Origin: Lingula anatina
Taxonomy: Eukaryota; Animalia; Brachiopoda
Assembly (NCBI GenBank): GCA_051362555.1
Contig: CM120640.1
Span: 33,933,967-33,997,966, forward strand
DNA length: 64,000 nucleotides
Reading direction: 5' to 3'
The notes under the pieces: model-generated
The model's database searches: none
Told to the model about the DNA's origin: nothing
What the model saw: only the letters and a program-made list of their open reading frames with translations
Part shown: positions 1 through 64,000 of the stretch, in pieces
Layout: the number at the start of each line of letters is the position of its first letter
Numbering within the stretch: the first letter of the stretch is position 1
Program-made: the position numbers and the translations under genes

Positions 1-478
1 AGTCTATTGAACATTTTATGGATTTTAGACTTGAAATAAATATATTATATTATTATTATTATTGAAAACAAAGCAGAATTCAGATCTCTGATATAAATTA
101 CAACTTCACTTCATCAATTGATGTATCACTTATGTAATTTTTAACCATCTGTGTTATTTTCTTGTACTCTGCTTTGTAATTGCCTTTTTTATTATTAAAA
201 ATACTAGTAACTTAATAATTTATATATGTCTTTTTGGAAAGGAGTAATCATTAGATTAATTTTAACATACCAGTACTTGAAACTATCAAAGTGTGCCTTG
301 TTTTCATCATATAACATGGATGTGTCCAATGGCTTCTATTATTAATAGAAACATTTATAAATATGTATAATAGCATGTTATATAATAAAGCAAACATGAT
401 AATGGTCCAATTACCCTTTCAAAGTTCAATAGAGTATGTGGTATTACTGAATGTCTAAAGAGCATTTTCAATTTCCAG

Positions 479-665
479 TTGGATTCATCATGGCTCAGCG
501 ATGATTGTAACACCATGTTCACCTGCGTCAAGGCGCCTGATGGGACAAAGCAGGTTGAATCAGAGGCATATGGCTGCGATCAGGCTGCCACCTGTGATGT
601 GGTTAATGGAGAGAAAAACTGCGTGTGCACGCCACCTATGATTGGAGATGGGAAGACATGTAATC
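479..665 (+). CDS. Gene 1 exon: TILa-like + EGF-like module
   Basis: ttccag|TTG acceptor, C|gtaagt donor; LDSSWLSDDC..C..GC...ATC.VVNG...CVC.PPMIGDGKTC. Confidence 0.88.
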
Positions 666-3600
666 GTAAGTAATATACACAGGAGTGGATTGAGGCCGTC
701 TTCTGGGTCTTCCGGAAGACAGTCAGATTTTCAAGATTTTCAAGATTTTCAGATTTTTACATTGAAGGGTATAAATTTTTTTCTGTCGGAAGACTGTCAA
801 AAATGGGTGATGAATCAACAAAGATAGTTTGGAAAACTGTTAGAAAATATCTCTGGATCCACCTCTGGTACATGAAGTAATTGATTTGATTGCTTTTATA
901 TCCCTGGTAATTTTTGTGACACAAACAAGCATTGATATGTTGGAATATAAACAAGATGGTAAGACAGCTTTAATTTCCTTATGTCTGACAAACATTTAAG
1001 CCAGTTAAGTTGATAGCAATTAAGTGAGACACCCCAGGAAGATCGACCGATCCAGATGGATCAATCTAGGCATGAGAACCCAGTCCAAGTTTATGTTTTG
1101 TTGAGCAATGATTCCTTTATTTTTAGAGCCTGGATGTCCACTACCAATGGAGATACAAAATGGGTATCATGATTATTCTGGTACACCGGTAGTAGTGCCT
1201 ATAGGCACAAAGGTCAACTATACCTGCCATGGTGGAAACTACATGCCTGGTGGAGCATCAAATGACATGATAACATGTCAAAACAATGGAACCTATGACA
1301 AAGATCCAGCTGAATGCAGTAAATAATTATTTTAAACACAATCTTATTTCAAGACATACAAACCATGAAAATTTTTGGTGAACTCCACTGTTAAGAGACC
1401 TTTGACACAATGAACAACTCCCAGTTAAAGAAATTGACCTATTGGCAGACACTGGCCAATGTTATACCATTATTTACTGACAGACTCTGTTCACTCCATA
1501 ATATCACCTTATTCTGATCTAGTATCGGAGAAAAAAAAGATATATCAGATTTTGTTGACAATGAATACCTACGGAGTATATGAAAGGTCAGCTTTGACAC
1601 TTGAAGAAGGATCTCCAATATACAACATTTCAAAATACTTTCATGAGAATATGATAATATGACACTTTTGCCACTTTATCTTTCCTAATCTAATATCTGA
1701 ACTTATTAATGTTTGTTATGTTTTGCTGAGCTTGGCATACTTTATTTCCAGGTCCTGGATGCCCACATCCAATGAATGGAACAAATGCAATCCATGATTA
1801 TACTAATGGCTTACCAGTGACAGTAGGCACCAATGTCACCTATACCTGTAATGCTGGAAATCTCATGGCTGATGGAACAACAATTAAGACAATTAAGTGT
1901 CTGCAGACTGGACTTTATGACAGTGGTCCAGCTAATTGTCGTAAGTCCTCTTTCCTAAAGTACAGTCCAAATCAAAAATGAGATGAGATGTGACAGTAAT
2001 TTAAATTCTCAGTGAAATTCACTGGTAGGACCTGAAATGATATCAAGTAGGAACTCCTTAATTATTACAGAAATTAATCTTTTGACAGACTCTACCCACC
2101 TGTGATGTTGACTTATTCTAAACAAAGCTATGTAAAAAATAGATGTTAAATTCAAATATTGGTGAACTTAACAAGTAAAGTACCTTCGACTCTAAGGATC
2201 TTAGATTCCAAAGTAACCAAAATCACTTTCATTGTGAATGATTATATCACAAGATTATTTAACAAATAATTTTGTCACCTTATTGTTGTTACTATTATTA
2301 TTATTATTATTATTATTTACAGTGTCATTTTTGTTTTGTTTTCTTTTTGCTTTAATGACTTATGCATACTTTCATTCTAGAATCTGATGTCCACTCCCAA
2401 TGCCTGGAGTAAATGCTGGTCATGATATATTTATATATAATATTAACATTTTGATATTCATGTTTTTTTTTGTTCTTGTAATGTTTTGTTGATGGGCTTG
2501 GCATGCTTTATTTCTAGAGCCTGGATGTTTACTACCAATGAAGATACAAAATGGAGATCATGATTATCCTGGTGGTATACCAGTACCACCAGACACTCAG
2601 GTCAAGTACGAATGCCATGGTGGAAACTTTATGCCTGGTGGTGCAACAACTGACATGATAACATGTCAAAAAGATGGAACCTATGACAAAGATCCAGCTG
2701 AATGCAGTAAATAATTATTTTAAACGCAATCTTATTTTAAGACATAAAAACACTGAAAATTTTTGGTGAACTCCACTGCTAAGAGACCTTTGACACAATG
2801 AACAACTCCCAGTTAAAGAAATTGACCTATTGGCAGACACTGGCCAATGTTATACCATTATTTACTGACAGACTCTGTTCACTCCATAATATCACCTTAT
2901 TCTGATCTAGTATCGGAGAAAAAAAAGATATATCAGATTTTTGTTGACAATGAATACCTACGGAGTATATGAAAGGTCAGCTTTGACACTTGAAGAAGGA
3001 TCTCCAATATACAACATTTCAAAATACTTTCATGAGAATATGATAATATGACACTTTTGCCACTTTATCTTTCCTAATCTAATATCTGAACTTATTAATG
3101 TTTGTTATGTTTTGCTGAGCTTGGCATACTTTATTTCCAGGTCCTGGATGCCCACATCCAATGAATGGAACAAATGCACTCCATGATTATACTAATGGCT
3201 TACCAGTGGCAGTAGGCACCAATGTCACCTATACCTGTAATGCTGGAAATCTCATGGCTGATGGAACAACAATTAAGACAATTAAGTGTCTGCAGACTGG
3301 ACTTTATGACAGTGGTCCAGCTAATTGTCGTAAGTCCTCTTTCCTAAAGTACAGTCCAAATCAAAAATGAGATGAGATGTGACAGTAATTTAAATTCTCA
3401 GTGAAATTCACTGGTAGGACCTGAAATGATATCAAGTAGGAACTCCTTAATTATTACAGAAATTAATCTTTTGACAGACTCTACCCACCTGTGATGTTGA
3501 CTTATTCTAAACAAAGCTATGTAAAAAATAGATGTTAAATTCAAATATTGGTGAACTTAACAAGTAAAGTACCTTCGACTCTAAGGATCTTAGATTCCAA

Positions 3601-6600
3601 AGTAACCAAAATCACTTTCATTGTGAATGATTATATCACAAGATTATTTAACAAATAATTTTGTCACCTTATTGTTGTTACTATTATTATTATTATTATT
3701 ATTTACAGTGTCATTTTTGTTTTGTTTTCTTTTTGCTTTAATGACTTATGCATACTTTCATTCTAGAATCTGATGTCCACTCCCAATGCCTGGAGTAAAT
3801 GCTGGTCATGATATATTTATATATAATATTAACATTTTGATATTCATGTTTTTTTTTGTTCTTGTAATGTTTTGTTGATGGGCTTGGCATGCTTTATTTC
3901 TAGAGCCTGGATGTTTACTACCAATGAAGATACAAAATGGAGATCATGATTATCCTGGTGGTATACCAGTACCACCAGACACTCAGGTCAAGTATGAATG
4001 CCATGGTGGAAACTTTATGCCTGGTGGTGCAACAACTGACATGATAACATGTCAAAAAGATGGAACCTATGACAAAGATCCAGCTGAATGCAGTAAATAA
4101 TTATTTTAAATGCAATCTTATTTCAAGACATAAAAACACTAAAAATTTTTGGTGAACTCCACTGTTAAGAGACCTTTGACACAATGAACAACTCCCAGTT
4201 AAAGAAATTGACCTATTGGCAGACACTGGCCAATGTTATACCATTATTTACTGACAGACTCTGTTCACTCCATAATATCACCTTATTCTGATCTAGTATC
4301 GGAGAAAAAAAAGATATATCAGATTTTTGTTGACAATGAATACCTACGGTGTATATGAAAGGTCAGCTTTGACACTTGAAGAAGGATCTCCAATATACAA
4401 CATTTCAAAATACTTTCATGAGAATATGATAATATGACACTTTTGCCACTTTATCTTTCCTAATCTAATATCTGAACTTATTAATGTTTGTTATGTTTTG
4501 CTGAGCTTGGCATACTTTATTTCCAGGTCCTGGATGCCCACATCCAATGAATGGAACAAATGCACTCCATGATTATACTAATGGCTTACCAGTGGCAGTA
4601 GGCACCAATGTCACCTATACCTGTAATGCTGGAAATCTCATGGCTGATGGAACAACAATTAAGACAATTAAGTGTCTGCAGACTGGACTTTATGACAGTG
4701 GTCCAGCTAATTGTCGTAAGTCCTCTTTCCTAAAGTACAGTCCAAATCAAAAATGAGATGAGATGTGACAGTAATTTAAATTCTCAGTGAAATTCACTGG
4801 TAGGACCTGAAATGATATCAAGTAGGAACTCCTTAATTATTACAGAAATTAATCTTTTGACAGACTCTACCCACCTGTGATGTTGACTTATTCTAAACAA
4901 AGCTATGTAAAAAATAGATGTTAAATTCAAATATTGGTGAACTTTACAAGTAAAATACCTTCGACTCTAAGGATCTTAGATTCCAAAGTAACCAAAATCA
5001 CTTTCATTGTGAATGATTATATCACAAGATTATTTAACAAATAATTTTGTCACCTTAGTGTTGTTACTATTATTATTATTATTATTATTTACAGTGTCAT
5101 TTTTGTTTTGTTTTCTTTTTGCTTTAATGACTTATGCATACTTTCATTCTAGAATCTGATGTCCACTCCCAATGCCTGGAGTAAATGCTGGTCATGATAT
5201 ATTTATATATAATATTAACATTTTGATATTCATGTTTTTTTTGTTCTTGTAATGTTTTGTTGATGGGCTTGGCATGCTTTATTTCTAGAGCCTGGATGTT
5301 TACTACCAATGAAGATACAAAATGGAGATCATGATTATCCTGGTGGTATACCAGTACCACCAGACACTCAGGTCAAGTATGAATGCCGTGGTGGAAACTT
5401 TATGCCTGGTGGTGCAACAACTGACATGATAACATGTCAAAAAGATGGAACCTATGACAAAGATCCAGCTGAATGCAGTAAATAATTATTTTAAACGCAA
5501 TCTTATTTTAAGACATAAAAACACTGAAAATTTTTGGTGAACTCCACTGTTAAGAGACCTTTGACACAATGAACAACTCCCAGTTAAAGAAATTGACCTA
5601 TTGGCAGACACTGGCCAATGTTATACCATTTTACTGACAGACTCTGTTCACTCCATAATATCACCTTATTCTGATCTAGTATCAGAGAAAAAAAAGATAT
5701 ATCAGATTTTTGGTGACAATGAATACCTACGGTGTATATGAAAGGTCAGCCTTGACACTTGAAGAAGGACCTCCAATATACAACATTTCAAAATACTTTC
5801 ATGAGAATATGATAATATGACACTTTTGCCACTTTTTTTTTCCTAAACTAATATCTGAACTTATTAATGTTTGTTATGTTTTACTGAGCTGGGCATACTT
5901 TATTTCCAGGTCCTGGATGCCCACATCCAATGAATGGAACAAATGCAATCCATGATTATACTAATGGCTTACCAGTGACAGTAGGCACCAATGTCACCTA
6001 TACCTGTAATGCTGGAAATCTCATGGATGATGGAACAACAATTAAGACAATTAAGTGTCTGAAGACTGGAGTTTATGACAGTGGTCCAGCTAATTGTCGT
6101 AAGTGCTTGTTTTTAAAGTCAAAAGCACTTTTACTGGTAAATACAAAACCTATAATACATGTTATAGTTGCTCTTAGATAACAAGTAAAATAAAGCATTG
6201 TTATAGCATAAACAGAAATATAGCACTGTTCTTTTCCTTGTCATATGTACATAATTGATGTACCTCCCTACCTGCAAAATGAAAAAAATATATATTTTTG
6301 AATTCCAGAACCTGGGTGTCCAATACCTATGGATGGTGAGAATCGTCAACATAATTACCAGGGAGACGGTTCTGTGGATGTTGGTACATTCATTACATTT
6401 ACTTGTAGTATGCCATTCTTTGATGTCTCTGGAGTGAAGGAGAAGACCATCAAATGTTTGCCCGATGGCACATACGACGACACCCCACCACAGTGTGATC
6501 AACGTATGCTGTTTGTTTCATTCTTGTTGTTTTGCAATTTGGCTTCTGTTTAAATTATTGCAGATGATAAAATGCCATGAATTCTCTTGGCTTAATAGAA

Positions 6601-9600
6601 GTTGAAATATTAACAAATACCAAAATACCATTTCTGTGTGTATTCTGTCACTGCTCTTGTTCCCATGAAGATAAGGCAAATGCCATGTGCCAGATAGATG
6701 CCGGTTCCATGAGCGACTTATTTCTAACATTTAAAAAATTGTGAAAACTTGTAATTTGTACAGCATTTTCATCACTGATTACACATTTAAATTTCCTCTC
6801 TCTAAGCAATTTTGATTTTGTTTCAATAATGCCATAAGCAAAAGTTATAGTATGAAAATGCTAAGCACTTTTATATTAAATAGATAATTAAATTTTAGAA
6901 TTTAGTGATATGTATTTTTCCGTTTTCCAATTTCAGCTGGCTGTGATTTGCCAATGGATGGTTCCAGAGCATCGAACAACTACCCAGGTGTCAGTGCCCC
7001 AGTAGACATTGATACACAAGTAACCTACACTTGTAACAGCGGCTACACTATGGCTGATGGATCTACAACAAAAACAATAACTTGCTTGGATACTGGCAAT
7101 TATGATTCCGGGCCTGCAATGTGTGATACACGTGAGTCAGGGTTTTATGATTGTGTTTGTTTTACTGAATTTGTGGCTTAATTAATGGAGTTATGATTCA
7201 CTGAGCACAAGATTTCTTAGTGAAGGGCCATGATCTGATCACTACTACACAAACAACACAGGATGGATATCAACGACGATTTTTGAACCTTTTTTAATTT
7301 GTGGTTATTCGTTTAGTTGTTCTCTTATACCCATATTATTCACAACCATTAAGGTATAATTAAATGTTTATTCTGTGCTTTTGTATGTTTGCTGTGCAAC
7401 ACTGCATATAGCTTGTGGATATAACTCAGAAAATGTCCTCTTTATATTCTATTCTAATAAGATCAGTTTATAGACAGACTAGTTAGTATGATGTATGTAT
7501 AGTATGTGCATGCTTACATTTTTACTGGTAAATGCAAAAACTATTATACATGTTATAGTTGCTCTTAAATTAGAAGTAAAATTAAGCATTGTTTTAGCAT
7601 AAACAGAAGTACCAATGTTCTTTTTCCTGTCATATGTACATAACTGATGTACCTCCCTACCTGAAAAATAAATAAAATATATATATTTTTGAATTTCAGA
7701 ACCTGGGTGTCCAATACCTATGGATGATGATGTGAACCGTCAACATAATTACCAGGGAGACGATCCTGTGCCTGTTGGTACATTCATTACATTTACTTGT
7801 AAAAAGCCATTCTTTGATGCCTCTGGAGTGAAGGAGAAGACCATTGAATGTTTGCCCGATGGCACATACGACGACACCCCACCGCAGTGTGATCAACGTA
7901 TGCTGTTTGTTTCATTCTTGTTGTTTTGCAATTTGGCTTCTGTTTAAATTATTGCAGATGATAAGATACCATGAATTCACTTGGCTTAATAGAAGTTGAA
8001 ATATTAACAAATACCAAAATACCATTTCTGTGTGTATTCTGTCACTGCTCTTGTTCCCATGAAGATAAGGCAAATGCCATGTGCCAGATAGATGCCGGTT
8101 CCATGAGCGACTTATTTCTAACATTTAAAAAATTGTGAAAACTTGTAATTTGTACAGCATTTTCATCATGGGTTACACATTTAATTTCCCCTCTCTAAGC
8201 AATTTTGATTTTGTTTCAATAATGCCACAAGCAGACGTTATAGTATGAAAATGCAAAGCATTTTTATATGAAATAGAGAATTAAATTTTAGAATTTAGTG
8301 ATATGTATTTTTTCGTTTTCCAATTTCAGCTGGCTGTGATTTGCCAATGGATGGTTCCAGAGCATCGAACAACTATCCAGGTGTCAGTGCCCCAGTAGAC
8401 ATTGATACACAAGTAACCTACACTTGTAACAGCGGCTACACTATGGCTGATGGATCTACAACAAAAACAATAACTTGCTTGGATACTGGCAATTATGATT
8501 CCGGGCCTGCAATGTGTGATACACGTGAGTCAGGGTTTTATGATTGTGATTGTTTTACTGAATTTGTGGCTTAATTAATGGAGTTATGATTCACTGAGCA
8601 CAAGATTTCTTAGTGAAGGGCCATGATCTGATCACTACTACACAAACAACACAGGATGGATATCAACGACGATTTTTGAACCTTTTTTAATTTGTGGTTA
8701 TTCGTTTAGTTGTTCTCTTATACCCATATTATTCACAACCATTAAGGTATAATTAAATGTTTATTCTGTGCTTTTGTATGTTTGCTGTGCAACACTGCAT
8801 ATAGCTTGTGGATATAACTCAGAAAATGTCCTCTTTATATTCTATTCTAATAAGATCAGTTTATAGACAGACTAGTTAATATGAAGTATAGTATGTGCTT
8901 ACATTTTTACTAGTAAATACGAAAACTATTATACATGTTATAGTTGCTCTTAGATAACAAGTACAATTAAGCTTTGTTTTAGCATAAACAGAAATACCAA
9001 TGTTCTTTTTCTTGTCATATGTACATAACTGATGTACCTCCCTACCTGAAAAATAAAAAAATATATATTTTTTTGAATTTCAGAACCTGGGTGTCCAATA
9101 CCTATGGATGATGATGTGAACCGTCAACATAATTACCAGGGAGACGATCCTGTGCCTGTTGGTACATTCATTACATTTACTTGTAAAAAGCCATTCTTTG
9201 ATGCCTCTGGATTAAAGGAGAAGACCATTGAATGTTTGCCCGATGGCACTTACGACGACACCCCACCGCAGTGTGATCAACGTATGCTGTTTGTTTCATT
9301 CTTGTTGTTTTGCAATTTGGCTTCTGTTTAAATTATTGCAGATGATAAGATACCATGAATTCACTTGGCTTAATAGAAGTTGAAATATTAACAAATACCA
9401 AAATACCATTTCTGTGTGTATTCTGTCACTGCTCTTGTTCCCATGAAGATAAGGCAAATGCCATGTGCCAGATAGATGCCGGTTCCATGAGCGACTTATT
9501 TCTAACATTTAAAAAATTGTGAAAACTTGTAATTTGTACAGCATTTTCATCATGGGTTACACATTTAATTTCCCCTCTCTAAGCAATTTTGATTTTGTTT

Positions 9601-12600
9601 CAATAATGCCACAAGCAGACGTTATAGTATGAAAATGCAAAGCATTTTTATATGAAATAGAGAATTAAATTTTAGAATTTAGTGATATGTATTTTTTCGT
9701 TTTCCAATTTCAGCTGGCTGTGATTTGCCAATGGATGGTTCCAGAGCATCGAACAACTATCCAGGTGTCAGTGCCCCAGTAGACATTGATACACAAGTAA
9801 CCTACACTTGTAACAGCGGCTACACTATGGCTGATGGATCTACAACAAAAACAATAACTTGCTTGGATACTGGCAATTATGATTCCGGGCCTGCAATGTG
9901 TGATACACGTGAGTCAGGGTTTTATGATTGTGATTGTTTTACTGAATTTGTGGCTTAATTAATGGAGTTATGATTCACTGAGCACAAGATTTCTTAGTGA
10001 AGGGCCATGATCTGATCACTACTACACAAACAACACAGGATGGATATCAACGACGATTTTTGAACCTTTTTTAATTTGTGGTTATTCGTTTAGTTGTTCT
10101 CTTATACCCATATTATTCACAACCATTAAGGTATAATTAAATGTTTATTCTGTGCTTTTGTATGTTTGCTGTGCAACACTGCATATAGCTTGTGGATATA
10201 ACTCAGAAAATGTCCTCTTTATATTCTATTCTAAAAAGATCAGTTTATAGACAGACTAGTTAATATGAAGTATAGTATGTGCTTACATTTTTACTAGTAA
10301 ATACGAAAACTATTATACATGTTATAGTTGCTCTTAGATAACAAGTACAATTAAGCTTTGTTTTAGCATAAACAGAAATACCAATGTTCTTTTTCTTGTC
10401 ATATGTACATTACTGATGTACCTCCCTACCTGAAAAATAAAAAATATATATATTTTTGAATTCCAGAACCTGGGTGTCCAATACCTATGGATGATGATGT
10501 GAATCGTCAACATAATTACCAGGGAGACGATCCTGTGCCTGTTGGTACATTCATTACATTTACTTGTAGAATGCCATTCTTTGATGTCTCTGGAGTGAAG
10601 GAGAAGACCATCGAATGTTTGCCCGATGGCACATACGACGACACCCCACCACAGTGTGATCAACGTATGCTGTTTGTTTCATTCTTGTTGTTTTGCAATT
10701 TGGCTTCTGTTTAAATTATTGCAGATGATAAGATGCCATGAATTCACTTGGCTTAATAGAAGTTGAAATATTAACAAATATCAAAATATCATTTCTGTGT
10801 GTATTCTGTCACTGCTCTTGTTTCCATGAAGATAAGGCAAATGCCATGTGCCAGATAGATGTCGGTTCCATGAGCGACTTATTTCTAACATTTAAAAAAT
10901 TGTGAAAATTTGTTATTTGTACAGCATTTTCATCACTGGTTACACATTTAATTTCCTCTCTCTAAGCAATTTTGATTTTGTTTCAATAATGCCATAAGCA
11001 GACATTATAGTATGAAAATGCGAAGCACTTTTATATTAAATAGAGAACTAAATTTTAGAATTTAGTGATATGTATTTTTTCGTTTTCCAATTTTAGCTGG
11101 CTGTGATTTGCCAATGGATGGTTCCAGAGCATCGAACAACTACCCAGGTGTCAGTGCCCCAGTAGACTTTGGTACACAAGTAACCTACACTTGTAACAGT
11201 GGCTACACTATGGCTGATGGATCTACAACAAAAACAATCACTTGCTTGGATACTGGCAATTATGATTCCGGACCTGCAATGTGTGATACACGTGAGTCAG
11301 GGTTTTATGATTGTGATTGTTTTACTGAATTTGTGGCTTAATTAATGGAGTTATGATTCACTGAGCACAAGATTTCTTACTAGCTGAAGGGCCATAATCT
11401 GATCACTACTAACAAACAACACAGGATGGATATCAACGACGATTTATGAACTTTTTTTTATTTGTGGCAATTCATTTAGTTGTTCTCTTATACCCATATT
11501 ATTCACAACCATTAAGGTATAACTAAATGTTTATTCTGTGCTTTTGTATGTTTGCTGTGCAACACTGCATATAGCTTGTGGATATAACTCAGAAAATGTC
11601 CTCTTTATATTCTATTCTAATAAGATCAGTTTATAGACAGACTAGTTAGTATGATGTATGTATAGTATGTGCTTACACTTTTACTGGTAAATACAAAAAC
11701 TATTATACATGTTATAGTTGCTCTTAGATTAGAAGTAAAATTAAGCATTGTTTTAGCATAAACAGAAGTACCAATGTTCTTTTTCTTGTCATATGTACAT
11801 AACTGATGTACCTCCCTACCTGCAAAATGAAAAAAAATATATTTTTGAATTCCAGAACCTGGGTGTCCAATACCTATGGATGATGATGTGAACCGTAAAC
11901 ATAATTACCAGGGAGACGATCCTGTGCCTGTTGGTACATTCATTACATTTACTTGTAGAATGCCATTCTTTGATGCCTCTGGAGTGAAGGAGAAGACCAT
12001 CGAATGTTTGCCCGATGGCACTTACGACGACACCCCACCGCAGTGTGATCAACGTATGCTGTTTGTTTCATTCTTGTTGTTTTGCAATTTGGCTTCTGTT
12101 TAAATTATTGCAGATGATAAGATGCCATGAATTCACTTGGCTTAATAGAAGTTGAAATATTAACAAAAATCAAAATATCATTTCTGTGTGTATACTGTCA
12201 CTGCTCTTGTTCCCATGAAGATAAGGCAAATGCCATGTGCCAGATAGATGTCGGTTCCATGAGCGACTTATTTCTAACATTTAAAAAATTGTGAAAACTT
12301 GTTATTTGTACAGCATCACTGGTTCCACATTTAAATTTCGTTTCTCAAAGTGATTTTGATTTTGTTTCAATAATGCCACAAGCAGACGTCATAGTATGAA
12401 AATGCGAAGCACTTTTATATTACATAGAGAATTAAATTTTAGAATTTAGTGATATGTATTTTTCCGTTTTCCAATTTCAGCTGGCTGTGATTTGCCAATG
12501 GATGGTTCCAGAGCATCGAACAACTACCCAGGTGTCATTGCCCCAGTAGACTTTGGTACACAAGTAATCTACAATTGTAACAGCGGCTACACTATGGCTG

Positions 12601-14908
12601 ATGGATCTACAACAAAAACAATCACTTGCTTGGATGCTGGCAATTATGATTCCGGACCTGCAATGTGTGATACACGTGAGTCAGGGTTTTATGATTGTGT
12701 TTGTTTTAATGCTTTGTGGCTTAATTAAGGGAATTATGATTCACTGATTTCGTCAAATTTGGCTGTAGCATGATCCATATTTGTTGATGTACTGTAACGC
12801 AGTAGAATATGTTTTTGATTATTAATTTTTTGAATGGAGGCATATGTAATGATAACAAATTGGGATTTTGATATCTCTTGTTGTTTTTTACTTTTTGTAT
12901 CATATCTTATCTTAACATGTTTTCTACTCCTTTTTTCAGCTACAGTCTCAAGTAAGTACCATTGGTTGTGCACACTTAATAAATGTTAATTGATTTATTC
13001 TTTTATGCATTAACTGCTTTAGAACACATACAATTATGTCATATTTTATTCTGATGTATCCAACATACTTTTGGTACTTGATCATTTTACTGGTCATTAT
13101 GTTTGGGTAAATATAACTTATAGTTACAACTTTTTGCTTTGGGTTTTGATGGAGTGAAAACAGTCATGTATTAGTAACATCAACATCTTTGCCAAGGAAA
13201 AACCATGAGAATACATTAACAAGGACAGTAGAGGAAAATGTTAACTTGTAGAATAGACCTATAATTTATAAAAGTACCTTACTGTAAACATATCCAATAA
13301 ATCTTGTTTGAGTTTAACTCTCCCCCCCCCCCTCCAATTTTTACTTTTCATCCTCAATTTTCCAGATTACTGTCGCGACTGTATCTATCTCAGAAATGGA
13401 CCAGGTTATTATGAAGATCCCAATGACTGTGGACGGTTTGTCCAGTGTCTGCAGGACATTGATGGAAACATTGTTACTGTGTCCAGTGCCTGTCCAGGAA
13501 ATCTCCTGTGGAGCCAGAGTGAGTTGACTTGTGTCAGCTGCGACAAGGCGACATGTGTAGGTGTTATAGGTGGAAAACCAGACTGTGAAGAAAACGGTGA
13601 GGTCTATTTATTTACTCATACACGTGCATAAGCACGGACACTTATGTCATATGCATTGTAATTGTTTTGATTTTGTAATAACATTTGATTTTCTTTAAAG
13701 TTTGAGACTGGCAGTGAGTTATTGTCTATTGATTGTGGGTTGAGAAGAACATGATATGTTACTACCAAGTGGCCAAAAAATGTTGATGGAAGTTCATTTT
13801 ACTTTTGGTTTAGACTGCTGCAGTGGAAAAATTATATTTTCGTGCTTACATTATTTTGTAATGCAAGAGTTTTTTTCTTTTTCCTATCTTAATTTTTCTG
13901 TTTATTTCAGAAAATAAAATCTGGCTCAGTTACAAATTTGTCATAGTTATTGTCATTTATTTAATGATAGACTCAGAGTGGGGGTTAACACAAAAAAGTA
14001 TTATTATTATTATTGTTGTTGTTGTTGTTGCTGTATCAGTTCCACATTATTGAATAAAAATTCACTATCCATAATCAGTTATAACATTTTATTTCAACTT
14101 TTTTTCTCACAGGCAAATGTGAGACTGGCTACTACAGCGACCCAACCAACTGCGCAGCATACTACCAGTGCAGCCCCGCTGGAGCTGTCCGCATGTGTTG
14201 CCCTGGCAACACCATGTGGGGTGGAAGCGGCTGTATCTTCAGAGACGCCTCTTGCACAGATGTCTGCTCTACACCAGTCACTCCCACAGTGGCACCCCCC
14301 ACCCTCCCACCTCATACACTAGGAGGTAGGTGTCTACAGCTGTACATGTGTTCACAGTAAAAGATCAGTCCAGCAGCACCGATCCATCTTTGCGGCCATA
14401 CTCGGGGGCGGATCATATTCCAAATTATCTTTGTTGATCCATCCTCCATTTTTGGCAGTCTTCCAACAGAAAAAATTAGATACCCATCAATGTAAACTTG
14501 AGAATCTGACCGTATTCCATAAGACCCAGAAGACAGCCTCAATCTGCCCCTGATATTGTCACTTAAGTGCACTCAATGTAATTTGCTAATAAAAGATAAT
14601 TACCCTCTAGCTTCTGGAGGGGGTGGGCCAAACCATTAAGCTGATTACATTGAGTGCACTTAAGCCAGAATCCTTGCAGAGGTAGATCAATCCAGCTGGA
14701 CTAATAACTTTTAGTCTGAACACGGCCTACATTGTTAATTTATTGTTTTGCCATAGTGCTTACATTGAAAAAGCTTTGTGACACAAGTAAACATTCAGGA
14801 AAATTTCAATTTTAGTTTCATTTCATCTGTGCTTAATATTCATAAACAAAAAGTATGGCACATATATTAATTATTTGTCAGTGACACATGAAATTCAAAT
14901 GTCATGGA

Positions 14909-14951
<43 letters not shown>

Positions 14952-15301
14952 AATGCAGTGAGTGTTTAGATGTGTATTAATTACATTTTAATCTATAGCA
15001 CCGAGACATATATAATACAATAAATTGTAATGATGACTGTCAATTAATGTAATGCTTGTATTAATGTTCTCCTTTTAGACACATGTTACGATGCTGACGG
15101 CAGGAAAAAACGGGCTGTGGTTGGCGACAGTTATGTGTATGCCCTATACGTTGCTGGAGGAAATGAGTATGTTCTATACCCATGTACCCCCTATGAATTT
15201 AGCCTAGCAGCCTGTGATTGTGTTGTTGATCAGTCCGGACTTCCTCCTGCTTGTCGGTGTAAGTTTAGCTTCTGAATCAATACATAGAATTCTATGTTTT
15301 A

Positions 15302-15350
<49 letters not shown>

Positions 15351-16126
15351 AAAGGGGTTGTGAAAATTGTACTCTTTACAAAAAAAAATACAAACTTTTA
15401 GAAATTGATAATTTTTGTAGCATGGTGTGGAAAAAAATTTAAGTTAAAAAAAATATGATGCTTTTGAAAAATGTTTGCATTTTTTTCTCTTGAATAACGT
15501 TATCCTGTCCATCCAATCTTAATATGTCACATGTGTATATCCTGTTCATTTATTATCTTACCATTGTATATTGCAGTCCCCAATAACATTGGTTGCTTCC
15601 CATTCGATGTGGACTATAAGGACCAATCAGGTCACATAAGTTGGTTGGATAAGGGGTCGACTTTTATCCAACAAGATGATGCTGTCCACGGTGGTGCTGT
15701 GCAATTTGACGGAAACACCGATATCGAAATCCCTGCCTTCAGTAACTCCGATCTCGGTTTGGAGTTTTCCGTCTGCGTGTGGTTCAAGTACACTGCAGGA
15801 GACAGTGATGATAGAATGCGAGGCATAGTCAACAACGGAGACTGTGACAACGAGCCCTCGTATAACATCCGTATTGATGGTGGCATCAGTGGAAGCGTTG
15901 GTGCTGGCGTTATTTCAACAGGGTCACATCAAAGAAAGGCGTATGAGGATATATTGGTACTTAGAATTATTTCAATTTTGATCACATCTCCTTCATTATG
16001 TGTTTTTTGACTAATAGAGATAAAGAAATAAGTGAAAGTTATTATATTGAATGTTGTGTGCTTTTGATTGACTATTGTATATACGTAATCACTGTTTGTA
16101 TGATGTACTCTTCCACAGAAAATTGT

Positions 16127-16182
<56 letters not shown>

Positions 16183-17237
16183 GTGATGTTTTGGGTGTTT
16201 CCTCTCAAACAATGTACAAATTAGATAATGGAAATCTGGATAGACAATAATGTTTTTCATCAAGAAGATACTTTATATCATCACAGCATTGATCGTATTC
16301 AAAAGTGTCTATTGTCATGTTTTTTAGACTGCCAAAAACGAATGGCACCACACATGTTTGGTGAAGGAAGTAGATAAAGTCCTATTCTATTTGGATGGAG
16401 TCAGTCAGGGCATTGCTAACAACGACGCCATTGGTGAGTGCCAAACAGACAAATTATGAATTTGAAATTTTAGCGATACACATGCACGCACACCCATGTA
16501 CTGTAATTGATGAATTTTTTTTTTTCAAAAATTGGTTTGGGTTCAAAAGATCAAATTTTTTGGCATATTTGTATGATATACAGATGAGTGTATTATACAT
16601 TTAAGGATTATAAAAAAATCAAGATGGTTAGAAGAATATGTTTTCTTTTATTTTTATAAGCGTATTTAACCTGGAATCAGTGATATATCTTGATATTAAA
16701 CTGTGACTCATATATATATGTTATATCATTCTATTTTTATTAAGGTGATCTAATAAGCAACCCTGTCCCTATGATTTTGGGCCGTACCATTTACTGTGAA
16801 CTGAATGAAAATGCCCATAGCTTCTTCATAGGGAAGATGGATGAGGCAAGTGAAACGTATTTTTTGTCTTTTTTGGAAATGTTTTGTCTTTTGTACACTG
16901 TACATAAAAGCTATTTTTTATAAATTTTGATAAAAGATAAAGCCTATCTACAAATAGTTATCTTTTCAATAATCCAGTTCAAATCTCCTCTTAAAGAAAA
17001 TTCATTAAAGATTCCTTATTTTGTAAGCTGTATGTCCCTTTTGTATCAGAAGCAAATACAGTGCTTTTTTAATCCTCCCTTCTACCCATGTACAGTGTGC
17101 AGTAAATTAACCCTCATTTATGTCAGAAAATTTCCTTATTTGTGGATTAAATGTATACATTTTTATTTCAGCTGGTTATCTTCAAGTCGGCTCTGAGCCA
17201 GGCAGATGTGTTAGCAGTAAAGGATGGATTTAATTAA
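479..17237 (+). CDS. Gene 1 (5'-partial, 27 exons in window): large extracellular protein, TILa-EGF-(Sushi/CCP)x18-CBM14-like x3-LamG3; zonadhesin/FCGBP-like upstream with Pif/BMSP-like C-terminus
   Basis: Continuous reading frame through GT(GC)-AG exons from 479 to stop TAA at 17235-17237. Cys patterns match EGF, CCP and ChtBD2; LamG3 motifs present (FSVCVWFK, WHHTCLV, YLDG, FIGKMDELVIF..ALS). The start codon lies upstream of the window. Confidence 0.85.
680..867 (+). mobile_element. MITE, CAGGGG(C/T)GGAT-type TIR family, copy 1
   Basis: Ends CAGGAGTGGAT...ATCCACCTCTG; flanks ATACA/GTACA; homologous (inverted) to 14403-14552. Confidence 0.7.
1127..6098 (+). CDS. Gene 1 Sushi/CCP array 1: 8 phase 1-1 exons alternating A/B
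   Basis: Exons 1127-1318, 1752-1940, 2518-2706, 3141-3329, 3904-4092, 4527-4715, 5289-5477, 5910-6098. Each reads GCPxPM..NG..DY..V.VGT.V.Y.C..G..M....I.C...G.YD..PA.C with AG/GT borders. Confidence 0.9.
1200..6104. repeat. Tandem exon+intron repeat, ~1386-bp unit, ~3.5 copies
   Basis: B exons start at 1752, 3141, 4527, 5910 (spacing 1389, 1386, 1383); introns nearly identical between copies. Left boundary approximate. Confidence 0.95.
2381..2426 (+). pseudogene. Decayed, truncated Sushi exon remnant (copies at 3767-3812 and 5153-5198)
   Basis: ttcattctag|AATCTG-ATGTCCACTCCCAATGCCTGGAGTAAATGCTGGTCATGAT encodes (G)CPLPMPGVNAGHD after restoring a 1-nt deletion; no donor or 3' half. Confidence 0.75.
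6128..12745. repeat. Tandem exon+intron repeat, ~1387-bp unit, ~5 copies
   Basis: C exons start at 6309, 7700, 9084, 10467, 11856 (spacing 1391, 1384, 1383, 1389); introns highly similar. Confidence 0.95.
6309..12675 (+). CDS. Gene 1 Sushi/CCP array 2: 10 phase 1-1 exons alternating C/D
   Basis: Exons 6309-6503, 6937-7131, 7700-7897, 8330-8524, 9084-9281, 9714-9908, 10467-10664, 11097-11291, 11856-12053, 12481-12675; four-Cys CCP pattern, AG/GT borders. Confidence 0.9.
12940..12951 (+). CDS. Gene 1 12-nt microexon (PTVS linker)
   Basis: Long pyrimidine tract tttctactccttttttcag|CTACAGTCTCAA|gtaagt; phase 1-1, frame-preserving. Confidence 0.65.
13366..13596 (+). CDS. Gene 1 exon: chitin-binding type-2 (CBM14/peritrophin-A) domain 1
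   Basis: C..GPGYYEDPNDCGRFVQC..SACPGNLLWSQSELTC; ttccag| and |gtgagg borders. Confidence 0.85.
14113..14325 (+). CDS. Gene 1 exon: chitin-binding type-2 domain 2 + Pro/Thr linker
   Basis: KCETGYYSDPTNCAAYYQCSPAGAVRMCCPGNTMWGGSGCIFRDASCTDVCSTPVTPTVAPPTLPP (frame missing from the ORF track); cacag| and |gtaggt. Confidence 0.85.
14345..14727. mobile_element. Old foldback MITE with long imperfect arms, interrupted by a nested MITE
   Basis: Left arm GTGTTCACAGTAAAAG..AGTCCAGC..[insert]..CTTAAGTGCACTCAATGTAAT is the reverse complement of right arm ATTACATTGAGTGCACTTAAG..GCTGGACT..CTTTTAGTCTGAACAC. Confidence 0.65.
14403..14552 (-). mobile_element. MITE, same family as 680-867, inverted orientation
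   Basis: CGGGGGCGGATC...AATCTGCCCCTG ends; flanks ATACT/ATATT; internal sequence aligns to the reverse complement of 680-867. Confidence 0.72.
14911..14947. repeat. (GT)n microsatellite
   Basis: Pure GT dinucleotide run. Confidence 0.95.
15079..15258 (+). CDS. Gene 1 exon: degenerate CBM14-like domain containing RKKR
   Basis: DTCYDADGRKKRAVVGDSYVYALYVAGGNEYVLYPCTPYEFSLAACDCVVDQSGLPPACR; ttttag| and |gtaagt. Confidence 0.8.
15305..15349. repeat. poly(T) tract
   Basis: ~45 consecutive T. Confidence 0.95.
15577..17237 (+). CDS. Gene 1 C-terminal LamG3 / concanavalin-A-like (pentraxin-like) domain, 4 exons
   Basis: Exons 15577-15956, 16328-16433, 16745-16845 (GC donor), 17172-17237 (stop); CFPFD..YKDQSG, GAVQFDG, FSVCVWFK, NEWHHTCLV, FYLDG, FFIGKMDE/LVIFKSALSQADV. 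Confidence 0.87.
16130..16178. repeat. (TA)n microsatellite
   Basis: Pure TA run. Confidence 0.95.
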
Positions 17238-17392
17238 ACATTGAAAGTCATGATGCTTAAAAGAAAGCTCTATAAATTTTATATTGTCACTGCGCAGATG
17301 AAGACGAACACCAAGGACACAAATCAATATTGAAAGTGAACAGATAATTGCAGACTTTTCATCTTTGCAATTGATTACCTTGCGCAGAAAAT

Positions 17393-17419
17393 AATAAATT
17401 AAAGTTATTGCCAAATAAA
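17393..17419 (+). terminator. Candidate polyadenylation signals of gene 1
   Basis: AATAAA at 17393-17398 and 17414-17419, followed by a T/GT-rich tract, ~160 nt after the stop. Confidence 0.55.
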
Positions 17420-17806
17420 ATACTGCGCATTGAACTTGAGTTTTTGTTTAGTTCTTACTATTACAGTACTTTGTACAGCGGTTTGTTACACAGAAAGCCA
17501 CCCAGCCAATAAATTTTCTCTTTTTCCATCTTAGTAAAACGAGAAAATAGCAGTGAAAACTTTACTGTTGAATACCATTTAAAAAAGTCAAGAGGGCCTT
17601 TGTGTTTCAAATAAATAAAAAAACCATATTCTTCAAGCAAAAGTGAAGTATCCCACATAGAATTTCAATATAGATATTTTCGTTGAACTTGTATTTGTCT
17701 ATGCATAGTTTGAGATGTTTCAAGATATTTGTCAGCTTTCCTTTCTTTGAATTCAGAAGCATAACACGTATACGATTCATCTGTTGTTCAATCAACCATC
17801 ACTACT

Positions 17807-18080
17807 CAGTGACGGATTTGGAGGGGGGGTCTTGACCCCCCCTCCCCCCCTTCGGTTTCTGGCAAATATATCACACCCCTCTTGAAATTAAATTTTGGAC
17901 TAGCTAAATCATAGTTCTAAACCGTACCAAAGGGCACTGTTTGCTCTCCAGAAAACCAAAAAAATTTCGGGGCCGTTGAGCAGGCCCGAAACCCCACACC
18001 AAGGGGGCGATGGTCGGCTTTGCATCCGAGGTCTGTCGTTCCGGATCCACCCCCTTCAAATAATCCTGGATCCGCCCCTG
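17807..18080. mobile_element. MITE-like element with CAG(T/G)G(A/G)CGGAT termini
   Basis: CAGTGACGGATTTGG...CCTGGATCCGCCCCTG imperfect TIR; G/C-run-rich interior; no clear TSD. Confidence 0.6.
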
Positions 18081-18476
18081 TTAACAGTCTGATTGGAAAA
18101 TAAGTCAGTCGACAAAATAAATAAAGAGACAAAGCGAGTTTTTCAGTAGTCATACTAGAACCCACCAAATGTATTCGGTCCTTGTTACATGTACTCATGC
18201 ATATTTTGATGTTTTATCAAGGGCCTGACCACATGAAAGACGCATCGAAAATCTGGTACAAGTTGTTATATATATATATATATAAGACTATGAGAAATTC
18301 AAAATGATATGATTCACACATCATTGACGCCTCGCGTCTTTGTTCGCGTTAAACACCTACTTCTGATTCCATGAATGGCGAACGTGGGCTTGATGCTAAA
18401 ATTTTATTTTAGTCAGCAGGCCAATTCCCCTAACTGAGCAAAATGCATCGTAGCATAGCAGTAGACCTTATCGATT

Positions 18477-18514
18477 TGTGTGTGTGTGTGTGTGTGTGCG
18501 TGTGTGTGTGTGTG
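18477..18514. repeat. (GT)n microsatellite
   Basis: GT run with one interruption. Confidence 0.95.
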
Positions 18515-18673
18515 TAAAGAAAGACACCCAATGCTGATTTTTCAGAATAATTTTCACATAGGGAAAACAGGTGCAACGGGAATGGAAGTCCGGGCTCCCA
18601 TATGATTAGTACAGGTTAGGGTTAATTGGAGTATTGGGGTAAGTATATGGAGGACTGTCACCGGTACAAAGTA

Positions 18674-19120
18674 CAGGGCCGTAGCCTCCGGGGGGGCAGT
18701 GGGGGCAGTTGCCCCCCTGGGATTTGAGGTGCAAACAAATAATCGCAAAGGTGAATAAAAATAATTGCAAAGTTGGTATCAATTCTGTGAGAAAATGCGC
18801 TCATGGCCACTAGACAATCATTCAACAATCTGTTTACAAAGGTGTAGTTTATAGACAATCTACGAAATGAAGTACAATTGGCATGTTGTGTTGAAAAAAT
18901 GACTGTACCTATGGCAAAATGAACCCACAATTTCTGACTTCTGATTTAGCAATAAATAATAGTTAAAATACGCCAGAATTCAGTATTATACATACAGTTT
19001 TTAAAAATTTTCCACACCGTGGGAGGGGGACCCCCACACACACACCCTCCCCCCTCAGGGGCTTCGCCCCCTTGTGTCCGCTTACTGCCCCCCTGGCATT
19101 TTGCTCAGGCTACGGCCCTG
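18674..19120. mobile_element. MITE with perfect 14-bp TIR and 5-bp TSD
   Basis: CAGGGCCGTAGCCT...AGGCTACGGCCCTG; flanked by AAGTA on both sides. Confidence 0.88.
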
Positions 19121-19411
19121 AAGTAGTGGGAAGCGGACTCACATTCCTGTTGTTACACCTGGGCTTCATGTCTAGTAGGCCCAGTTAGACACTTTTGGCC
19201 TTGTAGAGTATCGTATGTGACATCGAATATTTGCACGACTTTGAGCATATGAAGGTATCTGTATATAATCACCACCGGGTTTATTGAACATTCGTGAACA
19301 GTTTCAGTAACAGCCTCTCATCTAAAATGAGCTATACCTGTTGTTATTTGCATAACAACAAGTTGTTCATCGTAGTGCGAGCTGTCTTCCCGAATGCTCA
19401 CTTGGCAGTTA

Positions 19412-19623
19412 TACCCCCTTTACACTGGACGGCGTCCTTTCTGCGTCCTCTCTGCGACCATGAAATTTGGCATCGCTGTGGTCTTAATAAGGAGGCACGA
19501 GCATTAATTTTGTATCAGAATGAATGCTCAATGATCGGCCAGTTGTCGGCACGTAAAATATTTATCTCAAATGGGGCCGTACTGCTGGACGCAGAAAGGA
19601 CGCCGTCCAGTGTAAAGGGGGCT
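19412..19623. mobile_element. Harbinger/Tourist-like MITE with 35-bp perfect inverted repeat
   Basis: CCCCCTTTACACTGGACGGCGTCCTTTCTGCGTCC and its exact reverse complement; TTA on both flanks. Confidence 0.85.
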
Positions 19624-20635
19624 TTAGACAGAGTCGAGTGTAGACGCAACAGCATGTATGGTGCAGTCAGAAGGTCGAGCTTTTATAATGCGTAGAAGCA
19701 AATGTACGAATGTGAGTATAAATCTTTCTTTATCAACCACAGCCATTAAATACTAAATGTGCAGAAGAATGAGGAAAATATTTACGGCAAATATTTATGA
19801 CACGAATCCTTTTACTATATTCCCATTGTTACTTGTATCACTATGTCACTGAGAAAACAAGTAGAAATTATTGCTTTCAGTGCATTGGGACTCCAAATGT
19901 TCAGGATAAGCGGCACATTCATCTAACTTTTGATGATAACCTAAGTTTGCTTGAAATCCTCTGCACTTTGTAACCCTCTTTTTGAACATTTTGTGTGCCC
20001 CGGTCTTGACAATTAATTTTGAATATTTTGACCTAATTTAAAATGTCGTGTGTGTTTAAAAGTAAAATATAACCACCCAAATTAATTAATTGGATGATGC
20101 TTGTCACCGTTCTCAGCTTCTGATTCACGGTTTTATTTTTTTCAGGAGCTCAACGAGATTCTGCACAGCATCCGCCTGAAAGCAAACTATGAAGTCTGTC
20201 CTGTTTCACACACAGGAATCCACGCTCCTTCGTACATCTATTATATTAAAACTCAATAAAAACCTTTTGTAATTTGACGTTTATTTTTCACTTTGTTATG
20301 AAATTATTATGATAAGGATAGTAGTAATTATAATGGAAAATGGGTTATTTTAGTGTTTGAGGACTTTCAAATTCAATCTGATGCCAATGTTTTTGTGGTT
20401 GACGGTTTTCTGTGGTACCTAAATTTTAAATAGTTGTAAAATGACCGGTATTTTCTAAATAACCCCTCCAAGCTGTTTTAGTGCAATGAAACAAAATATC
20501 TAAAATGGTTTCCAACAACCAACATTTTATAGTTTAAATATATATAAATTTACAATCCTGGTTTTTAAAAAATTCACATGAGATTTTTGTTCTATAGCAT
20601 GTGGAACTAATTTGTTTGGATATAATATTTCCTGT

Positions 20636-21272
20636 ATGGACTCTCCCCACCTGTCACCCCTCTGTTGCAATGGACTCGCCCCACTTGTCACCCCTCTTAT
20701 GCAATGGACTCGCCCCACCTGTCACCCCTCTAATGCAATGGACTCGACCCACCCATCACCCCCTCTGATGCAATGGACTCGCCCCACCTGTCACCCCCTG
20801 ATGTGATGGACTCCTCCCACCCATCACCCCTCTTATGCAATGGACTCGCCCCTCCTATCACCCCTCTGATGCAATGGACTCGCCCCACCTGTCACCCCCT
20901 GATGTGATGGACTCGTCCCACCCATCACCCCTCTTATACAATGGACTCGCCCCACCTGTCACCCCTCTTATGCAGTGGACTCGCCCCACCTGTCACCCCT
21001 CTAATGCAATGCACTCGCCCCACCCATCACCCCTTTGATGCAATGGACTCGCCCCACCTGTCACACCCCTGATGCAATGGACTCGTCCCACCCATCACCC
21101 CCTCTAATGCAATGGACTCGCCCTACCCATCACCCCTTTGATGCAATGGACTCGTCCCACCCATTACCCCTCTAATGCAATGGACTTGCCCCACCTGGCA
21201 CCCCTCTAATGCAATGGACTCACCCACCTGACACCCCTCTAATGGAATGGAATCGCCCCACATGACACCCCT
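20636..21272. repeat. Minisatellite, ~34-bp unit, ~19 copies
   Basis: Consensus GCAATGGACTCGCCCCACCTGTCACCCCTCTAAT, head-to-tail, no spacers. Confidence 0.95.
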
Positions 21273-22449
21273 TTATTCAGAATAGAGTTATGACTTTCTT
21301 CAGATTGAGTGGATTTTCTCCACTAAACACCTCAATTTCTCCCCCAATTTGTCTATCAGATGACCGTGGCGTACTATTCAACCTTACTTGCATCAGTCAA
21401 GTCTTCACTGAGCAACCTTTTAACTACCCCTGTGTTAGCTGACCTTGTAAGCAATTTATTAGAATGAATTTTCCAAAATGAAGTTAAAACAATCCATTCA
21501 TTCATCACAAACGCCAATCAACTATTAGGATTTCTTGAAAACGCCTTTTTAATAATTTTGATAAACCTTATTACATAATTGAAGTCTATTTTTATAGGTT
21601 TTTGAAAAGCTTTTCATCATGTCGGTAATTTCGGGTAGGTACCGACTGCATGCGGGTTCTAAAATCCTCATCGCTCTAATCGCCGACCAACCCCAACCTC
21701 AATTTGTAATCAGCCACCAGGTGTAGTTAAAACAGCGTATGACGCAGGCTCGATGCCCAACATTATACCGACAGCGTAAGGCGCGACTACTGCGTGCTAT
21801 ATTGGTAAATATAACTGACACATGTCTTTTTATTTTTATAACATTGTTAGAACGTTTTAATACTAGATGTGCTGATTAAAGTTGCGCAAATTGTAGTGAT
21901 GCAAAATATGAAATCCTTTATGTGTCTTTGCCAAAATTAACAAAAAAAGTATATATATGTAACCTGTTATCAAAACGTTCTGTGTAAGCTGGGTATACGT
22001 TACCTTCATTGTTTTGCATGTGTTTTAACATGTGTTTTTAAAAAATCATTTATTAACAAGAGACCTTATATCTATTTAATCAGTGGATGTACCCCCTTTC
22101 ACAAGTTGTCCACATTTGCGCTTCCTGCCGTTTAATTAATTAATAATTGACGATGTTGAGCACGGAGGGTCCGTTTAGGTGACTCCGTTACGTTATAAAC
22201 TCATTTAGTGTATCACTTAAATATACCGCTCGAAGGCCTATGAAGACTTAGTTGATAGAGCTTGATAAATTTTTCCGGTAATTATTTAGAAATATTTCTG
22301 GATACTTATCGTCGATGTAATTGATGGTTAAATTATAATTTGAGGATTTGAAAGTTACTAATTTTCATATGCATCATATTTGTGTATATGCTATCCGCGT
22401 TTGAATACGTCCCAAAGTCACACTTGCTATGCCTGCACATCCTTCAAAG

Positions 22450-22630
22450 CTACTTATCTTTTCCTATTCAGACCGAAATAAGATAAAATCCCAAAAATAA
22501 AAAAAAAAAAACATATCGATATTTCTTTCTGAAATGTACAGGAAGCGATGGCGGTGTAAGTTATTGACCAGTCAATAGAAATGATATGAAGCATTCATTT
22601 TTTTAATTAGGACAGGAACAGGTCGAGAAA
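22450..22630 (+). repeat. Diverged interspersed repeat (second copy ~25560-25710)
   Basis: Shared TACTTATCTTTT...TCTGAAATGTACAGGAAG..ATGGCGGT..CCAGTCA..TAGAAAT. Confidence 0.55.
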
Positions 22631-23414
22631 TGATTTGTGAGTACAAGAAAAAGTTTTCGGAGAAAATTTAATTTGACTAGAAAAAAGGGATTATAATTTT
22701 GTCGAAAAATATCTTATGTCTCCCGTGTCCAGTCCCTGATCTGTGAACAGTACCAACCTTAACAGCAATCAGAAATTCCATTCCAGTTACATAATCCAAA
22801 CTCATAAGATTGTTACAGGATTGCTTTCGGAGTAAAGTTGGAAAGATTCTCCCAAACTATAAATAAAAACAAGAAAAAATCATTTAAAGGCCCAGCATAG
22901 GAGCAAAATACGTTTTTTCTTACTACATTTAAAGAAATATAACTAATGAAAGCGACTGCAGTTTAGACCATCGGTACTAGGACATTATTTCAATAGGTAT
23001 GCACCAACTAACATAACCTAACAAATGCGGACCCCCCTACCCAATCAAAAGAGCACGGACTATTCCCAAACAAAATGACGTCTCAGGGCCCATTCCCATA
23101 GACAGCATCGGTCTATGTAGATCGATCCAACTCTGCGAGAACTCTCGCTGGTTGCAATCAGCTTAACTGAATGACACGCCATAATATTGCTAGCGTTAAG
23201 TTAAATACAGAAAAGCTGATAATTATACGATTACGTTGGAAACAAAAGGAGGCCAGAATTTGAGAGAGAAAAAATTTAAACAAATGCACGGTTTACGCGA
23301 TCATACTCAGACATATTCGTCTTAACAACTGTGTTAAAGAACTATTCTGTAAACCAAGGGACTGTTTAAAGTATGCCCAATATCGATTTATTATATACCT
23401 CAGTATTACTCTAA

Positions 23415-23847
23415 CACCCCATTTCCATAGATTAGATCGACCTACTTTAGATCGACCTAACTCCCTGGGGGTTCACGCTAAATAGCTGTCAGCCGGGCGG
23501 ACACGAAAGTTAATTACCCCTTATAGCTCGTAGTAGGCGGGGACGGACACTTAAGGCGGATTATCTGACAGTAATCTAGTGAGACTCCCCGCGGTGATAG
23601 ATCGATCTAAAAGTTGTGAGAACAGAGCCTAACACCCCATTTCCATAGATTAGATCGACCTACTTTAGATCGACCTAACTCTCTGGGGGTTCACGCTAAA
23701 TAGCTGTCAGCCGGGCGGACACGAAAGTTAATTACCCCCTTATAGCTTGTAGTAGGCGGGACGGACATTTAAGTCGGATTATCTGAAAGTAATCTAGTGA
23801 GACTCCCCGCGGGGATAGATCGATCTAAAATCTATGGGAATAGAGCC
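23415..23847 (+). mobile_element. Two head-to-tail copies of a ~215-bp Tourist-like MITE (23415-23629, 23633-23847)
   Basis: TAA-[CACCCCATTTCCATAG...AGAGCC]-TAA-[copy]-TAA; same family at 33835-34048 and 39406-39602. Confidence 0.88.
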
Positions 23848-24333
23848 TAAAATAAAGCTTTCAGGCTTCGTAATCAACGAAAAGTAAATTAATTAAAATG
23901 CTGCGTTGCTTCCATCGGTATGATTGCAATAAACTCAACTTACAGATTCGGTCTATTTGGGCATTATGTGAACTCTATCAGCGTGCCAATGTAGATTATT
24001 CAATGTTGACTGAAAAAGAAAAATAATTAATGGGAAGAATTACATCCGCAATTTCATATGTTAGTTTCTATAGGTAACTTTTCTCTCCTCTTTTGAAGTA
24101 ATTAACATGCACCATGTCTTCATGTGTTTGCAATATGATTTATGCTTATTTCATGGATATGCAATGCACCTGAAAGGCACGTTCCCTGAAGGACGCATTA
24201 AAACCTTAATAAGGTTTAACTCAGAATGTTTGTTTATAACATCACGCAAGAGCTTCCAATAAACCTAGTCCAATATATTGTAAAGGAATATTAAAACAAG
24301 GCAGCGATTTTTTATTATTATTGATTGATTATT

Positions 24334-24495
24334 GATCCGGATCACCACCAAAAATTAATCACTTCTAAGTTAACCCATTTCCTACCAACCCTGAAAATTT
24401 CATCAAAATCGGTCCATAACTTTTTGAGTTATGTTGATGACAAACAAACAAACAGACAGACAGGGGTGAAAACATAACCTCCTTGGCGGAGGTAA
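24334..24495 (+). mobile_element. 3' end of a non-autonomous Helentron/HINE-like element
   Basis: GATCCGGATCACCACCAAAA..AAAATTTCATCAAAATCGGTCCATAACTTTTTGAGTTAT, then (CAAA)n/(CAGA)n microsatellite, then terminal hairpin ACCTCCTTGGCGGAGGT; related fragment ~32215-32315. Confidence 0.7.
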
Positions 24496-26657
24496 TTAAC
24501 ATGCGTCTAAGATATTCCACCCAAATAACTTGAAGACAAACATTTCGTAAATGGCTGAAATAGATACAATATTAAAGACCACGGCCTTTGTTCTTCGTTT
24601 AAACTGGTTTAAACTCGCTAAAAAAAGAACAGTTTGGGACCAGTTGGTTGCGTCTGTCGTTTGATTTTTTTCCAGTGCGCACTCGAATAATATATTGCGT
24701 ACAATGTAACATTAAATGTGTTGAATGCATTTTCGAATTTTAAAAAAGGGGCGTGGGTAAAGTTTGGGGTGCTTAATATGTGTAGATGAAGTATAGGTTA
24801 AAATCATGAAGAAGTATCCTAAGAAGCAACTGTACTCTATACGGAGCGTAAGATGTGCTGCGTAGCTATGAAATATTGATGGCTTATTAGTGTCCGTACT
24901 TTATTGATGTTCGTTTAATTCCTCCTTTCAACACATTTCATTATGAATTTTTATTAAGTTTGCTTTTACAAATATGCCCGCGTTTATGGGTTGGGAACGC
25001 GCGGTGCGTTGTTCTCGAGTAAAATGAATAAGTTATCAAAGCCACAAAATACATTTACTTATTATAAAGAATAAACAAACATTCATCCCTTGAACCGGGT
25101 AACCAAAGATGTGTAAAATACGTGGCGGATATATCCAACCGGCTGTTTATTTATGAGCTTCCCTTAGTAATATTTGTTTGATTTTTACCATGCATTTGAA
25201 ACATAAATTTCACAACCAAAGTGTGTAGTCATCTCCAGACCGTTGTAAAACTTTAGATTTAAGTTATATTAACTTTTGAATCTTAATAGTTAGATAGGTA
25301 GGTAATTAACTTATTACATAATTTTATAACAACAAAAATGCGTCTTATTTATTTGGTGTGTTGTTAAGAATGAAGAAATATTGAATTAAATCTGCCTAGA
25401 TGTTAAATTTATCTGTTTATATATTTATTAATTCATTCATTCATTGCGGAACTAGACTAAGATTTACATAAGCTTTAACGTTACAAAGAAAAAAGGTAGG
25501 CCTATACAATCCGTAAAAAATACCAAGGTCACATTTTCACGTCCACACATCATGCAGAGTTACTTATCTTTTTTAACTGAGACAAAAAATTAAAAAATAA
25601 ATTAACTCCTCAAATAAACTCTGAAATGTACAGGAAGACATGGCGGTCTTAGGGACTGGCCAGTCATTTTAGAAATTAACTTAGCAGGGACGGGCAGAGC
25701 AATGCTTCTTGAGAAGGAAATATTGTTTTTCCCCAAGGTTTAACTAGTTGCTTTCGTACAGCAACAGTAATTTGGAAGCGGGGAGACAATCAGCGGATTA
25801 GTCGGCTCTTCTTTTATGAAGGGTCCGCCATATTTGATCCGTGGATCAGAAGATCCTTGGATCTTCTATTATGAATGCGCTGAAGTAGTTGTTCGAGATG
25901 CGCACCCACGTTACATTTGCACTTTTCCACCCCTCATTCTTGTTACCAATTCCTATTTTTTTTCTGTATACAGCTTGGACCCATCATAAGACATGTATGA
26001 TGGGGCCAAAAATTTGCATAAAATACTAAAATTTGGTTCGAGTAAACATGTAAGTCTTGTGTCAAGAAATCCTCAAATACGTAAGAAAATTTAAGTGCAT
26101 AAACCACTGAAACCGCAGTTGAGATTGTTGATTATGTTATATAGTCAGTTCATAGGACTTAAAGTATTGCAAGTAATTATGATTATTTCGAATAATGATA
26201 TATAATATACCTTGTGTACTATCATGATAATTAATCCGACCAATTTCCTTATTAACTGACTAATTAACTTGACATGGCGTCAGTTTTAAATGGATAGATC
26301 CGCCCCCGACAATGTCTATTGGAAAACATTTCTCAGTTGGTTCCAAAGTGCTAGTAAGCTCGGTTTTTTCGACAAATACGTTGAATACTTTCGTTTGATA
26401 TTATGACAGCCATTTCTGATGTATCACTTTACAATAAGACTATCGTAAATGTCGAGAGGCGTGAACGTGTCCGAGTGAATGATATATCATTCCATGTCTG
26501 TCTCAAACAGTACAAACATCACGGATAAAATTCAGAATACGTAATTAATATAATCACCATACCCATGCGCCTGGTGACATTCCAATAAAGTTTCCGGCCC
26601 TTGCTTGGGAAAAATATGTCACCGGTGAAATTTGAATCACAAACACCGGCAAAAAGT

Positions 26658-26663
26658 TATAAA
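26658..26663 (+). promoter_or_regulatory. Candidate TATA box of gene 2
   Basis: TATAAA 83 nt upstream of ATG 26741. Confidence 0.5.
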
Positions 26664-26740
26664 GTCACACACAAATGGCAAAGTGCACTTATTTTCTGTG
26701 ATTGGTGCCTGACGTCTATGTGGTAATTAGGGGGGGGAAC

Positions 26741-26921
26741 ATGCGGTTTCCTATCTATACATTACTGTTTATTGTGTATACAACATCGGCAGAGCACAAC
26801 AAAAGAAGTGTATTTAATTGTATAGAAACGCCGTGTCAAAATGGGGGGATTTGTCGAGGAAATGACAACGGTTTCTATTGTGATTGTCCGATGGGGTTCC
26901 GCGGTTCGCTGTGCGAAAAAG
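26741..26921 (+). CDS. Gene 2 exon 1: signal peptide + EGF
   Basis: [38 protein letters not shown]...[14 protein letters not shown]; G|gtatgt. Confidence 0.85.
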
Positions 26922-29900
26922 GTATGTGCATTTTTCTTGTGTGTGCAAATTACACGTTATTCCTCCCCTGAGCAATGTTTGCTAATTCAAAATGAAGAAG
27001 GGATAAAAGTTTTTAACAGGCTGGAAGTTAATAGTATTCATTATTAAATATTAAATAGCTAATGATGTTGTTTTATGTAAGATTGCGTTCGATGCAACTC
27101 GGCATCGATATCACACCAGAAGTTTAACTGTTAATTGGGAGACTTTAATACTGCAGAATAGGAGATGGTTTAGAATAAACAAGGTTTTACAAATTTAATT
27201 TATTTTTTTTCTTTGCACAAACGAATTACTTATGCTAACAGTGCGGCCGCGTAAAGTCAAATAAAGAAGCAAATCGAACAGCGTTTTCCAGTCAAATCAA
27301 GGTTGATTGAAATTGGATTTTACACCCCCTCCCCACGCCGATGTTTTGAATATCATGCCCACCCCCATGTATATGGCAACTCTAAAAATAATTGATTTTT
27401 TCCAGTTAAGGCAATAAAAGGGCCGTTTAATTTAATTGTTATTGAGCTCGATCATATAGCGTGTTTAGTATGTTAACGTAGGCCTATACATATTATTGTT
27501 GTTATCTCAAGAAAGAAACGCATGATTTAACAATCTAGTTAAATTACATACCTGACACCTTTTTACTTAGTGGCCGTACTCTGATCTCTTTGGTCACTGG
27601 TCACTACTGGTACTTGGGAATTCGACAGGTGTCTTCAATCAAGATCCCTCAAAGTCGGAGATGTGGGGCATTTCTGATTTTATCAAAACTAGCGGGGCTG
27701 TTTAATTATCTCGGACAGGTGGGGAAGGTGTGAAAAATAAACTCCTTCAGTCACATTGTACTTAAAAGAATTGACCTAACGCTTGACATGTGTCTTGTAT
27801 CCTTCAACTCTGGAACCGGTAAGTCATCCCATTTACAACATGTGCTTTGAACAGAATGATGGAAGACAGATGTCAAATTTAGTACACATAATTTTTAACA
27901 CATCTTAATTATTGCAACCAATATCTAGGAGGTGATTTCATTTCAAAATAAATATGATTGGATCGCTATGATTCATACTCTTGGTCTGTGTACACCATTA
28001 CATTGTTCCATCTGTAGTTTTTAAACTGGGCATTTGATACGACGTAACCACTCAAAGTCCTTCAGATTTGTAGGTAAAGCCACTCAATTAGTGGACTATA
28101 GCTAATTGGTGTATTGTTCATCAACCTTCACATCTTTGCAAATCAACAAATTGAAAATTGGAAAAGTATCGGGGTAGAAAAAGATCGGAGGAATAATTAT
28201 TTAGCCATAGAAGAGAAGTCCTCAAAAACAATCCTTCTTCATTTACTGTCTTGACATTTAGTGCTGTAATACTGCATGACTAATTACTGCCGGTGCTTGT
28301 AAATATTTATAAAGAAAGTAGTGAAGTTTTCGTTTGCCCTGCGATATACCTTCCTTTCTGCATTAATGTGATTTTGGGATTTTTACCTATAATCACAGGC
28401 CCGTAGCCAGCAATTTCAAAAGGGGGGTTCTTTTTCTGAAAAAGTGGACCTTTTCCCATAAAAACTTCATGTATCTAGATCAAATTTTACCCAGAGTGGA
28501 CCTTTTCCCAGCAAAAGGGGCGGTTCTTTCGAACCCCCCCCCCCCCCCCGAACCCCTTCTGGCTACGGGCCTGCATCATAATGTTGTCTACCTTACATTT
28601 AATATTATTAATTAAACGATAAATTAATGGATTATTTACGGCAGATTGTTACATCACTACTGTAGATGAACAGATCAATGTGAAATTGTATTTTCAATTA
28701 TGTCAGTGACATAGGAGAAGTTGGTTTACACCTATAGACAAGGACCTTTAATTGCTGTACAGGTTAGAGATAGCATCTAAACAAGCCAAGTTAGCATCGA
28801 CACTATATGTCCCGAGGAAACTTTCTTTTGATTTGATTGTCGCTGATTTGAAGGTACGCGTGAAATACAAAACGGTGTCAACTGTTTTTGATTAAGCCTT
28901 TTGTCGTATTTCCATGGTTCCAGACATACACTGTATGACCCCCCCCCCCCCCGCCGCCCCCAGAGAACTGAAAACCAATGGAGAAAAGACAAATGTCAAT
29001 CTTCATGCATTTCACACTGACAGAATCAGAACGACACTATTGATAGCGGTTCTGACCGAGAATGAAAAGAAACCAAGAGTGAATAGGAAAGTGTTTTGGG
29101 TGTTTTATGTATAAATAGGGTAAGAAGTGACTAACTGAATGTTAAAACTTGGATCCTATATATTGGATTCTAGGTAAAAAGTATCGAAAGTCCGATACAA
29201 ATTGATGCGCCAATACTTCTATGAGTATGTTTCTTAAAATAGATAAAGTAATAAAGACACATATATATGTCATTACAGAAAACGCTTGAGCGATTAATTA
29301 TAACTGACTGTTTTTATTCATTCACAGAATCTTGCATTTGCCGTACATTTGGAGAGCACTACTACCACACTTATGATGGAATACTTCTTGGATTTACTGG
29401 CCAATGTCGCTACCAGCTTACCGGCAGCTGCGTGGACAGCAGTTTCTACGTTGATGTTGATGTAAAATTCGTTGAGGCAAAAATAAAAGACAGAAAAATT
29501 CGGATAAGTAGGAACGAGGAACCTGTGATTGTGACGGTGAGGGTTTTTTAAAAATCTATTCATCTATTCAAAAATAAGAGACGCTATCAGCTAATTAATA
29601 TATTTTAATGCAAACCATGAGAGGAAGCTTAAGATGAAGAGGGAGGATGGAGAAAACAACGAACAACGTTCACAAAGATTTATCTGTAAGTTCTGTAAGT
29701 GTTTGTTAAAGGGATAATAACTCTTTGTTTCGGCCAAAAATGAATTTTCCTGGAGTAAACAACAATTTTGCCATACTTACCAATGGTTAATGAATCCATT
29801 TTTGAATTCAAAATTGGTTCCTTTTTTTTCTAAAAAGTTTGTTTTTTTTTGTTAAAATCTCTCAAGAGATTTTAACAGAGTATAGCCATCAATGGAGGAC

Positions 29901-30726
29901 ACGTGGTCTAAAGACAAGCTCAGATATCAGAACAATAGCTATATCTCTCGTTTTTGTGGTAAAACAGAATATATTATATTTCTGTGAGTTATTCACAATG
30001 TTTTACTGTGAAATATAGATCTCATACGAAGAGTTATTATCCCTTTAATTGATCTAATGAATTATCGTATGAATGCTTGGTCTGACAGACGATTTTAAAA
30101 TCCGTACTTTAAAAAAATGCAAATCTCTCCAACGTTATCTTACGTAACATATATTTTTAGGTCGACGGAGAAACCATTCAAACGCTGCCTTACATAGGCA
30201 ATTCTCCTACTGGAACCTTTAACATATTCCGGCTGGCGAATAAGGACATCATAGTTAAAGTCAACGGACGGACACTTCTCCTCACAGATGGACGCAACTA
30301 CGTTCAGGTGGAACTGCCCGAGGAACACAAAAGCAGCGCATGTGGTATATGCGGTAACTGTAATGGTATCCTGGCTGATGATCTGGTAACAAGTAACGGC
30401 ACAGACCTGGCCTCATTGACTGATATATCTGTCAGGAGTAATACTCTGGGAAATAGCTGGGTCGTAGGGGGACCTCCAGGGTAGGTTATCGGACTGTGTG
30501 GAAGCATACAATAGTATACTGGTACTACTTACATATACAGACCCGCTGTCAATTAATAGTATTTTTAAAGAAATAAACTACATTTTCCCATACTTCAGTA
30601 TCACACAAACATGTACATTTTAGTCTTAGTAATAAAATTGTAAGATAGCTATCACCCAGTTTTCCGCGGACATTTTTTCAGATGATCTCTCATACCTATG
30701 TCATCTTTCTATATATTTGTTACTTG

Positions 30727-30762
<36 letters not shown>

Positions 30763-33700
30763 GTATGTTGGGGTGCAATCAAGATATTTCAACACTTGGA
30801 AAATATTCTTATTTGACACTGCAAAAACCCGATACTACATTGGAAAAAGGATGTGTTGCAAGTAGGCCTACATGTCATCTTACATAACGAGTTAGCAACA
30901 GTATAACAAACAATATTTGCATTATCTATGTTTTAGCTGTTTAGCTGGTAGTGACATGGACCAATTCCAGTGCAGCGCACAGGAAACGACCATGGCTTCG
31001 TCGTCAACGTATTGTGCAAGAATAGACCACCTAATACCGTGCAGCCCAACAATACTGCTTAAATACAAAGCTGCCTGCATCCAGAAGGTCTGCCAGCTGC
31101 TTCCAGACTCGACCACAGCGAAAGAAGTCTTCTGCGAAATATTTGAAGCCACTCAAAGGGCATGCGCTGCAGAAGATGTTCATTTCTACACATGGCGATC
31201 TCTGTCTTTATGCGGTATGTTTTAAGGTTTAACAAACAAATCATTTATTTTTTTTAATTGTGTGTGTGTGTGTGTGTGTGTGATCTTAGTTCATGGTTCC
31301 TCACCTTCATGTGTTACGACCATATGAATATCATGCTCAATTACATAACCTGTACTTGCGACCTTTAATGGAAATTTGTAAATTCATAAATGAAACATGA
31401 AATACATTGAATTAAATGTAACCTCGAGATTCGTGATCACGATGCAGATTCACTATAGAGATATGGAATTCAGGACGTGGCACTCCTAACTGAGAGCGTG
31501 TGAACAAAATGGGTTAAAATTTTCACAAAGAGAGGGTTCCTTTTTAATGTTGCCACCGCCGCCAACGCTGTCATTAATCAAATGACATAAAATTGTATTC
31601 AAGTTTAAGAAAACTTCCATTTATTATCATATATTCAAATCACATATCAACCAACCTTAATATCGACATAACAGGTGTCAATCCTTTAACTGCACACCTA
31701 ACCTGATAGATAGGCTCACCTGATAGACATGTGCATAATTTTAGATTTTTACATCATAATATTTGGTTTACCAATGAGCTAAATAGGAAATACACACAAA
31801 ATGTCATCATCTCTGATTTTAGCACTAGAGTGCCCGGCACAAACACCGTACGAGGAGATAATTGACAACTGTCATTCCTCGTGTCACAATCTCACGTCCA
31901 AGGACCCCAAGTGTCTTCTGCCTAAGACTGATGGCTGTGCCTGCAACGGCGGACTGTTGGAAAGTGACGGGGCTTGTGTCGCACCAATGGATTGCGGCTG
32001 CACTGATAACTGGGGTTATCATAAAGTGTGTATTTTCTTTAGAATTTTTTTTAATTTTCATCCCTTAAAATTACAAAATAACTGCACAGATAAATGAATG
32101 CAATGAAAACAAAAAGTAAAACAAATAGCAGACAATAAACTATCTGTACAAGTGTTAAATCATTAAATTATTTTCTCACTGCAATAGAAAACTCCTATTT
32201 GTAAATGGGATAGTACCACCATTAGGTCAACTTGGCCCCAAAATTTAATCGTTTCTTACTTGGTCAATTCCTGACTGTTTCTGAAAATTTCAACAAAATC
32301 AGTCCACAATTTTTTCAAAATCTTCTCCTCCTCTCAAAGAGCCACAATAACTTTGTATTATACGATTGGATATTCTGTGAATTTGTTTTCTCGAGTTTAA
32401 TAATTGCCTTTTTTTTCAGATTGGAGAATCCTGGTTGAGCAGTGACTGCACGATGGCTTATAAATGCGTTAGTGTAGCCAACATCACAGCTGTAGCGCGC
32501 CCCCCTTGTGAAGCCCCACAGCAGTGTGTAGCGGTGAATGGGGTGTTGGGATGTAATATACGTGAGTGTATATTTCTTCTTGTTTAGTATCTTCGAGGTT
32601 TTGTAGAAGGACACGTTACATAGTTTAAAAATGTGTACTAAGTGTAATCTGGCCCGTTATCTCCAATCCAATACTGCTGAAGTTCATACGCTTCAAGCAG
32701 GCATGTAGTGGAGTGCGGAAGCCGACCCAAGTCGGCTCTGAAACTTGAACAACATGTAGTAGTGTAGCATGGCACGTTGCTGTTTCCTATCAGCCCCTTC
32801 TTGTACGTTGTCCAACGTGCTTGTTGATAGGTCCTTATTTTAGTATATTCTAATATTAGTCTGTGTGTTTTTTGTTTTTCTACAGCCCCTCCTGGCGAGC
32901 CAAGAGACAACTGCGTGGGCGCTCGCTGTGTGAATGGAGCTACATGTGTCAGCAGTCCAGGCCAGTTTACTTGTGTGTGTCCACAAGGTTACACCGGGAA
33001 GTTTTGTGGAGAGAGTGAGTCTTAAGTCTGATTAGATATGGCGATCCCTACTTTAAAGAATTGCTCTTAAAAAACTCAGTATATCAATAAGTAGTATATG
33101 AGGTTTCGTTCACATGGACCAATACAAAGTTCAGATTGGTAATTGATTGAGGGTCCCATGGGGGGAGGGGTGATAACAGTGATAACAGTTCATGGGAAAT
33201 AAAATCCTCAAATCACAAATCATAGTAAATGGACCTTTTTCCATATCTTATTGAAAATATTACTCTGGTGAGTTTAATATGACAAATCACTGAGTATAAT
33301 GACTTCATTTCACATAGGACAAGGAATATAAAGCTGCATTCACAAGTCACAGAAATGGGGTGCTTCGTGAATGTCATGAATCATGCTAAATAATATGAAC
33401 ATATCATGCATATCAAGAAATAAACAGTAGCTTAAACAGGTTACACCATACCCGCAGAACCCTCTTGATAAAAAAGGATTTTGTCAGCTTACCCTTTCAT
33501 GGAGACTTCCACTTCCGTCTAATATTTCCAGAAATTGACTACTGCGCCCAGTTGTCTGTGGATTGTAAGAATGGCGGTACCTGCGTCTCTACCAGCCAGG
33601 ATGCCTACTGCAAGTGTTTACCCGGTTACCTAGGAGACAGGTGTGAAGGTATGAACGCGAAAAATGTCTTTTCAATTTAATACAAACACACGATTCATAC

Positions 33701-36700
33701 CCCCTGGGTTTCAGAGGATACCTGATCACTTGCCTCTCTACTATCATAATCAGGCATAATGTCTCTATTTCCAGAAACCATTCATGGATCTGATTGGCTT
33801 AGATATCAAAGCCTGCAGTATAGGGATGGTCTAAGGGTCTATTCCCACAACTTTAGATCGATCTATCACCGCGGGGAGTCTCACCAGACTACCGTCAGAT
33901 AATCCCCCTTAAGTGTCCGTCCCCGCCCACTACAAGCCGTAAGTGGCAATTAACTTTCGTGTCCGCCTGGCTGACAGCTATTCAGCGCGAACCCCCAGGG
34001 AGTTAGGTTGATCCAAAGTAGGTCAATCTAATCTATGGAAACGGGGTGTAAGGGTGCTGGAAATGGTAGAGGCACTATGAGATGCATGCTGATACAAAAT
34101 TTATTATACTTTCATTGCAATACATATTGAATGTATTGAATGCGTACATAGAAATTATAAGAACACATACATATATTATAAATCTCACATATTGCTTGCT
34201 TGCAATATATGCCTGGTTATCTTTACGGATCTTTCAATCCGAATTTGTTCCCATCTCCCAGGGAAGCTCAAGGTGATAGCCGAGTTACAAGGAATTAAAT
34301 ATGATGACCATTTTTGGGTCATGTTACACATTTAATGTCTTTGACAAGCTGAAACATATATGTACATGATCCAGTATAAACCCACCAACTGTTAGGTTGA
34401 AACTTTTTTCAAATGCAGTTATAAAAATTACTTAACTCTTTATTTGGTAGGAGCATTCCTGTCCCATATGCTTTTTAGTGCTATGTTCTTTTTGTTTTTA
34501 GTACTTTCAATTTTCTGTCATTCTTTTCAGTGGAAAAGCGTTGCTTGTGTGCTGTATACGGTGACCCAACAATTGTCACGTTTGACGGTGCCGTCATCAA
34601 CTTCCAAGGCACGTGCAAGTATAAGTACGTGCAATTGTGCGACGGTGCTCCTGGAAACCTTGAACCATTCAAAATAAATGTGAAACACACTGACTTCCTG
34701 GGGATTTTCCCTAAGACGTCCTATCCAGAATTTGTAGAATTGGAATTTCGTGAGCACAACATCAGGTTGAGACGAGATGGAGGAGAAGTTCGAATTTATG
34801 TAAGTATCAGCACTGCATGTAAGCCTCTCCTAAATTTCACATAAGTATGACAGCTAGGAATAAATCTGCAAATAGAGAATACTTAGACAGTTTTACTTCT
34901 TAAATATGATAAATAGAATGAGTGACTGTATATACCTATAAGATTCGAGGGGGAGACATTTAAGTCACAGCATACCTAGCATTCTTTAAGGTTCCATGGT
35001 AGATCTTTCAGCTTCAATCAAGGTCTTGTTTGTAAGAATGAAATATGGCATTTGGGTGAAGGGTCTAAAAAAAGCTTTCCTTACTTTTTTCTCCACACTT
35101 TTTTGGTAAACCTTAATTGGTCCCAAACCACCCATACCAGCATTCTTGGGAAAAAAATATGTTCACAAATTATCACTGGAGACAACTTTGTTTTATAGAA
35201 TAAAGGATGTTACAATTTTATAAACTTAATTTATTCTACTTGCAGGTTGACTTTGAATTTAGAGAGAGTGCTCCAGTAATTGTCAACAATGCCATAGTGA
35301 TAGAAAGAATGCCGGATGGCACTACTCGTGCAAAAACTACAACCGGAATCTCTATATCGTATGATGGGCATTCGAGAGCATTAATTGAAGTTCCAACTGC
35401 ATACAAAGGGAGTCTCTGCGGACTATGTGGAGACTGCGATGGCATTGACTACAACGACTACAAACCTCAGTACAGCAAATTTGTCATTACCGGAGATGAC
35501 CGAGATATCAGGATTGGGAATAGCTATTACATCAGAGACGAAGAGTTTCTCACGTTAGTACTGTATATTAATATTAGTATTTGAATTTTTAATTTAGGGA
35601 GCAGATGGGATCACACTATGAACAGTAAGTTGTCAAGAATAGATATTTTACTTCCAGTTTACACTTCCAGTTCCAGTTTACACTTGCATCACACAATTAA
35701 TTTTTTAATGTAATACCAACTGTTGACTTGAAGTTTGTGTCTTTAGTTCAAACAAAATTGATAAGTTGGTTAATGGGTGGTGATTCTCTGTAAACAGAGA
35801 TAGTAGATACAATTTGTATATGTCTTTCAAACAATGATATTTAAAGAACATAGCATCTAAAATTTTTGGTCAGGTGGTGTTTTCCTCCTCCTCTTCTTCT
35901 TATTATTAAGGGGTGTGGGTATATCAAATTTACACTGTGGTCAATTTTAAAGCATAAAAACCACAGCATTATGAACTTTTGTGGGTGCAGTTGCAATTAT
36001 TTTCCACTTACCAAACCATGCATGCATTTTTTCTATGTGAAAAAAAATTGATTTCCTTAAAATAAAGGTTGATAATTCTCGTAAACCAACTTCTCAAATT
36101 TGTCTGTCTCTAAGCGAACAGTTTTCAATTCAGGTGTGTGGCTGGTAGCACTAACGATACATCATATTGTCCAGAATCGGTGCAGCCTGTCGTAGAGGCC
36201 AATGACATGTGCGGATCAATTTTGACATTCCCGGGACAGTTTGCAGCATGTGTGGATAAATTGAGCAGTCAGCTGATTCTTGATCTCCATAAAGCATGTG
36301 TCAGAGATGCTTGCAAGTTGTTTGAAAATACTAATGAGGAAGCAGCTAAGAAAGCTAGGTGCGTCATGATGGACCTTTTGGCCAAGGAGTGTGGCATTCA
36401 TGGTGTTCCCGTTGTTGGCTGGAGGCAAGAAACTGGATGTGGTAGGTTGATGTATTTCAGATTTATTTAAATATAAATAAATTGTCGGGTTTTGGCTACT
36501 TGCCACACAAGTTTAGTTTAGCACAAAAGTTGCAAGGAATAAGAGTAACATTAAAATCTCACCTTACCTGTTGATCAGATGGCCTGGAAATTCCCTATGC
36601 CTAAGGATGCAGTAGCCACTAGCTCATCAGTCTCTCAGTCAAGCAAAGTGTAATGAGACCCAATAAAGCATTGAAATTAATTTCACTGAATTGCATTGTA

Positions 36701-39700
36701 TTTTCAACATTTATCTTCATAGCAGAAGAAACCATTCTAGATCTGTAAGACTGCTTTCCCATAACCTTATTGTACTGGCAGGATCGATCTATTTCAGTGG
36801 GAATTCTTGCTAAGGCACAGTCAGTGTAATCAGCTTAATTGTCTGGCATGGCCCCTTCACAAAGCAACAAGAACAACATCATAGACCACAAAGTTTTCCC
36901 AACTTTACCCAAGTACTTGAAGTAATGAGGGGACTGACAGACAATTAAGCTGCTTAAACTGAATGCAATTTAGTGAGAATCCCTGAGGAGTTAGATCTAT
37001 CCAGCTAGTCTAATAGGGTTATGGGAATGGTCCCTTAGTGTAGCCATACATGCCTAAACCCATGCATTTCCCAATATGTGCTGGAGTCAAAAAACTTTCA
37101 TATTTTGCACACCAGATATGCATTGTCCGCCTGGAACAACATATAAATCAGAAGGTACAGCTTGTCCAAATACCTGTGCGGACCTGGATGCGGAGGACAA
37201 TTGCAGCAAACCACCTGTAGAGGGCTGTTATTGCCCAGCGGGACAGATACTAAGTGATACTCAGTGTATTCTGGATAGAAATGAGTGTGGGTGCACTGAT
37301 TTGAAAAATGGTGGAAGTTATTATTTTGTGAGTATTGGTCATTTTCTATATTGAAAAATCATTCTGATGAGGGTTTTTTTACTCTGACTTTGTACATTTG
37401 TATTGATAAAATGCAAAATAGCCTTTTGGGTTAAATGTTTACTGAATACAACAATCAAAAATACATTATGCCTAGCTTTTTTTTAACTGAGAAAATTACA
37501 GGAAAATTATGCATTGGCTTCAGTTCTTCATCACAAAGTTACTACTCTCAGGGTTGGTGGAAATTACAGCTGCATCAGTTGTTGTGCAGTGTCCAATAAT
37601 AGCAAGTGGTAAATTACAGTTTTAGAAGAACAACCTTCAACATTGCTAGAAATACAACAACATTGCTAAAAATACACAATACACCACAAATACCACCACC
37701 AATATACTGAACTGATGGATTTATTTTAGATCAGTATACACATTAAGCTTTTAATTATAACCTAACAAAGTGTTTTATATCTTCTTTGAATTCATGTTTT
37801 ATAGATAGGCCAGATGTGGAGAAACATTGACTGTACAGAGAGTGGCAAATGCTTCGATCATCGCAGTTATAATATTCCATGGTTCTTTCCGGGCTTCATC
37901 TCACTGCAACCTCTGACGTGCGATCCAAACGCCAGATGTGAAGTGGTTAATGAGGTCAGGCTTTGCGCCTGCCAATCTGGATACAAGGGAGATGGACAGA
38001 CATGTACCAGTAGGTTTAATGACCATTGATGCACAGTGTGGAATTTTTGGTCACTTTGTGCTATATTTATCTGTTGCAAGCTGTTACAGTGTGTAATGAG
38101 TTAAGGATATTGAAAAAATACTTACTGGATAGAGAGCTGAAATAGGCTTAAAGGTACACTATCTCCTTAAAAATTTTCCAAAGTCAATTTTTCTTGTCTA
38201 CATATCCTGCAAAGCTACTAATCTTTCCCATTTCTGACTTAAAATTTGCACATGAAGTCTGATCTTTGCCACTAAGCCAACCATGTGACAATGTACAGTT
38301 TTAAATAGCATTATTAACTTTAGAATTAAAGAGTATTATGGTTTATCCATGGGCATGGCGACTTATTTGGGTCATTTAAGAAACTTGTAGAAGTGGTTGG
38401 TTTATATGTGTTATAAGGAATCCACATTTGCTTCATGTGTAACTTTCAAATCGTAAAAGCCCTAATTTAAAATAAAAGCACCTTAAGTCAGATATCCTAA
38501 AACACACAGGAAGGCATGATGTTCTAACTGACCTGCCAGTCATTAAGCTTATAATTTAATATTGAATTAAACATGGAATAAAACATCAATAAATCATCAA
38601 ATCTGGTCAAACAATGATTCATGAGTAGGAGAAAATTGTTTTTTATTCCCAAAATTAATTTTAGTGGTCATAGAGTACCTTTATGAAAAAAATTTATTTT
38701 ACAATGGGAATTTAACAAAAGAATACAGTAAGGCATCTGTGCCAAAATTTATGTTAATATTAACTGGAATATCTAGGGTGAGAGAGTTAAAGATGTTTGG
38801 ATAAAGGGACCTACAACCTTCTTACTACATGTACCAAGGCAATTGGATTGCCTAGCCTAATTTGTTTTTGGTTCATTTTCAGTTGCTGATATTTGCCTGG
38901 TGAAAGATCCAACATACAATGAGATTCCAAGAAACCTCTGTGCCAATGGTGTTTGTATCACATTTGGAGAGACATGGAAGTGCAAATGTTTTCTGGGGTG
39001 GAATGGAACACTGTGTGATGAAAGTAGGTTGAATCATGACATTTCCACTGACATTATTTAGGCCATTTACTTCAAACACTCTCACTGCCCTAGTGGAGTC
39101 TTCTTTAACAGTGCACTGACATTTAATTGTCATCTGACACACTAAGCTCCGTAAGAGAATCATCTCTAATATTGCACTGACATTTAATTGTGTGATCATC
39201 TAAATTTGCATCCTAAAATATGTGCTAAGAATAATCCACGATCTTATAAAACTTCCTACATATGAATAATTTGAGCCTTTTTTTCAGACATTGATGAGTG
39301 CGCTGTTAATCCCTGTCAGAATGGTGGCAACTGTACAGACTTGGTGGCCACATACAGATGTTCCTGTCCAGGAGGATTTACTGGGAAAGACTGTGAAACA
39401 AGTAAGACCCCATTTCCAGAGATTAGATCGATCTACTTTAGGGGTTCACGCTAAATAGCTGTCAGCTGAGCGGGCACAAAAGTTAATTACCCCCTTACAG
39501 CTTGTAGTAGGCGGGACGGACATTTAAGCCGGATTTTCTGACAGTAATCTAGTGAGACTCCCCGCGGGGATAGATCGATCTAAAAACTCTGGGAATACAG
39601 CCTAAGTGACTGTTATCTGTTAAAACACAGCTGTGTAATCGAAAAGTTTTCATTTATGATAGATCCAGATATTTAAAATACCTGTTGACTGTTTCGTCTG

Positions 39701-40567
39701 TTCACTCTGTCAACAGGTAAATCAAATATTTTTTATCTGGATTTATCATAAATGAAAACTTTCAGACTATTATAACTGAGATCCAATAAAGCTATTTTCA
39801 CACACAGTTACCTAGTTTGTTCTTTTTATGCTGTTGTTTTTATATGTAAATTTATGTGTTTCTGCTTGTTTTGTATTATATTTGTAATAGAAAAAAAGAG
39901 GTTAGTAATATGAAAATGAGCAGTGTGATAGCTTATAAACTTGAGAAGCAGATGTGAGACACATGAAATGACAGAATGGAGAAACATTCACAGCACCACT
40001 GCCTGGGATTTTCAGTCTACCTTTTAACTGAAGTGTGTTTATATAAAACTATATCCATTTCTGTAATAGATATTAATGATTGTGAACCAAATCCTTGTGC
40101 CAACGGTGGGACCTGCACGGATCATATCATGAACTACACATGCTCATGTGCAACTGGGTATAGTGGGAAAAACTGTGAAATAGGTACGTGCTTTTTTACT
40201 TTGAAAAAAATCTATATTTATGCAAATTCTCATTGGTAAAAATGCATAGAACAATATACATGTGGATGACAAGTTAATAGCCAGGTCAAGTGATCTAGTT
40301 CCTTCTTTGTTGACTTTTTGCACCAAATTTTGTGCTTTTTCACATTAAATAATTCTTACATGTATTGCAATTCTTGAAACAAGTAAGCAGCTATAGAATT
40401 GGTACCCTAATACTTCCTAGATAGTTGTTCTTAAAATATCCAAGAAAGACTGGTCATGATATTAACTTTTGGAGATGTTTTTACTCAAACTATGAATAAT
40501 TTATTCATTCTTCACATTTTGAACAATGAATACTCCAGGGGCTGGCACTGTGAGTCATCTTTCCTCA

Positions 40568-40598
<31 letters not shown>

Positions 40599-43500
40599 AT
40601 AACAAAAGCCAAACATTTTTCCTAGCGCTGCCATGCATTTCATCAGTTATTTTCTGTTTGACTGGTTTATATATATTTTGTAGACATAGATGATTGCGCT
40701 GAAAATCCCTGTAAAAATGGTGGCACTTGCACAGACTTGGTGGCAGCCTATGAATGTTCTTGTCCAGGAGGTTTTACTGGGAAAGACTGCGAAACCAGTA
40801 AGTGACTGTCACTGGCTGAAGCCACTAATACATGCTCATGTACAAACACACATGTTGAAACAAGCTTAGTGGTTGTTCCCTTTTGTAAAACCCATTAGCA
40901 TAAATACTGATATGCAAGCATGTAGGAAACAAATTTAAGTTAGGGCCTTATCCATGGAAGTCGCTTTACCTCCACCCCTTTCCTTCTATACTTCTGACTG
41001 AAGGAAGCATTTAAGTCATTGTTTATCAAGAATCTTATTTTCTCTTACTCATATATATTTAAGACATTGATGATTGTGAACACAACCACTGTTCCAATGG
41101 CGGCACCTGTGTAGATTTAGTTATGGACTTCCTATGCACCTGCACACCAGGCTATACGGGGAGACATTGCGAAAACAGTAAGTCTGTGTAAATGTAGATG
41201 GGATGGAATTTCAAAAAGATTTTCCACATTTAAAGAGGCTTTTGGTTAGATTTATTGGTTTAGCATTCCACTTACTTTATTTTAATTTGGGGATGTTTAT
41301 AGTTTAAGAAAATATATATGTGCTAAAACTTTTGCTGAAATTGTTACAGGCTTTTTTGTAAGTGACTATGGTTTCCACTGATAATGCATTTAACACACAT
41401 CATAATACCAAAACACTGTTTTATTATCTGTTGCAGATATAGATGACTGCGATCCATATCCATGTGTCAATGATGGAAACTGTACTGATCTGGTTCAGGA
41501 TTACACATGCACTTGTCTGGCAGGGTATACTGGGAAAAACTGTGAAATTGGTAAGAGTTATGAAGTATACATGTCTCGATATTTCATCACTTACTCTGAA
41601 AGGTGGGCACACCAAATTAATATTCTAAATAGATTACTTTTGGTGTACAGAGATTTACAAGCAATTAAACCTATGAGAGTATACCTTAGAAAATAAGTAA
41701 ATACATGTACATTACTACGAAGGATATTTCATGGTATTTATGTTAATTTCAGACATTGATGACTGTGCTGAGAAGCCTTGTAAAAATGATGCTACATGCA
41801 TTGACTTGGTGGCCTCATATAGATGCATATGTCTGCCAGGTTTTACTGGGAAAGACTGTGAAACAAGTAAGTAGCAAAATATGCCTGTTTTGAAATTGGA
41901 TCATGGCTCTTTTTGAATAAATTACTTTAATTTGAAATCATTTGTTAAAACCACAAGGCTAGTTTTTTGTCTGTAATGTTTTTATATGATTTTTGTTTTA
42001 GATATAGACGACTGCGATCCAGATCCATGTGTCAATGGTGGAAACTGTACTGATCTGGTTCAGGATTACACATGCACTTGTCTGGCAGGGTATACTGGGA
42101 AAAACTGTGAAATTGGTAAGAATTATGATGTATACATGCCTTGTTATTTCATTAGTTTATGTGAAAGGTGGGCACACCATTGTATTGGCCTTCAGTCTAA
42201 ATAGATTACTTATGGTGAAGAGATATTTATGAGCAATTGAAGCTTTGAGTCAATATCTTGGAAATGGGTAAATACACGTGCATTTCTACCCATATATTTC
42301 ATAGTATTTAATCCTTTTTTCAGATATTGATAACTGTGCTGAGCAGCCCTGTAAAAATGATGCTACATGCATTGACTTGGTGGCCGCATATAGATGCATA
42401 TGTCTGCCAGGTTTTACTGGGAAAGACTGTGAAACGAGTAAGTAGCAAAATATGCCTGTTTTGAAATGGGATCATGGCTCTTTTTGAGAAAATTACTTTA
42501 ATTTGAAATCATTTGTTAAAACCACAAGGCTAGTTTTTTGTCTGTAATGTATATGATTTTTGTTTTAGATATAGACGACTGCGATCCAGATCCATGTGTC
42601 AATGGTGGAAACTGTACTGATCTGGTCCAGGATTACACATGCACTTGTCCAGCAGGGTATACTGGGAAAAACTGTGAAATTGGTAAGAGTTATGAAGTAT
42701 ACAAGTCTTGATATTTCATCACTTACTCTGAAAGGTGGGCACACCAAATTAATATTCTAAATAGATTACTTTTGGTTTACAGAAATTTACAAGCAATTAA
42801 ACCTATGAGAGTATACCTTAGAAAATAAGTAAATACATGTACATTACTGCGAAGGATGTTTCATGGTATTTATGTTAATTTCAGACATTGATGACTGTGC
42901 TGAGAAGCCTTGTAAAAATGATGCTACATGCATTGACTTGGTGGCCTCATATAGATGCATATGTCTGCCAGGTTTTACTGGGAAAGACTGTGAAACGAGT
43001 AAGTAGCAAAATATGCCTGTTTTGAAATGGGATCATGGCTCTTTTTGATAAAATTACTTTAATTTGAAATCATTTGTTAAAACCACAAGGCTAGTTTTTT
43101 GTCTGTAATGTGTTTATATGAATGTTGTTTTAGATATAGACGACTGCGATCCAGATCCATGTGTCAATGATGGAAACTGTACTGATCTGGTTCAGGATTA
43201 CACATGCACTTGTCCGGCAGGGTATACTGGGAAAAACTGTGAAATTGGTAAGAGTTATGAAGTATACATGTCTCGATATTATCACTTACTCTGAAAGGTG
43301 GGCACACCAAATTAATATTGTAAATAGATTACTTTTGGTTTACAGAGATTTACAAGCAATTAAACTTATGAGAGTATACCTTAGAAAATAAGTAAATACA
43401 TGTACATTACTACGAAGGATGTTTCATGGTATTTATGTTAATTTCAGACATTGATGACTGTGCTGAGAAGCCCTGTAAAAATGATGCTACATGCATTGAC

Positions 43501-46500
43501 TTGGTGGCCGCATATAGATGCATATGTCTGCCAGGTTTTACTGGGAAAGACTGTGAAACGAGTAAGTAGCAAAACATGCCTGTTTTGAAATGGGATCATG
43601 GCTCTTTTTGAGAAAATTACTTTAATTTGAAATCATTTGTTAAAACCACAAAGCTAGTTTTTGTTTGTAATGTTTTTATATGATTTTTGTTTTAGATATA
43701 GACGACTGCGATCCAGATCCATGTATCAATGGTGGAAACTGTACTGATCTGGTTCAGGATTACACATGCACTTGTTTGGCAGGGTATACTGGGAAGAACT
43801 GTGAAATTGGTAAGAATTATGATGTATACATGCCTTATTATTTCATTAGTTGATGTGAAAGGTGGGCACACCATTTTATTAGCCTTAAGTCTAAATAGAT
43901 TACTTATGGTGAAGAGATATTTATGAGCAATTGAAGCTTTGAGTCAATACCTTGGAAATGGGTAAATACATGTGCATTTCTACCCATATATTTCATGGTA
44001 TTTAATCCTTTTTTCAGATATTGATAACTGTGCTGAGCAGCCCTGTAAAAATGATGCTACATGCATTGACTTGGTGGCCGCATATAGATGCATATGTCTG
44101 CCAGGTTTTACTGGGAAAGACTGTGAAACGAGTAAGTAGCAAAATATGCCTGTTTTTAAATGGGATCATGGCTCTTTTTGAGAAAATTACTTTAATTTGA
44201 AATCATTTGTTAAAACCACAAGGCTAGTTTTTTTGTCTGTAATGTGTTTATATGATTTTTGTTTTAGATATAGACGACTGCGATCCAGATCCATGTGTCA
44301 ATGGTGGAAACTGTACTGATCTGGTTCAGGATTACACATGCACTTGTCCAGCAGGGTATACTGGGAAAAACTGTGAAATTGGTAAGAGTTATGAAGTATA
44401 CATGTCTCGATATTTCATCACTTGCTCTGAGAGGTGGGCACACCAAATTAATGTTCTAAATAGATTACTTTTGGTGTACAGAGATTTACAAGCAATTAAA
44501 CCTACGAGAGTATACCTTAGAAAATAAGTAAATACATGTACATTACTACGAAGGATGTTTCATGGTATTTATGTTAATTTCAGACATTGATGACTGTGCT
44601 GAGAAGCCTTGTAAAAATGATGCTACATGCATTGACTTGGTGGCCTCATATAGATGCATATGTCTGCCAGGTTTTACTGGGAAAGACTGTGAAACGAGTA
44701 AGTAGCAAAACATGCCTGTTTTGAAATTGGATCATGGCTCTTTTTGAGAAAATTACTTTAACTTGAAATCATATGTTAAATACCACAAGGCTAGTTTTTT
44801 GTCTGTAATGTGTTTATATGATTTTTGTTTTAGATATAGACGACTGCGATCCATATCCATGTGTCAATGGTGGAAACTGTACTGATCTGGTTCAGGATTA
44901 CACATGCACTTGTCTGGCAGGGTATACTGGGAAAAACTGTGAAACTGGTAAGAATTATGATGTATACATGCCTTGTTATTTCATTAGTTGATGTGAAAGG
45001 TGGGCACACCATTTTATTGGCCTTAAGTCTAAATAGATTACTTATGGTGAAGAGATATTTATGAGCAATTGAAGCTTTGAGTCAATACCTTGGAAATGGG
45101 TAAATACATGTGCATTTCTACCCATATATTTCATGGTATTTAATCCTTTTTTCAGATATTGATAACTGTGCAGAGCAGCCCTGTAAAAATGATGCTACAT
45201 GCATTGACTTGGTGGCCGCATATAGATGCATATGTCTGCCAGGTTTTACTGGGAAAGACTGTGAAACGAGTAAGTAGCAAAATATGCCTGTTTTGAAATG
45301 GGATCATGGCTCTTTTTGAGAAAATTACTTTAATTTGAAATCATTTGTTAAAACCACAAGGCTAGTTTTTTGTCAGTAATGTATATGATTTTTGTTTTAG
45401 ATATAGATGACTGCGATCCAGATCCATGTGTCAATGGTGGAAACTGTACTGATCTGGTCCAGGATTACACATGCACTTGTCCAGCAGGGTATACTGGGAA
45501 AAACTGTGAAATTGGTAAGAGTTATGAAGTATACAAGTCTCGATATTTCATCACTTACTCTGAAAGGTGGGCACACCAAATTAATGTTCTAATTAGATTA
45601 CTTTTGGTTTACAGAAATTTACAAGCAATTAAACCTATGAGAGTATACCTTAGAAAATAAGTAAATACATGTACATTACTACGAAGGATGTTTCATGGTA
45701 TTTATGTTAATTTCAGACATTGATGACTGTGCTGAGAAGCCTTGTAAAAATGATGCTACATGCATTGACTTGGTGGCCTCATATAGATGCATATGTCTGC
45801 CAGGTTTTACTGGGAAAGACTGTGAAACGAGTAAGTAGCAAAACATGCCTGTTTTGAAATGGGATCATGGCTCTTTTTGAGAAAATTACTTTAATTTGAA
45901 ATCATTTGTTAAAACCACAAGGCTAGTTTTTGTCTGTAATGTTTTTATATGATTTTTGTTTTAGATATAGATGACTGCGATCCATATCCATGTGTCAATG
46001 GTGGAAACTGTACTGATCTGGTTCAGGATTACACATGCACTTGTCTGGCAGGGTATACTGGGAAAAACTGTGAAATTGGTAAAAATTATGATGTATACAT
46101 GCCTTTTTATTTTATTAGTTGATGTGAAAGGTGGGCACACCATTTTATTGGCCTTAAGTCTAAATAGATTACTTATGGTGAAGAGATATTTATGAGCTAT
46201 TGAAGCTTTGAGTCAATACCTTGGAAATGGGTAAATACACGTGCATTTCTACCCATATATTTCATGGTATTTAATCCTTTTTCAGATATTGATAACTGTG
46301 CTGAGCAGCCCTGTAAAAATGATGCTACATGTATTGACTTGGTGGCCGCATATAGATGCATATGTCTGCCAGGTTTTACTGGGAAAGACTGTGAAACGAG
46401 TAAGTAGCAAAATATGCCTGTTTTGAAATGGGATCATGGCTCTTTTTGAGAAAATTACTTTAATTTGAAATCATTTGTTAAAACCACAATGCTAGTTTTT

Positions 46501-49500
46501 TTGCCTGTAATGTGTTTATATGATTTTTGTTTTAGATAAAGATGACTGCGATCCAGATCCATGTGTCAATGGTGGAAACTGTACTGATCTGGTTCAGGAT
46601 TACACATGCACTTGTCCGGCAGGGTATACTGGGAAAAACTGTGAAATTGGTAAGAGTTATGAAGTATACATGTCTTGATATTTCATCACTTACTCTGAAA
46701 GGTGGGCACACCAAATTAATATTCTAAATAGATTACTTTTGGTTTACAGAGATTTACAAGCAATTAAACCTATGAGAGTATACCTTAGAAAATAAGTAAA
46801 TACATGTACATTACTACGAAGGATGTTTCATGGTATTTATGTTAATTTCAGACATTGATGACTGTGCTGAGAAGCCTTGTAAAAATGATGCTACATGCAT
46901 TGACTTGGTGGCCTCATATAGATGCATATGTCTGCCAGGTTTTACTGGGAAAGACTGTGAAACGAGTAAGTAGCAAAATATGCCTGTTTTGAAATGGGAT
47001 CATGGCTATTTTTGAGAAAATTACTTTAATTTGAAATCATTTGTTAAAACCACAAGGCTAGTTTTTTGTCTGTAATGTGTTTATATGATTTTTGTTTTAG
47101 ATATAGATGACTGCGATCCATATCCATGTCTCAATGATGGAAACTGTACTGATCTGGTTCAGGATTACACATGCACTTGTCTGGCAGGGTATACTGGGAA
47201 AAACTGTGAAATTGGTAAGAATTATGATGTATACATGCCTTGTTATTTCATTAGTTGATGTGAAAGGTTGGCACATCATTTTATTAGCCTTTTGTCTAAA
47301 TAGATTACTTATGGTGAAGATATATTTATGAGCAATTGAAGCTTTGAGTCAAAACCTTAGAAATGGGTTAATACACTCGCATTTCTACCCATATATTTCA
47401 TGGTATTTAATCCTTTTTTCAGATATTGATAACTGTGCTGAGCAGCCCTGTAAAAATGATGCTACATGTATTGACTTGGTGGGCGCATATAGATGCATAT
47501 GTCTGCCAGGTTTTACTGGGAAAGACTGTGAAACCAGTAAGTAGTAAAGTATACTCTTTCTAAAATGGGATCATCGCTATTTATGAGAAAATTACTTTCA
47601 TTTGAAATCATTTCTCATAACCAGGAGGTTAGTTATTTCTCTGAAATGTGTTTATATGATTTTTTTTTAGATATAGATGACTGCGATACAGATCCATGTG
47701 TCAATGGTGGAAACTGTACTGATCTAGTCCTGGATTACACATGCACTTGTCCAGCAGGGTATACTGGGAAAAACTGTGAAATTGGTAAAATTATGAAGTA
47801 TACATGTCTTGATATTTCATCACTTACTCTGAAAGGTGGGCACACCAAATTAATATTCTAAATAGATTACTTTTGGTGTACAGAGATTTACAAGCAATTA
47901 AACCTATGAGAGTATACCTTAGAAAATAAGTAAATACATGTACATTACTACGAAGGATGTTTCATGGTATTTATGTTAATTTCAGACATTGATGACTGTG
48001 CTGAGAAGCCTTGTAAAAATGATGCTACATGCATTGACTTGGTGGCCTCATATAGATGCATATGTCTGCCAGGTTTTACTGGGAAAGACTGTGAAACAAG
48101 TAAGTAGCAAAATATGCCTGTTTTGAAATGGGATCATGGCTCTTTTTGAGAAAATTACTTTAATTTGAAATCATTTGTTAAAACCACAAGGCTAGTTTTT
48201 TGTCTGTAATGTTTTTATATGATTTTTGTTTTAGATATAGACGACTGCGATCCAGATCCATGTGTCAATGGTGGAAACTGTACTGATCTGGTTCAGGATT
48301 ACACATGCACTTGTCTGGCAGGGTATACTGGGAAAAACTGTGAAATTGGTAAAAATTATGATGTATACATGCCTTGTTATTTTATTAGTTGATGTGAAAG
48401 GTGGGCACACCATTTTATTGGCCTTAAGTCTAAATAGATTACTTATGGTGAAGAGATATTTATGAGCAATTGAAGCTTTGAGTCAATACTTTGAAAATGG
48501 GTAAATACATGTGCATTTCTACCCATATATTTCATGGTATTTAATCCTTTTTTCAGATATTGATAACTGTGCTGAGCAGCCCTGTAAAAATGATGCTACA
48601 TGCATTGACATGGTGGCCGCATATAGATGCATATGTCTGCCAGGTTTTACTGGGAAAGACTGTGAAACGAGTAAGTAGCAAAATATGCCTGTTTTGAAAT
48701 GGGATCATGGCTCTTTTTGAGAAAATTACTTTAATTTGAAATCATTTATTAAAACCACAAGGCTAGTTTTTTGTCTGTAATGTGTTTATATGATTTTTGT
48801 TTTAGATATAGACGACTGCGATCCATATCCATGTGTCAATGGTGGAAACTGTACTGATCTGGTTCAGGATTACACATGCACTTGTCCAGCAGGGTATACT
48901 GGGAAAAACTGTGAAATTGGTAAGAGTTATGAAGTATACATGTCTCGATATTTCATCACTTACTCTGAAAGGTGGGCACACCAAATTAATATTGTAAATA
49001 GATTACTTTTGGTTTACAGAGATTTACAAGCAATTAAACTTATGAGAGTATACCTTAGAAAATAAGTAAATACATGTACATTACTACGAAGGATGTTTCA
49101 TGGTATTTATGTTAATTTCAGACATTGATGACTGTGCTGAGAAGCCCTGTAAAAATGATGCTACATGCATTGACTTGGTGGCCGCATATAGATGCATATG
49201 CCTGCCAGGTTTTACTGGGAAAGACTGTGAAATGAGTAAGTAGCAAAACATGCCTGTTTTGAAATGGGATCATGGCTCTTTTTGAGAAAATTACTTTAAT
49301 TTGAAATCATTTGTTAAAACCACAAAGCTAGTTTTTGTCTGTAATGTTTTTATATGATTTTTGTTTTAGATATAGACGACTGCGATCCAGATCCATGTAT
49401 CAATGGTGGAAACTGTACTGATCTGGTTCAGGATTACACATGCACTTGTCTGGCAGGGTATACTGGGAAGAACTGTGAAATTGGTAAGAATTATGATGTA

Positions 49501-52500
49501 TACATGCCTTGTTATTTCATTAGTTGATGTGAAAGGTGGGCACACCATTTTATTAGCCTTAAGTCTAAATAGATTACTTATGGTGAAGAGATATTTATGA
49601 GCAATTGAAGCTTTGAGTCAATACCTTGGAAATGGGTAAATACATGTGCATTTCTACCCATATATTTCATGGTATTTAATCCTTTTTTCAGATATTGATA
49701 ACTGTGCTGAGCAGCCCTGTAAAAATGATGCTACATGCATTGACTTGGTGGCCGCATATAGATGCATATGTCTGCCAGGTTTTACTGGGAAAGACTGTGA
49801 AACGAGTAAGTAGCAAAATATGCCTGTTTTGAAATGGGATCATGGCTCTTTTTGAGAAAATTACTTTAATTTGAAATCATTTGTTAAAACCACAAGGCTA
49901 GTTTTTTTGTCTGTAATGTGTTTATATGATTTTTGTTTTAGATATAGACGACTGCGATCCAGATCCATGTGTCAATGGTGGAAACTGTACTGATCTGGTT
50001 CAGGATTACACATGCACTTGTCCAGCAGGGTATACTGGGAAAAACTGTGAAATTGGTAAGAGTTATGAAGTATACATGTCTTGATATTTCATCACTTGCT
50101 CTGAGAGGTGGGCACACCAAATTAATGTTCTAAATAGAATACTTTTGGTGTACAGAGATTTACAAGCAATTAAACCTACGAGAGTATACCTTAGAAAATA
50201 AGTAAATACATGTACATTACTACGAAGGATGTTTCATGGTATTTATGTTAATTTCAGACATTGATGACTGTGCTGAGAAGCCTTGTAAAAATGATGCTAC
50301 ATGCATTGACTTGGTGGCCTCATATAGATGCATATGTCTGCCAGGTTTTACTGGGAAAGACTGTGAAACGAGTAAGTAGCAAAACATGCCTGTTTTGAAA
50401 TTGGATCATGGCTCTTTTTGAGAAAATTACTTTAATTTGAAATCATTTGTTAAAACCACAAGGCTAGTTTTTTGTCTGTAATGTGTTTATATGATTTTTG
50501 TTTTAGATATAGACGACTGCGATCCAGATCCATGTGTCAATGGTGGAAACTGTACTGATCTGGTTCAGGATTACACATGCACTTGTCTGGCAGGGTATAC
50601 TGGGAAGAACTGTGAAATTGGTAAGAATTATGATGTATACATGTCTTGATATTTCATTAGTTGATGTGAAAGGTGGGCACACCATTTTATTGGCCTTAAG
50701 TCTAAATAGATTACTTATGGTGAAGAGATATTTATGAGCAATTGAAGCTTTGAGTCAATACCTTGGAAATGGGTAAATACATGTGCATTTCTACCCATAT
50801 ATTTCATGGTATTTAATCCTTTTTTCAGATATTGATAACTGTGCTGAGCAGCCCTGTAAAAATGATGCTACATGCATTGACTTGGTGGCCGCATATAGAT
50901 GCATATGTCTGCCAGGTTTTACTGGGAAAGACTGTGAAACGAGTAAGTAGCAAAATATGCCTGTTTTGAAATGGGATCATGGCTCTTTTTGAGAAAATTA
51001 CTTTAATTTGAAATCATTTGTTAAAACCACAAGGCTAATTTTTTTGTCTGTAATGTGTTTATATGATTTTTGTTTTAGATATAGACGACTGCGATCCAGA
51101 TCCATGTGTCAATGGTGGAAACTGTACTGATCTGGTTCAGGATTACACATGCACTTGTCCAGCAGGGTATACTGGGAAAAACTGTGAAATTGGTAAGAGT
51201 TATGAAGTATACATGTCTCGATATTTCATCACTTACTCTGAGAGGTGGGCACACCAAATTAATGTTCTAAATAGATTACTTTTGGTTTACAGAGATTTAC
51301 AAGCAATTAAACCTACGAGAGTATACCTTAGAAAATAAGTAAATACATGTACATTACTACGAAGGATGTTTCATGGTATTTATGTTAATTTCAGACATTG
51401 ATGACTGTGCTGAGAAGCCTTGTAAAAATGATGCTACATGCATTGACTTGGTGGCCTCATATAGATGCATATGTCTGCCAGGTTTTACTGGGAAAGACTG
51501 TGAAACGAGTAAGTAGCAAAACATGCCTGTTTTGAAATTGGATCATGGCTCTTTTTGAGAAAATTACTTTAATTTGAAATCATTTGTTAAAACCACAAGG
51601 CTAGTTTTTTGTCTGTAATGTTTTTATATGATTTTTGTTTTAGATATAGACGACTGCGATCCAGATCCATGTATCAATGGTGGAAACTGTACTGATCTGG
51701 TTCAGGATTACACATGCACTTGTCTGGCAGGGTATACTGGGAAGAACTGTGAAATTGGTAAGAATTATGATGTATACATGTCTTGATATTTCATTAGTTG
51801 ATGTGAAAGGTGGGCACACCATTTTATTGGCCTTAAGTCTAAATAGATTACTTATGGTGAAGAGATATTTATGAGCAATTGAAGCTTTGAGTCAATACCT
51901 TGGAAATGGGTAAATACATGTGCATTTCTACCCATATATTTCATGGTATTTAATCCTTTTTTCAGATATTGATAACTGTGCTGAGCAGCCCTGTAAAAAT
52001 GATGCTACATGCATTGACTTGGTGGCCGCATATAGATGCATATGTCTGCCAGGTTTTACTGGGAAAGACTGTGAAACGAGTAAGTAGCAAAATATGCCTG
52101 TTTTGAAATGGGATCATGGCTCTTTTTGAGAAAATTACTTTAATTTGAAATCATTTGTTAAAACCACAAGGCTAATTTTTTTGTCTGTAATGTGTTTATA
52201 TGATTTTTGTTTTAGATATAGACGACTGCGATCCAGATCCATGTGTCAATGGTGGAAACTGTACTGATCTGGTTCAGGATTACACATGCACTTGTCCAGC
52301 AGGGTATACTGGGAAAAACTGTGAAATTGGTAAGAGTTATGAAGTATACATGTCTCGATATTTCATCACTTACTCTGAGAGGTGGGCACACCAAATTAAT
52401 GTTCTAAATAGATTACTTTTGGTTTACAGAGATTTACAAGCAATTAAACCTATGAGAGTATACCTTAGAAAATAAGTAAATACATGTACATTACTACGAA

Positions 52501-55500
52501 GGATGTTTCATGGTATTTATGTTAATTTCAGACATTGATGACTGTGCTGAGAAGCCTTGTAAAAATGATGCTACATGCATTGACTTGGTGGCCTCATATA
52601 GATGCATATGTCTGCCAGGTTTTACTGGGAAAGACTGTGAAACGAGTAAGTAGCAAAACATGCCTGTTTTGAAATTGGATCATGGCTCTTTTTGAGAAAA
52701 TTACTTTAATTTGAAATCATTTGTTAAAACCACAAGGCTAGTTTTTTGTCTGTAATGTTTTTATATGATTTTTGTTTTAGATATAGACGACTGCGATCCA
52801 GATCCATGTATCAATGGTGGAAACTGTACTGATCTGGTTCAGGATTACACATGCACTTGTCTGGCAGGGTATACTGGGAAGAACTGTGAAATTGGTAAGA
52901 ATTATGATGTATACATGTCTTGATATTTCATTAGTTGATGTGAAAGGTGGGCACACCATTTTATTGGCCTTAAGTCTAAATAGATTACTTATGGTGAAGA
53001 GATATTTATGAGCAATTGAAGCTTTGAGTCAATACCTTGGAAATGGGTAAATACATGTGCATTTCTACCCATATATTTCATGGTATTTAATCCTTTTTTC
53101 AGATATTGATAACTGTGCTGAGCAGCCCTGTAAAAATGATGCTACATGCATTGACTTGGTGGCCGCATATAGATGCATATGTCTGCCAGGTTTTACTGGG
53201 AAAGACTGTGAAACGAGTAAGTAGCAAAATATGCCTGTTTTGAAATGGGATCATGGCTCTTTTTGAGAAAATTACTTTAATTTGAAATCATTTGTTAAAA
53301 CCACAAGGCTAGTTTTTTTGTCTGTAATGTGTTTATATGATTTTTGTTTTAGATATAGACGACTGCGATCCAGATCCATGTGTCAATGGTGGAAACTGTA
53401 CTGATCTGGTTCAGGATTACACATGCACTTGTCCAGCAGGGTATACTGGGAAAAACTGTGAAATTGGTAAGAGTTATGAAGTATACATGTCTTGATATTT
53501 AATCACTTACTCTGAAAGGTGGGCACACCAAATTAATATTCTAAATAGATTACTTTTGGTGTACAGAGATTTACAAGCAATTAAACCTATGAGAGTATAC
53601 CTTAGAAAATAAGTAAATACATGTACATTACTACGAAGGATGTTTCATGGTATTTATGTTAATTTCAGACATTGATGACTGTGCTGAGAAGCCTTGTAAA
53701 AATGATGCTACATGCATTGACTTGGTGGCCTCATATAGATGCATATGTCTGCCAGGTTTTACTGGGAAAGACTGTGAAACGAGTAAGTAGCAAAACATGC
53801 CTGTTTTGAAATTGGATCATGGCTCTTTTTGAGAAAATTACTTTAATTTGAAATCATTTGTTAAAACCACAAGGCTAGTTTTTTGTCTGTAATGCTTTAT
53901 ATGATTTTTGTTTTAGATATAGACGACTGCGATCCAGATCCATGTGTCAATGGTGGAAACTGTACTGATCTGGTTCAGGATTACACATGCACTTGTCTGG
54001 CAGGGTATACTGGGAAGAACTGTGAAATTGGTAAGAATTATGATGTATACATGTCTTGATATTTCATTAGTTGATGTGAAAGGTGGGCACACCATTTTAT
54101 TGGCCTTAAGTCTAAATAGATTACTTATGGTGAAGAGATATTTATGAGCAATTGAAGCTTTGAGTCAATATCTTGGAAATGGGTAAATACATGTGCATTT
54201 CTACCCATATATTTCATGGTATTTAATCCTTTTTTCAGATATTGATAACTGTGCTGAGCAGCCCTGTAAAAATGATGCTACATGCATTGACTTGGTGGCC
54301 GCATATAGATGCATATGTCTGCCAGGTTTTACTGGGAAAGACTGTGAAACGAGTAAGTAGCAAAATATGCCTGTTTTGAAATGGGATCATGGCTCTTTTT
54401 GAGAAAATTACTTTAATTTGAAATCATTTGTTAAAACCACAAGGCTAATTTTTTTGTCTGTAATGTGTTTATATGATTTTTGTTTTAGATATAGACGACT
54501 GCGATCCAGATCCATGTGTCAATGGTGGAAACTGTACTGATCTGGTTCAGGATTACACATGCACTTGTCCAGCAGGGTATACTGGGAAAAACTGTGAAAT
54601 TGGTAAGAGTTATGAAGTATACATGTCTCGATATTTCATCACTTACTCTGAGAGGTGGGCACACCAAATTAATGTTCTAAATAGATTACTTTTGGTGTAC
54701 AGAGATTTACAAGCAATTAAACCTATGAGAGTATACCTTAGAAAATAAGTAAATACATGTACATTACTACGAAGGATGTTTCATGGTATTTATGTTAATT
54801 TCAGACATTGATGACTGTGCTGAGAAGCCTTGTAAAAATGATGCTACATGCATTGACTTGGTGGCCTCATATAGATGCATATGTCTGCCAGGTTTTACTG
54901 GGAAAGACTGTGAAACGAGTAAGTAGCAAAACATGCCTTTTTTGAAATTGGATCATGGCTCTTTTTGAGAAAATTACTTTAATTTGAAATCATTTGTTAA
55001 AACCACAAGGCTAGTTTTTTGTCTGTAATGTTTTTATATGATTTTTGTTTTAGATATAGACGACTGCGATCCAGATCCATGTATCAATGGTGGAAACTGT
55101 ACTGATCTGGTTCAGGATTACACATGCACTTGTCTGGCAGGGTATACTGGGAAGAACTGTGAAATTGGTAAGAATTATGATGTATACATGTCTTGATATT
55201 TCATTAGTTGATGTGAAAGGTGGGCACACCATTTTATTGGCCTTAAGTCTAAATAGATTACTTATGGTGAAGAGATATTTATGAGCAATTGAAGCTTTGA
55301 GTCAATACCTTGGAAATGGGTAAATACATGTGCATTTCTACCCATATATTTCATGGTATTTAATCCTTTTTTCAGATATTGATAACTGTGCTGAGCAGCC
55401 CTGTAAAAATGATGCTACATGCATTGACTTGGTGGCCGCATATAGATGCATATGTCTGCCAGGTTTTACTGGGAAAGACTGTGAAACGAGTAAGTAGCAA

Positions 55501-58500
55501 AATATGCCTGTTTTGAAATGGGATCATGGCTCTTTTTGAGAAAATTACTTTAATTTGAAATCATTTGTTAAAACCACAAGGCTAGTTTTTTTGTCTGTAA
55601 TGTGTTTATATGATTTTTGTTTTAGATATAGACGACTGCGATCCAGATCCATGTGTCAATGGTGGAAACTGTACTGATCTGGTTCAGGATTACACATGCA
55701 CTTGTCCAGCAGGGTATACTGGGAAAAACTGTGAAATTGGTAAGAGTTATGAAGTATACATGTCTTGATATTTCATCACTTACTCTGAAAGGTGGGCACA
55801 CCAAATTAATATTCTAAATAGATTACTTTTGGTGTACAGAGATTTACAAGCAATTAAACCTATGAGAGTATACCTTAGAAAATAAGTAAATACATATACA
55901 TTACTACGAAGGATGTTTCATGGTATTTATGTTAATTTCAGACATTGATGACTGTGCTGAGAAGCCTTGTAAAAATGATGCTACATGCATTGACTTGGTG
56001 GCCTCATATAGATGCATATGTCTGCCAGGTTTTACTGGGAAAGACTGTGAAACAAGTAAGTAGCAAAACATGCCTGTTTTGAAATTGGATCATGGCTCTT
56101 TTTGAGAAAATTACTTTAATTTGAAATCATTTGTTAAAACCACAAGGCTAGTTTTTTGTCTGTAATGCTTTATATGATTTTTGTTTTAGATATAGATGAC
56201 TGCGATCCATATCCATGTGTCAATGGTGGAAACTGTACTGATCTGGTTCAGGATTACACATGCACTTGTCTGGCAGGGTATACTGGGAAAAACTGTGAAA
56301 TTGGTAAGAATTATGATGTATACATGCCTTGTTATTTCATTAGTTGATGTGAAAGGTGGGCACACCATTTTATTGGCCTTAAGTCTAAATAGATTACTTA
56401 TGGTGAAGAGATATTTATGAGCAATTGAAGCTTTGAGTCAATATCTTGGAAATGGGTAAATACATGTGCATTTCTACCCATATATTTCATGGTATTTAAT
56501 CCTTTTTTCAGATATTGATAACTGTGCTGAGAAGCCCTGTAAAAATGATGCTACATGCATTGACTTGGTGGGCGCATATAGATGCATATGTCTGCCAGGT
56601 TTTACTGGGAAAGACTGTGAAACCAGTAAGTAGTAAAGTATACTCTTTCTAAAAAGGGATCATGGCTATCTGTGAGAAAATTACTTTAATTTGAAATCAT
56701 TTGTTATAACCAGGATGTTAGTTTGTTTTCTCTGAAATGTGTTTATATGATTTTTGTTTTAGATATAGATGACTGCGATCCATATCCATGTGTCAGTGGT
56801 GGAAACTGTACTGATCTGGTTCAGGATTACACATGCACTTGTCTGGCAGGGTATACTGGGAAGAACTGTGAAATTGGTAAGACAGTAGTTATGAATTCAA
56901 AATGATATATAAGTTATTGAACTTCTGTGTATTGATACAGTATCTTGAATGTTTCTTAATTGATATCAAAATAATTTTTTTTCAGACATTGATGAGTGTG
57001 TAGACAACAACTGTCAAAATGATGCTGAATGTGTTGACTTGGTGGCTGGATATCAATGTGTATGCCTGCAAGGATTTACAGGGCAATATTGTGAAACAGG
57101 TAAGAGTTTAGAACCAACTTAATTACAGCCCACATTTTACAGGACAACATACTGTGCAAATACCCACAGTGTACACATTACATTACATAGCAAGGCAGAG
57201 AATAATACCATCTTTATTATCAGTACACTTGCTTAAGCTTGCAGTTTTGTCAACTACCAGTAGACTTTAATTGTGAACCCAGAAATAGATCTAAGAATTG
57301 ATCTTTATTGATATGTAACAATTGTACATTTTTCTTTAGTTATGAATTTAAAATGATATATAAGTTACTGAATACTAATATGAGTACTGATATCACGATT
57401 ATTATTATAACTTTCATATAATCATAATTAATTCATTTATTTACTATAATTTATAATGCATTATAATTATCAATACTTTTATATAGTCATAATTAATTCA
57501 TTTATTTACGATTAATTATAATAACCCAGGTGAGCACATAATGCTGTTGCAACGTGCTGCCTGCTTTGAATTTATGTATTTTGTATATATCATTATTGTA
57601 GAAATAAATCTGTTTTAAAAAAAAATAAGTTACTGAACTTCTGTGTATTGATACAGTATCTTGAATGTTTCTTAATTGATATCAATATCATTTTTTCAGA
57701 CATTGATGACTGTGTAGACAACAACTGTCAAAATGATGCTGAATGTGTTTACTTGGTGGCTGGATATAAATGTGTATGCTTGCAAGGTTTTACTGGACAA
57801 TATTGTGAAACAGGTACGAGTTTAGAACCAACTAAATTACAACCTACATTTTGCACGATCACATTCTGCACAAATACCCAAAGTGTGCACATTATGTTTT
57901 ATAACAAGGCAGAGAATAGTACCACTTTTATTATCAGTACACTTGTTAAAAGCTTGCACTGCTGTCAGCTACCAGTAGAATTAATTCTTACTCCTGGACA
58001 GTAATGGATCTGAGAAATTATCTTTATTAATGTACACATTGTAGATATTCTGTAGCTATGAATTGAAAATGATATATAAGTTACTGAACCTCATTGTATT
58101 ATATTATTAAGCTTATCTTTAATATCTCTTAATTGATATCAATATCATTTTTTTAGATATTGATGACTGTGTAGACAACAACTGTCAAAATGATGCTGAA
58201 TGTGTTGACTTGGTGGCTGGATATCAATGTGCATGCCTGCAAGGATTTACAGGGCAATTCTGTGAAACAGGTAAGAGTTTGTAACCAACTAAATAACAGC
58301 CCACATTTAACATGAATACATTCTGAACAAATACCCACATTACATTTCATAGCAAAACTGAAAATGACTCCATATATATAATTAGTACTCTGGCTTAAGA
58401 GACATTGATGCAGAATTAACATATACCTGCTACAGTTGTAATAAGACTGAATTAAAAGTCCAGTGAAAAATTGACTTTATTCATGTAAAAATTGTTTATA

Positions 58501-60376
58501 TTTCTGTATAATTTTATGAATTCAAATGAAACATAAGCTACTGAACCTGCATGTATAAATACAGTACCCAGAGTGTTTCTTAATTGATATCAAAATCATT
58601 TTTTCAGACATTGATGACTGTGTAGACAACAACTGTCAAAATGATGCTGAATGTGTTGACTTGGTGGCTGGATACAAATGTGTATGCCTGACAGGTTTTA
58701 CAGGGCAATACTGTGAAACAGGTAAGAGTTTGTAATCAATTAAAATACAGCCCACGTCTTACAGGTTCACATTCAGTACAAATAGCCAAAGTGTGCACAT
58801 AACATTACATGGCAAGACTGAGAATCATTCTGGCTCTATTCTCAGTATTCTGGATTAAGGTTGCACATGAAAGATTGGTGTCCTCAACTCAAACAACAAC
58901 AACACACACACACTTGATAAAAGAGCTATAGATATTTTTATACTTGTGACAATCACAGACAAGCTCCTGAACTTACATCTAATGGTTACCTAAATTGTTA
59001 GCTACCTGAATTGTTTCTTGGAATTATATTTCAGACTTTTTAAAATGAAACTCTGTAAAAATGATGCTACATGACTGTCTTGACTTGGTGGCCTTATATA
59101 AATGCATATGCCTCCAAGTTTAAATGTGCTCGCTTGAAAAAAAGAGTTTTGCCTCAGTATTTATTATGAAATTTTACAAGTCCGTGAACCTCCATCTGAG
59201 GGTTAATGTGTTGAACATTAATTCAGTTACCTAAAACATTTCTTTGTATCATTTTTCAGACATTGATGACTGTGCAGATAACAACTGTCAAAATGATGCT
59301 GAATGTGTGGACTTGGTGGCTGGATATAAATGCATATGCTTGCCAGGTTTTACAGGGCAATACTGTGAAACTAGTAAGTGCTAGTAACAGACTATAAGAC
59401 AGTGTGTGTGCTTGTCCAGCATTGTATGTACACTCTTATTTTTTGTCATAATTGAAGCCATTAACTATTTGGTATATCAGCTAGTTTACATCTTCACTTC
59501 TGATCAGTATTTACCCTTATTAGCAGAATGAAAAGATTGCAGCAATATTGCAGCAAAAGTGGCAAACTTAAATTTGCAGCAACGCGTTTGTAGGAGTTTG
59601 CAAGAAAAATTTTATTGCTGCTAATTTGCAACCATATTGCAGCAATATTGCAGCAAACCTGCTGGTAATTTGCAGCAGAACTGATATTTTTCTAAGGGTA
59701 GTTATCATCATGAAAAGCCTGTCTCTGACAAATTTTGGCATCGTGCTTCAGAGACAGTCTTATTGTTTGGTATTTGAAAGCAGCTCCTGCTGTAAACGTG
59801 AATAGATGGTATTTATTCACTAGCCATACTCATTTCTTTTGTAGATATAGACGACTGTGATCCATATCCCTGTGTCAATGAAGGAACCTGCACTGATCTC
59901 GTTATGGATTACTCGTGCTCTTGTGTAATTGGTTATACTGGCAAAAACTGTGAAACGGGTAAGATTTAGGACTTCAGGATAATTTCTTCATTTTGTTTGG
60001 CCAGTCATTCAGAACCAAATATTTTAAATGGAATCAAACATCAAATCCAAGTGCAGGAATGAGTGGAGCAATGATTCATGAGTGGGAGAAGCTGCTTGTT
60101 TTTCTCCAGGATAATTCATTTTGGTGGGTAAGAGTACTTTTAAAAGACGGTGCTTACAAATGAAGAAAAATTCTGAGACGTATGAAAATGTGAATGATAA
60201 TATGTGTTTTGTATATGTTTTTTTCAGATGAGAATGATTGTGACCCCAGTCCATGTCAACATGGCGGCACATGTGTGGACCAGCTAGGGTTCTATTACTG
60301 CTTATGTCCACCAGGGTACTATGGAGAACATTGTCAGATAAGGCGTAGGTACCAATATAATAATTCTGCTCCAGGT

Positions 60377-60439
<63 letters not shown>

Positions 60440-63400
60440 ACACTATCATGGTTTGTTTTCAATAGTATAAGAGATTGACAACGTGACAAAAAAATAACTA
60501 TTGTAAAAAAAACACAATTTATTTATTTTTAATACAAAAGTTTGTCTGTTAACTTTTAAAGGTAGTCAAAAATTTTGCCCCTTCCTTCCAAAATTATTCA
60601 ACCCATTTCCATTTCCTGTATGAGTGGTGGGCATCTCTCTCCTTTTAGATGATTCACCTCAACTTTTAATTAATAGCAACTTTTAATTAATAGCACCCTG
60701 TCAGTGCCTCGCTGTCGGCTCTTCTCACTCCACATACGATGGCCTGTTCATCTACTACCAGGGCATATGTAAGTATGTCCTGAGCCAGAAGTGTCCCGGT
60801 GCCGGAGGTGAACTACCAGATTACACTGTTTATATAAGAAAAACCTCCAGCGGAGTGCCTGGTGAATATGTGACCAGTGTGGAAATCCATGTGTATGGTT
60901 ATGTGATAAGCCTGCTCTGTGGCAGTATTGCAATGGTGAGTGTACATGTAGGTACCAAGTGTAGGCATTTGTGTACTTTTTGAATTAGTGCAAAAAAAAG
61001 ATTAAAAAAACAATGTTTTTTATTTTGTAATTTATGTGACCATTTATGTGTTTTGTGCAGGACTTACAAGTAGTTGATATTTTACACTACACTTGCACTA
61101 AACCTTTGTATTCATCAGTCAATTTATGAAGCATGGTTTCGTATTACCAAATTTGTATTACTAGTAATCCATTCTTGATGTTACTGATGTGGTGTCATGA
61201 TCTTATTATAAATCAAGAGTACATTTTTCTCATTTTCATTATTCTTGAATAGTGAATAATATAATGCTGTTTGGTTTTCTAATGAAGGTAAATGGCGCAT
61301 TGGTCAACACCCTGCCAGCAGTTCTTGGTAATGGGGCCATTACTGTCGACTTTACTGCTACACTAAATTTGAGAGTCACAGTAAACTTTGGCGTGAACAG
61401 TGAGCTGGAAGTCATATTTGACAGAATCAATGGTGTACAGGTTCAAGCACCCGACGCATATCGTGGCTCAATGTGTGGGCTTTGTGGCGACTGCAATGGG
61501 GTAGACTTGAATGATTTGAGGCTGCAGAATGGAACTGATGTTTCACATTTACCAACCAGTGAAGCCCATTCGCTCATTGGCACCAGTTTTGAACGTAGAG
61601 CCGAGTAAGTAACGTGTTCTTTGACAACTGGAAACCAATGGATGTGAAATAAAAAGCATACATTTGTTTTATTTAAGTTATACTCACAGATGTGAGATTT
61701 TTTCTAGTTCAGTTAGAATAATGAGGTTATATATTCGATCATTAATCTCAGGTTTATTTTAAGGTTTTATTCAACCAAATCACTCTGTCACCTTTATTTG
61801 TCACATTTTATTATTTATGTTGTGAACTATTTTAATTATAAACTAAAATGTGAGAAGCAGTTGTTACACTAGGGCACAAAAAATAATTTCTCCAACATTT
61901 ACATGCAATTTCTTAACTTCTAGGTGCCTGGGGACGACATATGATGAGCCAGAACCTTGCTCGTCAAACAATATGCAAGTAGTTACGGGTTCAGAATATT
62001 GCGGCCTTCTCAAGGATGAAGCAAACGTATTTAGCCAATGTCTTCAGAGCGGGTTTATGCCAACTGAAGCGGTAATGAACATATGGTCTGCTTGCACTAT
62101 GGAGAGTTGTTATGCTCTCCCTAACACCACTCAAGCCAGGAAGGTATCTTGCGATTTCTTGGACTATTTTGCACAAAGGTGTGAGCAGCTCGGTTTTTCA
62201 GTGACACCAAATGTGTGGCTAAATGTCACTCAGTGTGGTAAGAATTAATATTGTACACTTAAATGCATATCATATTTTCTAAATTTTACTTTTTCAGCTG
62301 TATATAGCTTCAAGGTCTCACAAGACTAATTATTTCAGTGTTTACTCTAAAAAAAAAGTTATCTAAATTTCTGCTTCATGTTATAATCTATTAGTTAATC
62401 AGTGCTTTGTGAACAAATGTTTACAAAATGCATGTTAACTTTGTGAATTCTAACATTATTGTAATAGCTAAGATATTATTGAATGGCATAGCATGTAACT
62501 CTGTTACTGTAATAGGTACCTGAATGAATTCAAACTTTCCTAACATATTACATGGTAATTGTGAAATTATCATAATGCAAGTAATGATATTTTCTCATTG
62601 AATAACTAATATCTCTTACTTTTCCCTTTTACATGAATATTTATTTACTCCAGTAATTTTTTGTCTCTACATCAATTAAACCATAGGTTCTGCACTTGTT
62701 CTGTGAGTTTGATGTTTTTATGTCCATAATAAAGTTTGCCTAATTATGTTTATTGAAGACTGCTTTGAAAATTTCCATATACCTTAATTTGAGATTACCT
62801 TTTTATTAAGGACCTTGAAGCATGGTAACCTAATGAGTTATTTCTGATTACTATGGGAACTTACACTTATGGGTTATTTTTGATTACTGTGGCAACATAT
62901 ACTGAAGTTTCTGGCATTTATCTCTGGAGATGTATCTCAGTTATTAATATTATTTTCCTCAGCAAAAGTCTGTGGCCCTTACATGACATACCAGGCCAGA
63001 GGCCCTGGCTGCCGGGACACTTGCGCGCACCCCAACGCAACTTTGAACTGCGAGGAGCCTCAGGAAGAGGGATGTTTCTGTGATGCTGGGATGGTGCTAA
63101 GTGGAAACATGTGCGTGCACAAAGAAGAGTGTGGATGTGTGGATGTACAGGGATCTTATCACGAGGTATATTTGTGTACCATTCTTGCTGGACTTTAAGG
63201 GGTGGCAAGAGAAAAGGGTTGTGAATTTTGGTTTGGGAAGCCTTCACATATCAGTGTATGAAACAATGAGATAGACTTAATTTGTTGAATTGCCTAAGTG
63301 CCCAGAATGTAAATTGTCTGATGTAGCCCAAAGTTTAGTGACTTTGCATAAAAACAAGTGTGATTTTGCAGGTTTTGGTTGAGAGTGGGTTTAAATTCAT

Positions 63401-63767
63401 GACAAAAAGTCCAGATTAGTATAATCAGGAAAAAGGCCTGATTGGTGATTTCTGAAATAAATGTATGTGCAGTATCTTATAGAAATATAGGGAAAAGGAT
63501 TGATTTAAATAATGTAACCCAAACTTTAAGTTTTTATGAAAAAAATATTTTCTTAATACTAAATAATGTTCTTTTGACAGCTGAATACAACATGGTTGTC
63601 AGTCGACTGTAGCATAAGTTATACATGTTCGAGGTTTGGCGCTGCTCAAGCTCAGATCATGGCTGTGGACTTTGGCTGCGGCCTCAATGCTCAGTGTGTG
63701 CTGAAGAATGGTATAAGAGGATGTCACTGTCTGCCAACTTATGTGGGCGATGGTCAAATATGCAATG
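26741..63767 (+). CDS. Gene 2 (3'-partial, ~85 exons in window): secreted zonadhesin/FCGBP/mucin-like protein, SP-EGF-[VWD-C8-TIL-TILa]-EGFx2-[VWD-C8-TIL-TILa-EGF]-EGFx67-[VWD-C8-TIL-TILa-EGF]-...
   Basis: aacATG with hydrophobic signal peptide; splice phases compatible across all exons; CGxCG VWD motifs, C8, TIL and Ca-binding EGF signatures; no stop in window. Confidence 0.87.
28396..28573. mobile_element. MITE with perfect 15-bp TIR
   Basis: CAGGCCCGTAGCCAG...CTGGCTACGGGCCTG; flanks AATCA/CATCA. Confidence 0.85.
29328..32561 (+). CDS. Gene 2 D-assembly 1 (VWD, C8, TIL, TILa)
   Basis: Exons 29328-29536, 30161-30480 ([10 protein letters not shown]), 30937-31214, 31823-32025, 32420-32561; junction phases 1/0/2/1/0/1. 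Confidence 0.87.
29710..30044. mobile_element. Kolobok-like non-autonomous DNA element
   Basis: TTAA-AGGGATAATAACTCT...AGAGTTATTATCCCT-TTAA (15-bp TIR, TTAA TSD). Confidence 0.8.
30729..30758. repeat. poly(A) tract
   Basis: ~30 consecutive A. Confidence 0.9.
32886..33648 (+). CDS. Gene 2: two EGF exons
   Basis: 32886-33014 ([27 protein letters not shown]) and 33532-33648 ([24 protein letters not shown]). Confidence 0.87.
33149..33464. mobile_element. Possible degenerate TIR element
   Basis: GAGGGTCCCATGGGG...CCCGCAGAACCCTC ends; flanks TTGATT/TTGATA. Confidence 0.4.
33835..34048 (-). mobile_element. Tourist-like MITE, inverted copy of the 23415 family
   Basis: Reverse complement aligns end to end with 23415-23629; TAA on both flanks. 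Confidence 0.88.
34531..38009 (+). CDS. Gene 2 D-assembly 2 (VWD, C8, TIL, TILa-EGF)
   Basis: Exons 34531-34799 ([14 protein letters not shown]), 35246-35553 (CGLCGDCDG), 36134-36441, 37116-37327, 37805-38009. Confidence 0.9.
36749..37034. mobile_element. Old foldback MITE with ~90-bp imperfect arms
   Basis: TTCCCATAACCTTATT..GGATCGATCTA..CAGCTTAATTGTCTG versus CAGACAATTAAGCTG..TAGATCTATCC..AATAGGGTTATGGGAA; related fragment 23087-23170. Confidence 0.7.
38152..38680. mobile_element. Kolobok-like degenerate element
   Basis: TTAA-AGGTACACTAT...ATAGAGTACCT-TTAT. Confidence 0.5.
38883..41177 (+). CDS. Gene 2: five divergent EGF exons preceding the array
   Basis: 38883-39023, 39288-39401, 40070-40183, 40684-40797, 41064-41177; phase 1-1. 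Confidence 0.88.
39406..39602 (+). mobile_element. Tourist-like MITE inserted in a 5' splice site
   Basis: g-TAA-[GACCCCATTTCCAGAG...GGGAATACAGCC]-TAA-gtgactgt; same family as 23633-23847. Confidence 0.87.
39628..39778. mobile_element. Hairpin/foldback element
   Basis: Arms 39641-39689 and 39709-39763 (AAAGTTTTCATTTATGATAGATCCAGATA..TACCTGTTGAC) are reverse complements. Confidence 0.7.
41437..56876 (+). CDS. Gene 2: array of 55 Ca-binding EGF exons (114 nt each, phase 1-1)
   Basis: 28 P-type exons ([27 protein letters not shown][L/P][10 protein letters not shown]) start at 41437, 42002, 42569, 43134, 43696, 44268, 44834, 45401, 45965, 46536, 47101, 47671, 48235, 48806, 49370, 49942, 50507, 51079, 51644, 52216, 52781, 53353, 53917, 54489, 55054, 55626, 56190, 56763. 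They alternate with 14 K-type ([38 protein letters not shown]: 41753, 42885, 43448, 44584, 45717, 46852, 47986, 49122, 50258, 51395, 52532, 53669, 54805, 55942) and 13 Q-type ([14 protein letters not shown]: 42324, 44018, 45156, 46286, 47423, 48557, 49692, 50829, 51966, 53103, 54239, 55376, 56512). Confidence 0.9.
41437..56882. repeat. Exon+intron satellite, ~1137-bp four-exon unit (two ~568-bp half-units), ~13.5 copies
   Basis: K exons recur every 1133-1137 bp; introns nearly identical. Confidence 0.97.
56986..60344 (+). CDS. Gene 2: seven EGF exons following the array
   Basis: 56986-57099, 57700-57813, 58157-58270, 58608-58721, 59260-59373 ([16 protein letters not shown] type), 59845-59958, 60228-60344. 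Confidence 0.88.
57373..57624 (+). mobile_element. Retroposed insertion (5'-truncated non-LTR-type) with 13-bp TSD
   Basis: ATAAGTTACTGAA at 57360-57372 and 57625-57637; AATAAA 57603-57608 then an A-run; paralogous introns (~56900, ~58070) show the empty site. Confidence 0.75.
59035..59126 (+). pseudogene. Decayed K-type EGF pseudo-exon
   Basis: tttcag|AC..CTCTGTAAAAATGATGCTACATGactgtcTTGACTTGGTGGCCTTATATAAATGCATATGCCT; indels, in-frame TGA, no donor. Confidence 0.8.
59514..59698. mobile_element. Small TIR element with TTGCAGCAA internal repeats
   Basis: TA-CCCTTA...TAAGGG-TA ends; repeated (T)TGCAGCAA motifs. Confidence 0.55.
60383..60435. repeat. (CA)n microsatellite
   Basis: Pure CA run. 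Confidence 0.95.
60694..63767 (+). CDS. Gene 2 D-assembly 3 (VWD, C8, TIL, TILa-EGF)
   Basis: Exons 60694-60935 ([26 protein letters not shown]), 61288-61604 ([10 protein letters not shown]), 61924-62237, 62963-63165, 63581-63767; same phases as assemblies 1 and 2. Confidence 0.88.
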
Positions 63768-64000
63768 GTATGTGCTGAAATGATAATCATAATTTGAATA
63801 AAAGGTGAAATGTTGTTTGGCATCATTTTCAAAAGCGTCTGTTTAAATAACATAAACAGTGTAGTACTACAACTATTTTTCGTTATGAAAATAATTGAAA
63901 GTTGAATGAAAAGCATTACACACACCCAAATGACAGATATTGCCAGAGACTGGTCATCTTGAGCTAGTTGTCACTGCTGTACCCAAATCTCTGTAGAGGT

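What the first reader, a model, noticed from the sequence alone, without database searches (positions are those of the whole stretch)
37805..60344. 67 consecutive single-EGF exons between two VWD assemblies
Seen: 5 + 55 + 7 phase 1-1 EGF exons. Nearly all have D-I-D-[DEN]-C and C-x-D-x4-Y-x-C Ca-binding/beta-hydroxylation signatures, and I found no stop or frameshift in them. Known: canonical Notch has 36 EGF repeats, and tandem cbEGFs form Ca-stiffened rods. Inference: roughly 2550 residues of rod, possibly over 100 nm long, joining polymerising VWD heads, i.e. a fibrillin/Notch-like shaft in a mucin/FCGBP scaffold.
Basis: partly seen in the sequence, partly recalled or inferred. Interest (0 to 1): 0.78.

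Follow-up and report, generated by a model that had tools for sequence, protein, structure and literature searches.

The report
Lingula 67-EGF rod, a coding VNTR
A lamp-shell (Lingula) gene carries 67 intact one-domain EGF exons in a row between von Willebrand D units, most of them recent near-identical copies of a four-exon block, which would likely make a calcium-stiffened spacer about 160-200 nm long in a predicted secreted matrix protein; the database version of the same gene has only 33, so rod length likely varies between animals.

Summary
In detail: 67 phase 1-1 EGF exons (5+55+7), all AG/GT, no stop, in an 85-exon, 3,937-aa open model. The organism is Lingula anatina. The gene is already in RefSeq, misnamed 'notch homolog' (XP_013388135.1 and 14 isoforms), with the same domain order but 29-33 EGFs and differently homogenised repeats. 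The 55-exon core is a 1,137-bp P-K-P-Q unit copied with its introns about 13.5 times, no two units identical: a coding VNTR of the LPA KIV-2 kind. One DNA run gives about 8-14 copies per unit (rough). Three RNA runs show spliced array exons at 13-22 P-exon equivalents per unique exon, but most array-like reads come from a sister locus. The EGFs are Notch-type, not fibrillin-type. The VWD units are FCGBP-type without GDPH, and no mucin PTS domain is present, so 'polymerising heads' is unsupported. Close analogues exist: octovafibrin (29 EGFs), an amphioxus VWD-C8-TIL protein with 21 near-identical EGFs. The scan noted a similar EGF-exon array in an octopod. Verdict: real, new variant of a known kind, moderate interest.

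The parts
26741..26921 (+). Exon 1: ATG, signal-peptide-like hydrophobic start, first EGF
   Evidence: same start as RefSeq XP_013388160.1
29328..32561 (+). D assembly 1 (VWD in two exons, C8, TIL, E/TILa); 30 Cys; no GDPH
   Evidence: Pfam; model
32886..33648 (+). Two single-EGF exons (32886-33014, 33532-33648)
34531..38009 (+). D assembly 2 (VWD with GDPT instead of GDPH, C8, TIL, E + EGF_3 exon 37805-38009); 32 Cys
38883..41177 (+). EGF exons 1-5 of the run (38883, 39288, 40070, 40684, 41064); divergent; exon 41064 is in none of the 15 RefSeq isoforms
41437..56876 (+). 55-exon core array: 28 P, 14 K and 13 Q exons; higher-order unit P-K-P-Q of about 1,137 bp, 13 full units, 2-61 differences between units
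56986..59373 (+). Five N-type EGF exons (older duplications, about 450-bp period)
59034..59121 (+). Decayed K-like exon relic with frameshifting indels, intronic
59845..60344 (+). Last two EGF exons of the run (59845-59958, 60228-60344)
   Evidence: junction 59373-59845 in 7 reads of X12
60694..63767 (+). D assembly 3 (VWD with one spare Cys, C8, TIL, E + EGF_3 exon 63581-63767); 33 Cys; ends at a phase-1 donor, so the gene likely runs past the window
   Evidence: VWD-C8 junction in 4 reads of X13 and stranded reads on the last exon in X12 and X14

Best explanation
This is a Lingula anatina gene for a predicted secreted matrix protein with FCGBP-type VWD-C8-TIL units, in which 67 symmetric EGF exons lie in a row and likely form a long calcium-stiffened spacer, and whose 55-exon core is a recent exon-plus-intron tandem repeat that likely grows, shrinks and homogenises by unequal crossing-over and gene conversion. 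How it works: every exon is phase 1-1 and encodes one whole domain, so any number can be gained or lost without breaking the frame (shown). A P-K pair was duplicated and one half diverged to P-Q; the four-exon unit was then amplified (inferred from halves 97-98% alike within class and 88% between classes). Each domain would bind Ca2+ at its N-terminal interface and pack on the aromatic of the previous domain, as in Notch cbEGF pairs, giving a near-straight, strongly acidic, glycosylated rod (inferred from motifs; not measured). The D assemblies at the two ends would bind other mucus or matrix components non-covalently, so the molecule would act as a long cross-bridge in a secreted gel, cuticle or shell-associated matrix (inferred by analogy with FCGBP, sea star Sfp proteins and octovafibrin; tissue unknown).
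For: Open 85-exon model, 3,937 aa, all AG/GT. Same gene in RefSeq with the same exon order; unique parts differ at 18 of 960 and 9 of 359 residues. The RefSeq array has 22 K/P exons (33 EGFs in isoform X1), 0 of 11 K-class exons of Q type against 13 of 27 here, and a P variant (Asp at the 55662 site in 9 of 11) that is rare here (3 of 28). Introns are as homogeneous as exons (2.4-4.5% vs 1.0-2.2% mean difference) and units 49942-55625 differ by only 2-10 letters while edge units differ by 28-61. pN/pS is 0.34 (P), 0.16 (K), 0.24 (Q), 0.24 (N); none of the 17 distinct amino-acid changes in P and K/Q copies hits a cysteine or makes a stop. Stranded RNA with P-K, K-P, P-Q, Q-P, N-P and VWD-C8 joints in X12, X13, X14. 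Window-like P reads equal 13 (strict) to 22 (loose) copies per unique-exon depth, pooled. DNA contig depth at the array in X1 is about 8-14 times unique depth. Aromatic at C5+4 in 67 of 67, linker of 6 in 66 of 66, hydroxylation motif in 65 of 67; Notch EGF7 and EGF9 bind Ca2+ tightly with Asp at the third site (PMC4826273, passages). C8 and TIL profiles hit FCGBP best in the PDB (E 2.8e-17, 3.8e-30). Zonadhesin-like and FCGBP-like genes are among the mantle-high genes of Lingula (PMC4595640 Supplementary Table 19), which shows what relatives do, not this gene.
Against: No read or contig spans the array, so a single 67-EGF transcript is not shown. Expression is low (unique-exon depth 0.8-1.7 in about 6% of each run) and was near zero or absent in X15, X16 and X18, so the RNA ratios are rough and do not separate 28 from 11-22 P copies. 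Most array-like RNA reads are not from this haplotype: 124 of 171 P reads carry a letter found in 0 of 28 window copies, and K exons join a VWD exon and two upstream exons absent from the window; the P letters match XP_013398205.1. The RefSeq array may be collapsed or may have absorbed sister-locus units, so the 33 vs 67 contrast is partly uncertain. The strict cbEGF consensus is met in only 2 of 67, and 13 Q exons have Asn at the third site. Removing calcium did not change octopus EGF threads, whose EGFs lack the full motif (PMC10336842). No accession beginning XP_0133881 or XP_0133882 is in the 2026 shell-proteome supplement (isoform XP_023932140.1 not searched). The 3' end of the gene is outside the window, so a membrane anchor or a dimerising C-terminus is not excluded.
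Confidence: 0.62

Rival explanations
1. The array length is a near-neutral by-product of unequal crossing-over: the protein needs some EGF spacer, selection removes only broken exons, and 33 or 67 makes no difference.
For: The same gene has about half as many EGFs in RefSeq. The neighbouring gene shows the same kind of amplification with Sushi exons in about 1,390-bp units, which suggests a locus-wide tendency. Expression is low. pN/pS between K and Q is 0.60.
Against: Purifying selection on the repeats (pN/pS 0.16-0.34) and only one decayed copy outside the core. In scallop Sbp9 pieces, assembly changed with EGF number (PMC13348336, passages). Neither point bears directly on length in Lingula. 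This rival shares the DNA mechanism of the best explanation and differs only on whether length matters.
Confidence: 0.4
2. The mature transcripts use only part of the array: symmetric exons are skipped in many combinations, giving a ladder of shorter rods.
For: Phase 1-1 exons can be skipped in frame. The 15 RefSeq isoforms differ by 1-4 EGFs. A joint 57096-58605 that skips two N exons was listed (3 + 1 reads). Strictly window-like P reads give 13 rather than 28 copies.
Against: All array joints listed alternate P with K/Q; no P-P or K-K joint was listed. The N-exon skip and the RefSeq isoforms can arise from mis-mapping between near-identical exons. The sequenced animals need not carry this haplotype.
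Confidence: 0.15
3. The rod is mainly a calcium-loaded polyanion that templates apatite in the shell.
For: Rod pI 4.05, net charge -336 before Ca binding. EGF, EGF_CA, VWD, C8 and TIL domains are common in Lingula shell proteins (PMC4595640 Supplementary Table 27; PMC13425148).
Against: No match to this gene's main accessions in the 2026 shell-proteome supplement. No protein in the 2015 Supplementary Table 25 has just this domain set (2015 gene numbers could not be mapped). The acidic residues are mostly the cbEGF ligands themselves.
Confidence: 0.12
4. The array is over-expanded by the assembler.
For: Central units differ by as few as 2 letters in 1,137; the older assembly has 22 rather than 55 core exons; no spanning read was available.
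Against: No two of 13 full units are identical, and many carry private exon and intron variants. Contig depth in X1 is about 14 times unique depth in the array bins and 8-10 times at an intronic site; the tool warns this is not a copy number, and sister-locus exons add to exon depth.
Confidence: 0.07
5. It is a Notch-like signalling receptor, as the RefSeq name says.
For: The EGFs are most like Notch and Delta EGFs and carry O-fucose (32 of 67) and O-GlcNAc (65 of 67) consensus sites.
Against: No LNR, NOD or ankyrin family in the RefSeq protein; VWD-C8-TIL units flank the array; near-identical repeats cannot give position-specific ligand sites.
Confidence: 0.02

Closest known systems
[quoted passage not shown]
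   Same: The same gene: same start, same exon order, about 98% identical outside the array.
   Different: 29-33 EGFs instead of 67; plain K-P alternation, no Q type, another dominant P variant; lacks exon 41064; stops by reading through the TIL3 donor, whereas the window has a further exon at 63581-63767.
Human LPA KIV-2 repeat (also DMBT1, NEB): coding VNTRs of exon-plus-intron units
   Same: Whole domains copied with their introns, near-identical copies, repeat subtypes that some individuals lack, degenerate flanking units (PMC11201333, passages).
   Different: Unit is 1.1 kb with four one-domain exons instead of 5.6 kb with two exons per kringle; copy-number variation here rests on two assemblies and one DNA run, not on a population.
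Octovafibrin (Octopus bimaculoides egg tether protein)
   Same: Secreted protein with a run of 38-residue-type EGFs between two terminal assembly domains, load-bearing (PMC10336842, first part and passages).
   Different: 29 EGFs, C-type lectin ends, reported not calcium-binding; function shown there, inferred here.
Branchiostoma lanceolatum XP_066275240.1
   Same: Two VWD-C8-TIL units followed by 21 tandem near-identical EGFs; also misnamed notch-like.
   Different: Shorter run, no VWD after it in the model; probably an independent expansion (inference, no tree built).
FCGBP and zonadhesin (multi-D-assembly proteins)
   Same: C8 and TIL cysteine patterns align to FCGBP best among solved structures; most named top VWD hits are 'IgGFc-binding protein-like'.
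   Different: No FCGBP_N domain, no GDPH, D units separated by EGFs; no MAM domain.
Marine adhesive and cohesive proteins: sea star Sfp1-Sfp4, scallop Sbp9
   Same: VWD-C8-TIL units and tandem Ca-dependent EGFs are typical of secreted cohesive meshworks (PMC9382459); Sbp9 has 49 EGF-like repeats (PMC13348336).
   Different: There the two features are mostly in different proteins; no orthology shown.

Membership tests
Coding VNTR of exon-plus-intron units (LPA KIV-2 type) | Tandem units holding whole exons and introns at high identity | tested here: met
   K halves 97.7%, Q halves 96.7%; introns 2.4-4.5% apart
Coding VNTR of exon-plus-intron units (LPA KIV-2 type) | Copy number and repeat subtypes differ between haplotypes | tested here: inconclusive
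   55 vs 22 core exons and Q type 13 vs 0 between window and RefSeq, but the older assembly may be collapsed or chimeric
Calcium-binding EGF (cbEGF) rod | D/N-x-D/N-E/Q ... D/N-x4-Y/F consensus | tested here: inconclusive
   Strict form 2 of 67; with Asp at the third site (tolerated in Notch EGF7 and 9, PMC4826273) 53 of 67; hairpin part 65 of 67
Calcium-binding EGF (cbEGF) rod | [quoted passage not shown] | tested here: met
   67 of 67 and 66 of 66
Calcium-binding EGF (cbEGF) rod | Measured Ca2+ binding and rigidity | not testable with these tools
   Single-sequence model too poor (pLDDT 55.5)
Notch receptors | LNR, NOD, transmembrane and ankyrin domains after the EGFs | tested here: not met
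   None in Pfam scan of XP_013388135.1; VWD follows the array
Fibrillins | TB domains between cbEGF runs; long C5-C6 loop (recalled) | tested here: not met
   No TB family; C5-C6 spacing 8 in 67 of 67; best PDB hits Notch and Delta
FCGBP | FCGBP-type VWD-C8-TIL-E assemblies | tested here: met
   Best PDB matches for C8 and TIL profiles
FCGBP | N-terminal FCGBP_N domain (PMC4948705) and GDPH motifs (PMC10880436) | tested here: not met
   Protein starts signal-EGF-VWD; 0 of 3 VWDs have GDPH, one has GDPT
Gel-forming mucins / VWF | PTS domain; three tandem N-terminal D assemblies | tested here: not met
   At most 27 P+T+S per 100 aa; two N-terminal D units split by EGFs
Gel-forming mucins / VWF | Extra cysteines of the dimerising D3 assembly in C8 and TIL | tested here: inconclusive
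   All three C8 and TIL exons have 9 invariant Cys that align one to one with FCGBP, with no extra one; the C8 profile found no VWF or mucin chain, so there is no direct D3 alignment; D3 here has one spare Cys in its VWD
Gel-forming mucins / VWF | C-terminal cystine knot | not testable with these tools
   Gene likely continues beyond the window; no genome held
Zonadhesin | MAM domains (PMC4948705) | tested here: not met
   None in Pfam scans

The most novel reading that the evidence does not exclude
The gene is a length-polymorphic molecular ruler: Lingula haplotypes encode Ca-stiffened rods of about 80-100 nm or 160-200 nm between matrix-binding VWD heads, the repeat type is replaced wholesale between haplotypes, and the same K-P exon cassette is traded by gene conversion with a sister VWD gene, so mesh spacing in the animal's mucus, cuticle or shell matrix is set by a VNTR.
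Probability: 0.2. Interest if true: 0.65.

Novelty: new variant of a known kind. Interest (0 to 1): 0.4.

Why it matters
It is the longest unbroken EGF run in my sample: 67, against at most 45 in the 119 best EGF-rich hits of 1,405-4,472 aa examined and 32-33 in two RefSeq isoforms of this gene (longer proteins were not searched). It corrects a RefSeq 'Notch' label. It offers a natural test of whether EGF-rod length tunes a secreted material, because two versions differing twofold appear to exist in one species. It is also a warning: short RNA reads laid on such arrays are dominated by a sister locus. The mechanism of expansion and the rod-between-heads design are both known.

Tried and rejected
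No whole genome is held, so the 3' end and the sister locus could not be read. Homologue search with a VWD exon, longer proteins: nothing. ESM Atlas with a VWD exon: no usable hit. No RNA holder was listed in the run index; RNA runs came by species label. In one search the joint table was filled by repeat-derived reads, so no array joint could be read there. X15, X16 and X18 had little or no array signal; tissue is not given, so this says nothing on function. A single C8 exon found nothing in the PDB; the three-exon profile did. AlphaFold on four EGFs without an alignment was unusable (pLDDT 55.5); no fold search was run on it. The VWD-start motif seen in RNA loose ends was not found in the window or, as an exact motif, among the proteins stored, so the sister gene's VWD part is unidentified; RefSeq joins its K-P run to a GPR158-like receptor, which the reads do not show and may be a gene-model chimera. 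My first reading that all variant RNA reads come from the sister locus was revised: two of the variant letters are also dominant in the RefSeq allele of this gene. The 2015 gene numbers for mantle-high zonadhesin-like genes could not be mapped to this gene. Paper searches listed no paper on this gene or its array; the library lacks most subscription journals. No complex prediction was run. In the RNA ratio I dropped bin 59534-59814 (intronic, reads on both strands) and used X12, X13, X14 only.
Full report
Observation. Enumerating AG...GT exons with an open phase 1-1 frame and six cysteines gave 66 exons of 114 or 117 nt from 39288 to 60344. With the 141-nt exon at 38883 this is 67: five divergent exons, 55 in a core at 41437-56876, five N-type exons and two more. 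A model of the whole gene in the window has 85 exons, all AG/GT, and 3,937 codons without a stop; the EGF run is 2,556 aa. Pfam gives the order signal-EGF, VWD-C8-TIL-TILa, two EGFs, VWD-C8-TIL-EGF_3, the 67 EGFs, VWD-C8-TIL-TILa-EGF_3. The last exon ends at a phase-1 donor, so the gene likely continues past 64000.

Identity. A K exon hit a Lingula anatina protein at 98%. A VWD exon found XP_013388160.1, which matches the model exon for exon and differs at 18 of 960 residues before the array and 9 of 359 after it. [quoted passage not shown] The name is wrong: there is no LNR, NOD or ankyrin domain. So the gene and its architecture are on record; the 67-unit form was not among the records I found.

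The array as DNA. The core alternates a P exon with a K or Q exon: 28 P, 14 K, 13 Q. The two-exon halves are 97.7% (K) and 96.7% (Q) alike within class and 88% between classes, giving a four-exon unit of about 1,137 bp. Introns differ by 2.4-4.5% and exons by 1.0-2.2% within class. The six units at 49942-55625 differ by 2-10 letters, edge units by 28-61, and no two of 13 are identical. This is the pattern expected from recent unequal crossing-over with homogenisation (inference). pN/pS is 0.16-0.34 within classes and 0.60 between K and Q, and none of the 17 distinct amino-acid changes touches a cysteine.

Two versions of the gene. RefSeq isoform X1 has 33 EGFs, with 11 K and 11 P in the core and no Q type. 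Its P exons mostly carry Asp, Leu and Thr at three sites (9, 8 and 9 of 11) where the window has them in 3, 1 and 1 of 28. Collapse of repeats can shorten an array but cannot create other variants, so the two haplotypes look separately homogenised. The caveat is that the older assembly could have absorbed units from the sister locus described below.

Is the array real and used? DNA run X1 has summed contig depth of about 1,700-1,800 in the two array bins against 50-170 in repeat-free unique bins. Against the median of 13 unique-site depths this is about 14 for the K exon and 10 for an intronic site, or 10 and 8 against the highest. The tool warns that this is not a copy number. In RNA runs X12, X13 and X14, reads are stranded in the gene's direction and show P-K, K-P, P-Q and Q-P joints, one N-to-P joint (7 reads) and one VWD-to-C8 joint (4 reads). 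X15, X16 and X18 showed little or nothing.

The complication. Of 171 P reads at site 55643, 124 carry a letter found in 0 of 28 window copies. K exon ends join a VWD-start exon, and K exon starts join two other exons, none of which is in the window. XP_013398205.1 has four K and three P exons with those P letters. So a more strongly expressed sister locus supplies most array-like reads. After removing them, P reads equal 13 (strictly window-like) to 22 (all without the sister letter) copies per unit of unique-exon depth, pooled over three runs, with single runs from 10 to 27. Unique depth is only 0.8-1.7, so this shows that many array exons reach mature RNA. It does not show that one molecule holds all 55.

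The protein. The EGFs are Notch-type: eight residues between C5 and C6 in 67 of 67, a six-residue linker in 66 of 66, best solved relatives Notch1 and Delta-like 1. In Notch1, rigid interfaces go with the Ca consensus and an aromatic four residues after C5, and Asp at the third consensus site still binds tightly (PMC4826273, passages). The aromatic is in 67 of 67; the relaxed consensus in 53 of 67; the 13 Q exons have Asn at the third site, which that paper did not test. With an assumed rise of 2.5-3.0 nm per domain (recalled) and tilt and twist angles from that paper, 67 units span 155-199 nm and 33 units 76-98 nm. The rod has pI 4.05, 31 N-glycan sequons, 32 O-fucose and 65 O-GlcNAc consensus sites (the O-glycan motifs are recalled).

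The heads. C8 and TIL profiles match FCGBP best among solved structures. None of the three VWDs has GDPH; one has GDPT, and changing the His blocked cleavage in FCGBP D10 (PMC10880436, passages). D1 and D2 have even cysteine counts (30, 32). D3 has 33, the spare one in its VWD, also present in RefSeq. FCGBP dimerises through its last VWD, while spare cysteines in its D1 and D5/D11 do not form intermolecular bonds (PMC11796319, passages). There is no PTS region. Covalent polymerisation by these heads is therefore unsupported, though the unseen C-terminus could supply it.

Function. I commit to a secreted cross-bridge: matrix-binding D assemblies held apart by a Ca-stiffened rod, in mucus, cuticle or a shell-associated matrix. 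This is inference. Lingula has mantle-high zonadhesin-like and FCGBP-like genes and VWD and EGF domains in its shell proteome (PMC4595640, passages and supplement parts 7-9). This gene's main accessions are not in the 2026 shell-proteome supplement (PMC13425148, passages and two supplement searches).

Comparison. At the DNA level it works like LPA KIV-2 (PMC11201333, passages; lead from an earlier scan note). At the protein level it resembles octovafibrin (PMC10336842, first part and passages) and the VWD and EGF proteins of marine adhesives (PMC9382459, PMC13348336, passages). An amphioxus protein has two D units and 21 near-identical EGFs. Among 122 sequences examined (119 EGF-rich hits, two RefSeq isoforms, the window model), 7 had unbroken runs of 37 or more and only the window had 50 or more; that sample was limited to 1,405-4,472 aa and to 119 of 1,258 hits. 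It fails the tests for Notch, fibrillin, FCGBP, gel-forming mucin and zonadhesin (family features from PMC4948705, passages, and recall where marked).

Verdict. Real and transcribed; a record-length, probably length-polymorphic EGF spacer in an already annotated but misnamed Lingula gene. New variant of a known kind; interest 0.40.

Noticed in passing
window 389-16007, + strand: A neighbouring gene of the same build: a TILa + EGF_3 exon, then about 18 Sushi exons in two blocks of two-exon units of about 1,390 bp at 92-98% identity, then two CBM_14 chitin-binding exons and a LamG-like exon (no Pfam hit). A second coding tandem array in the same cluster.
   Followed up: partly
outside the window; RNA loose ends at window 55936, 56053, 56623: A more strongly expressed sister locus shares K and P exons at over 93% identity, joins them to another VWD exon and to at least two different upstream exons. 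RefSeq XP_013398205.1 joins such a K-P run to a GPR158-like receptor, possibly a chimeric model.
   Followed up: partly
window 63165-63767: RefSeq ends the protein by reading through the TIL3 donor into a stop; the window has a further TILa + EGF_3 exon with stranded RNA reads in two runs, so the annotation is likely truncated.
   Followed up: partly
window 41064-41177: An EGF exon present here but in none of the 15 RefSeq isoforms; its acceptor has a weak pyrimidine tract.
   Followed up: partly
window 23408-23850, 33828-34055, 39403-39605, 28396-28940, 29706-30050, 39643-39762: High-copy short interspersed elements, some palindromic (MITE-like), with very high DNA and RNA depth; one family occurs four times in the window.
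   Followed up: no
window 20636-21272: 34-bp minisatellite, 18.8 copies, between the two genes.
   Followed up: no
window 42001-57000: The array has a steady GC skew of about +0.2 against about 0.03 elsewhere.
   Followed up: no
protein P0043 (XP_013401500.1): Another Lingula protein of 5,683 aa with the same D-assembly + EGF_3 module, about 31% identical, the closest non-self match for all three D units among stored proteins.
   Followed up: no
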